Part shown: positions 1 through 64,000 of the stretch, piece by piece
Layout of the letters: every line of letters begins with the position of its first letter
Position numbering within the stretch: the first letter of the stretch is position 1
DNA from: a virus
Length of the DNA stretch: 64,000 nucleotides
Direction: 5' to 3' (one strand)
Virus record (IMG/VR): IMGVR_UViG_3300035698_006717
Coordinates: 32,001 to 96,000 of that record
Notes under the pieces: model-generated
What the model saw: the letters and a program-made list of their open reading frames with translations, nothing else
Databases searched by the model: none
Told to the model about the DNA's origin: nothing
Program-made: the position numbers and the translations under genes

Positions 1-6
1 GCAAAG

Positions 7-1344
7 ATGCCGACAAGTAAACAAGGGAATATGGCGGAACTGGTAGACGCTGAGGATTTAAAATCCTCTAGCCTAGGCTGTGGGGGTTCGACTCCCCCTA
101 TTCCCAAAATCATAATATTGGGAGCTGGCCCATCTGGTCTTATTGCTGCAAATTATTTGAAGTCTAAAGATATAGATTTCAAAATTATAGCAAAGGATGG
201 GCACGGGTTCTCTAACATATCTACTCATGACTTCAAGTTTAAACTTGGTCAACGTACTATGTTCTATACTGATAGGATGCATAGCTTCCTTGAAGAGATG
301 AACAATTATGCTGTTGAAAGTATGAATTTGAGTGATAGTATTGGTGTTGTATTTAAGGGAAAGTTGCACAAGTATCCTATACAGAATAATTTGAAGACAC
401 TATCAATTAAAGATAGGCTGAGTTTCTTCATTAGCTATATTTTCAGGAGTAAGACAAAAGAATCTGATTATGCAAATTGGTCTTGTGCTAACTACGGTAA
501 TTGGTTTGCTAACAACATACTACTTCCTCATACAAATAAAACTCTTAAAGAGGATTTGTATACTATTAATGCAGAATCGTATGGGAAGAAAGTTGTCAAG
601 CTTGAATTGCTGAAGAAGAAAAGTAATTTGGCATTTGAAGAGCCTGATAAGATTCTTGCAAGGTTAAGAAAGAATGTTGAAATTCACATACAAGATGAAT
701 TAGTTACAAGTATTGATACTAAATGCAAACAAGTTAGCCTTCAGTATAAGGGATGTGCTAGATTTGAAGATTATGATATACTGATAAATACTATTCCTAT
801 ACTATCACTTATAGATCTGATGGAGTATCAGAATGATATCATAGAAGTAGCTACTAAAAGCCTTCAGTATAACAATATGTTTGCTGGAGTATTCATTATG
901 CCGACTGCTATGATAAAAACTGATATGAGTATCATATACTTCCCAGAGAGAGATTACACTTTCTCAAAAGTCAATATAGATAGGCGTAATGGAATAACTG
1001 TTATAGTGTGTGAGTGTTCATTCAGAAGGAATGATGAGGACAAGTTTTCCTGTACTGCTTACAAAGAGAAGTTCCTTGAGCGCATAGAGTATGATTTGAA
1101 GAAGGCAAGATTGATAAGTAGTGATATGTTTGTATCTATTCAGAGAGATTATAAGATCATATCGCCTTGCTACATTATTACTGATAAGGATTACAATGCA
1201 AGTAATTCCTTCCTACAAGCTCACTTTGAGCACAAGGGCATTTTCAATTGCGGTAGATTCTCACAGTGGGTACCATGGATGAGAGTAGAACATAGCTTAG
1301 AAAGGATGGATAGTATATATGACAGTATTCTCAGGAGAATGTGA
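7..1344 (+). CDS. FAD-dependent oxidoreductase (protoporphyrinogen oxidase / UDP-galactopyranose mutase-like); start uncertain because the ORF 5' end overlaps the tRNA
   Basis: Rossmann motif KIIILGAGPSGLIAA; YPIQNNL, INTIP and C-terminal CGRFSQW motifs. Confidence 0.75.
   Translation: MPTSKQGNMAELVDAEDLKSSSLGCGGSTPPIPKIIILGAGPSGLIAANYLKSKDIDFKIIAKDGHGFSNISTHDFKFKLGQRTMFYTDRMHSFLEEMNNYAVESMNLSDSIGVVFKGKLHKYPIQNNLKTLSIKDRLSFFISYIFRSKTKESDYANWSCANYGNWFANNILLPHTNKTLKEDLYTINAESYGKKVVKLELLKKKSNLAFEEPDKILARLRKNVEIHIQDELVTSIDTKCKQVSLQYKGCARFEDYDILINTIPILSLIDLMEYQNDIIEVATKSLQYNNMFAGVFIMPTAMIKTDMSIIYFPERDYTFSKVNIDRRNGITVIVCECSFRRNDEDKFSCTAYKEKFLERIEYDLKKARLISSDMFVSIQRDYKIISPCYIITDKDYNASNSFLQAHFEHKGIFNCGRFSQWVPWMRVEHSLERMDSIYDSILRRM
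25..106 (+). tRNA. trnL: tRNA-Leu (anticodon TAA), no encoded CCA
   Basis: Acceptor stem GGGAATA/TATTCCC plus discriminator A; D-arm TGGCGGAACTGGTAGACGC; anticodon arm GAGGA-TTTAAAA-TCCTC; long variable arm; T-arm GGGGG-TTCGACT-CCCCC. Confidence 0.93.
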
Positions 1345-1525
1345 TGGCTGTGGGAATTTAACCACTACATATTGCAATGGTAGCTTAGTGCTGAGAAAGA
1401 TTGTGAAAGTGGTAAGAGGTCTATTTATTGAAGATAGAATAATATTCTGTCCAGTGTGTGCCAAGGAAGGTAAGAAGATGATCAAGGCTCACAATCGTAA
1501 GATGAGGGGAATAGATGTCAAATAA
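1319..1525 (+). CDS. small Cys-rich (Zn-finger-like) hypothetical protein
   Basis: CDGC and CPVC pairs; overlaps both neighbours. Confidence 0.55.
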   Translation: MTVFSGECDGCGNLTTTYCNGSLVLRKIVKVVRGLFIEDRIIFCPVCAKEGKKMIKAHNRKMRGIDVK

Positions 1526-4500
1526 AGATTTTGCACATATCCATTTGCATACTGAGTTCAGCTTCCTAGATGGGTTCAGTAAGGTATGGGATGATGACCA
1601 TAAAGAGCCGTCTGACTTGCCTTTACGCATAGCAGAGATAGGCCAGAAGTATTGCGCCATAACTGATCACGGTTCTACTGCTGGTTGGATTAGATTTGAT
1701 AAGGCTATGAAGAAAGTTGGTGTATCTCCTCTATTTGGTGTAGAGGGATATTACTGTGATGATATGAGTGTTAAGGGATTAGATGAAACTAGAAAGCTAG
1801 ATGCTACCAGAGGATTAACTAATGCCAAGGAAAAGAAAGCTGCCACTAAGAAGATGGAAAAGGAGTTGGGGCTAAATAAGAGAGCGCACTTTGTAGCCTT
1901 GGCTATGAATGCTGATGGCATACAAGAAATATTGAAGTCAACTTCCATAGCTGCAACAGAAGGATTCTATTACAGGCCAAGATGGGATTTTAGCCTAATA
2001 AAGAGTATGAAGAATTGCATCATAGGAACAGCTTGTGCTGGTGGCATTCTAAACTATTGGTGCAACAGAGAAGACCTGCCTATGAAGGAACGCTTACAGA
2101 TGGCTGTGAGAGAGGCTAAGAAATGGAAAGATGAATTAGGCGATAGGTTTTATCTTGAATTGCAATCCATAGATTGGTCAAGACAGACCAAGTATAATAA
2201 GTTTATTTGGAAGATAGCTCAGCATTTAGATTTGCCTTGCTACCTTGCTAATGACTCACATTATGTTAAGGCAGAGGACTGGGAAGCTCATGATATTCTT
2301 TTGGCAATACAGTCGGCTCACGGAGTACCTTCAAAGGATGCTCTGAATAATCCTGATAGGCTTAGATATGATATGCATGATCTATATGTCAAGACTAGGA
2401 AGGAAATGGCTCAGAGCTTTCTTGCTAGAAATGATGTAGATATATATGGTAAGAGTAACATATCAAAAATGTTAGACTGTACACTTGAGATAGCAGAGCG
2501 TTGCCATCATTCTGTGAATAAGAAGAAAATGATCATGCCTGCAATAGAGGTTCCTGATTTTGCTAAGTTGGATAAAACAAAAACTACTGATGATGATAGA
2601 AAGAATTATTTGAAGTATTTGTGCAAAGAGGGATGGCAGAGAAAAATTGTCCCTTATGTATCCAAGAAGGATAGAGTAGTATACAAAGAGAGACTGAAGG
2701 AAGAACTTTATCAGATCATTAGCCAAGGGTTTACCCCTTACTTCATTATGTGTAATGGTCTGATGAAATGGTCTGATGAGAAGGGCATAGCAAGAGGCCC
2801 TGCGCGTGGTAGCTCTGCTGGCTCCCTAGTAGCATACCTGTTAGATATAGTAATGGTAGATCCAATTCCTCACAAGCTATTGTTTAGTAGGTTTATTGAT
2901 CCAAACCGTACTGACTATCCAGATGTTGATATGGACTTTGGGGATTGGAGAAGGGGAGTGATTGTCCAATACTTTGTTGAGAAGTATGGCAAGGAGAAGG
3001 TTGCTATTCTTGGTAACAATATGACCTTCAAACCTAAGATGGCTCTCAAGGATGTTGCTAGGCTATATGGAGTTCCTATATTTGAAACACAAGAGCTTTG
3101 CAATTTAGTTGTGAATAGATCTGGAGCAGATAGTAGGCTGAGTTTCTGCGTTAAGGATACTTTTGATCAGCATGAGTTTGCTAAGGAATATGCTAGGAAG
3201 TATCCCAAGGTGGCAAAATTCTCTCAGCAGCTAGAAGGGCTAAAGAAGATACAGGGAGTACATGCTGCTGGAGTAGTTATAGCGGATGGAGACATAACTC
3301 AGTATACATCTATGAGATATGACAAAAGACAAAAGGACTTCCTAATTGCTACCATAGATAGGTATGACTGTGAAGATATAGGTCTACTAAAGATGGATAT
3401 ATTGGGATTGAATACTATGTCTGTACTTCAAGAGTGCCGTGTACTTATAAAGGAAAGGCACGGAGTATGGATAGACTTTGAGGAATTATGTAGAGATGTC
3501 ACATATAAAGGTGGAGATAAGAAAACATATGAGGCATTTGCTGACGCAAGGACTACTGGTATATTCCAGTTCAATAGCCCTGGCCTGACTCGTTTAGCCA
3601 AGCAAGTGAAGATAGAGAACTTTGATGAGATAAGTGACTGTACAGCCTTACACAGACCTGGCCCAATTCACGCTGGAGCTATGAATAGGTATCCTGCCCT
3701 AAAGAGTGGTGAGTTGGAGAAGTTTGACCCTTTGCACAAGATTGTAGAGGAAGAAACGCAAGACACCTATGGGCTAGTTATCTATCAAGAGCAGGTTATG
3801 CAGATAGTAAGGCGGTTGGGTAAGTTTGATTGGGCCCAAACAAATACAGTTCGTAAGGTTATGAGTAAGTCTGGTGGAGCAGAATACTTTATGACCAACT
3901 TCTGGCCTACCTTTAAGAATGGCTGTGCTGATGAAGGATTGGATGAAAAGACTGCCCTAAAGATATTCCATAGAATTATGAGCTTTGGATCATGGGCCTT
4001 CAATAAGTCACACTCTATCTCGTATGCGTTTGTTTCTTACTTTTGTATGTATATGAAGGTAAACTATCCCATAGAGTTCTGTACTGCTTATATGAATAAG
4101 GTAAATGATACAAGCGGTGAGAATGTACCTAAGATGGTGTTGGAGGCTCAGAGATTAGGGATCGGTATGAGAGAACCTGACATCAATATATCCAAGAGTG
4201 GATTTGTTATTGAGGGAAATACTATTGTATCAGGGCTGAGTAAGATAAAGAATGTAGGAGCAAAAGCTGTTGTTACTATATTGGAAAATCAGCCGTTTGA
4301 TGGTATTGTAGATTTTCTGATTAAGATAGACAATCGTGCTTGCAATAAAAGATCTGTAGAGAACTTGGTTAAGGCAGGAGCTTTTGATTCATTTGGTTAT
4401 GATAAGGGAGCTTTACTAGAGAATGTTGAAGCAATACTGAAGAATGTCAAGAAGGGTAATGATAAAAGCCTCAATATTGCTAAAGAGTTTGTAGATGGAT

Positions 4501-5492
4501 GTATGGGGGAAGAGAGCTTATCTGAGCAGCAAGTAGCTGAGCTTAAAACTGGGGTTTCCCCAGTATCAGTAGGTAAGCATATAACTAGATATTATGATGA
4601 TGTTGTAGATAGTTTAGCATCTCATGTTAGAGTTACTAGGCTTATTGACATAGAGTTAGATGATGCTGCACAAGTACAGCAGCAGCAACAAGAGAACCAA
4701 TCTCAAGTTAAGAGATTAGATGTATGGATAACAGGTCTATTGACTCATGTTGACTTGAAAAGGTTATCGCAGGAGGTCAAGGAAGTTATTGATACTGGCA
4801 AGGAAGAAAGATATGCGTTATGTAATCTAGAGGATGGTACAGACTTCATAGTATTATCTCTCAAGAAAGGCATATATACAAAATATGAGCAGGAACTGTT
4901 CAACTTTATGGGGAAGGTTGTTCTAGTTAGAGGAACTGTGAATAAGGGTTGGAAGAAATGTTTTGTTGATACCATATATATAATGGATGATTTGAGAGCA
5001 TACCTTGATGGTGGACACAAACCTTTCAACTATGATTATGAATATTTGTTCAAGCATCCTCTGAATAGATACTTTGATAAAAAGGGTGGGATTGCCAAGA
5101 TAAAGGCTAAGTGCGGCTGTGTTGATATGATAGATGTCACTACTCTACCAATAGGCCAGAGTATTTGGGCTATGGGGATAATATCTGATATACAAACATT
5201 TGTAGGTAGACCTACAAGTAAAATACCTGGCAAGAAATTTTACTGGATATTCTTTGAGGATGATACATTCTGTGGGAGTTTTATGGTATTCCCTACGGAT
5301 AAAAGGTTCAAGGCTATGAAGAAGGATATATTTGAATTGTATAAGTCTCACGATCCGTTCCTATTGCAGATACAAAGAGATATGAGTTTTAAGGAAGGAG
5401 ATAGACAATACAAGCAGGTATGTATATCTATTGATAAAAGATCTAGTTGGGAAGATATGATCCGTAGACCATTTAAAAGGAGGAAAAAATAA
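1515..5492 (+). CDS. dnaE: DNA polymerase III alpha subunit (family C)
   Basis: PHP motifs HLHTEFS, TDHG, NDSHY; RGSSAGSLVAYLL; catalytic PDVDMDF; KMDILGL; FNKSHS; C-terminal OB-like region. Confidence 0.97.
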   Translation: MSNKDFAHIHLHTEFSFLDGFSKVWDDDHKEPSDLPLRIAEIGQKYCAITDHGSTAGWIRFDKAMKKVGVSPLFGVEGYYCDDMSVKGLDETRKLDATRGLTNAKEKKAATKKMEKELGLNKRAHFVALAMNADGIQEILKSTSIAATEGFYYRPRWDFSLIKSMKNCIIGTACAGGILNYWCNREDLPMKERLQMAVREAKKWKDELGDRFYLELQSIDWSRQTKYNKFIWKIAQHLDLPCYLANDSHYVKAEDWEAHDILLAIQSAHGVPSKDALNNPDRLRYDMHDLYVKTRKEMAQSFLARNDVDIYGKSNISKMLDCTLEIAERCHHSVNKKKMIMPAIEVPDFAKLDKTKTTDDDRKNYLKYLCKEGWQRKIVPYVSKKDRVVYKERLKEELYQIISQGFTPYFIMCNGLMKWSDEKGIARGPARGSSAGSLVAYLLDIVMVDPIPHKLLFSRFIDPNRTDYPDVDMDFGDWRRGVIVQYFVEKYGKEKVAILGNNMTFKPKMALKDVARLYGVPIFETQELCNLVVNRSGADSRLSFCVKDTFDQHEFAKEYARKYPKVAKFSQQLEGLKKIQGVHAAGVVIADGDITQYTSMRYDKRQKDFLIATIDRYDCEDIGLLKMDILGLNTMSVLQECRVLIKERHGVWIDFEELCRDVTYKGGDKKTYEAFADARTTGIFQFNSPGLTRLAKQVKIENFDEISDCTALHRPGPIHAGAMNRYPALKSGELEKFDPLHKIVEEETQDTYGLVIYQEQVMQIVRRLGKFDWAQTNTVRKVMSKSGGAEYFMTNFWPTFKNGCADEGLDEKTALKIFHRIMSFGSWAFNKSHSISYAFVSYFCMYMKVNYPIEFCTAYMNKVNDTSGENVPKMVLEAQRLGIGMREPDINISKSGFVIEGNTIVSGLSKIKNVGAKAVVTILENQPFDGIVDFLIKIDNRACNKRSVENLVKAGAFDSFGYDKGALLENVEAILKNVKKGNDKSLNIAKEFVDGCMGEESLSEQQVAELKTGVSPVSVGKHITRYYDDVVDSLASHVRVTRLIDIELDDAAQVQQQQQENQSQVKRLDVWITGLLTHVDLKRLSQEVKEVIDTGKEERYALCNLEDGTDFIVLSLKKGIYTKYEQELFNFMGKVVLVRGTVNKGWKKCFVDTIYIMDDLRAYLDGGHKPFNYDYEYLFKHPLNRYFDKKGGIAKIKAKCGCVDMIDVTTLPIGQSIWAMGIISDIQTFVGRPTSKIPGKKFYWIFFEDDTFCGSFMVFPTDKRFKAMKKDIFELYKSHDPFLLQIQRDMSFKEGDRQYKQVCISIDKRSSWEDMIRRPFKRRKK

Positions 5493-5836
5493 TGGGTGAG
5501 CGAATGGAAGATTATGTGAAGAAACTTAATGGTGAGGAAGGTACTGTTACTGTTGAGAAGGATGGTAGGAAGATAGTGCTTACTGTTGGGCTACTAGGAG
5601 ATGTTAGGGTTAAAAAGAAGAAAGAGAATATCAGGCTTATAAAGTTGGTTGATGAGATAGATAAGGAAATATGGTATTCCAAGTGTAAGGGTTTAGTCAT
5701 GAAGGCATATCTATTCCCAAAACACGTTGATGCTCTTTCTGTTACATTTCCTGACTCTACTGTAATTTCTGGTGAGCATTTTGATTTGGTAAAATATTGG
5801 GATCATGCAAGGAATGATGATATTAGATTAAAATAA
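5492..5836 (+). CDS. hypothetical protein
   Basis: 114 aa ORF coupled to dnaE by a TAATG overlap. Confidence 0.7.
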   Translation: MGERMEDYVKKLNGEEGTVTVEKDGRKIVLTVGLLGDVRVKKKKENIRLIKLVDEIDKEIWYSKCKGLVMKAYLFPKHVDALSVTFPDSTVISGEHFDLVKYWDHARNDDIRLK

Positions 5837-5889
5837 CATTTTGTTCATAAACCGTAATCTATTATATTATAGTAGTAGGAAAATTAAAC

Positions 5890-6405
5890 ATGTCATTTAA
5901 AAATATGCAAGATGGGCTAAAGAGCCTTACAGACAAATATAGCAAGGAGCTTGATATTGAAGGGCTGCTGGACATATCTGATTCAATATCAGAAGATCCT
6001 GCCGCTTTGTCATATGAGATATCAAGGCAGCCAGCCATATATGCATATGTAGCTAATATGAAAAGAATTGCTGAATCAAATTGCGACAAATTAAATGATA
6101 AGTTGGAAAGGTTCAAAGATAGTAAGCTGAGAGTTATAACTGAATATCTTAAATCTGATGGTGTTGCCAAACCAACGGCAAAGATGATTGAAACTAGATT
6201 CAATCAGCACTTTAAGGATAATGAACTTTACAAAGAATTAACTGGTCAAATTAAAATGTGGAAGACCAGAAAGGAGATGGTGGCAATAGTATTGAAATCT
6301 ATAGATAGCAGAGAGCAAAGTTTCAAGTCTTTAAGCTATATGATGGATACTATGGTTAAAACTGGTTTAATGTATCCTAAACCATCTAAGCGTAATGGAG
6401 TTTGA
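5890..6405 (+). CDS. helical protein, possibly a UvsY-like recombination mediator
   Basis: Coiled-coil character; lies upstream of SSB and RecA; preceded by TATATT box and AGGA RBS; function inferred from context. Confidence 0.45.
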   Translation: MSFKNMQDGLKSLTDKYSKELDIEGLLDISDSISEDPAALSYEISRQPAIYAYVANMKRIAESNCDKLNDKLERFKDSKLRVITEYLKSDGVAKPTAKMIETRFNQHFKDNELYKELTGQIKMWKTRKEMVAIVLKSIDSREQSFKSLSYMMDTMVKTGLMYPKPSKRNGV

Positions 6406-6643
6406 GATGCTGAAGTTTGGTAGGAAAGCTGTTGATACAGTTACAGGATTGGAAGGTAAGATTACTGGATTTGCCAAATATATGACAGGCTGCAACCAGT
6501 ATGCATTAGAGTCTTGTGAAAATAATGAAATTAAGGCAACTTGGATTGATGAGCAAAGAGTTAAGTATGTAGGAGATATGACAAAGAAAATTGTGCAGAA
6601 GAAAACTGGTGGGCCACAAAGAACTCCACCTTCTAGACACTAA
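6395..6643 (+). CDS. hypothetical phage protein
   Basis: DTVTGLEGKITG...YMTGCNQY...WIDEQRV pattern seen in small phage proteins. Confidence 0.65.
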   Translation: MEFEMLKFGRKAVDTVTGLEGKITGFAKYMTGCNQYALESCENNEIKATWIDEQRVKYVGDMTKKIVQKKTGGPQRTPPSRH

Positions 6644-6663
6644 TAACAAAAGGAGAAACCACT

Positions 6664-7584
6664 ATGGGTTTCAGAGATGGCAAGGGCGGCGATTCAATTG
6701 CAAGGCATCTATTCAAGCCAGAGAATGGCAAGACGTATGTTATTCGTATTTGGCATGATACCTTGGAGCAGTGGTCAGAGTGCTGGCCTACTTTCATAGG
6801 TGATGATGGTAATAAGATAATGCGCAGATTTGTCGGTAGTGATGGTTTCGCTAACTTCAAGCCTATTAATGATTTCAAGAAGGCAGTTAAGATTACTGAG
6901 ATGTTTGCCAATATTGAGCCAGAGAGAGAACGCAAGCGGCTTATTGGTAATTGGAATGCTGGGCATCAGAATGCTTCAATTGTTATTATTGGTACTGAGC
7001 AGACTGTTAAGGTTGATGGTAAGACTAAGCGTAAGATTGAATGGGATAAGGATGCAAAAATCTATCCTTTTGGTTCCACAGTATACAAGCAGTTGTATGC
7101 TATTAACCATAACCCTAATAATATTGAGAATGCTGAGAAGGTCAAGCAGCTTGCTGGTAAGATGTCTGATGGTGGTGATGGAGAAGGACTGCTTTGCACA
7201 GACGTTTATGCACTTCGCCTTACCAAGACACGGACTGGCCAGAAGACAGATTTCACTACCGAAGCAGATAAGCTGTGCGGGCCTGTGAAGAGTATCAATA
7301 ATGCGGAAGAGATTGAGAAGGTTCTGGCTGGATTTATTGAGCCTAGCCCTGAGAGCGAAATTGAACAGTATCTCTCTAATAATAGTGAAGGCGCTTATTC
7401 TGGTTCAGGTGCTGAAGCTCAATCTACTGAAGAGGAAGTTGATGAGCCATCTACTAAGAAGAAGACTGCAACTGTTGAAGAGGATTCTATTGAAGAAGAA
7501 GTTGTAGAAGCTGAAGTTGTAGAAGAAGCTGCTTCTGGTGAGATGTCTGAAGATTTGGATGATCTTGAGATAGAAGATCTCTAA
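6664..7584 (+). CDS. single-stranded DNA-binding protein (gp32-like)
   Basis: Strong AGGAG RBS; FKPENGKTYVIRIW N-terminus; long acidic tail ending DLDDLEIEDL; next to recA. Confidence 0.7.
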   Translation: MGFRDGKGGDSIARHLFKPENGKTYVIRIWHDTLEQWSECWPTFIGDDGNKIMRRFVGSDGFANFKPINDFKKAVKITEMFANIEPERERKRLIGNWNAGHQNASIVIIGTEQTVKVDGKTKRKIEWDKDAKIYPFGSTVYKQLYAINHNPNNIENAEKVKQLAGKMSDGGDGEGLLCTDVYALRLTKTRTGQKTDFTTEADKLCGPVKSINNAEEIEKVLAGFIEPSPESEIEQYLSNNSEGAYSGSGAEAQSTEEEVDEPSTKKKTATVEEDSIEEEVVEAEVVEEAASGEMSEDLDDLEIEDL

Positions 7585-8064
7585 GTGAAGCTGAAAGAAT
7601 GCAAAAGGTGCGGCCTCTGTAAGGGGTCGCACTATTCCCTTTCAAAAGGCAGAAGCCAAGCTTCTGTTATGTTCATATTCCATAGGGAATCTACAGATGA
7701 TGTTGGTAGATATAAGGAGCAAGAATTTATTAGGAATTTGGATCGCAAGTTGGATCATGATTGGTATAAGGCATACGCTATAAAATGCTGTAGTACTACA
7801 AAAGCTAAATTGAGTCACCTTAATAAATGTAGCGTATGGATCCAAAAAGAATATGAGCAAGTTGATCCATATCTAGTAATTCTAATGGGGATGGCTCCTG
7901 CTATTGCTTTATTGGGGAAAAGATATGGCAAGTTAGTACAGAATGCTTTTTACATTAGAGATGGTAAAAGATTCTTTGTAGGTGAAAGAATTAATGGTGA
8001 TATGAAAAAGCTTGATAAAAATGCTTCGGTACTATATGAATACATCAAGAGATACTACACATAA
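7585..8064 (+). CDS. uracil-DNA glycosylase family 4-like protein, degenerate active site
   Basis: CKRCGLC Fe-S-type motif, IKCC and PYLVILMG; the GEAPG motif is replaced by HREST. Confidence 0.65.
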   Translation: MKLKECKRCGLCKGSHYSLSKGRSQASVMFIFHRESTDDVGRYKEQEFIRNLDRKLDHDWYKAYAIKCCSTTKAKLSHLNKCSVWIQKEYEQVDPYLVILMGMAPAIALLGKRYGKLVQNAFYIRDGKRFFVGERINGDMKKLDKNASVLYEYIKRYYT

Positions 8065-8073
8065 GGATTCTAC

Positions 8074-9090
8074 ATGCCACCGAAAAAGAAATCAGAACCA
8101 ACTACTTTCAATAACATAGATGATCTTGTCAATAAGCTAGAGAAGGATCATGGCAAAGGCACCATTATGACGCAGGGCCGTAAGGCTCTAGATGATGTTA
8201 AGTTCATTCCTACAGGGCTGGTGAGCTTAGACTGCGCCTTGGGTGGTGGTATACCTTCTGGTAGGATGATAGAGTGCTACGGGCCAGAGAGTTCAGGCAA
8301 AACCTCATTCACATTACACTGCATAGGTATTGCTCAGCGCCTAGGTAGAACTGCTATGTTTATAGATGCTGAGCATAGTTATGATCCTAAGTATGCTGAA
8401 AAATTTAGAGTTGATAATGAGAAGCTACTTCTCAACCAGCCTGATTCTGCCGAACAGGCTTTGACTATAATGGAGACTTCTGTACAGAGCGGTCTAGTGA
8501 ATCTGATAGTATTAGATTCTGTTGCAGCATTAGTTCCTCAGAGTGAAGTGGAAGGAGAGATGGGAGATGCTCAGATGGGCAAGCAAGCTCGCCTTCTATC
8601 TCAAGCTTGTCGCAAGCTGACTTCTATTATTGGTAAAACTGATTGTACTGTAATATGGATTAATCAGATTCGTATGAAGATAGGTGTTATGTTTGGTAAT
8701 CCTGAAACTACTACTGGCGGTAATGCTCTGAAGTTCTATTGTTCTCAGAGAGTTGATGTGCGCCGTATAGGTAGAATACCAAAGGCCAAAGAATCTATAA
8801 TGACTGGTATGCTTCAGCGTTTCAAAGTAGTCAAGAATAAGGTAGCACCGCCTTTTAGAGAATCAGAGATTGAACTATATTTCAAGAGTGGATATGATTC
8901 TATAGGAGATACTGTATCAGCTGCAGTAGACTTTGATATAATCCAAAAGGCTGGAGCTTGGTATAGTTATGCTGGGGAACGTCTTGGCCAAGGGTTAGCT
9001 GGAGCAATAAAGGGATACCGTCAACTGGACAAGGAAAATAGGCGCACTATTAAGAAGAAGCTGAAAGAATGCTATGAGGCTAATGCGTGA
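8074..9090 (+). CDS. recA: recombinase RecA
   Basis: GPESSGKT Walker A, FIDAEH, DSVAALVP, NQIRMKIGVMFGNPETTTGGNALKFY, KNKVAPPF. Confidence 0.98.
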   Translation: MPPKKKSEPTTFNNIDDLVNKLEKDHGKGTIMTQGRKALDDVKFIPTGLVSLDCALGGGIPSGRMIECYGPESSGKTSFTLHCIGIAQRLGRTAMFIDAEHSYDPKYAEKFRVDNEKLLLNQPDSAEQALTIMETSVQSGLVNLIVLDSVAALVPQSEVEGEMGDAQMGKQARLLSQACRKLTSIIGKTDCTVIWINQIRMKIGVMFGNPETTTGGNALKFYCSQRVDVRRIGRIPKAKESIMTGMLQRFKVVKNKVAPPFRESEIELYFKSGYDSIGDTVSAAVDFDIIQKAGAWYSYAGERLGQGLAGAIKGYRQLDKENRRTIKKKLKECYEANA

Positions 9091-9293
9091 TTATCAAGAA
9101 TGATATTAAGGGACGTAAGAGATTTGATGAGGATGTTCTTGAATGGGATAGATGTTACATAAATGGATTTGAGATAACTGAAGATATGAATGGTGCATTA
9201 AAGATAAGGGATGCTGAATGTATGAATGGTGAGAGAATGGTGGTATTGCCATCAGTATCCAACATTATTGGAATAACAAGGGTTAAAATATGA
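9087..9293 (+). CDS. hypothetical protein
   Basis: GTGA overlap with recA. Confidence 0.55.
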   Translation: MIIKNDIKGRKRFDEDVLEWDRCYINGFEITEDMNGALKIRDAECMNGERMVVLPSVSNIIGITRVKI

Positions 9294-9499
9294 AACTTGT
9301 GACAAAATTTGATTATCTTGATTATGTTAGATTGGAAGATGTTGGGATGAAGGGTAGGATAGTGAAAATTGAGTTCAGCGGTGGCATAGTCTATAAAGTT
9401 GAATATTGGTTACATGAGGAAATTAAAACTGTATATGTGTATGAAGATGAAATTGAGACATGGAATACTGAATTCAGAAGAATAGGGTTATCAAAATGA
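9290..9499 (+). CDS. hypothetical protein
   Basis: ATGA overlaps on both sides. Confidence 0.6.
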   Translation: MKLVTKFDYLDYVRLEDVGMKGRIVKIEFSGGIVYKVEYWLHEEIKTVYVYEDEIETWNTEFRRIGLSK

Positions 9500-10476
9500 A
9501 AATCTTACTAACAGCTGATTGGCACTTAAAACATAAGCATCCATTCTCTCAAGTGGTAGAGGGCAAGGTGTGGGATGAATTATTTGAAGCAAAAATGAGA
9601 GTTCTTTGGGAGCTTCCTAATATTGCGAAGAAAGAAGATGTTGATTGGGTAGCTATAACTGGTGATATATTTGATAACACAAATCCACCTGAAGCTATCA
9701 AAGCAGAAGTTTGTAAGTTATTGGATAAGTTCTCTTGTCCTGTTTTCATAATAAACGGTAATCATGAAACTGCTAGCTTTGGCAACCATGCCCTTATGGA
9801 TATAGGCCAAGCATATAAAAGTACTACCAGTAAGAAGTCTCACGTATTTGTATATAATGACCATAATGTTACTGATGGAATAGGTATGTTCCATATAATG
9901 ATGGAAGGCATAGATGAAAGATACAGAAATGTCATTAAGTTTGAGGATTCTAGATTTGCTGATTGCAATACAATACTCCTTGGAGATTATCATGCTTTCT
10001 TCAAGAAGAATTATGGTGGTAAGACTTTTGTCTATCCTGGCACTCCATATCCCACTCGTTTTGGTGAAGAAAATCATTCTGTTTGTATTTTGGAGTGTGA
10101 CGCTCAAGGAAATACAAGAAATAGTAAACAGGTTGAAATACCCTCATATAAATTCCTTGAATGTAACACGAGTGATATTAAAAAGACAATTGGGGATGCC
10201 GATGCAAAAGGCTTTCAGTATGTACTTAAAGTCAGGACTACTGCAAAACCAGAAAATATGAATAAGATAGCTTTGAAGCTACGGGAGTATAAGGTCAAGC
10301 TGAGCAAAAGAGAAAATTGCTTAGACTTTGTATATTCTATAAAGGCGGCAAAAGTTGTAGCTGAGTTAGAAGATGTGAGCAATAGATCTGTTGAGGATGT
10401 TGCTCTTGAGTACATAGGTAACAATTGCATGTATCCTGAAGAAGGTAAGGCTTTGTTTAAGGAGTTAATGACGTGA
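9496..10476 (+). CDS. SbcD/Mre11-like metallophosphoesterase nuclease (T4 gp47-like)
   Basis: ADWH, GDIFD, GNHE, GDYH and YPGT motifs. Confidence 0.9.
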   Translation: MKILLTADWHLKHKHPFSQVVEGKVWDELFEAKMRVLWELPNIAKKEDVDWVAITGDIFDNTNPPEAIKAEVCKLLDKFSCPVFIINGNHETASFGNHALMDIGQAYKSTTSKKSHVFVYNDHNVTDGIGMFHIMMEGIDERYRNVIKFEDSRFADCNTILLGDYHAFFKKNYGGKTFVYPGTPYPTRFGEENHSVCILECDAQGNTRNSKQVEIPSYKFLECNTSDIKKTIGDADAKGFQYVLKVRTTAKPENMNKIALKLREYKVKLSKRENCLDFVYSIKAAKVVAELEDVSNRSVEDVALEYIGNNCMYPEEGKALFKELMT

Positions 10477-10910
10477 GTTATCCTACAAAAAATGTTACTG
10501 GTGTATTTGTAAATGGTGAAAATGTATCTCACCTAATTGATCCTGAAAGTATTGAAATAGATTGGCAGTTTGATAGAACTAAATTGTATTGTGGTGGATC
10601 AGATTACCCTAATGATGTTAGAGTGAATGGTTATCATCCTAAAATTAAAATGAAAACAACATTTATACCAAAAGGTGAATTTGAATTTGATATAGATTTG
10701 AATAAAGGTGCTGAGAAGATACATTTTAATAGATGTATGGTAGATTCTTCTGAAGATGGTGAATTGACTTTGAAGGCTTTTGTAGATAATAATGGTGGTG
10801 TAGGTAGGATTGATTTGAAATTGGATTGGACAGAAAAGTACTTCCCTACATTTTTGAAATGGTTCAAGAATTTAAGGCGGTACTGGCGGAAGATTAAGGG
10901 CGAAGCATGA
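10473..10910 (+). CDS. hypothetical protein
   Basis: 145 aa ORF with GTGA overlap, between the SbcD- and SbcC-like genes. Confidence 0.65.
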   Translation: MSYPTKNVTGVFVNGENVSHLIDPESIEIDWQFDRTKLYCGGSDYPNDVRVNGYHPKIKMKTTFIPKGEFEFDIDLNKGAEKIHFNRCMVDSSEDGELTLKAFVDNNGGVGRIDLKLDWTEKYFPTFLKWFKNLRRYWRKIKGEA

Positions 10911-11067
10911 GCGCTGGCAAAGGTAGTGCAAGGCGTCAAGAAGATACAAAGGCTATCCGTGATAGATGGCCTATGGATAAGAAGCCAGTTGGTGAAACAA
11001 AGTTTGGTAACTTTTATATGTGCATTAATTGTTACAAACCTGTCATAAATGGAAAGAAGTGCCCAAG

Positions 11068-12927
11068 ATGCGAATCACAAGAATAAAAGCTGAGAATCTA
11101 TTCAGCTGGGAAAAACTAGATATTAAATTTGAAGATGGCACATATTCTCTTACAGGCGAGAATGGTTGCGGCAAGTCTTCTATCTTTGAGATTATTACTT
11201 GGATTGGATTCAAGAAAACTACCAAGAAGAATGTCAAAGGCGATTATGGTAAGAATAATGGCTGGGGGGAATTAGAGTTTGATAATGGTGAATATGTCAT
11301 TAGAAGAAATACCAAAGAACCTATGAGGATATTAGTTAATGGAGAGGAAGCTGAGCAGGATTATGTTGATAATATCCTAGGGTGCCATTATGATACTTTT
11401 ATGGCATCTATTATGTGCAACCAGAAAAGAGTATCTTCATTTATAAATGAGAAGACTGATACTGGTAAGGCTAGGATATTTGGAGAGATGTTAGGAGCAG
11501 GTAGCCTTGACAAAATTAGATCTAAGGTAAGTAAGCGCAAAAATGAGAGAGAACTAGAGTTTGAAGGTGCGCGCAGTAAGTTTGAACTTTTGACTGAACA
11601 GGTGGATACTGCTAAGTTAAAGTTTGGAGGTAAAACTCCAAAACAGTACAAGGCAGTTATTGAAAGGGACAAGGGTGAATACCACAAGCTAGTAGCAGGG
11701 GAAAAGTTGCTACAAGATAAGGTAGATAAGGCATATGATATAGCAAATCTTTGGAGAAACTATGAAAGCTCTCATGTAGAATATAATAAGGCTTTGTCAA
11801 AACGCAGCAATACGGAGACTGAATTAAAAGAGTCCAAAGATAAATTTGATACTATGGAGATACCTGATGAAACTGGGGCAGGTAAGTATGCGGGTATGTT
11901 GGTTAAGGCTGACAAGATATACCAAAAACTATCTACTGAAGTAATTTACCTTGAAGCAGATATACAAAAGCTAGAAGACATCAAGAGTCTAGGTGAAGGG
12001 GAATGCCCTACTTGTGGTGAGAAAGTTACCATTAAGAAGATTGAACATATTCAAGGTATTATTGATAGATATGGAACAGATCTATACAAGCTTGAAGAGA
12101 AACGCGCTGAGATAGATACTAAGGTTGCCAAAATTAAGGTCAAGCTTAGAAAGATGAAGGAATATGAGGATGAATGGCAAGAGTCAAGGAAAGATGCAGT
12201 ATTCCTACAGCGTATCATAGATAACCTACCCAAGATAATTAAGGTTGAACCTCCTAAACAAGAGAAGATGGACGTTTCAGAGCTTAAGTCAGATCTAGCT
12301 AGGAGCCGCGATAAGGCGTTTGAACTTAAGGGGGGTATAAGGGATAGGGTAAACGTATTGAAAGGCTATATAGAAGCTGAGAGGAGCTTAAAAGCGGCTG
12401 AAAGTATCTATAGGGATAGGGAGAAGGAATACTATGTAGCAAAATGGTTGTTCACTTCCCTACCTTTGATAAAACTTATGTTTATTGAAGAGAATAAGAT
12501 GGTGTTGGAGAATGCTATTAATGAATACTTGTCTACTATGAATGTACAGTTCATGGTTAAGATTGATACACAAAAGGAAATGAAATCAAGGAAAGAGATT
12601 AAGGATGAATTCTCATTCCAAATATTAAGCTCTAACAGGAAGGTTGATAAGGCAGATTTATCTGGTGGAGAGGAGACAATAATACTACTTGCTACTCAGT
12701 TTGCTATTAATGATCTGATTAATCCTAATTTGAAGCTAGAAATATATGATGAGATTTATGGAGCATTATCTGACAATAATGTCAGCACAGTAGTAGATGC
12801 TATAAAGGATAGAGGTGAGTCCAAACAGATATTCACTATATCCCACAAACCTGAAATAAGTAACTCATTTGATAGTTCCATTCTAATCAAAAAGAATGAG
12901 GAAGGCAGTTATGTTGAAAGAATTTGA
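11068..12927 (+). CDS. SbcC/Rad50-like ATPase (T4 gp46-like)
   Basis: GENGCGKSS Walker A, coiled coil with CPTC zinc hook, LSGGE signature, IYDE Walker B, ISH; start set at MRITRIK. Confidence 0.92.
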   Translation: MRITRIKAENLFSWEKLDIKFEDGTYSLTGENGCGKSSIFEIITWIGFKKTTKKNVKGDYGKNNGWGELEFDNGEYVIRRNTKEPMRILVNGEEAEQDYVDNILGCHYDTFMASIMCNQKRVSSFINEKTDTGKARIFGEMLGAGSLDKIRSKVSKRKNERELEFEGARSKFELLTEQVDTAKLKFGGKTPKQYKAVIERDKGEYHKLVAGEKLLQDKVDKAYDIANLWRNYESSHVEYNKALSKRSNTETELKESKDKFDTMEIPDETGAGKYAGMLVKADKIYQKLSTEVIYLEADIQKLEDIKSLGEGECPTCGEKVTIKKIEHIQGIIDRYGTDLYKLEEKRAEIDTKVAKIKVKLRKMKEYEDEWQESRKDAVFLQRIIDNLPKIIKVEPPKQEKMDVSELKSDLARSRDKAFELKGGIRDRVNVLKGYIEAERSLKAAESIYRDREKEYYVAKWLFTSLPLIKLMFIEENKMVLENAINEYLSTMNVQFMVKIDTQKEMKSRKEIKDEFSFQILSSNRKVDKADLSGGEETIILLATQFAINDLINPNLKLEIYDEIYGALSDNNVSTVVDAIKDRGESKQIFTISHKPEISNSFDSSILIKKNEEGSYVERI

Positions 12928-13306
12928 AAAATTAGTCAAGATCTGTAAGAAGTCTAATGCGTTGGAGTTTGTTACAGAAGGTGAAGTTGAAAATAATATA
13001 GGGGAAACTGAAATTGGAATCTTTACCAAAGGATTTGGTGTGGTATTCAAGAAAAAGAATTCTGAAGGAAAACCAGCAGAAGAAATTGACAATCCTGATA
13101 ATGAAGTTGAAGCTGAAGCTGAAGAAGTAAATGCTGAGATGCCTGAAGATGGCATAACAATAAATGGTAAAGTTCAAAAGGTTAAAGGTGAAGTTGGTAT
13201 GAGAATTAAAACTGATACTGGCATAATTGAATTCTTTGTTCCTGAGATTGATGCTTTCTTTGGCGATGGTGATGAAGTAGAGATGAAGTTGGTTAAGAAT
13301 GCCTGA
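12911..13306 (+). CDS. acidic hypothetical protein
   Basis: Long ORF with GAAGG RBS before ATG 12911. Confidence 0.65.
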   Translation: MLKEFEKLVKICKKSNALEFVTEGEVENNIGETEIGIFTKGFGVVFKKKNSEGKPAEEIDNPDNEVEAEAEEVNAEMPEDGITINGKVQKVKGEVGMRIKTDTGIIEFFVPEIDAFFGDGDEVEMKLVKNA

Positions 13307-13601
13307 AGGGAAGGCTGATAAGGAATTCTTTGATGAGATACTTGGAAGAGTAGACTGGGACTACTTCCTACCTGATGTTATTGATTTGAAAGATAAGATT
13401 ACAATAGCTATGCTGATAGAACTTAACGCTACTCAAGCGCTGATGTGTAATTTGTTGAATGAAAATATGGAAGATAATAATAGAGCAGGAGCAGATTGTG
13501 TTATCTGCCCAGATTGTAAAAATGAAGTAGTGCCAGACGCTTTGGGCTACTGCCCTAAATGCAAAAGTGATTTAGCAAGGTTTCTTAAAAAAGGTGCCTA
13601 G
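13299..13601 (+). CDS. Zn-ribbon hypothetical protein
   Basis: CPDC...CPKC. Confidence 0.65.
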   Translation: MPEGKADKEFFDEILGRVDWDYFLPDVIDLKDKITIAMLIELNATQALMCNLLNENMEDNNRAGADCVICPDCKNEVVPDALGYCPKCKSDLARFLKKGA

Positions 13602-13657
13602 CATTTAGGGACATAAAGTTATTTACTTGGTGGATAGTTTCTATTATATTAGGGGTA

Positions 13658-13939
13658 ATGATGGCTAGATTTCATATGTATAAAAAGGTGATAACTTGGG
13701 AGCAATTGTGGAAATGTTGCAACCATAGGAAGTTATGTAGGTTCTGTGACATCATAACAGATGAATGTGAAGATAAGGATTGCAAGCCAAATAATGATAC
13801 AAAAGCTAGATGCCCAATATGGAATGGTATGCTAGAGAATTTGGTTATGGTTCGTAAGGATAACTATAGAAGGGACAATAATGGACAGGAAAGACCGCAC
13901 CAGAAGTTCCATGATGAGAAAAGAGATAGTCAAGATTGA
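13658..13939 (+). CDS. Cys-rich hypothetical protein
   Basis: Follows a TATATT box and GGGG RBS. Confidence 0.55.
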   Translation: MMARFHMYKKVITWEQLWKCCNHRKLCRFCDIITDECEDKDCKPNNDTKARCPIWNGMLENLVMVRKDNYRRDNNGQERPHQKFHDEKRDSQD

Positions 13940-14026
13940 GAATGGCTATGAGTTCTACTCTGATGGTACTATGAAGAAGATTGAAAAGGAAGCTGATAAG
14001 AAATCCTCAGATACTTTGGAGAAATA

Positions 14027-14578
14027 ATGAAACTGTTAGGACTTGATGTATCCAAAGCTAGAACTGGATTCTGTCACTTTGATGATGATACACTTGGAGC
14101 ATATGGTGCTATAGAGTGCCCTAAAAATTTGAGTAAAATTAAGCAAGATACTCCTGAGTTTGCCGAGTTACTTTGGTGGTACTTTAAGGAGGTAAGAAAT
14201 TTAGTGAAAGGATTTCAGCCTGATATCATAGTTCTTGAGAGATTAAATCTTGAACACAATAGGGCTGCAAAAACAATAATTCAATTTCACGCAACAGCTA
14301 TTTTGGCTGCAAAAATACCAGTTAGAGGTATACTGTTAGGATACATACATAATAAAACTGCCAAGGCTAAGTTCAAAGCCAACACTAGAGTTAGAGATGT
14401 TGACCCTAGTGTAATTGCAAAAATGAAAGAGCATAAAATAGACAGGCATGTTAAGATTCTTATGGTTGATGCTATTAATGAAAAGTATGGCTTAAATTTA
14501 ACATACAAGCAAGATGATGAGGCTGACTCAATAGCCTTAGTTGACACATATTATGCCAAGGAGATATGCGGTGAGTAA
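14027..14578 (+). CDS. RuvC-like Holliday junction resolvase
   Basis: LLGLDVSKARTG, IIVLE and DEADSIAL RNase H-fold catalytic motifs. Confidence 0.85.
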   Translation: MKLLGLDVSKARTGFCHFDDDTLGAYGAIECPKNLSKIKQDTPEFAELLWWYFKEVRNLVKGFQPDIIVLERLNLEHNRAAKTIIQFHATAILAAKIPVRGILLGYIHNKTAKAKFKANTRVRDVDPSVIAKMKEHKIDRHVKILMVDAINEKYGLNLTYKQDDEADSIALVDTYYAKEICGE

Positions 14579-14945
14579 ATATGATGGAATGACAATAGAA
14601 GGTCTGATGGAAGAGTTTAAGAGAAAGAATATGCCGCTGCCATCTGGATCAGTAGCAAAGGAGCTTATAGGCTTACTACAGGAAAGGGATAATCTTGTTA
14701 CCAATATTGGCAATGTTGGTAACACTACTGAGAAGTATCCTGAGACAAAATTCAATAATATCGCAGTTGCGTCATTCTTCTACATTCTTGGGAAATTGTG
14801 TATCAAGTATGATGAGGAATTATACCTTGAGATTGATACAGTAAGACAGCAGTGTCATTTGAAGGAAGGGTATGCTCTTAAGGATTTTGATGTCAATGTT
14901 TGCGATATTAGTTATTCCTACAAGAAGGGCAAAGGGAAGAAATAA
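14571..14945 (+). CDS. hypothetical protein
   Basis: In-frame GTG overlapping the ruvC-like gene end. Confidence 0.55.
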   Translation: MSKYDGMTIEGLMEEFKRKNMPLPSGSVAKELIGLLQERDNLVTNIGNVGNTTEKYPETKFNNIAVASFFYILGKLCIKYDEELYLEIDTVRQQCHLKEGYALKDFDVNVCDISYSYKKGKGKK

Positions 14946-15337
14946 TGCCAAAATTTAGCAATAGTTCTAATAGTAAATTGCACACATGCAATGCTGGCCT
15001 TATTTCAATATTTGAAGATGCTATTGAAATATTTGATTGTAAGGTTCTATGCGGCCACAGATTGGAGGCTGAACAGAACGCTCTATATGAGCAAGATTAT
15101 TCTCAGCTACAGTATCCTGAATCTAAGCATAATGTATTCCCTTCTATGGCTGTAGATGTAGCTCCATATCCAATTGATTGGGATGATACAAGAAGGTTCT
15201 ATTTATTCGCTGGCCTCATTAAGGGTATTGCTTATGGTGCTGGACTTGATATTGTATGGGGTGGAGATTGGGATAATGATACACAAGTCAAAGATAACAA
15301 GTTTAATGATTTAGTCCACTTTCAACTTGGAAGGTAG
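14945..15337 (+). CDS. endolysin, peptidase M15 family (L-Ala-D-Glu peptidase-like)
   Basis: CGHR...EQ, SKHN...AVD, WGGDW and DLVHFQL zinc-peptidase motifs. Confidence 0.88.
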   Translation: MPKFSNSSNSKLHTCNAGLISIFEDAIEIFDCKVLCGHRLEAEQNALYEQDYSQLQYPESKHNVFPSMAVDVAPYPIDWDDTRRFYLFAGLIKGIAYGAGLDIVWGGDWDNDTQVKDNKFNDLVHFQLGR

Positions 15338-15339
15338 CA

Positions 15340-15966
15340 ATGCCCAGTACAGATAAAAGGAAGCATTCAACAAAAGCAAAGAAACGGTTTGAAGAGAAGT
15401 ATCTTCTCACAGATGACCGTAGCAACCCGTATTATATGTATGTACCAAATAAAACTGATACAGACACATTACGGAAACTGATGGATACTCGCAACTATAT
15501 CCGTATTATGACACAATTGGACAAAAACCAATACATAGTTGCTCAGTATTATATCTATACTGAGGGTGATATATGGATGTGCGGAGATTCCCTAACATTC
15601 AATCAGAATCCTGATAAGAAGATATGGTGCGAATGTTTGTGTATGCCAAGGAAAGATAAGTGCATATGCTATGAAGAAGCTACTAATGAATTTCTGAGCG
15701 TATGTCCAGAGTGTAAAAAACTTGGTATATTTATCAAGGATACCGCCTTTAAATGTAAGCATTGTGATTTTGTCCTTAGATGGAATTTGGTAAGTGATCT
15801 ACCTTTTGCCAAGATACCGTGCCAGTATTGCCCTAGAGAGATAGGTTGGGATAAGGCTCAGAATATTAGGGAGTTGGTGATTAAGCATTTGGTCAATAGG
15901 TCTCACATAGTTGCTCAATATCAAGAAAAAAAGATTGAAGAAATAATGGAGGGTGAAGGTGAATAA
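15340..15966 (+). CDS. Cys-rich hypothetical protein
   Basis: Several CxxC pairs. Confidence 0.65.
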   Translation: MPSTDKRKHSTKAKKRFEEKYLLTDDRSNPYYMYVPNKTDTDTLRKLMDTRNYIRIMTQLDKNQYIVAQYYIYTEGDIWMCGDSLTFNQNPDKKIWCECLCMPRKDKCICYEEATNEFLSVCPECKKLGIFIKDTAFKCKHCDFVLRWNLVSDLPFAKIPCQYCPREIGWDKAQNIRELVIKHLVNRSHIVAQYQEKKIEEIMEGEGE

Positions 15967-18024
15967 TTGGATACTAACATTAATAAATAAACCTAAGACA
16001 TCTGAAGATGCTATGGCTTTGGGTCACAGATATTGGAGCTGGTGGTGTGAGCAACGCGGCGTTATTGAATTACCAACTGACCCAGAAAATAGAAATCCAT
16101 TTTTAAAAGAAGAGTATTCAATTAAAGGAGTTGGTGATGAATGAACTACAGAAGATTAAAAAATTCCAAGACCCTAATGTTAATATTGGTGATTTGAATA
16201 GTCTAGTTGACATACTTAATGCTATGGTTGGTGTGATCAATACATTCAGTAAGCAGGTAGAGTTTACTAACTCTGCTATCAAGAAGTTTGATATGCAGAT
16301 GCAGGAGATTGATAAGGTTGTAACTGAAATGCTAGAACAGGAGAAGGAATCATGAGTGAGCTTACTGATTCACAAGGCATAAGCCTGAATCCCACTAGGA
16401 ATGTAAAACGCAAATATGAGAAGTATTGCATATGCGTTGAGTGTGAAAAATTTTCAGTTCAATCTAATCTTGTCGTAAGATACCTATGCACTAGATGCGG
16501 AAGGGGTAATAATGCTGAAGAAGCTGTTTCTAGATTTGCTGAATGGGATAAGGGTGAGTTAGAGCTTACGGATAAGTCACAAGCCCCTGCCCTAGTTAGA
16601 GTTGATGGTGGCAAGTTGGCATATACTAAGTTCAGAGATGAGATGCAGATCCGTAGTGATATGTTTGTAGGTGGGAAAACTAGAGACTCTATGGGATCTC
16701 ATAATTTCCGCAAGCAGTTGAAGAGAGAGCTAATGCATGAGAAAGCATATCGTGGTGAGAAGTCGGATGTAGATTGATAATGGATAAAGAATGGATACAA
16801 CACCTCAGTGATAAGGATGCATACTATAGGCTGTATGCTGAGTTTCTGATGAAGGTCTATAATGATATTTTAACAACAAGTGATTTTAGGAGTGCCTTTT
16901 ATAAATGGTTGGTTGAAGGTGATGGTTACTACAGAGAGAGGCTGAGGAGTCATTTTGAATCAGTCAATTGGCTTTTGAATTATTCAATTGGGTCAATTTG
17001 CTTTGAAGTATTAAAAATCAATCATCTTAGGATAGAGGATGTAGAAAAGTCAATCTATCGCAAAATGCAATCAAATAAGAAGTTCAATAAATTCTTTGTA
17101 AGTTATGGAAATGAAATAGAGCGGGTGGTTCATGATACCGAAGAACAAGAATGCTCTGAAAAACTTTAAGGGCTTGATTGATAAGCAGCAAAGTACCATA
17201 GTAAAGGCTAAAGCTGCAGGCAAGCCAAATCCAAAGTATGAATCTATTACTGGTACTTGTATGTGCTGTGATAGAGAAAATATTAGGATTGCTAAGAAGA
17301 TTGAGATGCTTTGCTCTTATTGTTATAATTGGTGCCACAAATACATATTAGATAATTATGGATACTATTCTAGCAAACACCTAGCGGTAGCAATGTGTGC
17401 ATTTCAGAATTCTATAGAATGTAGGTTTTGCCATAAGGAACTCCCCCGTATCAAGGAGGATGGTGCTATAAGGAAGGGCAAACCAATATGCGATACTTGC
17501 TATGAGATATATAAGGTGGCCCGTGAGTCGGGGAAGAGAGAACGGGAAAGAAACAAATACAAGAGAAGGGATTTTGCATAATGGGTGAGAATAAGTTTGG
17601 TTTTATAAACCATACTATTGATAAAATACACGGTGCTGAGCCTTATGTTAGCTTTGTATTAGATTTCAGCAATCTACTGGATCATGATACATTACATCAT
17701 AGTATCATAGTAGATTTTGATGACTTATCAAATCTAAGTAAGGTGAATAATATCAGAGGATTTATACTGTTCATGCCTTTCCTATATGAACAGGATGTTT
17801 CTAAAATTATGAATCGTATAAACAAAATGGAATGGAAGGGGAAGGTTCTGATATTTGATATCAAGAGCAATTGCGCGCAAGATTGGATAAGGAAGGTTCC
17901 TACTCTGCCTGGCATGAGTCTGAGGGGTGTAGAAGATATTGAGCAGAACTTTTTTGTAATGAGATGGAATAAGTTTAGGAATGTTAAGGAACACTTAAAA
18001 TATGATAATGCGGAGATATCATGA
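15953..18024 (+). other. run of six coupled hypothetical ORFs (15953-16144, 16131-16355, 16352-16777, 16774-17169, 17132-17581, 17581-18024), two with CxxC motifs
   Basis: Overlapping start/stop codons on one strand; no recognisable family. Confidence 0.6.
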
Positions 18025-18104
18025 TATCTCGCAATATATTTGCGATAAAGCAGATATTATCAGGCATCATGATATCCCGCAATATATTTGCGTTAAATCA
18101 GATA
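18018..18104. repeat. tandem 39-bp operator-like repeat (period 48) built from palindromes
   Basis: ATCATGATATCYCGCAATATATTTGCGWTAAAKCAGATA at 18018 and 18066. Confidence 0.85.
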
Positions 18105-18116
18105 GGAGCATAAGTC

Positions 18117-18917
18117 ATGGGAGGATTCAGAGGAACTCAAAAAGCAGCTGTGGATAAGGTGATATCAGAAGACAAGCAGCCAGCTGGTAAGAGCACTTGC
18201 AATGCAGTTAGGAAGAACAGTGACGGATATTGTAAACTGCCAGGTGTTGAGGAATTTAGTAGATGTAGGTTACATGGTGGATCTAATGAGTTAGCTGTTG
18301 ATATATTCAGAAAGGCTATGCCTTTGGAGAAAGCTGGCAAGCTTGAGGCTTTGCTGAATGATACTATGAGTATGGATAATGAGCTTGCTGCTGCTAAGAC
18401 TATGTTAGTTCAAGAGCTTGAGAATTACAATAGGGCAAATTATGTATTGAACTCTTATGTTGAGCAGACTCCTGCGCGTCCTACTCCTGACGATCCTGAT
18501 TTTGAGCGTGAGATGGTATCATATAATATTGCAACTGAATTGCATGCCATTATTATGGATAAGGCAGAGAATATGAGAGACAAGTCTTTTGATAATTCTC
18601 AGAAGCTGATTCGTATTCTAAGTGAGGGAGTTACCAAGAATAATAAGATCAAGGAAGGTAACAAATTCCAGCTTGATGTTAAACAGATTAGCAGACTACT
18701 CAAGATACAGCTAGAGGCTCATCAATATTGCAAGGGGTGCCCGAAGTTGAAGTTAGTAGTGACTCATATTAAGGAGCACACTCAAGATATACCTCTGAAC
18801 CCCAATTTCTCTAAGAAGAATAAGGAAGCAGTTGGCCGCAGAGCCTATAAGGATTTGGTAAGTGAAGTTGAGAGTAGAATGGGTGGCGCTGAGGAAGCTG
18901 AATTTGAAGTAGAATAA
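18117..18917 (+). CDS. HGGxSTG-type domain protein, candidate terminase small subunit
   Basis: CNA...C...RCRLHGG N-terminal motif followed by a helical region. Confidence 0.55.
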   Translation: MGGFRGTQKAAVDKVISEDKQPAGKSTCNAVRKNSDGYCKLPGVEEFSRCRLHGGSNELAVDIFRKAMPLEKAGKLEALLNDTMSMDNELAAAKTMLVQELENYNRANYVLNSYVEQTPARPTPDDPDFEREMVSYNIATELHAIIMDKAENMRDKSFDNSQKLIRILSEGVTKNNKIKEGNKFQLDVKQISRLLKIQLEAHQYCKGCPKLKLVVTHIKEHTQDIPLNPNFSKKNKEAVGRRAYKDLVSEVESRMGGAEEAEFEVE

Positions 18918-18918
18918 A

Positions 18919-18951
18919 ATCAATACTCTTCAGTTTAAACAGAGGTATACT
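18919..18951 (+). promoter_or_regulatory. conserved phage promoter P1
   Basis: ATACTC-17bp-TATACT, with TTCAG after the -35 box. Confidence 0.7.
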
Positions 18952-18998
18952 ATAGATATATAGCGATAGCTAACTGAACTAGAAAGGCTGAACTAATT

Positions 18999-20531
18999 AT
19001 GCTTCTCGCTGACCATGAATTCAATTTTCCAGAGGACAGGATGACAAATGCTATTAGAAGTAGGTTTGCGATAATGCTATCTTTGAATGGTATATGCAAA
19101 TCTGATGTGTATGAACTTTCAAGAACCGATGGGAATTTGCTTGCAGTATGGAATAGATTTTATGAAGAATGGAAGAGTGATAAATCAGATTACTGTATGA
19201 GAGACTTTGCATTTATGTATGAGTGCTACAAATATGAGGAAGTAAAATTCACCATTTGGAGAACATATGCTATGTGGAGATTCCTTATGCGTAGCGCAGT
19301 TAGGATAATGAGGTTTACTATACCAGTAACTCTAGTAATTGGGGCCTATATCTATTTCAACTAAAATTCAGCTATTTGAACGTATCGGCCTAGGCTATAT
19401 TAAAGGTAAGGGAGGAAGGTACTATGTTTTCAATTGTAGCAGCTGAACTGAAGGGTGCAGAATAATGAAACTACAAGACTTATTTGAAGAAGCTGAGAAG
19501 GCAAGAAAGAAAACTGAATTGGTAGCAAAGCCACTTTATGAAGATTGGCATAATAAGCTAACAGATGCTATAGAGTATGCTTTCAAAACCAAAAAAGGTC
19601 AAGACATATGTGGCCTACCCACTACTCCACTAAGGTTCAAATTTAAAGATGGAACAGTATTTGAAGTAAGACCTGCATATATGAATGCGCAAGGAGATTT
19701 CAAGAATGGCGTATTTAAATGGAGTGCAGGCGAAGTTTTCACGCTGAAGAAGATTCCTACACAACCATTTTAACGAGAGGAGTGTGATGTGGTGTAAGAT
19801 AGTTGTTAAGTTGAAGGTAAGAGATCATAGTTGGTGGGAGGATATACCTGATGAGATTATGAATAGCGATGAACTATTGTCTAAATTTATTAAGACTGTC
19901 ACCGACATCTTCAAACCGATAGATGTTGAGGTATATCCTGAAGAGCAAATTAATATGGAAGGAATTGTAAATGGGCAAGAGGCCAAAAACGAAAGCTGAA
20001 GTTACTCCTGAAATTGTTGAAGAAAAACCAGCAGAAGAAATTCAGCCTGAAGAAATTCAAGTTGAAGAAACTCAACCAGAAGAAGTAAAGCCAGAAGTAG
20101 TTGATGAAGAACCTGTGGTATATGACAATACAGGAAAGCTGTTCCTGAGATATTTCTTCTCTAATGAGTCAGTATCTTCCAAGGTCATTACCAAGCTGAA
20201 CAAGAAAGTGTATTTCCCCAAGAATCCTAATATCAGCCCAGGCTGGTATGTTACATCTGTGATAGAAGAGAAAGATAAGTATGGTGTGATGGATGCTATA
20301 CCTATTACAGAAGTTCCTGATGAGCTTTGGGGTAAGAAGATCATAAAAGGTATTTTCATTAAGCCTAATTATGAGAAGGGTGTTATGGAGATCCACAGAG
20401 CTATGCCGAAGGATAAGTTGAAGACTGAGGAGTCTCCAATTATTCACACGGTTCCTCTGAATATGCCCAACTATACTTCTGGTAATACTATTGAGAATAT
20501 TATCCAGAGTAAGAAGGACAATAAAAGATGA
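18999..20531 (+). other. hypothetical ORFs 18999-19364, 19465-19773, 19784-19999 and 19971-20531
   Basis: ORF track plus RBSs; the last ORF has a Glu/Pro-rich repeat N-terminus. Confidence 0.6.
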
Positions 20532-21022
20532 CTTCAAAGAAGCTACCGCCTGAAACAACTTCTGATTATTATGGTAGCTACCCACAAGTCTTCAAGCATT
20601 TGAAGAAACTAGGAGACAGAGACCAAGAGTGCGGTGTATTGGTCACTTTGGATAAGGGGTGCTTCTTAATCAAGAGGCACCTCATCTCCTTGGGTGGTTG
20701 GAATGAAGACTCTACTGATCTCAAAGTTCTGTTTAATAGAATAGTTGCTGATAAGGCAAGTAGGTTCCTATTTGCTCACAATCACTCTAACGGAGTTGCT
20801 GCTGTAAGTAAACCTGATGTAAGATTTACCATAGCAGTAATATTCATAGCAGACTTGTTAGAAGTAGATTTTATGGATCACGTTATATTTCCTTACAAGA
20901 GGGAGCCTGTAAGTATTAAACAAAAGTATCCACAATTATTCAAGAGAAACTATCAAGAAGTATTCACAAAGGCAACTAACAAATTTCTACCAAAATATTA
21001 TGAGCAAACAGAGATTGAATGA
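20528..21022 (+). CDS. RadC-like JAB/MPN domain protein
   Basis: QEC...LD, AHNHSNG...SKPD and DHVI JAB motifs. Confidence 0.85.
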   Translation: MTSKKLPPETTSDYYGSYPQVFKHLKKLGDRDQECGVLVTLDKGCFLIKRHLISLGGWNEDSTDLKVLFNRIVADKASRFLFAHNHSNGVAAVSKPDVRFTIAVIFIADLLEVDFMDHVIFPYKREPVSIKQKYPQLFKRNYQEVFTKATNKFLPKYYEQTEIE

Positions 21023-21241
21023 AATAGCTGCTAAATGGTATAAGTATATTGACGAACACGATAATTTGTATGGTCATGATATACCTGCTGTTAAATCCAA
21101 TAAGTCAAGAAATCCACAAACGTCTGTTATACCAGCAACTCCAAAAGAGAAAGTGGTATACATTATCCGCTGCAATGTTTGTTGCCAGCTTGGTGATGCT
21201 GGAAGTGGTGCTGCCAAGATCTGTGACGCTTGCAGGAAATT

Positions 21242-21277
21242 AAAGTCATAACTCTTCAGGTAGTTCAACTGTATACT
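21242..21277 (+). promoter_or_regulatory. conserved phage promoter P2
   Basis: AAAGTCA-TAACTC-TTCAG...17bp...TATACT. Confidence 0.8.
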
Positions 21278-21464
21278 TCCTTATATAAGCGACTAACCGA
21301 AGGGATTTGATGATGGATGATAAGAAGCCGAGACTGGGAGAACAGCAAGTGTTTGGCCCGCAGTTTAGAGTCTATACTATGCGCGGCTGGGTTATTTGTG
21401 ATACAAAAAAGGAAGTGGAATCTGAGATGCTTGAGATAGAGTCTATGTTGGAAAAGAAATAGAT

Positions 21465-21500
21465 AAAGTCATTACTCTTCAACTTAAATAGATATATATT
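21465..21500 (+). promoter_or_regulatory. conserved phage promoter P3
   Basis: AAAGTCA-TTACTC-TTCAA...17bp...TATATT. Confidence 0.8.
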
Positions 21501-21641
21501 ACTTTTATAACTGGAAGGGATCTTATGCTAACTACCTATCACTTAACAGAGGAGTTTGAAAAAAGTCTGAGAAAGTATGAGAGACTCTGCCGAAAACTAA
21601 AGTTAATTTCCCATTAAACGCATTAACAAAAGGAGCCTATC

Positions 21642-21974
21642 ATGGCTGACAAGAAAACTAAGAAGACTGTTGCAAAAGCTAAGACGACTGAAGAAGCACC
21701 GCTTGAAGTTAAAAATGAGAAGAAGCTGGAAGGCTTGACGAATGCTACTGTGGCTACTGGTGTTATTTCCTTTAAAGATGGTTCGGGTTCGGCGGATCTT
21801 CTCTCTCTGATTGTAAAGCACGGCTTCATCCGTGAGAAGGTTATTGAAGCTGGTGAGAAGCTGAAGCTGGCTGGTAAGGCTTTTGCTAAGTCTGACGTTA
21901 CTGCTAAGTATAACAAGGTTGCTGGGATCATAAAGAATCTCCAGAACGCTGGTTTTAAACTTCCTACTGCGTAG
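21642..21974 (+). CDS. basic Lys/Ala-rich protein, possibly DNA-binding
   Basis: AAGGAG RBS; followed by two hairpins (21973-22045). Confidence 0.7.
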   Translation: MADKKTKKTVAKAKTTEEAPLEVKNEKKLEGLTNATVATGVISFKDGSGSADLLSLIVKHGFIREKVIEAGEKLKLAGKAFAKSDVTAKYNKVAGIIKNLQNAGFKLPTA

Positions 21975-22072
21975 CACTCTGGTCTTTTCCTTTCTTCCAG
22001 AGTGCCTGAGAGGGCAGAGCGTTGGGGTACGTTCTGTCCCTCTCTTCACATTTAACTAAGGAGCATGTTATA

Positions 22073-23948
22073 ATGCTATCGCATATCAAACGAAATTTTC
22101 AAGAGATTAAGGGGCTGATAACTCCTGATGATGTTAGTGGTGTAATTTCAGTATCAACTGATAATAATCGCAAAGCGTGTGAGATTGTTGATAAACTTCT
22201 CAAGCATGAAGCTGAAAAAGTCTACCAAGAAGTTAAGATTGATTGTTCAAGTTGCAATTTGGTATTAAATGGAGAACTAATAGTTGATCATGATTCAGAT
22301 GGAAATTTTGGAATAAATTTCTGCCCAGTTTGTGGAATGGAACTGAATCATGAGGTTGATAGTATTGTTGAGGTAACACTTCATGTTAGTGTCACTCACA
22401 AGAAAAATGATGATCCTGAAGACCTTGTTGGAGATTTTGACTTTGATGCAACTTCTCAGCGTAATATGAATATTGATATTAGTGATATAGATATTCAAGA
22501 TACCAAACTTATAAGTACAGGGAATTGATTATGAGCAAATTAGAAAAACTATCTGAAGCCTATGGGATGACTATAGAAGAGATGCTAAAGCAGTCTGTAA
22601 TGGATGGCTGTTCCCCTGCAATATGTATGAAGGAAGGATGTGATTACACTACTGATATGGAACCTGATCAAGAACGCGGGTACTGTGATGAGTGCGGAGC
22701 TAATTCTATGAAGTCTGTCTGCATCATAGTGGGGATAATATAACATGTATTCAATAGTAAGATATTACTTTGATGATGAACACCCAGACAGCAAAAAGGT
22801 TATCAAGACAGGACTAACTTTAGGAGAAGCTCAAGCCCATTGTAATCGAGAGGATACTCATGAGGATGGTGTTTGGTTTGATGGCTATGTGAAAGACTGA
22901 AAGGAACATTATGGATATCAATAAAAGAGAAATTGAAGATATTAGGAAGATGGTAGATGCTGTTGAGGGATTCTCTAGGATGGTCAATAATATGGGCTTC
23001 TCAGAGAAAGAGTGTGCAGAGCGCGTTGCCAAGGAATTTGTAAGAAATCACAGAACTCTTCAGCAGAGTATGGTAAAATTCATAACTCAAGTTATTATTG
23101 AGATCCATACTATTACAAAGGCTAGTCCTATTATGTTTGAGGATCTGAGGAATAAGGCTGCTATGGACTGGATTCACGATACTGCTGAAGATACTGTAAG
23201 TGCAGACCGTTACCCATTCCCTTTTGTTTGAAAGGAATTGAAAATGAATATTAGTACCCAAATTGATGCAGAAGCTATTATGATTGAAGCTATCAACGCA
23301 GCAAATGCTGCTGGAGAAGATAAGCTGAGACAGCTTATGGGAGAAGGCCCGCAATTTGATGTAAGGAATGGCGAACGTGTAGTTGGCCATATGTTAGATG
23401 TGTGCGGTGGAGCTTGGGTGAAGATACAAGATGGCAGAAGCCCTCTAATCAGCGCTCTGAAGAAGATTGGTGTTAAGGATGGTAGTGGTAGCTATAAGGC
23501 TCAGGACTATTCTTGGTGGATTAGCAAGGCACATGGAACTGGGTATAACCTCAATATCAGAACTCAAATTAATCGTCAGGAAATGTCAGTTAATGTTGCT
23601 ATTGCTAACGCTGTAGTAACTGTACTTGCTATTCACGGATTTTCTTCTGGCGTTCACTCTTACGTTGATTAGGAGAAGGTTATGGAAAATGTTGCATCTA
23701 ATGAGAGTGGGTGGTATGTTAATACCGAAGAGATGAAAATACTTTGGTGTTATAAGCGTGATGCTATTCCTAATGGAGCGGTTGTTCACAAGGTATGGTT
23801 TGATACGGCAAAAGAGTTCCGTCTATACCTACACTACCGTATGGATGAGACTGCAAGAACACTTGGTCTACTTATTAGTGATATGAAGGATATGGAAAAG
23901 AAATATGCTGAAAAAGCTGAAATTAAAAGTGAAGTGCAGGTCGGTTGA
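22073..23948 (+). other. small hypothetical ORFs (approx. 22073-22528, 22531-22743, 22745-22900, 22911-23231, 23238-23672, 23682-23948)
   Basis: Tightly packed, most with an AGGA/GGAG-type RBS. Confidence 0.6.
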
Positions 23949-24504
23949 CTGCCCAGCTTTTGAAGATTGTGAGCAGTTACCTACCATAGTAACTACCCAT
24001 ACGGGCAAGGTTGAGAAGCTGAGGTTTCTATTTGTTGGGGTATCCTCTGAAGAGGCTGCTTCACTACAGAAAGTTATCTCAGCAGTCACAGCTAAACTTG
24101 GAGCTGTCTTTAACTATGCGGTAACATATATGGTGCGTGATGATGTTCCTTTGAGATTCTATCTTGATAAGGAAAGCAAATGCTGCTATAAATATCTGTA
24201 TAGAGATATTGCATATTTGAAGCCTAATGTGATAGTTGCTCTAGGAATTGGCCCAAATAATTTACTCAATAAATTTGCTGGTGGAACTGAGTCTGGTTTC
24301 CCTGCAAGTAGTTTTCATGGTTCCCTATGGCCAAGCAATATAGGTGGATACCCAAATGAGATACCTATGCTGTATACTTACAATACTAGTTCTGGCAAGT
24401 TAAAGTCAATTGCCAAAGATTTGATTAAGGTATATGGTTACTTGAAAGAATTCAAATGTAATCTAGACATCATAAAGATTTCAAAAATGGAGAATGAAAG
24501 ATGA
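23905..24504 (+). CDS. second UDG-family-4-like protein, degenerate
   Basis: N-terminal Cys cluster, FLFVG, KPNVIVALG; YTYNTS in place of the TYHPS motif. Confidence 0.5.
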   Translation: MLKKLKLKVKCRSVDCPAFEDCEQLPTIVTTHTGKVEKLRFLFVGVSSEEAASLQKVISAVTAKLGAVFNYAVTYMVRDDVPLRFYLDKESKCCYKYLYRDIAYLKPNVIVALGIGPNNLLNKFAGGTESGFPASSFHGSLWPSNIGGYPNEIPMLYTYNTSSGKLKSIAKDLIKVYGYLKEFKCNLDIIKISKMENER

Positions 24505-24604
24505 ATGATTACAATACCAAAGATAGGAAACTTGTATATATCAGCTGTGTAACATTTTGCGCAATAATTATTGTTTTGAGTTTAGCCCTGATATGGGAGG
24601 CGTT

Positions 24605-25090
24605 GTGAGGATTTCAGAATTAGCTATGTGTTTGAAGGAACTAGAGATAATCAAGTGGCGCCTGATTAACGGAGATTTTATTGAGTGGGATGAGATGTTG
24701 TCTGGTAAAAGGAATTGGCTGAGCGAGAAGGATAGACCACCACAGTATTACCTTGTTAATGAATTCCCGTTCAATTCTGCTTTCTGTTACATGTTCAGAG
24801 ACTATCAGATTATAGATAGGAAGATTGTTAGATCTGGCAAGCCTTACAATACATTTAACTGTCTCTGCCCTCTGTGGCCAAAAGGTAAGAACTGCCATGA
24901 TATTCACAAGCCTCAAAAATTCGTTATTGACCAGATTGAATCAATACCAATAGAGACTATTATGAAAATAATCAAGAAGATACCTCTACATAGGGAACAG
25001 CTGAAACTGAAGCACCTATCTAGTATTTGGAACTTTCATTTAAAGGATAAGGTAGTTGGAAGTAGCAACTCTTTGGGTAACGATCTCTAA
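24605..25090 (+). CDS. hypothetical protein (IIKW...Cys cluster), loosely similar to part of 31544-32536
   Basis: GGGAGG RBS before GTG 24605. Confidence 0.55.
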   Translation: MRISELAMCLKELEIIKWRLINGDFIEWDEMLSGKRNWLSEKDRPPQYYLVNEFPFNSAFCYMFRDYQIIDRKIVRSGKPYNTFNCLCPLWPKGKNCHDIHKPQKFVIDQIESIPIETIMKIIKKIPLHREQLKLKHLSSIWNFHLKDKVVGSSNSLGNDL

Positions 25091-25183
25091 GCCCCGTAGA
25101 GAGCTTGCAGCTATTATACCCTACTAGGATACCTCTAGACTATTTCAAGCGGTTTAAGGACTATTACAAGGAGCTTAAATAAG

Positions 25184-26221
25184 ATGAGAAAGGTAGATAC
25201 GAAAGGGAGCGGTGAAAGATTGTGGAGTAAATTTGGGTTTGAATTTACTTTTGTACACAAGGCTCCATACTTTAATTGTAATGAAATTTCTTGTTCTAAA
25301 TGCCCAGAGCGGCACAACGATGAGATATGCGGTAGTGTTCCTACTTCTACTTGCTATTATGATCAAATAGCTCCTTTCAGAAGAAAACTTCACATAGATA
25401 AATTCTTTCACAGTACTAAAGTAAGTAATGATCAGTCTATTGAATTGAATACTCCACCTTTCAATTCCATAGATGATATCCATGAGTATTATTGCAAATT
25501 ATCAAGTTTTATACAGCGTATGCCTTTTGTAGCTAAGTCAGATACTAGGTATGGAGGTGGCGGTCATATCCATGTAGAAATACCCAAGAGGATGATACAT
25601 GATGAACTGTACAAGTTTAAGTTCTTTGTCAACTTGTTTTCTGATGTGAGTAATAGACCATATTTGAATTGGATGTTTAATGAATATGGTGATAACATAT
25701 CTGCTGAGCCGTATTTGCTTAATGATGATTTGTGTGATAGTTGGAGTGATGATGTTGGTATGCATCTGATGAAATGTAAAGGTTTTGACTTTTGGAAGCC
25801 TGTTGGCGGTTATTGTATTACCAATAGCTGTGATTTTGGAAGACTAGAAGATTGTGATTGGGGAACAAAAGGAACCGCTATCAGCTATTCACCTGCACAG
25901 TATGAAAAACCAGATACAATTGAGTTTAGGATATTTGACGCACAAGCTACTTGGGAAGAGCTACTGAGTCATGTATTATTTGTGAACAGATATCTACAGT
26001 ATATAGATCAAATAACCAGAAAAAATGTCAGGATACCAGTTACAGTTAGGACTAGAAAACAAGTACTTGGGAAATCAGTAGCCAATAAGTGTGTTGGTGA
26101 ATTCTATAAGTTCATCTCAGTTCTTGGGCTGCCAAGTTCCCTATACAGATACTGTGAGCAGAACTACTTGGATAGAAAAGCTATTGGGTGCTTGTTACCA
26201 GAATGGGTAGATGAATTATAA
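25184..26221 (+). CDS. putative amidoligase (COOH-NH2 ligase fold)
   Basis: EFTF, IELNTPP, GGGHIHV and TIEFRIF motifs. Confidence 0.7.
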   Translation: MRKVDTKGSGERLWSKFGFEFTFVHKAPYFNCNEISCSKCPERHNDEICGSVPTSTCYYDQIAPFRRKLHIDKFFHSTKVSNDQSIELNTPPFNSIDDIHEYYCKLSSFIQRMPFVAKSDTRYGGGGHIHVEIPKRMIHDELYKFKFFVNLFSDVSNRPYLNWMFNEYGDNISAEPYLLNDDLCDSWSDDVGMHLMKCKGFDFWKPVGGYCITNSCDFGRLEDCDWGTKGTAISYSPAQYEKPDTIEFRIFDAQATWEELLSHVLFVNRYLQYIDQITRKNVRIPVTVRTRKQVLGKSVANKCVGEFYKFISVLGLPSSLYRYCEQNYLDRKAIGCLLPEWVDEL

Positions 26222-26222
26222 T

Positions 26223-26258
26223 AAAATCATAACTCTTCAGCTAATTCAGATATATACT
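26223..26258 (+). promoter_or_regulatory. conserved phage promoter P4
   Basis: AAAATCA-TAACTC-TTCAG...17bp...TATACT. Confidence 0.8.
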
Positions 26259-28136
26259 ACTTCTATACCCTTAAAGAGAGGAGCCTACTATGGCTTGGAA
26301 TCCTAGTAAGAAGAAGTGGGAAAGAGATCCAGAACTTCCTGCCCGTAATACCCTTAAGTGGATAGGGCTTACGAGTGAAGAGAAATATGACGTTAATCTT
26401 CAGTTGGGTCATAGCTGGGGATTCCAGAACGTAATACGTGACGTAGAGAACGCCCCGAATGTTGCTATTGAGAAATACTGTGGAGCCTTTCGTATGGGAT
26501 TTGGGAAGAAGATAACTATTGATCCTGTTATCCGTAACGCTCTAAGAAAAGAGTTGATGAAGCGTTGCCGTGAAGGAATCTATATCTTTGCCTCTCGTAA
26601 TGAGAAAAGAAAGCTGAGACCTGTAGCTCGTATGCATGATGGAGCACCGACTGGTAAACTCGTTAAAGAATCTGCCTGATGGCAACAGGGGGGATTGGGT
26701 GCTTATTGAAGCATCGGAATCCCCCCGTATTATTTGAAGGAGGGTTAATGCTATTCTGGTATTTTTGCGCGGCTCGCAACTCTGAACCTTGTTATACTGA
26801 ATTAGATTCAGATGATGATCTAGATTTCAATTACAGAACTGGTGGTGATGGATTCTTTACTGTTGATATTTATGTGGGATATTGAAAGGATAGTGCTGTG
26901 AAGATTCAAGATCTAGAGAACGGAATGGTATCCATGACTAGGGTTAGCCCTATTGATGGGAAAGAGAATACCATGATTATTGTATTGGATATGATCAGCT
27001 TTATGGCCTCGCATGCTATATGGGTAGGAGGTACGGATGTGCAAGGTGCTTTCCCTACCCTATCTGCAGATGAGCGTGAATTCATACGTATTGGCATCAC
27101 ACCTGATCAGTCTAAGGAGATGTATGAAGATGAAGAAGTTTAAAGTTAATGGAGAATGCTTTTGCGAGGGAGGGACTTATGAGGCTCGTTCTCCTATGGA
27201 GGCTATGTACAAGCATCTCAAAGATGAGAAGAATATAAGTTTGGAGTGTTTCATGGAACCTATATTTAGTGGTAATGTAAAATTAACCACTATAATAGAT
27301 GGAATAACTGTTTGCGGCGGTTATGAGATAAGGGAGATGAAGTAATGAAAATAGTATCTCCCAAAACAAAAGTAGAATACATAGTAAGATGGCAGAAATT
27401 CGGATGGGTAGGATCTGCTATCAATGTGTATGTTAAGAAGAAGCTATTTAGTAAGATACCTTACAAGAAGCGTGTATGGCAGATATTTGGAGAAACTTTC
27501 TATGATATGGAAAGGATGTTCCCTGACAAGCTAACAGAACTATTCCATAAAGCCATGAATGAATATGAAGAGTATGTAGAGGCTTGGAATAATTCATTAA
27601 ACAAAGGAGATTGAATGCTGACACCAAAAGACTATCTGACCGCTCTTGATGTTCAAGATGCTTGTAATCTTTCAGGCGTTGTCCTCTCATTTATGGGAGC
27701 TTTGGACAAGATTAGAGAGGAAGTGAAGGATACAGATAAGATCAATAAGCATCCTATATGCGTTCTATATTCTGACAAGATTGCTCACCTAACAGGAACT
27801 CAATCTTATGCTGTTACTGCTGTAAGTGAAGCATATCAGGCCTGTCACGATAGGAGTCCTGAATGAAAGGATACAAAGTATTTGACTATGTACTACCTGT
27901 TTGGTCAATCTGTCCTCTAGTAAATGCTGATACATCTTCAACTACTGATGAGGATGATAAGAAGCTTGATAAGTTTCAGGAATGCCTTAATGTCAATATG
28001 GAAACTCTGGAGGCCAAATCTTGGACAATAGATTGGCCAGATTCTGTTGATTCTGCCAAGTACTTTTCTACATATAATGAAGTTGATGGCTATCTTGGAG
28101 CAGACGTTGTTGGTGTAAAGATCTACTTTTTCTATT

Positions 28137-28197
28137 AAAGTCATAACTCGTCAGCTCATTCAAAGGTATATTCTCTTTATACCCGAACCGATAGGAG
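28137..28197 (+). promoter_or_regulatory. conserved phage promoter P5 plus leader
   Basis: TAACTC-17bp-TATATT, then TATACCCGAACCGATAGGAG. Confidence 0.8.
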
Positions 28198-29328
28198 TCT
28201 GATATGACTGATGGAGAGAAGAAGATTGTTGAGGATTTCGTTCACCATGATATTAGAGATGAGCCTCATGTAATGACAACTATCGGAGATGTGTTTGATG
28301 ATGTTAATGTATTTATGAAGAATATTACTGATATTCATAGAGAAGAGAATCGGTTGCTGAAACTTTTGAGAAGCGGAGGGATAGGTGCTTGAATTTTCTG
28401 ATGGAATGAGTATTGATACTTCTGGTGATCTGAGAGTAATCTATAAGTCTGATGGATACTATGTTGTAGGTAATGGAATGATGTGCCCTGTGGATAGTCC
28501 TGAAGAAGGCAAAAGTCTGATGGAAGGGATGTCAAAAGATGGGTCAGCCACTAGGTAATGGAGGGTTTATACTTGATAAGCCTCCTGAGATTAACGCCTT
28601 CCGTTTGTTGGCGTTGAAGGGAAGACTAAAGCTTGAAGTGAATACTGGCCTGAAGTTTAGTTCTCGTGGCCCAGCAACTGGTAATATGGTAAGGAAGGAA
28701 ATTGGTTCAACTACTCGTAGTAAGGCAAAGCTGTTGGCTGAATTTGAGACATACTTGAGACAACTAGGTGTATTGAATGATGGGAAGGAGTAACCTATGA
28801 AGTTTATGCTCATACTGATATCTGTTCTATTATTTACCATTAATTCATATTCCGCTGAAATTGAAACATTTGTAACCTTGAGTAATAATCCTGATGCTGG
28901 TTGCGTGTTGATTACCTATTTGGATTATAGGCTATCTGAGGATGAGCCAAATACATATTCTTTGGTAAAGCTGTATGCTGAAGGGTGGAGGTTGGTTCAA
29001 GTAATCAGCATACCATCTTATAGAAGCAACTTATATGTTTACTACATGGAAAGGATCGGAAAGTGATTTATTATGCAATCCGTACAAAGTACTCTTCAGG
29101 AGTCAAAGGCTCCAGATGTATGGCTAGAGAGGCTGATGGTAGATCAGTATATATACCTTGGGGGTATGAAGTTAATTGTGACAAGAATCATCAGAATGCT
29201 GTGAGGAAACTTTGTGAGAAGTTAGGATTGTATGGTAAGCTTGCGTCAGGGTCTTTTAAGGGAGAGTTTGTTCACGTCTTTGTAGAAAGATATTACCAAT
29301 CTAAGTGTATTGAATTTGTTAACTAAAG

Positions 29329-29387
29329 AAAGTCATTACTCGTCAGGTGTTTCAGGTATATCTTACCCTTATACCCGAACCGAGGAG
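29329..29387 (+). promoter_or_regulatory. conserved phage promoter P6 plus leader
   Basis: TTACTC-17bp-TATCTT, then TATACCCGAACCGAGGAG. Confidence 0.8.
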
Positions 29388-30785
29388 AGCTGATTATGGA
29401 ACTGCCGAAGAATGTTTGCGCATCGCTGGCTGATAAGAAGCTAATAGTTGATGAGACTAAGAAACTTCTTGCTTATGCGCATGTTGCTGATGATAACCTT
29501 ACTTGGCGCTTCCTAGCGGAGATGTTGGAGAATTCCTGCCGAGCTAATGCTGTTATTCAACTAGATTATTCCGAAGATGGTAGAGAAGGAAATAAGACTT
29601 GGTATATTATAGAAGGGATGGGGATGGGTGAGAAGTTCCTCTATATTGACTGTTCTAAGGCTGATACTCCTAATTGGGAATATTCTTGGAGTGCTATCTA
29701 TGATTTGAGAGATGAGAACTGATTATGATCTCAAATTGGAAGTGGAATTTAGTAATGAGATGTATGGGTACGTGGATGGATTGGTATAGAATAGGGTATG
29801 GTGAATGGTTGGGGGGAGAGCTGGTTACTCTTCCCCCGTTTTTACATGAAAGTATTTATCATGGATGTTATGACTGCTCCCTTGGAAGAACTACAAGCGT
29901 ATGTTGACTTCTTACATGAGGAGTGGGTAGATGATCTATTCTATTCAATATATGATGTAGTTGCTGAAGAACGCAACCGTGTTGAATCTATCATAGAGTT
30001 GAGATCTAACCCCTGAAAGGATTTATCATGGAATTCAGAGGATTAACCAAACAGATGATCATCCCTATCGCTAGGCGGGAGGCTAATTTGTGTAACGCTT
30101 GGTGGATACTAAGAAACGCTCAGAAAGCTAATAATCCTGAAATTACTGCTCAAATGAAAGCTATGGCTAAAGACTTCATAGCTAGAAAGGACACGTGAAT
30201 GGCTCTGTCAAAGATGGATAAGAAGGTACTTGCTGATATGTATAATTCTCTAAGAGCAACTATAATGGCTTGCGCTTCAGAAAGTATTGCTTGTGTCAGG
30301 TAAGCTGATGCTTGTGATAGTGTTGTACATGATAACATTAAGATATGGATGGACAAAGATGACTAAAATTCAGATAGTCCCAAGAATAGGTGATATTGTT
30401 ATAGTCAATTACAAATATATGGTAGCTGATCAAGAGTCTAGTCAGTTTGTTGATTATATATTCAAGCACGTTGCTTTTGCTGGCGCTATTTCTTCATGGA
30501 GGTACTGCTCTACTAAGCCAAGCCTAAGTAGTGTTGTTGTTACATTTGGTACTGTTCAATTTAATTTCTCCGTCATCGAGCTTATTTGGACAGGACTCAA
30601 TATAGGATCTGAAAATCCTCATTATGTTGAAGTAAACTACCTATAATCTTCAAACTCCTAGGAAGCCCGTAGAGCTTAGACAAGATCTAACCCTATCCTA
30701 GTACGCCTAAACCCCTTTCAAGACCGTAGCGAGCCGCCTAGGAGCTTGTAATAGGCTTGTAGGTATAGAACCGAACCCGTAAAAG

Positions 30786-30846
30786 AAAGACATTACTATT
30801 CAGTCAGTTCAGATATACCTTATACCTATACCCGAACCGATAGGAG
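30786..30846 (+). promoter_or_regulatory. conserved phage promoter P7 plus leader
   Basis: TTACTA-17bp-TACCTT, then TATACCCGAACCGATAGGAG. Confidence 0.78.
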
Positions 30847-32926
30847 ATGAAAGATGGCTAGGATTTTTTGGGACGCCATAGTAGGTGAAGTATTCTTACC
30901 CTTGTGGTATCGGATATTTTGTAGAACAGTTTGTAAGATTTTTAGTCACAAACCTATGCGTAGCTTCCCTCCTGATTCAAATAGTAGTAATTGTATTGAT
31001 ACCTATTGTGAACGATGTGGCAAGTATTTGAACTAACCCCTAGGAGAAGATGAAATGAATAAGCAGGAAGTGAAAGATAAGCTGTTGTACTTTGTTCGTC
31101 AGTACGGAAGACGTATTTCCTTGCCAGGTATATATAGTGATGCCTCTGGTATAGGTTCTTTGAGGACTGAAGGTTGTTCTTGTTGTGCTACTTCCTTTAG
31201 GTATTCAAAACACGATTGTGATGAAAATGACGCTGCAGATGAAATAATTCAATCCTTTACCATGGATGAACAAATAGAAATTGTTAAGGAGAGCTTGAAA
31301 GCAACTATCAAAGAGTACGGCCTTACCCCTTCTGACTTGGAGTAATACCCTAATAACCCTTGAAAGGTGTTAAAATGATTAGATACACTATAAAGCAAGT
31401 AGTTATGTAGCTGTAACAAACCTTATTTATGAACAGCTACGGTGTACACCAGCTGATCTAACAAAAATTCAAAAGAAATTGCTTATAGCTTGTAATAACA
31501 TGCTAGAACTACTCAGAACAATAAAAAAGGAGGTAGAATCAAAATGAGCAAAAATGATAATGAAGAGTGGACAACAGAAAAAGCTCTCAAGGCTTTTGCT
31601 AGCCATAGGTTTAGAGGCATTAATGTAAAAACAAAAGAAAGTATGAGGAGCATTTTGGATAAACTCAATCTAACAAAAGATCAATTGAAGAAACTCAACC
31701 TACTAGAAAAATCAATTCTCAAATGGGAGCAAAATCAACTTATAGCTTCAGAGATGTCAACATTCACAGATCCAGAGAACTACCCACTCCTAAAGGGACA
31801 ATTCATTATAGAAGCAGATACTTGCCCTCTATGCGTAGAATACAATATTGGCTTAACAAATAATAAGATATGCTTAGAGTGCCCTATCTATCAGATGAAC
31901 AGTAACCATAGAGTGTGTAGAGGTACACCTTATATGACGGTAAGCAGATTCATGCTATCTCCAATTCCCAATTGGGAAGGTGTACATTCCGCTTCAAAAG
32001 CAGAGGTAGTCTTTCTTAATCGAGTTAAGAAAGAACTCATACTATCCTATGAATCACCTCCCCACGTAAGGAATAGCAAGAATACCCCTATTACGTTATA
32101 TAACAGTAATTGCGTACCAGTGTTGTCCTTAGATTGTGATGAAGAGAATGAATCTATGGTAGAAGTAAGAGATGTTAAGGATGGTATGATAATAGGTGAG
32201 TTAGAGGTTGATATGTGTTCTACTGAATACTTAGATTGCATAGACAATATACTACCCTCAGACTCAGAGTTTGCACAGATTAAGGATTGGGACAAAGCAA
32301 TTGAGAAGGAAAAGAAGCAATTATTGACTTTCTCTCTAATAGCCCCAAACCTTTGGACTGACACCGATACTGAAAGGTTCTCTATCTATGCTTTTGAGAA
32401 GACTAATGGTAAGACAGGAGTCAAGTATATGGCTTATAATATATTTGATAATGAAGAGCAGAAGGTGATAGGTAAGGACTCTAAGTTGTATACATTTACT
32501 GCTGCTGCTGAGTATGTTAATAACAAGAAGTGGTAGATGTACTACTATCTTGCTACTATGTGGTATACTAGGGAGTAGTGAACATCACTTAGGCATTTTG
32601 ACTACTGTGTGGTATGATACTATTATACTATTATGTGATTTATGATTGATTTAATACATGCTTATGCCACATCATGATCAGTCATGATCAAAGCATGCTT
32701 TCCACCGCATATTCACGCCATTCATGATATCTACCTGATATATTCAGACTAATCAAAATTTCAGCTTCATGATATCTACAGTGTTATTTGCAAATAATCA
32801 TTAAAATCACATCATTGAGAAAATTCATTGGTTAGTCATAGTCATTGAATAGCAAAAATCATTGAAGATGTACATTCAGTGATTAGCAAAAGTCAATGAC
32901 CTTGCCAACTCAAGGATTATCTTTCT

Positions 32927-32962
32927 AAAGTCATAATATATCAAGACTGAATAGTATACCTT
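32927..32962 (+). promoter_or_regulatory. conserved phage promoter P8 (divergent copy)
   Basis: AAAGTCA-TAATAT-17bp-TACCTT. Confidence 0.6.
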
Positions 32963-33007
32963 TCTAATAGGCGGGAATCCCCTAACCCCTACCCTAGGAG
33001 GAAGAAA

Positions 33008-33370
33008 ATGAACCATCTGTTGTTAGAAAAAGCTATTAAGGATTTGGCGGTAAAGCCTCTAGGTAAGTTCTCTGAAACTGAGGAAATGTTTAAGCGCTCC
33101 GGCTCTATAGGAGCTATTGCACTTGCACCCTACCTAAAAGGGGATAATGAATACTATGCTGACGAGGGAGACGAAGGCTTCTTGATGGAATGGGTTGAAA
33201 TGTTTGATAAGCTAGAACCTCTAGCGGGTGCGGTTGAATTTACGGATACTGTTTCTGGTTGTGACGTAAATGTTAAGTGTTTCTTTGGAACTATACTTGT
33301 TAAGTGGATAAATGAGGTAGGGGGAGTTTCCCTATCTGTTTTTGATATAGAAGCGTATATGGTTTTGTAG
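33008..33370 (+). CDS. acidic hypothetical protein, paralog of 34005-34361
   Basis: Shared LG.FS...MF, P.LKGD.EY, AG.V.F.DT.SGC.V.VKCF.G.ILV.W.N. Confidence 0.8.
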   Translation: MNHLLLEKAIKDLAVKPLGKFSETEEMFKRSGSIGAIALAPYLKGDNEYYADEGDEGFLMEWVEMFDKLEPLAGAVEFTDTVSGCDVNVKCFFGTILVKWINEVGGVSLSVFDIEAYMVL

Positions 33371-33376
33371 AAAAAG

Positions 33377-33438
33377 AAAGACATTACTCGTCAGCTAGTT
33401 CGGGTATACCTTACCTCTATACCCGTAACCGTAGGAGG
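33377..33438 (+). promoter_or_regulatory. conserved phage promoter P9 plus leader
   Basis: TTACTC-GTCAG...17bp...TACCTT, then TATACCCGTAACCGTAGGAGG. Confidence 0.8.
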
Positions 33439-33444
33439 AAGAAG

Positions 33445-33780
33445 ATGAAAGGTTCTACTGTTTATGAAAGCCTAGAAGATCTAGTGAAGGTACTAGGTGA
33501 TAGTAAAGATTGCAAATACTTGTTAGAAGATATAAAGGAACGGCTTGAAAAGGCTTTGGGAGAAAGAAAACCTTATAGCGTATCTTGGGTAAGTACTGAA
33601 ACTGATTATGCTACTGCTACCGCTATGAGCTTGTTAGTCGATAGCAGAGAGGGTGATACTTGGGTAAGCGAAGAAGGTGAAGAATTCTATAAGCTGATTA
33701 ATGCGGTTGATGAAACTCTAATCGTTATAGAGATGAATATTCCTGGTATGAGTGATTACCTTCTAGTGACGTATATTTAA
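33445..33780 (+). CDS. acidic hypothetical protein
   Basis: AGGAGG RBS; own promoter and a downstream hairpin (33794-33809). Confidence 0.75.
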   Translation: MKGSTVYESLEDLVKVLGDSKDCKYLLEDIKERLEKALGERKPYSVSWVSTETDYATATAMSLLVDSREGDTWVSEEGEEFYKLINAVDETLIVIEMNIPGMSDYLLVTYI

Positions 33781-33875
33781 AGGAGATCTGATCAGGGGGC
33801 TTGCCCCCTTTCCCATTAACCAGCAAAAGTCAATGACCTGAGGAAAATTCAATGGCACAAATTCAACCCAGAAAT

Positions 33876-33924
33876 TCAATGATCAAAACTCAATGATCAA
33901 AACTCAATCGTCAAAACTCAATGA
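33876..33924. repeat. 14-bp tandem repeat TCAATGATCAAAAC (3.5 copies)
   Basis: Copies at 33876, 33890, 33904 (variant) and 33918 (partial). Confidence 0.85.
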
Positions 33925-34004
33925 CGAGTATTATATAGACAGGGCTAATCAAGCTTGATTAGAGTATATTACCCTTATACCCTAACCCCTCTAGGAGGCA
34001 GAAG

Positions 34005-34361
34005 ATGAGACAGCACGCGTTGGCTAGTGAGATTAAGAAAGCGGCGGGAGGTAAAGCACTAGGTGAGTTCTCCCTAGCGAACCATATGTTTGATACTTCG
34101 GACGTAGTAGTAGCAAAGGCTTTGACCCCCTTCCTTAAGGGAGATGACGAGTATTTCGTTAGCGACGATGAGGAGGCTTGGAAAGATGATTACCTGATTA
34201 GCTTTATTGATATAATCCCTACGGCGGGAGAGGTACGGTTTGACGATACTGACTCTGGTTGCTCCGTACACGTTAAGTGCTTCTACGGACTAATCCTAGT
34301 ACGTTGGACTAATAGCGCAGGGGCTGATTCTATCTCTGCTTTTGATATACCTGAGTTATAG
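34005..34361 (+). CDS. acidic hypothetical protein, paralog of 33008-33370
   Basis: See paralog; AGGAGG RBS; hairpin GGCTCTCCT/AGGAGAGCC downstream. Confidence 0.8.
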   Translation: MRQHALASEIKKAAGGKALGEFSLANHMFDTSDVVVAKALTPFLKGDDEYFVSDDEEAWKDDYLISFIDIIPTAGEVRFDDTDSGCSVHVKCFYGLILVRWTNSAGADSISAFDIPEL

Positions 34362-34419
34362 AAAGGATCTGAATTTGGCTCTCCTACCCTAAGGAGAGCC
34401 TTCATTTTACATACCATAC

Positions 34420-34790
34420 GTCATTGGTTTGTACTGTATATGTAAGGACATATGGTAAGCCAATGAGTTGTTCTGTATATGTAATGACATATGTTAGAGC
34501 AGGTGATAGAGCATATGGTAAACCAATGACTATGTAATGTATGTAATAGCATATGGTAAGACAAGTGATAGGACATATGTAAAGAGCAAATGGTATGTGT
34601 GTGATACCAATGTACTGTACTGTAAATGTAAGGACATATGGTAAACCAATGACCTGCTATATGTGTGTGTAATAGCATATGGTAGGACAAATGTAAGTTC
34701 AAATGATATGCTATACATTGAGCTGTTATATGTAAATGTAATAGCAAATGTAAGGACATATGGTAAACCAATGACTATGTAATGGAATGT
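34420..34790. repeat. non-coding degenerate CATATG-core repeat array
   Basis: CATATG at 34449, 34488, 34512, 34550, 34574, 34635, 34676, 34757; unit CATATGGTAAACCAATGAC x3 plus one variant. Confidence 0.9.
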
Positions 34791-35516
34791 TAAACAAATT
34801 GTTAAACAAATGTTGTGAAATGTTAAACCAGTGAAATAAATGTAAAATGTTTACCAAGTTGATATCTACCATATACCATTGGCTAGTTGATTTTATTTGA
34901 AACTGATATCCTTGTTGCTGCTGTGATTAGCTTGATTTCACAATACACTGATTTCTTTTGGCTTTTCCCCGTTTTGCCATGATTTGGTAATTCAATGACT
35001 TTCTCGGATTTCCGAAAAAAAGCGGAAAAATCCGAATTTACCCTAAATCGGGCGAATTACCCGAAGTCGGTATAAATACCCGAAAGCGGGTAGAAGGTAC
35101 TATTTAAGGGGCTTAAATAGGGGCCGTTTAAGGGTTAAATACGTTTAGAGCCTAGGAAGGTTATTTAAGCGGATTAAGGGAAAACTAATTAACCGTATTA
35201 GGTAAATCTTCTAAGTCCTTTAAAATAGGGTAGTTACGGAGGGCGGGCTTTTAGGCGGATTCTATTTAAACGGTTAAAAAGATAGTTTAAGGTTTTTAAA
35301 CTAGATAGAGATTCTAGTTTAAATCGCTGAAGGCGAATTAAATAAAACGTCTTTTTTAGTACTATTAAGACGTTTTTTAAGGCGACTGCTCGCGAGCAAA
35401 TCTACTTAAGATATTAAGTTTTCCCCGATAGGGGCTTTAATCGAGTATATTTACTATAACGCCGCTACCCGCTACGGGCTACGGCGATAATCTATTACCC
35501 TTATAGGGGGTTTCTT

Positions 35517-35786
35517 ATGGTCTCGAATTCACTTACTCTAATAGCTTCGGTGACGAACGATCTACCTACTATATATAGGGTCGCTACGGTTAACCCCTTC
35601 GCCGCCCTACTACCTATCGCCGCCATAGTCGCCGCCGTATACCTTATAGCTTTAACGGTCTACGTGGCGAACGACTACGCCGTTAATACTAATTTACTAA
35701 GAATAGAAAGAGAGGAGCCTATAACCTTAAGAAAGAGCTTTATAGTCGAATACAATAACGGAACTAATAAAACCGTAAACGCTTAG
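35517..35786 (+). CDS. small membrane protein
   Basis: Hydrophobic segment AALLPIAAIVAAVYLIALTVYV; GGGGG RBS. Confidence 0.6.
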   Translation: MVSNSLTLIASVTNDLPTIYRVATVNPFAALLPIAAIVAAVYLIALTVYVANDYAVNTNLLRIEREEPITLRKSFIVEYNNGTNKTVNA

Positions 35787-35841
35787 TCTATTACTTCGAA
35801 TTCACCAAATTTTTAAACCGTAAAAGAAAAGAGTTACTACT

Positions 35842-36369
35842 ATGACTACGAAAAAGAATACTACCGCCGCTCCCGTTTCTAAGATCGTTCGCCACGCCGC
35901 CGCCGCTCCCGTAGAGACTCCCGCCGCCGCTACCGTAGAGAAGGTTTCGCTACTATCGGAAAAGGATTTTATTTCTTACGCCGAAAAGAGCGGGACTCCC
36001 GCCCTAAAATCTTTCGGAAACGTAGGGAGTCGAGTATACGCGAATCCTACCTTTTCGGGAACTACGGCCTTTATTATAGCGGCTCTTTCTACCGTCGATA
36101 CCAAACGTACTAGTTTTACGGTCGCCGATTTCGATTCGGGTATACGGTCGATGAAAACGAAGGAGAACTGGGAACGACTCGACGCTATTTTTAATACGTT
36201 CCGTTCCCGTTTCGCGAGTAACCGTAAAGGCGAAAAACCTTCCCTCGCGAGCAAGTATAAAAGTCCCGTAAAATCTTTACGGACTAGCGGAGTATATAAA
36301 GCGTTCGACGTTTCCGCTATCGGGACTCCCGAACTAAGAAAGTCCTTCGGATTCGCGGCGGGGAAATAG
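35842..36369 (+). CDS. basic Ala/Ser/Thr/Lys-rich protein, candidate first-expressed protein
   Basis: 175 aa ORF with no Gln or Cys; followed by a strong terminator. Confidence 0.75.
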   Translation: MTTKKNTTAAPVSKIVRHAAAAPVETPAAATVEKVSLLSEKDFISYAEKSGTPALKSFGNVGSRVYANPTFSGTTAFIIAALSTVDTKRTSFTVADFDSGIRSMKTKENWERLDAIFNTFRSRFASNRKGEKPSLASKYKSPVKSLRTSGVYKAFDVSAIGTPELRKSFGFAAGK

Positions 36370-36398
36370 ATCGTTCGCCACCAATAGGCGGATAATAT

Positions 36399-36426
36399 AG
36401 GGTAGTCTTCGGACTACCCTTTTTTT
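36399..36426 (+). terminator. rho-independent terminator
   Basis: AGGGTAGTC-TTCG-GACTACCCT followed by a T run. Confidence 0.92.
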
Positions 36427-36599
36427 ATACCTTCCCCGCTCCCTTCCTTCCTTCGTTCGTTCGCCAGACTCCCTCCCTTCCTATAATACCCTAAATCGCC
36501 GCTACGGGACTTTCGCCCTCATAGGTATAGCTAGGATAGGGTATATCTTCCCCGCCTTATACGGGCCTTCTACGGGCCTTATATAAGCTATTTAGAATA

Positions 36600-36706
36600 T
36601 ACCTTAAATCGGGTAGAATACCCGAATTTATATAGTCGGGCTTTTTACCCGAAGTCGGGTAGAATACCTTATCGGGTAAAATACCCGAAGTAGGGTAATA
36701 TACCCT
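36600..36706. repeat. cluster of TACCCGA/TCGGGTA palindromic repeats (second cluster at 35038-35095)
   Basis: TACCCGAA at 36619, 36646, 36682; TCGGGTA at 36609, 36655, 36672. Confidence 0.85.
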
Positions 36707-36989
36707 AATAATTTAAGCGCTTAAGGGGTAGGGCGTATGCGAACGATTTTATTTTCTAGGTAGCCCTACTTTGGCACCCAGCACACACCGTGAACATTTT
36801 TGCCAAGATTACCATGCTCAGAATATTTCAGGCAATACTACAAATGAAAAAGCCCACATACCGAAGCATGCAGGCTGAAAAATATTTACAGAAATTTTTT
36901 CTGCTGAATTTACAATATATACTTCTTGGAATCATCCTTATAGAAAATGGATATAGTTACATCTAGATAGAATTTCATCGCCCAACTCC

Positions 36990-37226
36990 TTAGAATGGAA
37001 GATCATCTTCCTTTGTTGGTGGTTCATATGGGATTTGTTCTCCAACGCCTCCAGCAGGCCATAGATTCAGATTGAGTCTCTTGCAATCTATATATGTCAG
37101 AGCTACACCTGGGTTTAGCTTGATTAGCATCTTACCAGACGGTTCAAGCCAACCCGCTCCTATGCGACATTGCCCGCCAGTATCAGGATCATAGGCTTTT
37201 AAGTAGTGTGTTGGTTTTGAAGGCAT
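36990..37226 (-). CDS. hypothetical protein with SSB-like acidic tail (EDDLPF)
   Basis: RIGAGW motif and DDLPF C-terminus. Confidence 0.6.
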   Translation of the reverse strand: MPSKPTHYLKAYDPDTGGQCRIGAGWLEPSGKMLIKLNPGVALTYIDCKRLNLNLWPAGGVGEQIPYEPPTKEDDLPF

Positions 37227-37677
37227 AGCTCATAGTCCTCTCACGAGATGTATAATGGATGAAATCATCTTGACAATTATATAGATTGCTCCTATAGTGA
37301 AGACGCCAACTGTTACAAACAGTGACAAACAAATTAGTAGTATCATGAGGAAGCGGCTTCCTTGATCTCTATGATACTGGCCTCATGTTCATGCACCCAC
37401 CAATCACCTTGAGACTCTATAACAGCTTCCTTGACTTCAAGAATGTTCTCGGCTTGGACTGCAAAGATCTTGAGATCATATCCGTCATGCCAAAGTACAG
37501 TAAAAGATTTCATATTAACCTCTCAATCATAATTGTGTGTATCATTATAATATGTATCAGCTTCAATAGACTCTTCCCTATCAAGGTTGAGTTGTTCAAC
37601 AGTTCCTTCAGCTTCTAAAGGATCAAAGTCGTCAGCATCCGAATCAAACTCGACTTCCCGAGGGTGTATTGACATAA

Positions 37678-38343
37678 TTAAGCTCCAATCCTTTTCTTAT
37701 CCATACCTATAGACTTGGTAGAAGTGTTCATACCTTTATTGTATTGGTCTTGGTTAAGGCCATACTGTCGGTACTTAGAAGATTTGTATTTGGTACCACA
37801 AGAGTTACAGACCATATCTACAATTGTTCCCTTATTGCAAGCTGTACATAGCTTATGGTCGGATGGGAAATTGGTAGCCATGTAACCCATCATATAAGAT
37901 CGGAGTGCGTCATTCTTCCAAGTGTTAATCTGCTTCTTGAAATACTTGTCTTCGTAGAATGGGCCATATGATTTTGTAAGTTCATCTCTAGCCTCTTTTT
38001 GGAGGCGCTTTTCATTAGTGTTGAACTGATGTTTTATATCATCAAGCAATTCATAGAACATCTTGTACTCATCAGGATCTGCATCTATAGAAATGTAATC
38101 TGGAAATCCTCTGAGAACATATACAGGTATCTTGCAAAATCCAGACAACAGAATAGCATACTTCTTAAGCCGATGTACTTTGAACCTCATATTCTTACGA
38201 GGCTCAAGAACCTCATCAGGATTGAGATTGTACTTCTCTATAAGTGTTTGGATTATCCTCTTGGCATTATCTGCCTCAGGGCCAATCATTTCACCCATAG
38301 CCTTTAGCTTGCGAATCCTACTTTGGATCTTTTCTAGTTCCAT
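37678..38343 (-). CDS. DUF2786-like domain protein
   Basis: N-terminal KIQSRIRKLKAMG...EADNA...LIEKYNL. Confidence 0.65.
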   Translation of the reverse strand: MELEKIQSRIRKLKAMGEMIGPEADNAKRIIQTLIEKYNLNPDEVLEPRKNMRFKVHRLKKYAILLSGFCKIPVYVLRGFPDYISIDADPDEYKMFYELLDDIKHQFNTNEKRLQKEARDELTKSYGPFYEDKYFKKQINTWKNDALRSYMMGYMATNFPSDHKLCTACNKGTIVDMVCNSCGTKYKSSKYRQYGLNQDQYNKGMNTSTKSIGMDKKRIGA

Positions 38344-38551
38344 TCTTTTCCTCCATATATTTGGATATGTCTATTTTAACAAATGCGTATATTGATAGAA
38401 CAAATATTGCTATCCAGCTACTAACTGGAACATGCTGCACAGTATAGAATTCTAGATACATAGAATAGCCTATGCTACCTAGTATGATTGGCATTAGAAT
38501 CATACTTGCCAATAGGATACCTCTAATCTTGTTAATCACAAAACACCTCAC
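38318..38551 (-). CDS. small membrane protein
   Basis: Two hydrophobic segments. Confidence 0.55.
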   Translation of the reverse strand: MRCFVINKIRGILLASMILMPIILGSIGYSMYLEFYTVQHVPVSSWIAIFVLSIYAFVKIDISKYMEEKNGTRKDPK

Positions 38552-39026
38552 AGGTTATAAGTTAGCCTCTCCCTTTCTTAAATAATATAAGAAAGAATAA
38601 CCCTTGTAGTAATGTTTTTATTAAGGAAGTATCAGATGTACTCTTTACGCTTCATAGTCTTGCGACATTTTCTGCAAGTGTCATAAAGTCTGTTATTAGC
38701 ATATACCTCTAAGTTGCGCCTATATCTTACTAGTTCTTCTTTAGAGAGCTTGCCAACTTCAACAGATTTTAAGAATTTGAATTTGCCCATTTGTTACAGT
38801 ACTCACTCACCCTTGTTTTTTGGGTTTGCCGTGTGTGATACCATTGCCACAGTGTGGGCAGAACTTCCACGACTTCTTGAGTTTCTTCATACAGCTGCAA
38901 TAGTGCGTCATGTTCTTTAGCATCCTTTCAAAGGCGTTGATCTTCGGCGAGTCCTTTGGGTCAAACGGTGAGCTAGGGCACCCATACAAGACAACTATGT
39001 CATCCATTTACAACTCCTATCCTTGT

Positions 39027-39101
39027 TTAATCAATCATGAGAATCATGCCGATTACCGCGCTCACCCACCCAGATATGAATCCCGTTATCCACTCACTCA
39101 T
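39027..39101 (-). CDS. 24-aa membrane micropeptide, paralog 1
   Basis: MSEWITGFISGWVSAVIGMILMID, behind a GAGGAG RBS. Confidence 0.6.
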   Translation of the reverse strand: MSEWITGFISGWVSAVIGMILMID

Positions 39102-39228
39102 CTCTCCTCCTCTGCCTGAGTTTTGGGTGAACCGCGGTAGAGGCTTGCCCCAATGTTGAGTTAATGCGTGCCGCCAATGCACTGGCTACGCAAAACCGTT
39201 TAGCTTGCCGCAGTTCACTAGGTTGTTT

Positions 39229-39360
39229 CATACAACGGTTAAGCAACGGGTGATAGTTTGCCGATACACTCATCGCAGAAGAACCGACCTGCCGTACTTT
39301 TATAACATTTCTTAGGCTCACCACAAGACTCGCAAATTTCATCCATTGCTGTGTTGTGTG
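39229..39360 (-). mobile_element. attC-like recombination site 1 (132 bp)
   Basis: Minus strand: CACACAAC-AC-AGCAATGGATGAAATTTGC ... GCAAACTATCACCCGTTGCT-TAACC-GTTGTATG; imperfect hairpin. Confidence 0.7.
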
Positions 39361-39523
39361 AAGTTTTTAGAAACTCCTCTTTTTCCTTAAAAATTGAGCG
39401 GAGTATTACTATTGCGCCCTGTTTGATAAAAGACCTCGCCTTGTACTCTACAAGGGCCACCTTTAATTCGTCAAAGCTCATTTTTACCACAATAAAGTCC
39501 TTTCTAAAAATTTGCGAAGCGAA

Positions 39524-39655
39524 CACACAACGTATTGCAAATGGGTGCTGGCCCACTAACATTCCCGTCCAGAACACTCCACGGCCTCCCCACGCATATC
39601 GCACGATTCTACATGACAACCATCGCACAGGCTGGCACCCTTTGCGTGTTGTGTG
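39524..39655 (-). mobile_element. attC-like recombination site 2 (132 bp)
   Basis: Minus strand: CACACAAC-AC-GCAAAGGGTGCCAGCC ... GGCCAGCACCC-A-TTTGC-AATAC-GTTGTGTG; one extrahelical base. Confidence 0.72.
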
Positions 39656-39807
39656 CTGTGGCTTGGTGGCTCCTCTTGTTCTGAGTTTGGCAAGTTGGCA
39701 ATAATCTTCGTGCGTATGAACTTGTAGACCTTACCCAGTTCTGAATGTGACAACTTAGATAAATCCTCGTGGATGTAGCCAAGAATACCATCACGATAAT
39801 CACTCAT
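39556..39807 (-). CDS. cassette-borne hypothetical protein that reads into attC-like site 2
   Basis: AGGAG RBS after GTTGTGTGCAAT. Confidence 0.55.
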   Translation of the reverse strand: MSDYRDGILGYIHEDLSKLSHSELGKVYKFIRTKIIANLPNSEQEEPPSHSTQHAKGASLCDGCHVESCDMRGEAVECSGREC

Positions 39808-39843
39808 AACCCAAACTCCTATAAAAGATTTTCACCAAACATT

Positions 39844-39928
39844 GCACACAACGTCTGTCGTGTTACGAAGTCGCCCTTGGCGATTTGGGCCGAACGACGT
39901 GAGCCGTAACATTTCTCTTTTGTTCCGC
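39844..39928 (-). mobile_element. degenerate attC-like site 3
   Basis: R'-like GTTGTGTGC; inner TGTTACG/CGTAACA and TCGCC/GGCGA stems; weak R''. Confidence 0.45.
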
Positions 39929-40945
39929 CTTATCAGGATAAGTCTTTTGGTTCTTCACAATAGATTTGGTTTGTACCCGTCTATTCTTTACTAAAATTCT
40001 AAAATACGGGCACTTTCCATTGATTGATAGATCCTTTTCATCATTCCCTTTTCTGAACTTAACTATTTCAAATTGCTTTGGATTGAACTTATGGAGAAAT
40101 GTTATTGGCACACCTATAAACCCTTTGTAGTCTGATGGTATATCCTTTGTCTTATTAACATTTATACCATCATAGTTGTCATACTTGGGATATTGAGCTT
40201 CATTTCCGTAGTATCTTTTGGTGAGTGGAATATCTTCGTGCCGTTTAAACGTATCTAAGTTAGTCAACCATAGACAATTGTTTGGAGAAACGATTCTGTT
40301 CCCAAAACTATCTATCCGAGCTTCTGTTCCATAAAGTTCATAGTGTTCGGGAACAATAAAACCAGAGACCCCTCTACCAATGTTTATTCCTAACCATGCT
40401 TTGTTTTCTTTTATAAGCTTGAAATCTTCCTTATAAGTTATTGCATTGATATTCCCAATTATCAAGAACTTTTTATGGTACTTGACCAATTGAGCTACGT
40501 ATTCTCTGAATAATGAAAATGGAGGGTTAGTAACTACAATGTCAGACTGTTTCAGTAGTTCAATGCTTTCTGAACAACGGAAGTCACCATCCCCAGCAAA
40601 GTGAATAATGTCGGTTGAGCTTGGTTTGCTTCTTTCACCCTCCGTACCAGTATATTCAAAGTAGAAACCATTTTCATCTTCCGCGGTGTTAAACAAATCT
40701 CTTACTTGTTCCCTGTAACAAGCCGCTATCAATTTCTTGAGACCTAATTCCTCAAAGTTTGAAGCAAAGTAACTATAAAAGTTACTAATTTGAGGGTCAT
40801 CGCAATTGCAAAAGACCACCTTGTCTTTAAAGTGGCTCTTATAATGCTTCAATTCACTTTCTATATCTGAAAGTTGCGTGTAGAACTCATCGCTTTTTGA
40901 TTTCTTAGCTTTTTGTAATAATCTGTTTGTTGCTTTCCTTGTCAT
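39863..40945 (-). CDS. adenine-specific DNA methyltransferase, EcoRI methylase family (orphan)
   Basis: KSDEFYT, VFCNCDDP, GDGDFR, IVVTNPPFSLFREY, IGNINAITYKE. Confidence 0.9.
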   Translation of the reverse strand: MTRKATNRLLQKAKKSKSDEFYTQLSDIESELKHYKSHFKDKVVFCNCDDPQISNFYSYFASNFEELGLKKLIAACYREQVRDLFNTAEDENGFYFEYTGTEGERSKPSSTDIIHFAGDGDFRCSESIELLKQSDIVVTNPPFSLFREYVAQLVKYHKKFLIIGNINAITYKEDFKLIKENKAWLGINIGRGVSGFIVPEHYELYGTEARIDSFGNRIVSPNNCLWLTNLDTFKRHEDIPLTKRYYGNEAQYPKYDNYDGINVNKTKDIPSDYKGFIGVPITFLHKFNPKQFEIVKFRKGNDEKDLSINGKCPYFRILVKNRRVQTKSIVKNQKTYPDKAEQKRNVTAHVVRPKSPRATS

Positions 40946-40988
40946 TTTTCTACCTGTCTCAATTCAAAGGGTTTTCTTATTCATTTGC

Positions 40989-41071
40989 CTCTAATGTGTA
41001 ATGCGTCTTGGGCAGTACGCTTCATCCTACAGCAAGTGCGGTAGCTTGCAGAAGCCTGAACTATGTTAAAT
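40989..41071 (-). mobile_element. degenerate attC-like site 4
   Basis: R'' ATTTAAC next to the upstream ORF stop (TTA ACA TAG); inner GCTTC/GAAGC and GCAAG/CTTGC stems; R'-like ATTAGAG. Confidence 0.5.
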
Positions 41072-41847
41072 GATCTGTAAGGCTCTCACAACAAACCATA
41101 CGAAGCCTCGATTCAAGAGCGGCAATTTTATCCTTTAGCTGTTGTACGTCTGTGGGCTGAGTACATTGTCCTTTAGGTGGCGGCGGACGCACACCTTTCG
41201 GACGAATGCCAACACCACCTTTTGATACTAAGCCTTCCGTAATATCGCTATGCATGCTTGCCACCTTTATAATAAATTTAAGAAGACCATTGCGTGTAAC
41301 TTGTGCTAGGGTGTCATTTGATTTATTTCACAACCAGCAGCAGGTGGGTTAATCACTCCCCCTTGTTATGTACCCACTTGGAAAACCATTCAATGGCCTC
41401 GCGTTCACGCATACCAATTGTGTTCTCATCAATAAACCGCCTTGACAGTTCAAGGATAGTCTTCTCAGCCTCACTGTCGGTTGGTGCTGGTGCTTTAGCA
41501 TCTTCTACGCACAGCGCACAAACCTGTATAGTCTCGTGCTTGACAATCCCGTGGGTAATACATCGTCTCATATTTATCGGCATCTCTCACTCCTCCTCTG
41601 TCTGAGTATTGGCCCTGAACTGCTTGTACCTTGTTTGAAATATCTCATAGAACTCTTGGTGCCCCGATTTAAACAAAGCGCCATAAAGCTCACTCAGTAG
41701 CTCTACAGCCTCGCTCTCGGTGGGTGCTGGGGGAGGGGTGGTTAGCCGTTCTTTGATAAAATCCCACGCATCAAGCTCAAAACCTATTGATCCGCAAGCG
41801 ATGATATTACCAATTATCTCCTGTGCTAAGTCGATGTTCATTTCCAT
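41061..41847 (-). other. small hypothetical ORFs 41061-41264, 41353-41583 and 41587-41847
   Basis: RBS-bearing ORFs; the last two share PAPT(D/E)SEA. Confidence 0.6.
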
Positions 41848-41862
41848 ATAATCCCTCTCCCC

Positions 41863-41940
41863 CTACTGTGTTAAAACAACCCAAGTCAGATATGCACTGA
41901 TGACACACCCTGAAACAAAGCCGCTAAGCCAATCCTTCAT
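41863..41940 (-). CDS. 25-aa membrane micropeptide, paralog 2
   Basis: MKDWLSGFVSGCVISAYLTWVVLTQ, behind a GAGGAG RBS. Confidence 0.65.
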   Translation of the reverse strand: MKDWLSGFVSGCVISAYLTWVVLTQ

Positions 41941-41978
41941 CACTCCTCCTCTGTCTGAGTATTGGGTATGTAATCGCT

Positions 41979-42378
41979 ATTCGCCGCGCAGAACACATCC
42001 CACGGAATGGTTTCTTCTGGCGGGTCTCCAACCAGTATATGTACATTTACTTTCATTCTATTATGAATCCTCTCAGGATTACTCCATTAGTGAATTTAAC
42101 ATATGACTCTTCTCTATTGCCATGCCCACAACATGCAAAATCAACTCCAGGGAGTGTACCCAGACAAGCATCAGGGTCTCCTATCTTTCCACATTTCTTA
42201 CATGGCACATCAGTAACAGGATTCTTACTATCAGAGAATACCCAACCACCTAACGGAGAGATCTCAATCTCATGACCATGAAAATACCCTTTAGTCATAC
42301 CGCTTCCTTATTTAATTATGATTCGCCGCGCAGAACACATCCCACGGAATGGTTTCTTCTGGCGGGTCTCCAACCAGT
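41979..42378. repeat. exact 58-bp direct repeat (41979-42036 and 42321-42378) flanking ORF 42053-42298
   Basis: ATTCGCCGCGCAGAACACATCCCACGGAATGGTTTCTTCTGGCGGGTCTCCAACCAGT x2. Confidence 0.95.
42053..42298 (-). CDS. Cys-rich hypothetical protein
   Basis: PCKKCG...DACLGTLPGV..ACCGHG; AAGGA RBS. Confidence 0.7.
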   Translation of the reverse strand: MTKGYFHGHEIEISPLGGWVFSDSKNPVTDVPCKKCGKIGDPDACLGTLPGVDFACCGHGNREESYVKFTNGVILRGFIIE

Positions 42379-42440
42379 TTTCGATACTCGTTCCTCGCCC
42401 ACGAGTATGCCGTCAACACGCTTTCGTCCATATCATCCCC

Positions 42441-42515
42441 CTACTGTGTTAAAACAATCCATGTCAGAAGCGCACTGAACCACCCAGCAACAAAACCTAC
42501 AAGCCAACTCTTCAT
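42441..42515 (-). CDS. 24-aa membrane micropeptide, paralog 3
   Basis: MKSWLVGFVAGWFSALLTWIVLTQ, behind a GAGGAG RBS. Confidence 0.65.
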   Translation of the reverse strand: MKSWLVGFVAGWFSALLTWIVLTQ

Positions 42516-43347
42516 TCCCTCTCCTCCTCTGTCTGAGTGGTGGCATAGCGTTCTCCCAATAGTGCGGGTTTTCCTCTTGCCACGGATCGTTTGTCATAAG
42601 GTCTGCAATGGCGAAAATGTTATCAGAGGTGTCCACAACTTTTACATCAAGAATGTCTTGAACTCTGTGCCATCGCTTCATCTCTCACCCTCCCTTGTTT
42701 TTCTGGTAAGCCACCCAACGGAAGAAGTCGTATTACAAGATGTTCTTCATCCGTCTATCGTTGCATTTCTTACACAAATATCTCTTGCGGTCGGCAAGCT
42801 GGCAGTCACACTTGGAAGAGTCAACCCACTTACCACACGAGTTTAGACGCTCTGTCTTTGAGCATAGAACGTTCTTGCATTTTCGTTCGTATACACGAAT
42901 AACTGAGTAATCCCAATCGTGTATCCCAATCATGCATCCTAGTGGCATCTCTCGCTCTCCTGTTATATGGCAATGGGCTATTGACAAAATAGCCCCCAAC
43001 ATACTTTTGGGTTAAATTGTTACTTCGTTGCCGTCAACTTCTTCACCATCTACCCTATCAACAGCTTCACATATTTCTTCAGTTTTAGCGTAATGGAAGC
43101 TGTCCAAAGGCTTAGATCCTTCACATGCTCTATTTGATTCATCACAGCCATCTTTGAAACCATCTACATATCTGTTCTTCTCTGCCTTTGAAAGATTGTG
43201 ATCCCAGATGCGATTTGTGATAGCAATTACTTCTTTGAAATTCATAGTAGCTCCTAATAGATTGTTTCAGTTTAAGTGGGTAGGAGGCCGCCGCCCCCTA
43301 CCCTTCCCCATCATCACACACAAAAGGGCAGTTCATAACGCTGCACT

Positions 43348-43656
43348 TTATTCTTTATGATTCTTGTTAGCATTAGCAAAGGCAAACCCTGCCCCGCTCA
43401 TTAATCCACCGCCAATAAGAATTTGTACCAACAGGCTAATCAGTTGAGATTTCTCAGCAGGAGTAATATCCAATCCTGCTCTATTTAGGAACAGTATCAA
43501 AGCACTCACTACAGAGAAAGATATCACAGAATAGATTGCTCTCCTAATCCCCTTCTTCGCTGATATCTTTTTGTTTGACTTCTTGACTCTGTCCTTTGCT
43601 TCTCTCACCATTTTTCTTGGATTGTAGTCCATCTTTATTCCACAGTCCTTTTGCAA
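43348..43656 (-). CDS. two-TM membrane protein, holin-like
   Basis: Basic N-terminus plus two hydrophobic helices; probable start is MDYNPRK. Confidence 0.5.
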   Translation of the reverse strand: MQKDCGIKMDYNPRKMVREAKDRVKKSNKKISAKKGIRRAIYSVISFSVVSALILFLNRAGLDITPAEKSQLISLLVQILIGGGLMSGAGFAFANANKNHKE

Positions 43657-43924
43657 TAAGATGATTAATCATTATAGCCTTCAACTTCGGCTTTTCTGGT
43701 GCTGGAGTATTATTCCAGATTTTCTTTAAGTTGCCTTCCATCAAGTTACCTTTGGTTACCTTTTGGTAGGAAGTTACTTCTGTTTTTTTCTTTTTTGGAT
43801 CTTTCAGTCTGGTAAGCTCTTCAGCACTAAGTCCACGAGTATGCTTTATGGCTTGCTCTGCATTACTATAATCCTTTTGAGTAGTTGCATATAGATGGAT
43901 TATCTTCACCATTTCCTTTTTCAT
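43544..43924 (-). CDS. basic hypothetical protein
   Basis: ORF track. Confidence 0.5.
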   Translation of the reverse strand: MKKEMVKIIHLYATTQKDYSNAEQAIKHTRGLSAEELTRLKDPKKKKTEVTSYQKVTKGNLMEGNLKKIWNNTPAPEKPKLKAIMINHLIAKGLWNKDGLQSKKNGERSKGQSQEVKQKDISEEGD

Positions 43925-44162
43925 TTATCTGCTCCGTGATGTAATCGTGTATATCGGTTAATGTTTCAAAGTCGCAGAACTTACTTTGCGATATTTTAAT
44001 TTTGTATTTATCTTCAATATACTCAAGGAAGTCATCAGCATCACATCCGTCTATACCAGTTTCCTCAAGAGTACTATCTAGAGATATTTCTAATGCTGCT
44101 AGATGGCTAGGCATTAGACCTCTAATAGATCTAACAATCCAACTACCTATTTTTTGATCCAT
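43866..44162 (-). CDS. acyl-carrier-protein-like protein lacking the DSL serine
   Basis: LEETGIDGCDADDFLEYIEDKYKIKI...FETLTDIHDYI. Confidence 0.7.
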   Translation of the reverse strand: MDQKIGSWIVRSIRGLMPSHLAALEISLDSTLEETGIDGCDADDFLEYIEDKYKIKISQSKFCDFETLTDIHDYITEQINEKGNGEDNPSICNYSKGL

Positions 44163-44279
44163 GTCATATCCTTTTCCATTAATAGTTACTTCCCGTTTTC
44201 TTTCGTAATAGTAATATACTAAAACTTTACTTTGTAGAAAAGGTTTTTCTTATACCAGATCTACTCTCATATCAGTCAA

Positions 44280-44834
44280 CTATTCGTGCCACATCAGTTC
44301 AGAGTTTTTCTCAAGCTCTATGTGATAAGGGCCAATCTTATCAAAGTCCTTCTGGCACCATTTTATTCCATCAAGTGCGCTCTCATATCGTACAAATTCT
44401 GAGCAATAGTATTTATGAGGCTTATCCTTACATATATTATAGAACTCTAGTAGTCCTGCAACATCATATTCAAATCCAACGCAGTCAACCTTCACTCTAT
44501 TATTAGACCGTTCTCTTAACTTCTGATGGTCATATTCTGGGAACCTTTTAACAGCAACTATACGTGGCTTGTTCCATTTACGTGTGGTATACTTATCAAA
44601 GAGGACAATCCTTCCAGATGGCCATTTTAGCTCTGCAATCATCCACTTGCCATTCACCTTGACTATGAACCCAGCATGAGTAGATATTGCTCTATTAAAC
44701 ATATTCTTCCAACCAGCAGTTGCGTGACGCTTAAGAGTTTCCCAGCTGATAGGAAATCTACTAGCCGTCAGAACTATATCCATTTCCCTCATATTATATG
44801 CTTCAGGTACAAACGCTCTTTTTTTCTTTCTCAT
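44280..44834 (-). CDS. permuted papain-like amidase (YaeF/YiiX-like)
   Basis: THAG near the N-terminus, YD, and YYCSEFV near the C-terminus. Confidence 0.75.
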   Translation of the reverse strand: MRKKKRAFVPEAYNMREMDIVLTASRFPISWETLKRHATAGWKNMFNRAISTHAGFIVKVNGKWMIAELKWPSGRIVLFDKYTTRKWNKPRIVAVKRFPEYDHQKLRERSNNRVKVDCVGFEYDVAGLLEFYNICKDKPHKYYCSEFVRYESALDGIKWCQKDFDKIGPYHIELEKNSELMWHE

Positions 44835-44835
44835 A

Positions 44836-45513
44836 TCACTCTCCTATGAAGTCTCTAGCATATACAGATTTGTGAGCATGCACACCGTCCTCAGTACCTA
44901 TATGCTGAACATATGAAGGCATAGTACAGTACATACTCCAATTTTGACTCCTAGCTTGCTTGCTCATGGTATACTCCCAACCACTTGGTTCGTGTAAAGT
45001 CTCTATGCAATCTCTACAGAATTCCCTAGTGATTAGACAACCAAATATCCCAATACTTAATTTCTTCAGTACACGGATAGTCCCTTCATTATTAAGATTG
45101 ATAGATTTAGATGCTTTGTGACCTTTATAATTGTATACTGATATTGCTCCAAGAAATTTATCCATAGCCTTAGATCTGTTGTACCTATCAATCAATACAT
45201 TATACCATTCGCTATTAAATATCATATCAGAATTTAGATTGATAACGCCTTCTAAGTTTTTATGGATACTAAACATCTGAGCAAGAGAGTTCCTAGTTCT
45301 GCTTGAGCAGTTAGACCTAACTTGCATATTCATCTCAGCAGGAGGTATCTTCAGCTTAGATAGAATTTCCATTAGCTTAGTCTTATCATCAGATCCGTCA
45401 TCAAATATGTACAAAGGTGGTAAGTTAGTAGATTTGTTTAGAGAGTCTATTGTCCTTTCTAATAGATCAAATCTATTACAAGTTATCAGTATTGCTGCAA
45501 AAGAAGGAGTCAT
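44836..45513 (-). CDS. glycosyltransferase, family 2-like
   Basis: ITCNRFDLL, FDDGS, NSDM, VQHIG. Confidence 0.8.
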   Translation of the reverse strand: MTPSFAAILITCNRFDLLERTIDSLNKSTNLPPLYIFDDGSDDKTKLMEILSKLKIPPAEMNMQVRSNCSSRTRNSLAQMFSIHKNLEGVINLNSDMIFNSEWYNVLIDRYNRSKAMDKFLGAISVYNYKGHKASKSINLNNEGTIRVLKKLSIGIFGCLITREFCRDCIETLHEPSGWEYTMSKQARSQNWSMYCTMPSYVQHIGTEDGVHAHKSVYARDFIGE

Positions 45514-46334
45514 AACATCCCCAACATGTCTTTAATGTTTCTGATTACCACAGATACCTGCGGCTGCCAATTACAATCATCTAATACCCTACACTTAGTC
45601 CCAAATGGATTCCAAGATTTTTCATAGCGGTGTTTGTTGTTTCCTTTTGCTCCACCCCATCTTCTGCTGTCAGTCCATACTAAATGTTTAGTTCCGCATA
45701 AACTGGCAAGATGCATAGGGCCGCTACTTGGGCCTATGACAAGCCTAGAACTAGCCATCATATCTGTTATAGTCTCCAAAGGCTTTCCCAAAAAGTTATC
45801 AGTATGAGGTATCCATACTGCATTCTTCTGAGTACCTATGCAAGCCATCTTTAACTTGCTCTTGAAGTATTCTGTAACTTCGTTCCATTTGGCTATAGGC
45901 CAATCTCTGTTCTGCGTCTTACGCTTATTGCAACTTCTTGCGTGTATTATTAGATCATACTTATCCTTCTTAGATTTGATTCCAAGTTTAAGGAAGTTCT
46001 GATCTTCATGCCTCATAGCAGTAGTCTCTTTAGTAGGTCTGAACCATATTAGCTTACAACCTTTGTATTTATCTTGTATAAGTTTCCATTCTCTTTCTGA
46101 AAATCTTGGATCACCTAATCCTCTAGTCATCCAACATTCGCAATTCTTATCATACTTAGAAGGAATAATCTCATCGGTAAAATCTTTGAATAGTAGTTCA
46201 GTACCAGGCAAAGTGGCAACAACTACTTTGTGATACTTATTGCTAGATGCTTCCATCCTACAACGTGCGTGGTACCTCATTAAGAGCCAACCGAACTCTC
46301 CTACCCAAGGCCCACATAGGAGTACTTTCTTCAT
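45510..46334 (-). CDS. glycosyltransferase, GT9 (heptosyltransferase)-like
   Basis: GEFGW, RDWP, IGPSSGPMHLASLCG. Confidence 0.75.
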   Translation of the reverse strand: MKKVLLCGPWVGEFGWLLMRYHARCRMEASSNKYHKVVVATLPGTELLFKDFTDEIIPSKYDKNCECWMTRGLGDPRFSEREWKLIQDKYKGCKLIWFRPTKETTAMRHEDQNFLKLGIKSKKDKYDLIIHARSCNKRKTQNRDWPIAKWNEVTEYFKSKLKMACIGTQKNAVWIPHTDNFLGKPLETITDMMASSRLVIGPSSGPMHLASLCGTKHLVWTDSRRWGGAKGNNKHRYEKSWNPFGTKCRVLDDCNWQPQVSVVIRNIKDMLGML

Positions 46335-47318
46335 CTAACTGTTTCTCCATTTCTTAACAGTTTCAATAGCATTTACAATACCTTTGGCTGCAACTTCCAA
46401 AGACAAGTTCTCTAGATAGTATTCTCTAGGTGAAAAACTATCTATATTGTTAAGCATATAATCTACTGCATCCCATAAAGTATCCTCAGTTGCTATTATG
46501 CCAGTTTTATCATTAATGTACTTTTCAGTCCAAAATCTTACGCTATCTAAAACAACTATAGGTAGATTACAAGCTAACATTTCAGGTATAACTCTAGGAC
46601 AACTATCTACAGAGGCTCTAGAACACACGATACCACACTTGCATTTAGAGTACTCCTTAGCTATATCTTTCCGTAGAACGCGGTGACATACCACATTTGT
46701 CGGCTTCTTACAGGGTGATACGTTACCTAAGTTAAGTATATTAAGCCTACAACGTGCTGTAGAGTACACAAGCTCGTGTCCTTTTATCTTGTATTGGCTT
46801 CCGTTGGCAGGAAAGCATACGTCATATACCTTCTCGCGCTCATAGGGAACCATAATATTATCAGGAGCTGGCTTTATGAATAAGATTGCAGGAATATCTG
46901 GGAATAACTGTTTGCAATTAGTAACCTGAGAAACAGAATCTTGTAGTATCAAGTCATAATCTGTAAATCCTTTTTGAGGCAGATACCTCTTACCTGCTCC
47001 ATAGTAAACCTTGAAAGCATCTGGGAACCTCTTGAGAATTTTGTGGTATTCTGAGAAGCCGCCTCTACAGAATATAACATCTGGAGTAAAGTTCAAAGAC
47101 CATTGCTTGAAATCTGGTACTCTAATTTCTGCAAAGTTATTTTTAAATTCATGATACCGATCACCTCCCCAATATGCTACAACTCCAGCATCTTTTGGGC
47201 CAACCATAGAATACAGAAGTTGAGTCCAAACATCATCACAATCTTCAACTTGGCTGAATATAGTTTCAGATGGATTCCTATCTGTAGGGTGCTTACCTCT
47301 AAGCATTAAATAAATCAT
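46335..47318 (-). CDS. GT-B (GT4-like) glycosyltransferase
   Basis: KGH, DSCPRVIPEMLACNLPIV. Confidence 0.75.
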   Translation of the reverse strand: MIYLMLRGKHPTDRNPSETIFSQVEDCDDVWTQLLYSMVGPKDAGVVAYWGGDRYHEFKNNFAEIRVPDFKQWSLNFTPDVIFCRGGFSEYHKILKRFPDAFKVYYGAGKRYLPQKGFTDYDLILQDSVSQVTNCKQLFPDIPAILFIKPAPDNIMVPYEREKVYDVCFPANGSQYKIKGHELVYSTARCRLNILNLGNVSPCKKPTNVVCHRVLRKDIAKEYSKCKCGIVCSRASVDSCPRVIPEMLACNLPIVVLDSVRFWTEKYINDKTGIIATEDTLWDAVDYMLNNIDSFSPREYYLENLSLEVAAKGIVNAIETVKKWRNS

Positions 47319-48057
47319 GGTTCCCTCTTATCCTTGACTCAACAAGTGCTATATCTTCAACAACATCTACTGCGTGAGAATTAGTGTGCACTGGTAACAT
47401 GTACACCTTATACCCATTTTCCAAAGGTCTTAACATACAAATATCTTCTGCCTTCTCTATATAGCCTTTTTCACAGTCTCTGAATAGATCAATAATTGCC
47501 GCTCTCTTGAATACATAAACGCACACCTGCTTAAGAGGATTGCTATACACATTATTTCTATTATATGGTAACGGAGTCCTGCTCATATATATGAGTTCAT
47601 TTATATGGTTGACTAATACATGTATGCAATTAGATGTACGGAAATACATATCATCTTTAACTGTAGTGTAACAATTCAGCAAGTGATAACTATTCCTTAT
47701 TTCTTTGAAGGACATAATAGCATACTCTATAAGAGAAGTCTCAAGTATAGGTTCGTCACCTTGAACATTTACAATTATCTCCTCATCTAATTGCAATGCA
47801 GCTTCTGCTACTGCTTCATTACCAGTAGTGTTATTACCAGTAGTCATTCTTGCTTCAACTCCACGCTCTCCCCAAAACCTTTCAACGTGAGATACTATCT
47901 CTGAATTAGGAGTAGCAACATACACATTAGTATCTTTTACTTTCAAGCAGTTCTCTATTACCATATCAATCATCATTTTACCATTTATAGCTGCAAATGG
48001 TTTCCTAGGGAAACGCTTGCTTTCTAACTGAGCTGGAATTACAATTGCAGTATCCAT
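47299..48057 (-). CDS. kdsB: CMP-ulosonate (CMP-Kdo-type) cytidylyltransferase
   Basis: IPAQLESKRFPRKP, IVNVQGDEP, AVDVVEDI. Confidence 0.85.
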   Translation of the reverse strand: MDTAIVIPAQLESKRFPRKPFAAINGKMMIDMVIENCLKVKDTNVYVATPNSEIVSHVERFWGERGVEARMTTGNNTTGNEAVAEAALQLDEEIIVNVQGDEPILETSLIEYAIMSFKEIRNSYHLLNCYTTVKDDMYFRTSNCIHVLVNHINELIYMSRTPLPYNRNNVYSNPLKQVCVYVFKRAAIIDLFRDCEKGYIEKAEDICMLRPLENGYKVYMLPVHTNSHAVDVVEDIALVESRIRGNHDLFNA

Positions 48058-49025
48058 TATACCACTCTATTCTTTAAAGGGTTGTCATTAAAGAAATCTA
48101 TTAATGCTTTGGCAGCACCAGATTCCATATCTAGTCTACTCTGTTCAGTACAAGATCCAAGGTGAGGGGTAAGATAAGCATTCCCCATAGTAGCCAACTT
48201 ATCTCTGTAAGGTTCTTCCATAAATGAATCAATAGCTACTGTGGCTTTAGGGGAATCATTAAGCCACATAAATAGATCCTCTTCATTTATTATACCGCCT
48301 CTTGACATATTGAGTAGCCGTACATTATCCTTCATACTGTACAGTTCTTTTTTGGTCAGGTAATCATAATTGCTTATTATCTGATCCTCAAGAGGAATGT
48401 GAATAGTTATAACATCACATTTTGCCAGTATATCTTGCTTGCTTGCTCTTTTCCATTCTGGCATAGGATTCAGAGTCCCAGTAAATTCTAAGTCGTGAAC
48501 TAGCAAATCGCAGTCCATGCTATTTAGAATTTTGTATACTATTTTGCCAATACGCCCATAACCTATTATCCCAATTGTACAGTTCTTAAGCTCCCGCCCT
48601 ATGTATCGGTTCCACTTGTCATTACTCATATCTTCGCTGACATTCTGTACCTTACGGAGCATATTTAGCATCTGACATATAGTAAGTTCTGCAACTGCGT
48701 TAGATGGAGCCTCTGGAGTATATGCTACCACTATACCGCGCCTCTTGCACTCATCCAAATCTACAGAATCTAATCCAATACCTACTCTTGATATTATCTG
48801 TAGATTCTTACAAATATCTAAAGCCTCTATATCCCAATTTTCAGTACCTGCTATTACAGCAGCAGGGTTAGCTGACCTTAACTCTTGTAAGAATTCTTCC
48901 CTATTGTATTTACGCTTTTGGGAGTTCATCTTGAAACAAGTAATGCCGCCATCCTGCAATATCTTGATAGGCTTTTTATTTGTATGCCCAAATGGGTAGG
49001 TAGTGATAATTGTAGTAGCTATCAT
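48057..49025 (-). CDS. D-2-hydroxyacid / phosphoglycerate dehydrogenase-like
   Basis: RVGIGLDSVD, GYGRIG, NMSRGG, LTPHLGS. Confidence 0.9.
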   Translation of the reverse strand: MIATTIITTYPFGHTNKKPIKILQDGGITCFKMNSQKRKYNREEFLQELRSANPAAVIAGTENWDIEALDICKNLQIISRVGIGLDSVDLDECKRRGIVVAYTPEAPSNAVAELTICQMLNMLRKVQNVSEDMSNDKWNRYIGRELKNCTIGIIGYGRIGKIVYKILNSMDCDLLVHDLEFTGTLNPMPEWKRASKQDILAKCDVITIHIPLEDQIISNYDYLTKKELYSMKDNVRLLNMSRGGIINEEDLFMWLNDSPKATVAIDSFMEEPYRDKLATMGNAYLTPHLGSCTEQSRLDMESGAAKALIDFFNDNPLKNRVV

Positions 49026-49717
49026 GGTAGTAAGTTCTCCAATTCTCCAATTGAGTTTCTTATCATTAGTGCATCAATACTGAATGCAACAAGACCGTAC
49101 CTTCTATACTTAAGATAATACTCGTTAGTGTCTTCAACTAAATGGTATCCTCTTTTTCCTTCTGGTATTATATCAGCAAATGTTCTCATAGCTCTTCTGA
49201 ACCCTTGAGTATCAAAATCTCCTGCTTTGCCATATGATTTAGATAGGTCATATGGCCCAACCATAAAGCAGCTTATATTATCACAATTCTCTAAAGCAAC
49301 TAAGTTGTCTATTGCTATATTGCTTTCTATTTGTATCATTTGCAGAGGTTCTTTATTGCAAAGCTCCATTCTTCCCCATCTATTCTCTCTACAGTACCCA
49401 ACTCCTCTTGAAGGGTATTTACATATTCTGTTAATCTTATGTATCTGAGGCACACTATCAATATTGGCAAAAATTACTCCATCAGCTCCTGCATCTAAAC
49501 ACATCCTTACTAGCCTCTCATCTATTGTAGGAACTCTAATAATAGGAGAGCAGTCGCAACGGCTAATTATTTGTATACAGTTGAATATAGTTTCATCATT
49601 GAAGCATCCGTGTTCAAGATCAAGAACTACTCCATCATATCCAATAGCACTTGCAAGCATTTCAGAGATTAATGGAGAAGGTATTTGTTGCCAAAGAACC
49701 TTCATTTGTTTAGACAT
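49022..49717 (-). CDS. HpcH/HpaI family aldolase
   Basis: LDLEHG, RVP, LDAGADG, QIES, VGPYDLS. Confidence 0.88.
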   Translation of the reverse strand: MSKQMKVLWQQIPSPLISEMLASAIGYDGVVLDLEHGCFNDETIFNCIQIISRCDCSPIIRVPTIDERLVRMCLDAGADGVIFANIDSVPQIHKINRICKYPSRGVGYCRENRWGRMELCNKEPLQMIQIESNIAIDNLVALENCDNISCFMVGPYDLSKSYGKAGDFDTQGFRRAMRTFADIIPEGKRGYHLVEDTNEYYLKYRRYGLVAFSIDALMIRNSIGELENLLP

Positions 49718-50364
49718 AGAACACTCCCATCATAGAATTTTGAATAGATAGTTGGAGTTATAATCTTGAATTTTATTCCTGCTTTATCTATATTCTGTAA
49801 GACTCTGTATATGAAGTGATCTTTCTTCTTTTCCCAATCCATATTATCAGAATCAGTAAATCCTTCTCCATAACAATGCTGAGTACCTTCTTGAGGATTA
49901 GAATAACCATCTGCACCTATAACATATATATTCTTAGCTCCCATAAGATGAGCTATCATTATTGCCAAGTTGCCACCTATTCGGTAGAATCCTTGTATCC
50001 TATTATTCTTGTATTCTATAGGTTCATTCTTATTGTGGAAGTCATCAGTATACGGAATAGTACACTTACTATTTGATTTATCTTCAACACACTTTAGAGT
50101 ATCAGAGAATAGATGGCTTCCTAGTAGTAATGTAGAAGATGGTTGTATGCATTTGTGAAAACGCTTCAGCCTTTTATTGTTTACCCATAAATGATAATGA
50201 GGTTTATAGAAATGAGTCATCTTATTGATGCCAATAACTACTGGATTAACCTTTCTTGACATCCAATCCTTTATCTTATCATCATATAGACGTACTGAAT
50301 TAGCAGAGCCATATATTAGAAAATCTCTGCCCCTATGGTAATTAATTAGTTCTGAGAATTTCAC
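49702..50364 (-). CDS. Maf/DUF115-like putative ulosonate transferase
   Basis: IYGSANS, IGIN, AHLMGAKNIYVIGADG. Confidence 0.6.
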   Translation of the reverse strand: MKFSELINYHRGRDFLIYGSANSVRLYDDKIKDWMSRKVNPVVIGINKMTHFYKPHYHLWVNNKRLKRFHKCIQPSSTLLLGSHLFSDTLKCVEDKSNSKCTIPYTDDFHNKNEPIEYKNNRIQGFYRIGGNLAIMIAHLMGAKNIYVIGADGYSNPQEGTQHCYGEGFTDSDNMDWEKKKDHFIYRVLQNIDKAGIKFKIITPTIYSKFYDGSVLCLNK

Positions 50365-51202
50365 CTTCGCCCCATATCATATCTGTTAATTTTTTCACAT
50401 CTGGATCAAATACTATACTTCTCCAAGTTTCATCATTTTCGTATAATTTCCATCTATTCAGCACATCCATTTCCTGAGCATTACCATCAAATTGTTTACC
50501 ATTAAAGCTACTACCTATTCCATAATTAGGAATTTTATTCAAACCTCTATCAGTATGCTTTAGGCCAAGCATATTGGATATTGCTTTTCTGGATGATTCA
50601 CTACGGAACCAATTATTAAAGTCTATGCAAACAGAATACTCAGGCAAACTATCCTCATAACCTAAATAGCTGTTATAATATTGCTTCAGCAGTCTTTTAT
50701 ATTTACCATTCACAATCTGACTGTGTACATAGTTCAGCCTACTAGCTGTCATATTATATGGATCACGGATAGGAAGAACAAAGCATTTTATCTTACTCTT
50801 ACCATAATTATGGTTTGCTATCCTATCCATATTATCCTTAGTAATTTCCACTTCCTCATATCTAGTTATGAGGCATTTCCTATCAGCATATGGATTAGTA
50901 TCCAAACTAAGCTGAGGCATCTTATAGTTGTATATACTATGCTCTTGTTTCTTCCTGAATATCTCAGGCTTAAGCGCAAATGTCTTAGGATCAGTATTTA
51001 GAAGATGAACCTCTCCATCTCCAAAATGATTGATAACCCAATTCATTATGGCATTACTACCGCTACGCTTCATACATAGGAAAATGAATTCATATTCATT
51101 CTCAATCTGAGATAAACGATCTCTGTTAAATGTCACATGTGACATTATACGCTCCACTTGCATATTTGTACAGGACATTCTATATTGAGAGCTATACAAC
51201 AA
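50342..51202 (-). CDS. sulfotransferase-like protein
   Basis: MKRSGSNAIMNW (5'-PSB-like) and IRDPYN..ASR (3'-PB-like); true start may be downstream. Confidence 0.65.
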   Translation of the reverse strand: MLYSSQYRMSCTNMQVERIMSHVTFNRDRLSQIENEYEFIFLCMKRSGSNAIMNWVINHFGDGEVHLLNTDPKTFALKPEIFRKKQEHSIYNYKMPQLSLDTNPYADRKCLITRYEEVEITKDNMDRIANHNYGKSKIKCFVLPIRDPYNMTASRLNYVHSQIVNGKYKRLLKQYYNSYLGYEDSLPEYSVCIDFNNWFRSESSRKAISNMLGLKHTDRGLNKIPNYGIGSSFNGKQFDGNAQEMDVLNRWKLYENDETWRSIVFDPDVKKLTDMIWGEGEILRTN

Positions 51203-51603
51203 GCTATTCTATGATGTCCTTCCCATATCTCACCACTAGCATATTTGGCAAATGGAACCAAAGGAGCCTCTAAAATAATAACAGGATTAGTAACTCCATT
51301 ATTCAGTATATCTCCATACAAAGCTCTGAATTTGTCAATCTTATCTTCAATCCACTTATGCTTCCTACCATACAGCTTCTGCATCTTATAGTATGGCCCA
51401 CTAAACCTATTCATTAGTAGAGCTACGTGAGGAGAGTATATCATTCTCAAAGGTCTTTTAACATGAGATGTTGTACAAGATAAATATGCTTGATATCTAT
51501 CGGGATTATATTGAGCACAAATATTCCTCAAGTCAGATGATTCTATAGTGCGCTCTGAAATAACTTCCAACTTAACTCTTTTGCAAAATCTATTGAAGTT
51601 CAT
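51145..51603 (-). CDS. ParB/Srx-like domain protein
   Basis: ILNNGV.NPV...EGHHRIA. Confidence 0.6.
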   Translation of the reverse strand: MNFNRFCKRVKLEVISERTIESSDLRNICAQYNPDRYQAYLSCTTSHVKRPLRMIYSPHVALLMNRFSGPYYKMQKLYGRKHKWIEDKIDKFRALYGDILNNGVTNPVIILEAPLVPFAKYASGEIWEGHHRIACCIALNIECPVQICKWSV

Positions 51604-51854
51604 CCTACCAAGTAATCCTTTCCCATACGTTTTATGACAGCCTTTTCATATTCTGGATTTTCCTCCCACCAGTCTTTATCAAATTCCTTGCTATTCTCAT
51701 ATAACTTCTTTGACATCTTCTTAGCCATCTTTTGGCATTCTGAAAGGCGCTTCCTAACTTTTAGATCATGTCGAGTATCTGCTTGGTGCATATCATTAAC
51801 TTCTCTGAGGACTTCGCATAAAGTCCTTTTGTTGTTTGCAAATCTCATGCTCAT
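51600..51854 (-). CDS. hypothetical protein
   Basis: ATGA-coupled within the operon. Confidence 0.65.
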   Translation of the reverse strand: MSMRFANNKRTLCEVLREVNDMHQADTRHDLKVRKRLSECQKMAKKMSKKLYENSKEFDKDWWEENPEYEKAVIKRMGKDYLVG

Positions 51855-52498
51855 CTGTTCATAAACCTTTCATAAGTTTCTGAAAATGGTAGAAGACCAA
51901 ACTTAGATCCACTTTTCCATAAACAATATGCTAGACTAATCTGATCTCTGTATGTATACTTCCGTATCTCTTCCCACCACATTTCCATCAAAGAAGTCAC
52001 TCTTGCATTATTTCTTCGTAACATTATGCCAGGAGCAAATAGGCCAAATTCTTTAGGAAATCCATCTGTACCATAATGAAACAGTTGCTGACTTATTACA
52101 GAAGGGGATGCTATACCTTGGTTGATAACATAATCACCTTCACTGTAAGCACAATTCCTCCTATTGTGTTTCATTACAGCTATGTCATCAAATCCTAGAT
52201 GAATTCTTAGGAATGAATCAAGATTAGTCTTAATTGTGAATCTAGCATCAAGGAAAAGAGAGTAGTTAAACTTTGGCAAGTAATTATGCTGCAATATCTT
52301 GATCTTTCTAGATAGCTTCTGATTGGTTTGATTCTTATCTTGTATTTCAATAAGCTCCCATTTGCTATCCTTCCTTATCTTCAGATTCTTATTCCTGCTA
52401 TAGAAGCATATGTGCTTCCAATCTTTATTCTCTGCAATTGGTTCATGCAGTTCATATTCATTACCTATTATGGTAGTGTACACAATCTTATCTGCCAT
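51851..52498 (-). CDS. DUF616/TOD1-MUCI70-like glycosyltransferase
   Basis: VYTTIIGNEY, KIKILQH, H..R.C.Y.E, RDQISL. Confidence 0.75.
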   Translation of the reverse strand: MADKIVYTTIIGNEYELHEPIAENKDWKHICFYSRNKNLKIRKDSKWELIEIQDKNQTNQKLSRKIKILQHNYLPKFNYSLFLDARFTIKTNLDSFLRIHLGFDDIAVMKHNRRNCAYSEGDYVINQGIASPSVISQQLFHYGTDGFPKEFGLFAPGIMLRRNNARVTSLMEMWWEEIRKYTYRDQISLAYCLWKSGSKFGLLPFSETYERFMNR

Positions 52499-53060
52499 GC
52501 TCTAGGCTCCAAGTGTGAAGTTTTAATTTTCTGCGCTCCAGTTGAGAAATCAATATATTGTGTTGTTCTTCTTCCATCCTTATCTTCTTCCAGTGCCAAG
52601 CTACATGTAGCTCATTAATCCATTCTATAGTACCATCACCAATCATTTTATTAAGAACTCTATATTCGGCCCCTTCTATATTCAGCTTGCATACAATATG
52701 GTCAGTAGGCTTGCAGTGTTTTTTAATCCATTCGCTGAAATCAATACATTCAACTTTCATATCGTTAGTTTTATGATGATGAATTATCCTCTTGTTCTCT
52801 AACAGAGAGCTTGACTCACTATACTGATTGACTCCTGTCTTAAGAGTTTTGATACAATTAGTATCCCAAACAGCTTTTCCAATAAACTCTACCTGACCAC
52901 CATATCCTTTCTTTCTGATGTTCTTTCTCATCTTTAACATTATCTCAGAATTACACTCAAAAGCATATATCATATATTTGCAAGTATCATCACAGTTCTC
53001 AATAAAGTGAATGGTAGAGTTGCCCTTCCAAGCTCCGCAGTCTAGAAATATTTTTCTCAT
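52488..53060 (-). CDS. FkbM family methyltransferase
   Basis: FLDCGAWKG, AFE, KLNIEGAEY. Confidence 0.85.
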   Translation of the reverse strand: MRKIFLDCGAWKGNSTIHFIENCDDTCKYMIYAFECNSEIMLKMRKNIRKKGYGGQVEFIGKAVWDTNCIKTLKTGVNQYSESSSLLENKRIIHHHKTNDMKVECIDFSEWIKKHCKPTDHIVCKLNIEGAEYRVLNKMIGDGTIEWINELHVAWHWKKIRMEEEQHNILISQLERRKLKLHTWSLEHGR

Positions 53061-53063
53061 AAC

Positions 53064-53606
53064 CTACTTCCACATCAGCTGACGGTTACATTTTCTGACA
53101 ATAGTGATGCCATAGTAGAATGGCAGAGTAACTATTTCACAATCATTCTTACAAGTATTCCTTATCTCTGAAGCAGTCTCCCAACAATCATTGCAGTGAT
53201 CATCAATAAACTCTTTTGATGGAGGGTAAGTATCATGAAGAAGAATTATACCATTATCACTAACATGAGGAAAAGCGTTAGCAAAGTCTAATAGGGAGGC
53301 ATCCTTCTTATGCTGGGCATCTATAAATACCAAATCAAATTTCAAGTCATTAGGTATCTCCATAAAGAACTGGTTAGTACTTCTACCATAATATATGCCA
53401 TTAGTAGCTCTCATATATTTTTTGTTCACAGCTTTTATTTCTACCGCATATGCTGTCTTTGCAAAAGGGGCTACTACGTTGAAACAATTACAAGCCCTTA
53501 CTCCTAATTCAAGATAGTTCTCTAATGCGCCTGCTTCCATCAGTCCTTCTGCAATAGTCTTAACTACCCTAATGTGACTATTCTTATCAAATGGCATCTT
53601 CATCAT
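53064..53606 (-). CDS. class I SAM methyltransferase (Methyltransf_24-like)
   Basis: YLELGV, FDLVFIDAQH, GIILLHD. Confidence 0.85.
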   Translation of the reverse strand: MMKMPFDKNSHIRVVKTIAEGLMEAGALENYLELGVRACNCFNVVAPFAKTAYAVEIKAVNKKYMRATNGIYYGRSTNQFFMEIPNDLKFDLVFIDAQHKKDASLLDFANAFPHVSDNGIILLHDTYPPSKEFIDDHCNDCWETASEIRNTCKNDCEIVTLPFYYGITIVRKCNRQLMWK

Positions 53607-54276
53607 AACTCCTATGTAAAAAGTTTAGCAACCTATTATTGTAAATTGCGCATAGATCAAATCCTTCTTTTGCTGTTATTTCATTTCTTTTAGATAATGA
53701 ATTAGCAACTTCCATAGGATTCCTAAAACAACATATGTAGTGAGGTCTAGTAAGGTATGGGTGAAACAGCTCTATAGTAAGAGTAGTCCTTGGGTCTTTC
53801 CATCCCCACAGCTTCCTATAATTACAGCTATGCACAAGATCTTTTATGCTACTATGAAAAGTTTCAGCTTGGTCTAGTATTGAATCTGAACTAGGAGGGT
53901 TTGACCAACTACCTCCTGCAGCAGATAGTATTGCATTATTTAATTTGACAAATTCTCTATCTTCATAGTGTCCAAATTTATTGTCTTCTTTAGGGGCAGA
54001 TTTTACATCATCTCCCATATGTACAGTATATTCATCTAAACTTCTTGAGATTAGAGATGTTGCTGATCTATGCATACCTAGTACTACAAAAGTTTTATAT
54101 ACAGAATTTTCCTTATCTATAGAGTGGAAATCTTCTGCCATCTTCTGGCGTACTGTATTACCAGCCTTGCTATTTCTCGTCTCTTTCCTATTGAGGTATA
54201 ATGCTTCTTCCCTTAACCTTTTTCTTTCTGATTCAATCTCTTTCTGCTTCTTTTGATTTGTGCTAATAGGCCTCAT
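53587..54276 (-). CDS. sulfotransferase family protein
   Basis: VLGMHRSATS, WGWKDPRT, RNPMEVANSL. Confidence 0.85.
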   Translation of the reverse strand: MRPISTNQKKQKEIESERKRLREEALYLNRKETRNSKAGNTVRQKMAEDFHSIDKENSVYKTFVVLGMHRSATSLISRSLDEYTVHMGDDVKSAPKEDNKFGHYEDREFVKLNNAILSAAGGSWSNPPSSDSILDQAETFHSSIKDLVHSCNYRKLWGWKDPRTTLTIELFHPYLTRPHYICCFRNPMEVANSLSKRNEITAKEGFDLCAIYNNRLLNFLHRSYDEDAI

Positions 54277-55089
54277 AATGTTATACCATATTCTTGTTGA
54301 GTATATAGATCAATCCTATTCTTCCAAGCCCTACCGTAAAACCCACTTAGAGGATGCGCCCTACTAGCTTGCTTATGAGTTCCAAATATCTTTCCTTCAT
54401 AGTGCCACTCGCACATATGCTCTGGCTTCTTGACACATTGGAATCGTTGTTCATCATTTGCCCAAGGTAATTGCCTTCTATTACTACGAGACAGCACGCA
54501 CTCCATATATCTACCGTCACCCTTGAGGGCTACTGGCAGTACTCCATCCAGTATCACACTTGACTCTAGCGCCCAAGTGAGAATTCCTGTAACCTGCTTC
54601 AAGTTTATTTCTGATATGGTACTTTTTAACGCTCTCTCTCTTAGGGTGCACGTTAGGTGTGAAGTCAAGTTGTACATTCTCAAGCAATTCTTTTTTAAAG
54701 CAGAACATAAATATAGATGGAAATTTCTCTCTGGGCCTATTGAATCCATAACAAGCAACACCTTTATCTAGTTCCTTTATTATAATGTCATCCCATCCTT
54801 TTTGCAGAAGGCAGATATCTGCATCAATTAGTATAACATATTCCGCTGTAACTTTTGTTAAAGCATAGTTGACAGCTATAGCGTGATTGTAAGAAGAACA
54901 AATATGCTTTTGAGGTATTCTACCTAACACTTCCCAATACTTAGGTAATTCATTAGTATCACCTGACACTACGCACTTTAAGCGTATATGGTTATTACCA
55001 CTTTGGAATTTAACAATTGACTTATGCAGAAGTTCAACATACTCTCTAGATCCATCTGCAACAAATGTTACAACATCAATAGTTTTCAT
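54273..55089 (-). pseudogene. GT-A glycosyltransferase-like gene split by a single-base frameshift near 54541
   Basis: HAIAVN and IDAD in the 5' frame; removing one base joins KCDTGW to RLPVALKGDG in the 3' frame. Confidence 0.65.
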
Positions 55090-56480
55090 TAGTAGCTCGG
55101 CTGATCAAATAATGGTTTCTTTTGCCAAGTTACAAATCCTTGCTTCTTTTCTGGACGGTATAGATCAGTATTCTCCATCCATTCCCTACCAATATCTACA
55201 ACAATTATCTCTTTTCCACTTGTAGGATACGCTTGTACTCTTTTGTAAGGATTCTTCCTATGCTTCCTAAATGGAATATCAGTTAGTCCAAACTTGTCTC
55301 CCTTAGTATGTATCTGATTCTCTGGATTAGTGCGCGGATTAAAATTACCTGCAAAAGCCTTGTAGAATTTCTTGGTTAAAATTGCTGGAGAAGTGACGCA
55401 AGCAGGATATTTATAACTATAGGCCCGTAGTACTACTTGGTATAGGGTTGGTACCAATTTGAACATGCTGAGAACCTCTTGTATGTGCACTACCCTATCT
55501 AGTACCCAATCGTCCTCTAGATTAAGGATATACTCATTTGAGGCTTGAGACCAGCACCAGTTAAAAGCCTCAGAATAACTTGCCTTCTTAGGAAAGTTTG
55601 CCACTACATTACCAACATACTTCTTACACACTTCTGAAACTCTCTTTGCCTTACCTTTTGGTATTGGATCAACATTTATGAATAGTGTAGAGTTCTTCCA
55701 ATCTACCCCTAACATATTCTTTGCAAATGAGGCAAAAGTTCTTTCTACAATCTCTGGTCTTATTGTAGCAGTAGTGGTAATCTGAATAGGGATGTCAGGA
55801 GTATCCTTGTACTTCTCTTGTAGTTCTACTATATCCAACAATCTTAATTTCGGAGCAACAAAGTCTGGTTCAATAGCAGTCTTTGATACTACAGACCGTT
55901 TCCTAAAGAATGCTAGTTTGTCATGACAGAAAAGACTTACCCTTTTGGTATTATGTTCAACATACTTATCTGGATACTTACCAGTATTGACAAACTCTTG
56001 TATGAGTTTAACTGTTTTGACATAACCAGAATTGCACTTGTAGTTCAAATCTTCTATGACATAGAATCCGCCAGTGTTAATACGAGGATATAACCAATTC
56101 ATAGTATACTGCTGGTCTTCTGGCCTATGAGAACCATCATCTATAATGATATCAAACATAGGGCAGTCTTCAAGTATTTTATTCAGAACTTCCTCGTCAG
56201 CTTGTTTTCCTTCATACAAGTGGAACCTATCAGTATCTATGCCCAACTCTTTCATAGTAAGTGGTAGCATATCTAATCCGTAAACTTGAGAATTAGGAAA
56301 GTAGTCTAGCCACATCTTAATAGATGCTCCCTTATCCACTCCTATCTCAAGTATATTGATTTGATCAAGTCTCACATCAGAGAACATGGAATCATAGCTC
56401 TTAGTATAGTAATGCTTCATCGGCCCCTTATCAGTACCGTGGGATTTTGCTAATTTAGTCAGAGATAACATTAGTTCCAT
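55089..56480 (-). CDS. fusion of an N-terminal sugar O-methyltransferase-like domain and a C-terminal GT2-like domain
   Basis: GTDKG, LEIGV, IIDDGSH, YVIED; then TATIRP, NVDP, LEDDW. Confidence 0.8.
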   Translation of the reverse strand: MELMLSLTKLAKSHGTDKGPMKHYYTKSYDSMFSDVRLDQINILEIGVDKGASIKMWLDYFPNSQVYGLDMLPLTMKELGIDTDRFHLYEGKQADEEVLNKILEDCPMFDIIIDDGSHRPEDQQYTMNWLYPRINTGGFYVIEDLNYKCNSGYVKTVKLIQEFVNTGKYPDKYVEHNTKRVSLFCHDKLAFFRKRSVVSKTAIEPDFVAPKLRLLDIVELQEKYKDTPDIPIQITTTATIRPEIVERTFASFAKNMLGVDWKNSTLFINVDPIPKGKAKRVSEVCKKYVGNVVANFPKKASYSEAFNWCWSQASNEYILNLEDDWVLDRVVHIQEVLSMFKLVPTLYQVVLRAYSYKYPACVTSPAILTKKFYKAFAGNFNPRTNPENQIHTKGDKFGLTDIPFRKHRKNPYKRVQAYPTSGKEIIVVDIGREWMENTDLYRPEKKQGFVTWQKKPLFDQPSY

Positions 56481-57118
56481 TCTCCTGTGAATGATAGATA
56501 ATTCCCATTCCTATGCAAATCAATATTACCTAGAGTTTTGCTATATTCTTCCCAAGTTATAGGTTGGCCACCAGTTTTGAAGCAAACCATAGATTCATTA
56601 ATTGTTCCATATTCTTTTATAATGCCAAGCAACTGAGATAGGTTGAATTCTGAAGAATAGTAATTTTTGTTTTTGTGAAATTTTGACTTAAGAGTACCGC
56701 TTTTCATCCTCCATTTAAATAATGTAAAATAGAATGACTTTGATACTCTTGACATTTCTTTAATTGTTTTGGCTATATCAGGAGAATGTTCCAATATGCA
56801 AGATCCATATATCAAATCAAAATTCTTATCACCTACCTTCAAATCAGCCATATCAATACAAATATTAGGGAATCGTTTATTATCTGCGTGATTTAAAAAT
56901 GTTGAAGATACATCTCCTATTACATAGTGTATCTGAGGGCAAGCCTCTCTAATAGCTTGCGCTTCTATTGCTTCTCCTGCACCTATCTCTAGTATGCTTT
57001 CTGGCTTAGTGGCACATACATAATCAGCAAACAGCTTTCTGTGAGAGTGATCCCTAATGGAGTTGATCCAAGGTATCTTACCAATAACATAATTGTCCCA
57101 CTTACTTTTGTAATCCAT
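56471..57118 (-). CDS. class I SAM methyltransferase
   Basis: ILEIGAG, FDLIY...LEH. Confidence 0.8.
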   Translation of the reverse strand: MDYKSKWDNYVIGKIPWINSIRDHSHRKLFADYVCATKPESILEIGAGEAIEAQAIREACPQIHYVIGDVSSTFLNHADNKRFPNICIDMADLKVGDKNFDLIYGSCILEHSPDIAKTIKEMSRVSKSFYFTLFKWRMKSGTLKSKFHKNKNYYSSEFNLSQLLGIIKEYGTINESMVCFKTGGQPITWEEYSKTLGNIDLHRNGNYLSFTGEWN

Positions 57119-57927
57119 TATGCCCCCAATAGATTTTCTTTTTTACCAGATATTTTAGTTCTACCTGATTGTTTAAGATGTTTTATGTACACGCCTTTGC
57201 TAGTCTTTTTACCAAGTGCATCCTCAAGCCTATTATACTTTTCAGCTTCAAATAGACCTATCATGCAATCTCTAAATGTAAATGATAGAAAATCCTTGAC
57301 TCTTATATTTGGAGATCTTTTCAGCCTATTAGATATTATTGCAGATAAAAATACTTGGTCAGTCCAACATCTTAGATTAGTACGGAAGTGCCTTTTGTGC
57401 TCAGGACGCTTTGGATCTTCTAGAGTTTTGAATATCTCATCATATTCTGGCAGAGTTGGATCACCACCAGCTCTTATAACATCGCAAGCATAAGCCAATA
57501 TTTCAAAAGAAGTAGTGGTATTTTTGGCAAATATAACTCCACCATTAGCATAAGCTCTAGGGCACTTAATACCAATCATATCATTACGGGTAGTAATACC
57601 TAATGCAAATGGCCATCTAGATACTGCGCTGCACCAATCCTTTACAAAACAAGTATCTGCATCAACAAAAGTAATTACACCATCTGGATTTTTGAAATCT
57701 ATTTGATCCTGTAGGAATACAAATTTAAGGCTTTGCATTTCAGTGTCAAATCGTTCTTGACGAATTTTCACATACTTTATATTATGCTTCTCTAGTATAT
57801 GGATTTGCTTATCAGTTAGATCAGGCCCATACATAAAGAAATCTGCTTTGACCTTATGCCTTGTTGAGATAAAAAATTTAGCATACCTGAAGTATTCTGA
57901 ATTACAAATTGTAATAACCTTGTGCAT
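57118..57927 (-). CDS. GT-A nucleotide-diphospho-sugar transferase-like protein
   Basis: FVDADT, NGGVIF, WTDQ; start set at MHKVITI (TAATG overlap). Confidence 0.65.
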   Translation of the reverse strand: MHKVITICNSEYFRYAKFFISTRHKVKADFFMYGPDLTDKQIHILEKHNIKYVKIRQERFDTEMQSLKFVFLQDQIDFKNPDGVITFVDADTCFVKDWCSAVSRWPFALGITTRNDMIGIKCPRAYANGGVIFAKNTTTSFEILAYACDVIRAGGDPTLPEYDEIFKTLEDPKRPEHKRHFRTNLRCWTDQVFLSAIISNRLKRSPNIRVKDFLSFTFRDCMIGLFEAEKYNRLEDALGKKTSKGVYIKHLKQSGRTKISGKKENLLGA

Positions 57928-58856
57928 TATCTCACCCCTAGGTGGTTCTTTATATTGTCCCATGATATCTGTAGAGTATAGCTGTTTAAGGCAAAATCCC
58001 GACAATCTTGTAATTTTATAGGAGACCAATTTTTTAGAGCATATTCTGCTTTAGTTGCCAATTGCTTTTTCTTGCAAAGGAAAGTATTGACTCCTTCGCA
58101 TACATACACATCGTTAATAGGAGCGCTGATATTATATATGACAGGAACTCCAGACATAGTAAATTCTAAAAATGTCTGAGGGAATCCTTCTGCTGGGTGC
58201 TCTGTGAATAGGATACCCACCTTGCCAATAGATATACTATGTGATACTGCATCCATATTTGCAAATGGAGTATATTCTATATAATGGTGAGTATCGCCTA
58301 CTCTATCTTTGTGTTTGGCCCCTCCTATCCAAAGTATGCGTCGCGGTTCCATTACTTGCTTGGTAAGTTCCTTGATAAAATGAACTTCATTTTTATCCCC
58401 TCTTTTCCCACAAAGGATGTAATCATATTCATGACCTTGAGATGGGAACCAATAGTCAGGATTCTTACCTTTGATATGTAATTTAGCATTTCCCTTTATT
58501 CTTTCAGGAGTATCTACTAAAGAAACATGAGCATGCTTATTATACATATTACGGTTGCAACAAGAATAATAGACTTTCTTGTTAGGTATTCTATCAAGAA
58601 TCATATCTTTCTTAGGATCGTGCTTAACAGACCATACTATTGCCTCAGGGTGGCTCTTACAAAATTCTACTACATCATGCAAATTAGTAATGCTATATTC
58701 CCAAGGCTTGCGAACTGTCTGTTCACTTAAGTATATCACGCAGCCATACTTCTTTGCATACTCTCTGTATCCACAAGTACACTTACCATCTATCATCATC
58801 TGTTGCTTAGCATTGTGGCCTTTAGATAGACCGCCATAAAGCATTATCAGCTCCAT
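57927..58856 (-). CDS. GT-B (GT4-like) glycosyltransferase
   Basis: EGFPQTFLEFTMSGVPVI. Confidence 0.72.
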   Translation of the reverse strand: MELIMLYGGLSKGHNAKQQMMIDGKCTCGYREYAKKYGCVIYLSEQTVRKPWEYSITNLHDVVEFCKSHPEAIVWSVKHDPKKDMILDRIPNKKVYYSCCNRNMYNKHAHVSLVDTPERIKGNAKLHIKGKNPDYWFPSQGHEYDYILCGKRGDKNEVHFIKELTKQVMEPRRILWIGGAKHKDRVGDTHHYIEYTPFANMDAVSHSISIGKVGILFTEHPAEGFPQTFLEFTMSGVPVIYNISAPINDVYVCEGVNTFLCKKKQLATKAEYALKNWSPIKLQDCRDFALNSYTLQISWDNIKNHLGVR

Positions 58857-59506
58857 GTAATACTCCTATCCTTATTTTTGTTCCACTTCTGTAGACCTCT
58901 TTCTGCTCTCCAAGATCTACCATTATCCTTACAGTATGGCCCACCACGCCAATCTGATCTTTCGTTAGCAGAAGGTAATAAGCTATCAATCATCTTGCTA
59001 ACAGATCCTACTCTAAGCTGCTTCTCTGGATCTTTATCATCCACCATAGATTCAGATAACTGTCTTACTAGATCACCTTTCCAAAGAGAAGGTTGGCAAG
59101 CTACTTTATCCAATCTTGCAGCGCCTTCTTTAGGGAACCGTATGTATCTTATACCGTGGCTGATAGATGCCAATATGCTATCTAATTTTATCTCTTTAGT
59201 GAATAACCAATCATCCTCTAAGTGGAATACCCAATCTGATTCTGAATTTTGCCAAACACTCCTAACAGCTTTGGCAAAATTTGGATTATCATTTGTACTT
59301 AATTTCCTTACTGGGAAATAGTGCCAAGCTACCTTGAGACATTCGTGAGCTAGATCAGTAGCCTTCCTTAATGACATCCTAGGTGCAAAATCTGTATTCA
59401 GTATAATCTGAAATCCTTCTTTACTACTAACATTTTTCTTGAAGCTATCTAAAGTCTGATTTAGAAGATCAGGACGCAAGGTAGCAACTAAACATATATC
59501 AATCAT
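58847..59506 (-). CDS. GT2-like glycosyltransferase, paralog of the C-terminal domain of 55089-56480
   Basis: VATLRP, FHLEDDW, PEKQ, GRSW. Confidence 0.75.
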   Translation of the reverse strand: MIDICLVATLRPDLLNQTLDSFKKNVSSKEGFQIILNTDFAPRMSLRKATDLAHECLKVAWHYFPVRKLSTNDNPNFAKAVRSVWQNSESDWVFHLEDDWLFTKEIKLDSILASISHGIRYIRFPKEGAARLDKVACQPSLWKGDLVRQLSESMVDDKDPEKQLRVGSVSKMIDSLLPSANERSDWRGGPYCKDNGRSWRAERGLQKWNKNKDRSITWS

Positions 59507-60450
59507 TACATCTCCAAAATTTTGATTAGCTGTTTCATATTCTTTTCTCTGCTACCTATCTTTCTGCGTAATACATTATTTAGGTTCTCTACCTTATCAT
59601 CTTGGAAGTCAATACCTTTAATAATCTTTGCAGCTCTTGATATATTATGATCATCATAAATATAGGCTGTATCACTATCTGCATAATCCTTCATCCCATT
59701 ACGCGGGTGATCTCCGCAAACAATTCTAGCTCCACATAGAGATGCTTCCATAGGAACATTATGTAAGCCTTCTAGTTCTGTTGGCGCAAACCATATATCA
59801 CAAGATGAATAAAGATTGCAAAGCTCCTCTCTAGAAGGATTAGATACAAAATCGCTTACCCATATTGGCAAGTTCTTTGGCCTCTTTGTACCAAATGACA
59901 CATACTTATACTCTGGCCCTAATAAATTGTGTAATACTTTGAAGCTCTCCCATCCTTTACTTGCAAGTTTACTCCATAGACAACCAATTGTTATTCTTTC
60001 ACTATCTCTATTGCTGAGGTCTTCCCACCATTTGAAGTCTATGCCTTGATGGACTAAATGACATTTACCGCCGCAGATATCTTCTATGAATTCTTTTATC
60101 CAAATAGAATTTGTAATCTTAATGGGAGTACTACTCTTGTAATATTTCATTATCTTATCTTCATCAAATCCTGGCACCCAAATCTCATGACCTCTTATGT
60201 ACCAGAATTTCTTACCTATGCCTGATCTGACTGTAGGCTTAACAGATCTTATATCTGTAGCTATTACTACATCAACATCATTCGGCATTTTACGCTTTGG
60301 TTTATCGTGAGGAAACCAATTGAATTTATCATTATTTGTTACTAGGCTACAATCGTGGCCTAATTTCTTTATAGTCTGCTGACATCTTATTAATGTTCTA
60401 CTTCCACCGTTATTGCCAAGACCACCGCTGCAGTTGAATGCGATCTTCAT
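59506..60450 (-). CDS. GT4 glycosyltransferase
   Basis: NGGSR, KGW, YSSCDIW, EGLHNVPMEASLCG. Confidence 0.85.
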   Translation of the reverse strand: MKIAFNCSGGLGNNGGSRTLIRCQQTIKKLGHDCSLVTNNDKFNWFPHDKPKRKMPNDVDVVIATDIRSVKPTVRSGIGKKFWYIRGHEIWVPGFDEDKIMKYYKSSTPIKITNSIWIKEFIEDICGGKCHLVHQGIDFKWWEDLSNRDSERITIGCLWSKLASKGWESFKVLHNLLGPEYKYVSFGTKRPKNLPIWVSDFVSNPSREELCNLYSSCDIWFAPTELEGLHNVPMEASLCGARIVCGDHPRNGMKDYADSDTAYIYDDHNISRAAKIIKGIDFQDDKVENLNNVLRRKIGSREKNMKQLIKILEM

Positions 60451-60452
60451 GT

Positions 60453-60767
60453 CTAATCACTTTCTAAGTATTTCTCATGATTAGCATCATAGCAACTCTT
60501 GCAAATATTTTTCTCTTCCATATTCTTTCTAATACCGCATTGGACGCAAATCCCTTGAAGCTCTCTTTTTCTTTTCAGATACATTAAGCTCAAATAGGAG
60601 TTGTTATATCTTTCAAAGCGGTCTTTTCTATCAAGTTGCCTGAATTTTGACCAATCAATAGATACTTTGGTTACTTCTGATCTTTCGCACAATGCGTCAA
60701 AGAATCTCTTCACTTTAGGATTAGTCCAAAATCCTGTCTTGTGTCTCTTTTTTTCTGGTACTGACAT
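60453..60767 (-). CDS. hypothetical protein with C-terminal Zn finger
   Basis: CVQCG...CKSC. Confidence 0.6.
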   Translation of the reverse strand: MSVPEKKRHKTGFWTNPKVKRFFDALCERSEVTKVSIDWSKFRQLDRKDRFERYNNSYLSLMYLKRKRELQGICVQCGIRKNMEEKNICKSCYDANHEKYLESD

Positions 60768-60824
60768 ATATCTTCCTTCGTTTAATAAATATAGTATTTG
60801 TCAACTACTTAGAATAGCAATACA

Positions 60825-61748
60825 TTAGAAAAGTTTTAACAGCTGAGAGTTGACTAGAGATGGTATTTGATACCCATGACACAACTTCCTCCATTTTGCT
60901 GGGTCTGGTTTATCTATTTGTTCTGAAATATACGGCAAATCTTCTCTTAATTTTACAACAGTACTGTTAAGTTTGATCAGATCTATGTTACTTTTTAACT
61001 GCTTGAATTCTTTTGAATCTTCTCCGCAATCTTCTCTTATACAGTTAATGTAGTTTGCTATAGTTCCGTCACATCGCAGATATGATCCAATAGTCTTCTT
61101 GAAAGGAAATCTGTATACAGATTTCACAGTATCTCCAGAATCTCCTCTAATTATTTTATGTAGTAGGATATGTTTCCAACTACCACCATCAAACTTATCA
61201 GATACTGTTTCTTCAGTAGGCGATTCTCCATTATTTATAATAACTGTAAGGTTAGGAAATCTAGGTATTAATTGCCACATATCTTTATCGTTAGAGAATA
61301 AGTAAATTGTATCACCAGAATGTCTTGCAATATAAGAGGCTAGTACATCATCAGCCTCTTCGTTTTCGCAGTAAATCTTTTCATGAGGAATACAGTCTAC
61401 AAATTGTCTACAAATATCAATAGGGTTGTAATCAATATCTTTTTTAGGTCTGTCTTTATATATGATTGTCTTTGGAGCGTAATCCTTAAACACTCTCTGG
61501 TATTTTTCATACAATTTCTTTTTTCTGGTAGGATACCTATCTTCACAGATTACAAGATTAGGGAGAGAGTGATCTTGTTTAACTCTTGTGTGAGAGAAGT
61601 TTAGAATTTTGATAAGCCCTATAACAACTCCTGTGTTGACTCCATCATCATTAATTAGATTTTCTTTCTCAGTAGCATGGTAATTACGCCACACTATGTT
61701 ATTGAAGTCAATTAGGACGGTACACTTTTTAACATTTTTAAATCCCAT
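60825..61748 (-). CDS. 5'-3' exonuclease / flap endonuclease (T4 RNase H-like)
   Basis: LIDFNN, YK, EADDVL, SNDKDMWQL, GDSGD. Confidence 0.88.
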   Translation of the reverse strand: MGFKNVKKCTVLIDFNNIVWRNYHATEKENLINDDGVNTGVVIGLIKILNFSHTRVKQDHSLPNLVICEDRYPTRKKKLYEKYQRVFKDYAPKTIIYKDRPKKDIDYNPIDICRQFVDCIPHEKIYCENEEADDVLASYIARHSGDTIYLFSNDKDMWQLIPRFPNLTVIINNGESPTEETVSDKFDGGSWKHILLHKIIRGDSGDTVKSVYRFPFKKTIGSYLRCDGTIANYINCIREDCGEDSKEFKQLKSNIDLIKLNSTVVKLREDLPYISEQIDKPDPAKWRKLCHGYQIPSLVNSQLLKLF

Positions 61749-62003
61749 AGTAATCCCCTTTCGTAACTTAAAGATAATAAAAAAAGTCTTTGTTACCTAG
61801 GTTTTTTAACGGTTGTATTTAATAACTATCATGAAGTATTTTTCTAGGGAGAGTGTTTTATATATATTAAGGTCACGCTTCCGAAAAACTCGTAAGAAAA
61901 CCCTATAGGGGGTGTTTTGTCTATTATATAGTTTTTAGGGGGTAATAGGAAAGATTATAAGAAACATAATCTAAATAAAATTGGGGATTACTAAGGGGAA
62001 ATT

Positions 62004-62288
62004 GTGATACCTTCAACGCAAGCAAATAAACAAGAAGAAGTAAAAGCTGAGGCAAAAGTAGCAGAAGATCCAAGTCAGGTTAAATGTACGGAATGTAGTA
62101 AGAAGTTGGTCAACAAGCCTCAAAAGAATACCATTAGTGATCACTCAATCTATATGATCAAGAAAAGGGAAGAAGATGTTTATGCTCCATATTGTTCACT
62201 TTGTTGTAGTGGAATGGAATATCGCAAGATTGGTCAAATAGAAACTTATGACACTTATCAAAAGAAACTGAAAGCAGGATTACTATGA
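62004..62288 (+). CDS. hypothetical Zn-binding protein
   Basis: CTEC...CSLC. Confidence 0.55.
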   Translation: MIPSTQANKQEEVKAEAKVAEDPSQVKCTECSKKLVNKPQKNTISDHSIYMIKKREEDVYAPYCSLCCSGMEYRKIGQIETYDTYQKKLKAGLL

Positions 62289-62608
62289 AGCCAATCCGAG
62301 AAGCATTTGATATGGAAATAAAAGCAGGATACCTTAATTGGGAAAAATTAGATAATATGTTGCATGCTGCTCTCTTTACTGTTGACAATCAGTTTAAGAC
62401 TGTGCGTGATGATACAGGAGAGGTAAAAGAAATGAGGACTACCGATACCTTAGACTTCTTTGGTAAATGCATAACAGGTGTAAAGGCTTCCTACAGGGTG
62501 ATCTCTCCTAGGTTTGCGAATGGTAAATTGATGTGTGCTGGAATACAGATAGGTATTGCTGATCTTGAAGGAAAGCCTTTCTACTCAAATCCTCCTGTGA
62601 TGTTCTAA
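62285..62608 (+). CDS. hypothetical protein
   Basis: ATGA and TAATG coupling with its neighbours. Confidence 0.6.
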   Translation: MKPIREAFDMEIKAGYLNWEKLDNMLHAALFTVDNQFKTVRDDTGEVKEMRTTDTLDFFGKCITGVKASYRVISPRFANGKLMCAGIQIGIADLEGKPFYSNPPVMF

Positions 62609-64000
62609 TGGCAGGATTATACAAGAAAGATAAGGTTGGTAATTTTAGAGAGATTAGAACTACACGTGCAGCTAAAGAAGCAGGTATAGATAATATTGGT
62701 GATTTTTATATGGATACCTACATGAAGGAAATGGAGGATCTGTGTAAGACTCCAGAAGAAGATTTGGTAGAAGATTCTAAGAATGATGAACAGAATGAAC
62801 TTTACCCGATAGGGTTCAAGCCATTTAATGATACTTGGAGATACGAGCCTGTTACATCAGAATACTTTGCAAGAGTTATGTTAGGGGAGACATTCACCCC
62901 TCTACAGCAAGAGACTATTGACGTAATATGTGGTAAAGATCCATTTCAGTTTACTGATGTCAATAAAGAAGAAGTTGATGATATGTGGGGGAAGAGAAGT
63001 GGTAAGGACTCCACAATAGCAAAGGGCGTAGCTTACCAAGGGTATAAACTTGCCTGTATATTTAATCCTCAAGAATTTTTAGGTATGGGTTTGGGAAGTA
63101 CTATTGATATAGTTAATGTTGCTTCAACTTCAAACCAAGCTAAAAAGGTTTTCTTCAAGTACCTTACCTCTTTCATAAAATTAGCAAAAGACCCTGCAAC
63201 AAAAAGAAGCTGGTTTGCCACTAGAAACTTTTGGTGGGATGTAGGTAAGCAGAAGTTTGTGTATATGGATTTGAGGCAAAAGGATGGTAACATAAAGCAG
63301 GACAATATAGATTTTGGCAGAGGAATTTGTTGCCACTCTCTAACGTCTGATAGGTTTACGGCAGAGGGCCTTAATATCATATTGGCAATAATGGATGAGA
63401 TAGGAGCTATGAGAGCTGAGAATGTATTTGGCTCTGATGAGAGAATGATTGGCCAGTATGACTCTCTTTCGGCTACGGTTAGAGCCACTTCTACTAATGG
63501 TATGGGAAAGATGCTTTGCATATCATATAAGTATGCTAGGAACTGTCCTATGTCACTTTTGGTTAAGCGGAATAAGTCTGATCCTAAAAAGTTTGTTAGG
63601 ATATATTCTGTATATGATGTAAGAACAGATACTCCTGAGAAGCAGCTTCGGAGTTCTTTTGCATCAGAGTACACTAAAGATCCAGAAAAAGCTGCTATGA
63701 TGTATGAGTGCAAAGATCCTAAGACTGATAAGGATAACCTGTACAGTAATATCTTCATCCTTAACTCTGCTATTGATAGGAAGAATAAATTTACAGTCAA
63801 TCCGATTAGGGGTGGCATAGTAACTATTGATAACATATATGATGGAGCAGATAATTTATTAGAGAAATGGTTTGTAGGTGATGAAGATCAATTCTATACT
63901 GCACATCTTGACTTGGCTAAAGGGCAAGTTTGGAAGAAACACGATGCTGCCGCATTAGCATTAGGTCACTTGCAGGAAATGACTGTAACCTATGATGAGC
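62608..64000 (+). CDS. terL: terminase large subunit (runs off the window end; absent from the ORF track)
   Basis: Hand translation: MAGLYKKD...; WGKRSGKD Walker A; NVASTSNQAK; AIMDEIG Walker B; AHLDLA...HDAAALALGH nuclease start. Confidence 0.88.
   Translation, partial: MAGLYKKDKVGNFREIRTTRAAKEAGIDNIGDFYMDTYMKEMEDLCKTPEEDLVEDSKNDEQNELYPIGFKPFNDTWRYEPVTSEYFARVMLGETFTPLQQETIDVICGKDPFQFTDVNKEEVDDMWGKRSGKDSTIAKGVAYQGYKLACIFNPQEFLGMGLGSTIDIVNVASTSNQAKKVFFKYLTSFIKLAKDPATKRSWFATRNFWWDVGKQKFVYMDLRQKDGNIKQDNIDFGRGICCHSLTSDRFTAEGLNIILAIMDEIGAMRAENVFGSDERMIGQYDSLSATVRATSTNGMGKMLCISYKYARNCPMSLLVKRNKSDPKKFVRIYSVYDVRTDTPEKQLRSSFASEYTKDPEKAAMMYECKDPKTDKDNLYSNIFILNSAIDRKNKFTVNPIRGGIVTIDNIYDGADNLLEKWFVGDEDQFYTAHLDLAKGQVWKKHDAAALALGHLQEMTVTYDE

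Follow-up and report, generated by a model that had tools for sequence, protein, structure and literature searches.

A two-gene stretch of 1.8 kb in the genome of an uncultured, siphovirus-like phage from a salt lake (105,409 bp) has been purged almost entirely of the dinucleotides CA and TG by natural selection, in coding and non-coding DNA alike. Within this island (35001-36770; all coordinates are those of the window, i.e., the whole 64,000-nt stretch that was analysed), we counted 22 CA/TG against about 205 expected, an observed/expected ratio (o/e) of 0.1, comprising 13 CA (o/e 0.11) and 9 TG (o/e 0.09). CG (149, o/e 1.75, against 0.40 for CpG in the genome) and TA (213, o/e 1.53) were in excess, at a G+C content of only about 43%. 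When CA/TG o/e was scanned in 500-nt windows over all 105,409 bp, values were 1.12 ± 0.18, and only three windows, all from the island, fell below 0.6 (0.05-0.16). Both edges are sharp: the final CA/TG outside on the left is at 34996 and the earliest within at 35328, whereas on the right a single CA/TG at 36738 precedes dense occurrence from 36772 on. The island is single-copy in the assembly, and an assembly chimera could be ruled out, contigs from four runs of four studies spanning its borders with zero differences. It contains, or is bordered by, the following features:

35034-35095, left palindrome cluster, palindromic TACCCGAA(G/A)nCGGGTA sites
35517-35786, plus strand, gene for an 89-aa protein with one predicted membrane helix (32% identity to an 83-aa protein of a relative)
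35842-36369, plus strand, gene for a 175-aa protein, the founder of an unannotated family of 20 clusters
36399-36420, plus strand, intrinsic terminator of the island transcription unit
36595-36708, right palindrome cluster, same site type as the left one
36711-36809, border element of about 100 nt straddling the right border, with three blocks that recur without change, and with the same spacing, in the relative
36711-36733, border-element block ATTTAAGCGCTTAAGGGGTAGGG
36769-36778, border-element block CTTTRGCACC
36793-36809, border-element block AACATTTTTGCCAAGAT
36851-36876, minus strand, terminator that ends a long minus-strand gene block

The ban extends 516 nt upstream of the two genes and 400 nt downstream of the genes and their terminator, and every CA context is depleted, not WCA alone. 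A search of the island sequence recognised no promoter inside it. The 175-aa protein had no match in Pfam, PHROG or PDB, and neither a helix-turn-helix (HTH) nor a known fold was found. In tblastn searches of 50,697 phage records, members of the 175-aa family, which lie mainly on short contigs, had no match. His, Gln, Cys, Trp and Met together make up 1.7% of the 175-aa protein and 1.6% across the 20 clusters, which are nearly devoid of His, Gln, Cys, Trp and internal Met, compared with 5.5-12% in 13 other proteins of the phage. Because the whole family is poor in these five residues, the ban must be old and selected.

In lambda-type immunity regions, a repressor gene lies between clusters of its palindromic operators. 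The two palindrome clusters, both of the TACCCGAAGTCGGGTA type, flank the two-gene unit in a similar way, but in the relative they occur on one side only, and no HTH was found.

The sequence-only reading, which was borne out in part, would have been refuted by loss of the pattern in related genomes, but the layout does survive in a diverged salt-lake phage, represented by two strains, L003 and L002. The order there runs from TCAAT iterons through small genes poor in CA and a block rich in CA/TG to the island and a CA/TG-rich flank. The syntenic island of L003 carries the two homologous genes, is CpG-rich and has a CA/TG o/e of 0.05-0.28, although the 175-aa and 89-aa proteins are only 23% and 32% identical to their counterparts in the relative. 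Among the differences between the L002 and L003 islands, which include changes from CG to CA/TG, 7 of 45 create a CA/TG compared with 33% expected (P ~0.007); polymorphism thus still avoids CA/TG, a sign that selection is ongoing. The genes neighbouring the island differ between our phage and the relative. As a conserved and self-contained unit of two genes, the island itself belongs to the phage backbone: the border blocks are kept at fixed spacing, and it sits where two transcription blocks converge, as the terminator at 36851-36876 indicates, and where GC skew switches.

To the left of the island lie the early genes and several repeat arrays:

26218-33447, plus strand, array of a 76-nt promoter/leader cassette in five copies (AAAGnCATnACTCGTCAG..TTCAGgTATA..TATACCCGAACCGATAGGAG..ATG)
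26290-26679, plus strand, gene behind a cassette copy, CA scarce on the sense strand alone (CA o/e 0.29, TG 1.25)
29396-29722, plus strand, gene behind a cassette copy, CA scarce on the sense strand alone (CA o/e 0.22, TG 1.33)
32598-32626, plus strand, sigma-70-like promoter, TTGACT-17-TATTAT (consensus match only)
32640-32900, TCATGA/GCATGC block, then TCATTGA/TCAATGA iterons (CA/TG o/e 1.3-1.8, almost no CpG)
33008-33370, plus strand, gene for a small acidic protein, paralogous to 34005-34361 (CA o/e 0.22, TG 1.09)
33445-33780, plus strand, gene for a small acidic protein without His or Gln (CA o/e 0.15, TG 1.12)
33822-33925, plus strand, tandem AAAnTCAATGA iterons that repeat every 14 nt at the 3' end (the relative has similar ones)
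34005-34361, plus strand, small acidic protein gene (CA o/e 0.40, CpG 1.07)
34377-34400, plus strand, hairpin resembling an intrinsic terminator, at the close of the early gene array
34409-35000, non-coding array of ACATATGGTAAaCCAATGAC units, the final copy abutting the island (CA o/e 1.40, TG 1.84, CpG 0.13)

The cassette copies begin at 26218, 28132, 29324, 30781 and 33372, and two variants precede the genes at 33008 and 34005. In the five cassette-driven genes, CA o/e was 0.15-0.40, compared with 1.04 ± 0.26 over 133 ORFs, while TG was normal. The contexts most affected were ACA (o/e 0.09; 2 observed against 22.9 expected) and TCA (0.13), and the least affected was GCA (0.57). The CA-poor zone begins directly behind the upstream box of the cassette, and sense-strand avoidance reaches as far as amino-acid avoidance. 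Loss on one strand suggests an agent able to recognise CA in single-stranded form, either in mRNA or in the displaced non-template strand of DNA, and so narrows the candidates to something with that ability. Since these genes lose CA and gain CpG while TG stays normal, the CpG excess of the island is a by-product of CA/TG clearing, and we read its TpA excess in the same way.

All the blocks listed by the sequence-only reading (palindromes, CATATG, TCAATGA and TCATGA motifs, gene units and cassettes) were found where it had placed them. Its picture of alternating motif-free and motif-saturated blocks stood for the arrays, in which CA/TG is enriched 1.2- to 2-fold and CpG almost absent, but freedom from the motif on both strands was confined to the island, the other gene units being CA-poor on the sense strand only. 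By genome-wide counts, each iteron type is concentrated in this region: 4 of the 38 copies of TCATGA lie in 32672-32767, 9 of the 12 of TCAATGA in 32812-34992, and 8 of the 44 of CATATG and 6 of the 7 of CCAATGA in or adjoining the array at 34409-35000. The place of the arrays, immediately upstream of promoter cassettes, is that of operators or activator sites; they look like ordinary iteron-type protein-binding sites between transcription units rather than the positional code that had been suggested.

Phages shed restriction sites of 4-6 bp, and, as in restriction avoidance and in vertebrate CpG islands, a short motif is under-represented under selection and a CpG-rich patch stands in a CpG-poor genome. 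However, the banned unit here is a dinucleotide, and of the 16 four-base palindromes just two (CATG and TGCA) contain it, so that ordinary restriction avoidance is inadequate as an explanation. Vertebrate CpG islands differ in turn, since G+C is about 43% and CpG richness is here a by-product of CA loss. Repeat-induced point mutation (RIP) degrades duplicated genes by converting CpA to TpA; decay of this type does not fit, CpG also being enriched, the ORFs intact and conserved, and the region single-copy in the assembly.

CA/TG-poor islands of early genes, placed in the direct terminal repeat, were confirmed in the E. coli Wifcevirus phages ECML-117, WFC and WFH, and we found no published description of such islands or of a dinucleotide ban. 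ECML-117 has one island, with a CA/TG o/e of 0.27-0.58 and CpG of about 2, and two of its island proteins contain 1-2% His+Gln+Cys+Trp+Met. Wifcevirus records that include the repeat carry two copies of this stretch, with a start about 1.9-2.3 kb into the record; the corresponding stretch of phage Mansfield is annotated as a direct terminal repeat, and WFC and WFH have a terminal repeat of about 3.7 kb (PMC6563267). The salt-lake phage and the Wifcevirus phages thus share a single island of 1.5-2 kb, depleted of CA/TG on both strands and about 2-fold enriched in CpG, with proteins nearly without His, Gln, Cys, Trp and Met; both also replicate by a DnaE-type polymerase. Small genes with terminators of their own are common to both, and those of Wifcevirus also have their own promoters; no promoter was recognised inside the salt-lake island, from which the CA/TG-free sigma-70 promoters of Wifcevirus (TTTACT-17-TATAAT) are absent. 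The purge is stronger in the salt-lake phage (o/e 0.1 vs 0.27-0.58), which is siphovirus-like with a genome of 105 kb, whereas the Wifcevirus phages are myoviruses, and only the salt-lake phage has the class of genes that are CA-poor on the sense strand alone. The parallel is one of pattern only, because the genes of the two islands are unrelated (hhalign gave a probability of 0.2% with the 208-aa ECML-117 protein, the sole one compared). By analogy, the Wifcevirus island, whose position in a terminal repeat is established, would fit an early or entry role for the salt-lake island, for which we infer that position. Contig depth over 33.0-37.2 kb was 2-3 times that of the flanks in 4 of 4 runs, which were chosen for holding the stretch; this is a weak hint of a double copy, as strains sharing the island would raise depth too. 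Contigs crossing both island borders are compatible with a collapsed repeat and equally with an internal position.

The explanation that we tentatively favour is that the island is a target-free early module, kept by selection and probably located in a terminal repeat. Its DNA would become exposed in the infected cell early on or by itself, would most likely lie within such a repeat or at its edge, and would need to escape a CA-reading activity, i.e., a nuclease, deaminase or base-modifying enzyme, of host or phage origin. The five cassette-driven genes would be under the same pressure on one strand only, whereas end processing would make both strands of the terminal repeat single-stranded, and this would account for the two-strand ban in the island. 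Early expression is an assumption here, because no promoter was recognised inside the island.

Evasion at the RNA level appears unlikely, although several observations speak for it. An (A/U)CA-cutting endoribonuclease of host or phage, a MazF-like mRNA interferase, would select CA-free transcripts, with the island transcribed on both strands where convergent units meet: the sense-only loss in the five genes tracks the transcript, ACA and TCA are hit hardest, the island lies between converging transcription blocks, and MazF cuts ACA, so that ACA-less mRNAs escape cleavage (PMC9102682, PMC5408214). T4 endonuclease IV, a single-strand DNA endonuclease preferring dTdCdA (PMC2095790), offers a similar likeness to the strand-specific loss of ACA and TCA. 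The trait expected of ACA-less mRNAs, loss on the sense strand only and within transcript bounds, was present in the five genes but not in the island, where the ban runs far beyond the genes and terminator, the minus-strand block terminates outside, and all CA contexts are lost rather than WCA only. Both enzymes target a single trinucleotide, whereas here all CA is affected, in the island on both strands and in non-coding DNA. Cleavage of antisense RNA should be harmless, leaving the TG ban in sense RNA unexplained. Among about 70 larger phage proteins, a subset of the ORFs, no MazF-like, endonuclease IV-like or other CA-specific enzyme was recognised with Pfam/PHROGs. A literal entry programme, in which the CA/TG-rich arrays would stop injection or divert a host factor that binds CA/TG while the island forms a shielded first-step segment, is somewhat less probable still. 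In phage T5, the left terminal repeat enters first and carries the pre-early genes on its minus strand and an injection-stop signal at its inner end; transfer halts if no protein is made. A proposal already made for T5 is that DNA entering first is devoid of the sites of a nuclease (bioRxiv 10.1101/866236). The layout here is T5-like, the island genes being transcribed toward the putative end at 36770, with a long untranslated repeat/palindrome region inward of them, and the arrays and block order are kept in the relative. However, the DnaA-box cluster proposed to mark the T5 injection stop is absent (matches were at chance level, none clustered in 32.5-36.8 kb), no gene of the region had a PHROG or Pfam match, A1, A2 and dmp homologues thus being absent, and the arrays are placed like operators or activator sites. 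The decoy or shield proposal, which works on double strands, also did not predict the sense-strand-only CA avoidance of the five genes and leaves it unexplained. T5 itself, the model for first-entering DNA, shows no purge, with a CA/TG o/e of 0.80-1.08 and only mildly raised CpG in its first-step-transfer region, a point against reading the island as target-free.

It is improbable that the island avoids a mark that the phage places on its own DNA, i.e., a modification in CA/TG context from which the segment is kept free, e.g., for sequence-specific proteins. Such a role would suit the palindromic sites and conserved border element that lie inside the island, as well as the many methyltransferase and glycosyltransferase genes of the phage, but the only DNA-modification enzyme recognised was an EcoRI-type methylase in a cassette-like region, the transferase cluster resembles sugar/glycan biosynthesis, and the sense-only loss is again left unexplained. 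A foreign or mobile two-gene cassette with the composition of another replicon is highly improbable. Its composition unlike the remainder of the genome, its own terminator and flanking repeats, the occurrence of the 175-aa family mostly on short contigs and the differing neighbour genes would all agree with it, but position and border element are the same in the diverged relative and there is no integrase or transposase. The entire 175-aa family is under the ban and present polymorphism avoids CA/TG, so the rule is maintained whatever the origin. Least credible is a mutational footprint, through CpA-specific, RIP-like deamination or a bias in T:G repair where a repeat recombines: TpA and CpG, both transition products of CA/TG, are raised, L002 and L003 differ by CG-to-CA/TG changes, and the phage has a weak match to the UDG superfamily, but a single process cannot give CG and TA together, both ORFs are intact and conserved over the 20-cluster family, the edges are sharp, and the five sense-only genes retain TG.

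The purge, its sharp edges and conservation, the marks of ongoing selection, the strand asymmetry and the likeness to Wifcevirus are observed; that the island is terminal and acts early, and what kind of agent is involved, we infer. A ban on one dinucleotide over less than 2 kb, strong enough to strip five amino acids from proteins and recurring in unrelated phages, implies a two-base-specific selective agent at the start of infection, whose identification may reveal a new mechanism of defence or take-over. The salt-lake phage adds the most extreme example so far, and a second class of genes banned on one strand; because Wifcevirus phages grow on laboratory E. coli, the question is directly testable. 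It is possible, although we regard it as doubtful, that the unrelated Wifcevirus and salt-lake phages independently ban one dinucleotide in the first-exposed DNA of the terminal repeat and in the sense strand of the first mRNAs. If so, there would be a widespread, still undescribed activity recognising CA on single-stranded or entering nucleic acid. It could defend the host, or serve the phage as a weapon against the DNA and RNA of the host to which the phage must itself be immune, and the 175-aa family would belong to this system together with the CA/TG-rich iteron arrays.

The stretch from 35001 to 36770 (hereafter, the island) contains 13 CA and 9 TG dinucleotides, compared with about 205 expected. 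Its observed/expected (o/e) ratios are 1.75 for CpG and 1.53 for TpA, against 0.40 for CpG (a strong depletion, accompanied by an excess of TG) and 1.06-1.17 for CA/TG in the remaining genome, and an o/e below 0.6 was found in no other 500-nt window genome-wide. At the left border the final CA/TG lies at 34996 and the next at 35328; at the right border there is a single CA/TG at 36738, and a dense run resumes from 36772. Four runs, from four studies, yielded contigs that span these borders with zero differences, so that an assembly artefact or chimera is ruled out. The island is a self-contained unit, with its own genes and signals:

Features in and around the island (window positions)
34377-34400, terminator closing the preceding early array
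35034-35095, left cluster of palindromic TACCCGAA..CGGGTA sites (palindrome TACCCGAAGTCGGGTA)
within the island, TTTAA-type inverted repeats
within the island, 89-aa protein gene, its product having a single hydrophobic helix
within the island, gene for a 175-aa protein
36399-36420, strong terminator
36595-36708, right cluster, with palindromes of the left-cluster type
36711-36809, border element at the right end of the island
36851-36876, terminator closing the minus-strand block, outside the island

The virus record is 105,409 bp long, and the window covers its bases 32001-96000. Near-identical sequence is present in salt-lake metagenomes from at least 11 studies. The genes recognised include those for a tape-measure protein, portal, DnaB-like helicase, primase, DnaE-type polymerase, RecA and an SbcCD-like protein; no RNA polymerase was found. 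A single long plus-strand block of structural, replication and small early genes, the latter preceded by strong AGGAGG ribosome-binding sites, runs into the island region. The opposing minus-strand block carries a 5'-3' exonuclease, a ~17-kb sugar/glycosyltransferase cluster, cassette-like genes and small ORFs. Because the two blocks run towards each other, the island region sits at their convergence point, and the cumulative GC skew has its maximum there.

Other parts of the genome have peculiarities of their own. The cluster of sugar and glycan genes, ~16-17 kb long (44280-60450, minus strand), is unusual in a phage; it encodes GT2, GT9 and GT1/4 glycosyltransferases, a cytidylyltransferase, a 2-hydroxyacid dehydrogenase, an HpcH-type aldolase, FkbM and other methyltransferases, and a sulfotransferase. 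A possible target of glycosylation is the Ser-rich repetitive gene found at the contig ends. At 39000-41400, contig depth is 25-50x, whereas the phage has about 5x in these runs; variant letters are numerous there and G+C content is raised (0.45-0.47). This stretch includes a gene for an EcoRI-family adenine methyltransferase (39863-40945, minus strand; Pfam E 1e-128) and is common to other, more abundant organisms, in keeping with an integron-cassette-like reading. One low-depth (2.1) contig from run X1 joins 33021 to 38348 with two extra letters, skipping the early-gene and island region, and could represent either a variant genome or a chimera.

Searches of phage records, viral_contigs and genome_contigs gave no DNA or protein match. 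Relatives were found only via a 26-mer from a loose contig end, itself CA/TG-free, which led to two metagenome contigs of a related salt-lake phage, L002 and L003. On the minus strand of L003 the blocks follow the same order as in this phage:

Order of blocks in L003
(1) TCAAT iterons
(2) a pair of small genes with CA o/e of 0.47 and 0.59 and TG about 0.93
(3) terminator, then a CA/TG-rich block
(4) 1.36-kb island, CA/TG o/e 0.05-0.28, CpG 1.05-1.97
(5) CA/TG-rich flank

The island genes are homologous to those of L003 at 23% (E 5e-10) and 32% (E 1e-4) identity. Within the border element, three blocks (23, 10 and 17 nt long, the first containing the palindrome TTAAGCGCTTAA) are identical in L003 and L002 and identically spaced; conservation of this kind could mark a packaging, terminus or regulatory site. 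These blocks straddle the exact point at which CA/TG resumes, while the adjoining proteins are just 23% identical between the phages.

A profile search extended the 175-aa family to 20 cluster representatives. His, Gln, Cys, Trp and Met are exactly those residues with CA or TG in every codon, and His, Gln, Cys, Trp and non-initial Met together account for 1.6% of residues across the family, compared with 5.5-12% in 13 further proteins of the phage studied here. Within the island, L002 and L003 differ at 45 positions, many of them third codon positions, and 7 of the 45 differences create CA/TG, against an expectation of 33%. Because this composition is kept across a diverged family and the polymorphism avoids CA/TG, the ban appears to be old, family-wide and still enforced, the status of the 17 other members being judged from protein composition alone. 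It reflects neither hypermutation of recent date nor a newly acquired foreign insert.

The 175-aa protein itself had zero Pfam or PHROG matches and zero sequence match in the PDB. Foldseek searches of its AF2 model (pLDDT 77) against the PDB and BFVD returned nothing at E <= 0.001, the best score in a VIA wide structure search was Z 3.7, with winged-helix rows scattered at Z 2.4-3.1 (too weak for use), and the protein atlas gave nothing usable. Gly, Arg and Lys residues are invariant in the family, and Tyr and Asn nearly so; as a guess, the invariant residues would suit nucleic-acid binding. A 120-aa early protein had no homologues besides itself, and Rfam gave sub-threshold chance matches only.

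A related bias affects one strand of the early genes. Whereas sense-strand CA o/e among 133 ORFs is 1.04 +/- 0.26, five genes (at 26290, 29396, 33008, 33445 and 34005, counted apart from the two island genes) have values of 0.15-0.40, with TG normal and CpG raised. Among trinucleotides in these genes ACA (o/e 0.09) and TCA (0.13) are lowest and GCA (0.57) is least depleted, and none of the five proteins has more than two His or Gln residues. Since TG is normal and CpG raised where CA alone is lost, CA is the unit selected against and the CpG rise is a by-product; selection for CpG itself is ruled out. Since the loss is confined to the sense strand, the pressure can act on a single strand, i.e., RNA or displaced single-stranded DNA. 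Each of the five genes is preceded by a copy or variant of a 76-nt cassette, and the CA-poor zone starts immediately behind the cassette's upstream box. The cassette (array at 26218-33447) has this conserved box, GTCATAACTCGTCAG, and no sigma-70 -35 element, and may be a promoter dependent on a phage activator. Of the seven copies or variants, those at 28132 and 30781 drive genes without CA depletion.

We found no published description of such CA/TG-free islands, and the Wifcevirus passages of PMC11990801 do not mention them. Among these E. coli phages, ECML-117 carries a single island (6.5-8.5 kb of its record; CA/TG o/e 0.27-0.58, CpG about 2), and in two of the proteins encoded there the five residues make up 1-2%. 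This stretch is found twice in the repeat-including records WFC, WFH, Ro157lw and SP13, beginning some 1.9-2.3 kb into the record, and the annotation of phage Mansfield labels it a direct terminal repeat; the published terminal repeat of WFC and WFH is about 3.7 kb (PMC6563267). The Wifcevirus island genes are unrelated to those of the salt-lake phage, judged from one 208-aa ECML-117 island protein, and in the salt-lake island no sigma-70 promoters of the CA/TG-free Wifcevirus kind were found. Phage T5 is the textbook case of first-entering DNA. Its first-step-transfer region differs in showing no CA/TG purge (o/e 0.80-1.08), with CpG only mildly raised. In T5 (NC_005859), CpG o/e at 1-10219 is mostly 1.1-1.5 (0.97-1.52 in 1-kb windows) with CA/TG nearly normal, and over the 20 kb that follow it is mostly 0.5-0.9, with one window at 1.00. 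The raised CpG of the T5 repeat may be a weak trace of the pressure that acts on the islands.

The best-supported reading, which we put forward tentatively, is that the island is a target-free module kept by selection, whose DNA is exposed early or by itself and probably lies in or at a terminal repeat. Over 33.0-37.2 kb, contigs in each of the four runs are 2-3 times as deep as in the flanks (runs chosen with the stretch, depth per contig), which hints weakly at a terminal repeat here. The sequence-only reading had instead proposed a positional code, in which alternating CA/TG-free and motif-rich blocks would stage DNA entry, or act as shield or decoys. Every block on its list exists, the motifs cluster in the island neighbourhood (TCAATGA, 9 of 12 in the genome; CATATG, 8 of 44; CCAATGA, 6 of 7; TCATGA, 4 of 38), and the alternation is real and conserved in the relative. 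However, the arrays lie directly upstream of promoter cassettes and resemble iterons of the operator or activator kind, a DnaA-box signature such as that proposed for the injection-stop signal of T5 is absent here, and double-strand decoys would leave the strand asymmetry unexplained. A positional programme with CA/TG-rich arrays as stop or decoy sites is thus improbable, and we rank it below a target-free module.

Ordinary restriction avoidance is ruled out, because 14 of the 16 four-base palindromes are possible without CA/TG. A priming-free zone is rejected as a general explanation because, although CTG (3) and CAG (1) are scarce in the island, CTA (57) and TAG (44), also used by DnaG primases (PMC2978363), are plentiful. 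Known activities of a suitable general type include MazF, which acts at ACA (PMC9102682), and T4 endonuclease IV, which acts on single-stranded DNA at dTdCdA (PMC2095790); no similar activity was found among the ~70 larger phage proteins using Pfam and PHROGs.

For the target-free module, the sense-only genes suggest an agent that would read CA on single strands. The phage encodes enzymes fitting end processing (5'-3' exonuclease, RecA, SbcCD-like). In a terminal repeat both strands would become single-stranded during end resection and annealing, imposing a two-strand ban, while heavily transcribed early genes would be subject to a ban on one strand. Exposure as single strands could in this way explain both forms of the ban.

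Follow-up and report, generated by a model that had tools for sequence, protein, structure and literature searches.

A sharply bounded island nearly free of CA and TG at the meeting point of two gene blocks in an uncultured salt-lake phage

Target avoidance by phages is known, but for sites of 4–8 bp only. The first-step-transfer (pre-early) region of phage T5 is devoid of EcoRI sites, and in phage T7 the asymmetric sites of EcoP15I, which the enzyme requires in inverse orientation, are strand-biased. At the RNA level, mRNAs that lack ACA escape MazF. MazF homologs cut U^GN (PMC13107127), and CmdT, a toxin that reads RNA at the dinucleotide level, ADP-ribosylates GA in ssRNA (PMC11618068). In Pbunavirus F8 and 14-1, roughly one T in four is a hypermodified thymidine in TG context (PMC12191111), and a TG/TC context has been inferred for M6, ViI and phiW-14 (PMC6449724).

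Here we describe an island in the DNA of an uncultured salt-lake phage where a whole dinucleotide is banned locally; we found no published description of such an island. The window, that is, the whole stretch of DNA analysed, comprises 64,000 nucleotides (positions 32,001 to 96,000 of IMG/VR record IMGVR_UViG_3300035698_006717).

The island and its elements

The initial annotation had reported about 22 CA plus TG where roughly 200 would be expected, stretches of 200–300 bp with neither, abrupt edges near 34998 and 36771, and an abundance of CG and TA unlike the rest of the window. Recounting bore out all of these. Between 34998 and 36771 (1774 bp) there are 13 CA and 9 TG, together 22 against 218 expected by base composition, which corresponds to an observed/expected ratio (o/e) of 0.10 (Poisson P ~4e-65); the remainder of the window has an o/e of 1.12. 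The longest runs without CA/TG measure 332, 218 and 209 bp in the island and at most 61 bp elsewhere in the window. The edges are sharp, the nearest CA/TG outside the island standing at 34996 on the left and 36772 on the right. A dinucleotide o/e scan, proposed in the initial annotation and run here on the window and on the whole 105,409-bp contig, showed that the island is real and single, with no second CA/TG-free island in the contig. The o/e of CG and TA is 1.75 and 1.52 in the island versus 0.46 and 0.95 in the window. We rejected this richness as an independent signal, since a maximum-entropy chain with the ban alone yields 1.79 and 1.54; the excess is thus an arithmetic result of the CA/TG ban. 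A general occurrence of CA/TG-free promoters or leaders in this genome was also rejected: gaps of at least 40 bp outside the island number 17, where a crude geometric model predicts about 53, and the long gaps found ahead of genes there reflect AT-rich leaders.

The gene-block layout confirmed that the island sits where the two transcription directions, + and −, converge. It lies mid-contig, at a distance of 25–35 kb from the replication genes. The contig ends fall within genes, IMG/VR found no end repeats for the contig, and no terminase match usable for inferring the packaging type was obtained. The elements in and around the island are as follows.

34420..34997, no strand: non-coding CA/TG-rich repeat array (CATATGG / CCAATGA type), adjoining the left edge; families D1-D9
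35005..35100, no strand: array of TACCCGA-NN-TCGGGTA palindromes at the left end, with a CGGATTT/AAATCCG hairpin; families D2, D3, D10, inverted pair I1
35386..35398, no strand: palindrome TGCTCGCGAGCA, containing two retained CA/TG
35517..35786, + strand: 89-aa ORF, small membrane protein with one hydrophobic helix; CA 3, TG 3
35550..36467, no strand: motif TCGTTCGCCAC / GTGGCGAACGA, five copies in both orientations; families D17, I7, I14, I21
35842..36369, + strand: 175-aa ORF, basic protein of an uncharacterized family
36399..36420, + strand: intrinsic terminator 3' of the 175-aa gene; fold z -5.9
36590..36712, no strand: right-end array with the same TACCCGA/TCGGGTA palindromes as the left end; fold z -5.05
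36692..36703, − strand: leader 12-mer GTATATTACCCT, identical copy directed inwards from the right end
36851..36876, − strand: terminator that closes the convergent − strand block, immediately beyond the island

The array that adjoins the left edge has a CA+TG o/e of 1.5–2.1, the maximum of the genome, and its final TCAATGA ends at 34998. Just inside the island, the left-end array folds better than shuffled sequences (z -3.1). As the initial annotation had stated, the avoidance spans both intergenic DNA and two ORFs: each ORF retains 3 CA and 3 TG, the non-coding parts are purged too, and sense-strand TG is wanting in both kinds of sequence. The five-copy motif (35550, 35663, 35882, 36368 and 36454) accounts for five of the 22 CA/TG that remain. 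A leader-like TTACCCTTATAGGG lies directly upstream of the 89-aa ORF. Searches of Rfam gave no match, and matches to the palindrome TACCCGAAGTCGGGTA in IMG/VR, on seven high-GC contigs without depletion, were dismissed as chance. Hidden − strand genes with non-NTG starts were likewise rejected, as the open frames are not conserved in L009, a related locus described below.

Relatives of the 175-aa protein and origin of the island

The 175-aa protein contains no Gln, no Cys, one His, one Trp and two Met, in agreement with the composition first noted (no Gln or Cys, a single His and Trp). Written in the usual codons of the genome, it would bring about 28 CA and 35 TG (minima of 15 and 20 in 2000 simulations), whereas 3 and 3 are observed. 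The ban acts mostly via codon choice and partly via amino-acid choice. Fourteen full-length homologs of the protein hold no His and one Cys in ~2150 aa. No assignment was found for it in Pfam, PHROG, PDB or the atlas, its predicted fold (pLDDT 75) gave no structural match above Z 4.7, and neither the island protein nor the flanking proteins had relatives in IMG/VR, GTDB genomes or cultured phages.

A scan of related loci, also suggested in the initial annotation, gave a uniform result. At all five metagenomic loci with DNA, the relatives (28–58% identity) lie in equally sharp CA/TG-free islands, whose flanks are CG-poor with normal CA/TG. The 175-aa family is thus always found inside such islands at these loci and, since the five carry diverged relatives, the ban is maintained by selection. 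L009 has the same layout, with its island at the convergence point. It also has a retained motif that shares the core CTGCTCG with the palindrome at 35386..35398, and counterparts of the tiny membrane ORF are present in the islands of L009 (ATT start) and L011. A relative of the five-copy motif, CGTGGCCACG, is retained in L012 and L013.

With its sharp edges, repeats at either end and deviating GC content and codon usage, the island might be taken for a foreign or mobile insert of alien composition or for a chimeric assembly, the latter a concern raised in the initial annotation. Logan contigs from four runs of four studies (salt-lake metagenomes) bridge the left edge with 0 differences, and the right edge is covered in three runs, in one of them by just 12 bp. 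Contig depth over the island is slightly above that of the flanks in 4/4 runs, although contig depth cannot rank parts of one stretch and is no guide to a terminal repeat or a mark. None of the runs listed for this DNA was an RNA run. The junctions thus recur in independent assemblies from four runs without mismatches, which rules out a chimera. The island avoids CCGG (0 versus 11.5 expected) as does the bulk of the genome (1 versus 68), which indicates that it is native DNA. This avoidance, together with an end repeat that matches the leader element of resident genes (see below), rules out a foreign insert. The same context recurs at L009, no integrase or transposase was found, and we know of no organism with a genome-wide CA/TG o/e of 0.1. 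Taken together, these data make an alien insert or a chimera hardly credible. Restriction-site avoidance is present in this genome, specific short palindromes being under-represented, including CCGG and many 6-bp palindromes. It is a distinct phenomenon that leaves the dinucleotide ban unexplained.

One-strand CA avoidance in neighbouring genes

Five small + strand genes upstream of the island are poor in CA on the sense strand only. They are listed here with two repeat arrays that precede them.

26290..26679, + strand: sense CA-less gene, 129 aa, basic; CA 6 (o/e 0.29), TG 33
29396..29722, + strand: sense CA-less gene, 108 aa; CA 3 (o/e 0.22), TG 35
32800-32945: repeat array similar to that at 33820..33925, upstream of gene 33008
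33008..33370, + strand: sense CA-less gene, 120 aa, paralog of 34005; CA 3 (o/e 0.22), TG 34
33445..33780, + strand: sense CA-less gene, 111 aa, no His, no Gln; CA 2 (o/e 0.15), TG 28 (1.12)
33820..33925, + strand: tandem AAAACTCAATGATC-type repeats, upstream of gene 34005
34005..34361, + strand: sense CA-poor gene, 118 aa, acidic; CA 7 (o/e 0.40), TG normal

Together these genes have 21 sense CA versus ~79 expected, with normal TG, and the minimum sense CA o/e among the other 135 crude ORF calls is 0.57. The purge starts ~40–65 nt before the ATG and ends at most ~15 nt past the stop. All three codon phases are depleted. A tRNA- or codon-level cause was rejected because the C|A codon boundary, with 2 versus 24 expected, is the most depleted phase. 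No homologs were found for the CA-less 120-aa protein. The five genes have in common a leader, GGTATA-N9-TATACCC(G/T)AACC, whose TACCCGAA core is the island end repeat. Only two exact copies of the leader 12-mer occur in the window, one at 36692..36703 and the other in the leader of gene 34005.

The purge is therefore confined to the RNA-like strand in the five genes, whereas the island lacks both CA and TG. A purge on one strand only, in all codon phases, implies an agent that reads single strands, either template DNA or RNA. These results narrow the cause to a factor that reads CA/TG and acts on single strands, during transcription or on RNA.

Candidate causes and comparison with known systems

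These observations are best explained if the island is a native and self-contained unit for early expression, with control repeats at its ends, at least one tiny membrane protein, a conserved basic protein of ~150–175 aa and a terminator, and if selection keeps it free of CA/TG so that a CA/TG-reading factor cannot act on it. Purging by selection holds because the ban is conserved in five independent loci, operates at the codon level and accompanies native CCGG avoidance. From the interpretation first offered we thus retain an early-type cassette purged by selection from a CA/TG reader. It had two specific versions, which we treat as candidates: that the island is the first DNA to enter the cell and is purged of a dinucleotide common to restriction/BREX-type targets, or that the phage modifies its own DNA at CA/TG and must leave this segment unmodified for the host RNA polymerase.

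The second version offers a possible, though tentative, identity for the factor: by analogy with TG-hypermodified phages, the cassette may dodge the phage's own thymine mark at TG. The phage would mark thymine in TG context of its virion DNA with a bulky group, and the host RNA polymerase would have to express a few immediate-early genes from the marked parental DNA. Those units would have lost template-strand TG (equal to sense-strand CA), and the central cassette would have lost TG on both strands, leaving its promoters, operators and gene bodies wholly unmarked. Such a mark fits the strand-specific pattern, because sense CA is template TG. Bulky groups in the major groove stop bacterial RNA polymerases, the block being placed at initiation (PMC4838386); on its own this does not explain purged gene bodies. 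In the bulk genome, the 11 most-avoided 6-bp palindromes all lack CA/TG, and 6-bp palindromes have a mean o/e of 0.68 without CA/TG versus 0.95 with it (p ~0.03). The site covered by the phage's EcoRI-type methylase contains no TG. We count both observations in favour of the mark. On the other hand, CATG is far below expectation in the bulk genome (o/e 0.5, z -10), a shortage that masked TG sites would not predict. A template-only rule does not explain the missing sense-strand TG in the coding regions of the island.

The gene content also bears on this mark. Across the whole genome, no ThyA-family dUMP hydroxymethylase (PF00303) was matched, while control genomes were, and only ThyX is present. 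DpdA/TGT (PF01702) and C5-methyltransferase (PF00145) are absent, with controls matched, and TET/JBP (PF12851) gave no match, but its control matched nowhere either. The only P-loop candidate for a 5-hmdU DNA kinase or amino-acid:DNA transferase adjoins ThyX, is unrelated to 14-1 gp58 and looks like an ordinary thymidylate kinase (phrog_761), in a genome where many ORFs are unannotated and for functions with no dedicated profile. When the experimentally TG-modified phages 14-1 and M6 were scanned, neither a CA/TG-free island nor CA-less genes were found: the longest CA/TG-free run in 14-1 is 85 bp, and in the early genes of M6 sense CA is only slightly reduced (o/e 0.47–0.57). To our knowledge, other hypermodified phages are transcribed by the host polymerase without such islands, which counts against the mark.

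The sense-only purge of five genes in all codon phases, from shortly before the ATG to just past the stop, is also what an agent acting on RNA would leave. A toxin deployed by the host in defence, or an enzyme of the phage for host shutoff, would cleave or modify ssRNA at CA, and the mRNAs that must be translated meanwhile, for example those of its inhibitors, would be kept CA-free. We consider this unlikely, as TG too is missing from the sense strand of the island, whether coding or not, and no conserved gene lies on its − strand. It would take a functional antisense RNA over 1–1.8 kb, or a second, UG-reading agent, and searches of the phage for RNase or toxin genes found none. A purge of both strands from promoter to terminator, with sharp edges, repeat arrays at both ends and a position at the junction of two gene blocks, a common site of phage termini, would suit an island (perhaps a terminal repeat) that enters the cell first and survives a nuclease needing CA/TG, whether of host defence or the phage's own host-DNA-degrading enzyme. 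This is quite unlikely, given that the island is mid-contig, single contigs run across both edges, no homolog of T5 pre-early genes was seen and an enzyme that cuts duplex DNA does not explain the five one-strand-purged genes. Escape from restriction or BREX in particular is disfavoured by the many restriction-type palindromes kept in the island (TCGA ten times, GAATTC twice), and a duplex-reading system does not predict one-strand CA avoidance in five neighbours. One agent could cover both patterns if a nuclease, deaminase or ADP-ribosyltransferase acted on CA exposed in ssDNA, on the non-template strand of the heavily transcribed early genes and on both strands of the island if melted (for instance at an origin or in cruciforms). 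Dense hairpin-forming palindromes at the island ends are in keeping with this, and motif-specific modifiers and nucleases of ssDNA do exist (DarT, T4 endonuclease IV). However, nothing points to the island as an origin, with the replication genes so distant, and we know of no CA-specific enzyme acting on ssDNA, so that this possibility appears very unlikely.

The ban costs the proteins encoded there four or five amino acids and is maintained across relatives that share only about 30–40% protein identity, and its one-strand variant in neighbouring genes makes the cause directly testable. Finding the agent would bring to light either a DNA hypermodification that is common but has been overlooked, and with it how a phage starts up from DNA that it has marked itself, or an immune enzyme of a new kind that is specific for a dinucleotide. 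For uncultured phages, the pattern could be used at little cost, from sequence alone, to recognise the genes that are used first, and perhaps also to detect hidden DNA modification. More broadly, we put forward as a tentative proposal that many unrelated tailed phages may carry an unmarked or unreadable immediate-early cassette defined by a local dinucleotide ban rather than by its genes. The ban would be imposed by a strand-reading, CA/TG-specific agent, either a widespread bulky TG-thymine mark on the phage's own DNA or a host immune enzyme, and the basic island protein family would let the rest of the genome be used afterwards.

Among described systems, TG-thymidine hypermodification (F8 and 14-1, PMC12191111; M6, ViI and phiW-14, PMC6449724) resembles the present case in that the mark is specific for the dinucleotide banned here, concerns about a quarter of T, where T-in-TG makes up 23% of T in this DNA, and would affect each strand by itself, which is what the sense-only genes call for. 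It differs in that no pathway gene was found here and 14-1 and M6 have no island. The T5 pre-early region is likewise a small cluster of genes that are used first, has promoters and repeat arrays of its own and is purged of a target, but it avoids a 6-bp site instead of a dinucleotide, at no amino-acid cost and with no strand-specific variant. Motif-free mRNAs that escape toxins (MazF, CmdT) share the strand-specific purge of a 2–3-nt word and thereby match the five sense-only genes, whereas in the island the purge extends to the second strand and to non-coding DNA; we know of no CA-specific toxin. T7 and EcoP15I, finally, provide a case of one-strand avoidance as a DNA-level escape, which is genome-wide and concerns one 6-bp site, while the avoidance described here is limited to certain genes and concerns a dinucleotide.

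The CA/TG-depleted island

The source contig (IMG/VR), of which the window covers bases 32001–96000, is 105,409 bp long and is rated complete by CheckV. A dinucleotide scan of 34998–36771 counted 13 CA and 9 TG, against 218 expected for this base composition, in line with the initial annotation, which had put the count at about 22 against roughly 200. The abrupt edges that it described were likewise recovered, since dense CA/TG runs up to 34996 and resumes from 36772 onward. CA/TG-free stretches inside the island measure 332, 218 and 209 bp, against at most 61 bp elsewhere in the window, and in a whole-genome scan no 200-bp window outside the island approached its depletion. A chimeric assembly does not explain these edges: both junctions occur with 0 mismatches in independently assembled contigs from salt-lake metagenomes (four runs from as many studies), the left edge being bridged by four contigs and the right edge covered by three, one of which reaches only 12 bp. 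This establishes the island as real DNA. In runs X1, X3 and X4 from the lake, a contig of greater abundance (depth 39.9 in X1) matches only 36848–36898 and 36711–36733, and its 30-nt loose end beside 36711 is also CA/TG-free; it is probably a related phage of the same lake with its own island.

Features bounding the island
34377–34400, + strand: terminator insulating the island on the left
35005–35100: left-end array of the palindrome TACCCGA-NN-TCGGGTA (folds far better than shuffles, z −3.1)
36590–36712: right-end array of the same palindrome (likewise, z −5.05)
36876–36851, − strand: terminator insulating the island on the right

The stretch enclosed by the arrays encodes a single-helix membrane protein of 89 aa and a basic protein of 175 aa and contains an intrinsic terminator; the left side of the island adjoins a 580-bp non-coding array with the highest CA/TG content of the genome. 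Two of the 22 retained dinucleotides are the ATG starts, five fall in the repeated motif TCGTTCGCCAC / GTGGCGAACGA, and the palindrome TGCTCGCGAGCA accounts for two more. CG and TA are abundant, as originally noted (observed/expected, o/e, 1.75 and 1.52), but they are not a second signal, since forbidding CA and TG alone in a maximum-entropy Markov chain of the same base composition as the island already yields 1.79 and 1.54. With genome codon usage the 175-aa protein would be encoded with about 28 CA and 35 TG (2000 trials, minima 15 and 20); 3 of each are observed. Codon choice is the main means by which the ban is enforced, and the ban extends to amino-acid content, the protein having no Gln or Cys and a single His and Trp, exactly as first counted. 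In the bulk genome, avoidance of CCGG (1 versus 68 expected) and TCGA (15 versus 54) is extreme. CCGG is also avoided in the island (0 versus 11.5), which therefore belongs to the resident genome, subject to the same pressure from the host, and is not a recent import; TCGA is not avoided there (10 versus 11.8).

Conservation with the 175-aa protein family

The 175-aa protein has no assignment in Pfam, PHROG, PDB or atlas. An exhaustive search returned 14 full-length relatives, 28–43% identical; their roughly 2150 residues include a single Cys and no His. The same scan in related phages, proposed at the outset, was applied to the DNA of five metagenomic loci, and in all five a CA/TG-free, CG-rich island surrounds the relative's gene (CA/TG o/e 0.06, 0.08, 0.26 and 0.25; locus L010 is near-identical to L009). 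Where flanks are present, they are normal in CA/TG and low in CG. Selection thus maintains the ban across deep divergence. L009 reproduces the whole layout of this phage, with small + strand early genes followed by a CA/TG-rich array and the island, whose end repeat (GTTTACTTATAA, found in either orientation) is its own and which contains a tiny membrane ORF (ATT being the only possible start), the homolog and a terminator, after which come convergent − strand genes. In locus L011 the homolog is preceded by two tiny membrane ORFs. L009 also contains identical 70-nt leaders (1314–1383 and 2281–2350) before genes starting at 1384 and 2351, a duplicated promoter-leader cassette.

Sense-strand loss of CA in five upstream genes

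A gene-by-gene scan of 142 ORFs singled out five small genes that lie upstream of the island on the + strand (26290, 29396, 33008, 33445 and 34005), whose sense strands hold 21 CA versus about 79 expected, with TG normal; every remaining ORF has a sense CA o/e of at least 0.57. CA is depleted in all three codon phases, most at the C|A codon boundary (2 versus 24), and beyond what the protein sequences alone require. The constraint therefore acts on nucleic acid, and one at the tRNA or amino-acid level is ruled out. A CA-less gene of the sense-only kind is present in L009 as well (1947–2162; CA 1, TG 23). A one-strand purge excludes a factor that reads only duplex DNA and points to an agent reading RNA or one DNA strand, either the template or the exposed non-template one. 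The five genes share the leader GGTATA-N9-TATACCC(G/T)AACC with a strong SD, and its core is the end repeat of the island. Within the window the exact 12-mer GTATATTACCCT has only two copies, one belonging to the leader of gene 34005 and the other, at 36692–36703 (− strand), pointing into the island. Two of the CA-less genes, 33008–33370 and 34005–34361, encode paralogous, very acidic proteins of 118–120 aa for which no family match was found; they may mimic DNA or serve in anti-defence.

Gene content and candidate agents of the ban

The phage is of siphovirus type and encodes DnaE, DnaB, DnaG, RecA, SbcCD, ThyX and an EcoRI-type methylase.

39863–40945, − strand: EcoRI-family adenine methyltransferase (PF13651, E 1e-128)

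No RNA polymerase, RNase or toxin was found in its genome, so early transcription is presumably by the host RNA polymerase. A cluster of about 17 kb for sugar activation and transfer (44280–60450, − strand) comprises at least nine glycosyltransferases (GT1, GT2, GT9, TOD1-like), a CMP-sugar cytidylyltransferase, a sulfotransferase, an HpcH/HpaI aldolase, a 2-hydroxyacid dehydrogenase, and FkbM and further methyltransferases; it might serve to add sugars to virion proteins or, speculatively, to DNA. Both contig ends (L014 1–1340, the genome start, and the end of L016) lie within a gene of serine-rich tandem repeats (SESASESSSVSPSAS...); this is likely an O-glycosylation substrate and probably explains the break in the assembly. 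A tRNA-Leu(UAA) at 25–106 lies within the 5' end of a FAD/NAD-binding protein ORF, beside thyX.

The initial annotation had suggested that the phage modifies its own DNA at CA/TG. In Pbunavirus F8 and 14-1 about a quarter of T is replaced by sugar-derived bases in TG context (Yee et al., PMC12191111), a TG/TC context was inferred for M6, ViI and phiW-14 (PMC6449724), and bulky major-groove groups block bacterial RNA polymerases (PMC4838386). A thymine mark at TG would produce exactly the strand rule observed, because sense CA is template TG. Weak hints agree: all 11 of the bulk genome's most-avoided 6-bp palindromes lack CA/TG (p ~0.03), and the site of the phage methylase contains no TG. Avoidance of CATG in the genome counts against such a mark, and a template-only rule does not account for the island's loss of sense-strand TG. 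No modification gene was found, profile searches of the phage genome showing hydroxymethylase, TGT and C5-methylase to be absent; a TET/JBP search gave no match, but neither did its positive control give a signal. A P-loop protein of the phage is a thymidylate-kinase look-alike.

An RNA-level agent reading CA might instead impose the ban. It accounts for the five sense-only genes, and dinucleotide specificity has precedents in CmdT, which reads GA (PMC11618068), and MazF, which recognises U^GN (PMC13107127), but it leaves the two-strand island unexplained, no conserved antisense gene having been found there. Conversely, the island might be the first DNA to enter the cell, which accounts for the island but leaves the five one-strand genes unexplained.

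A literature search found no published description of CA/TG-free cassettes. This case contributes a new lineage with a dedicated protein family, an adjacent one-strand variant of the ban, the finding that the CG/TA excess is explained by arithmetic, and negative results for two TG-marked phages, 14-1 and M6. Scanning these two revealed neither a CA/TG-free island nor CA-less genes, which also counts against the thymine mark. Since the tests did not favour that mark, we regard it as a tentative explanation of the ban, held with low confidence. In early genes of the T-hypermodified phage M6 (L019, 1232–2905), sense CA is mildly low (o/e 0.47–0.57), TG is raised and GA shows no dip; this fall in CA is far weaker than that in the CA-less genes of the present phage.
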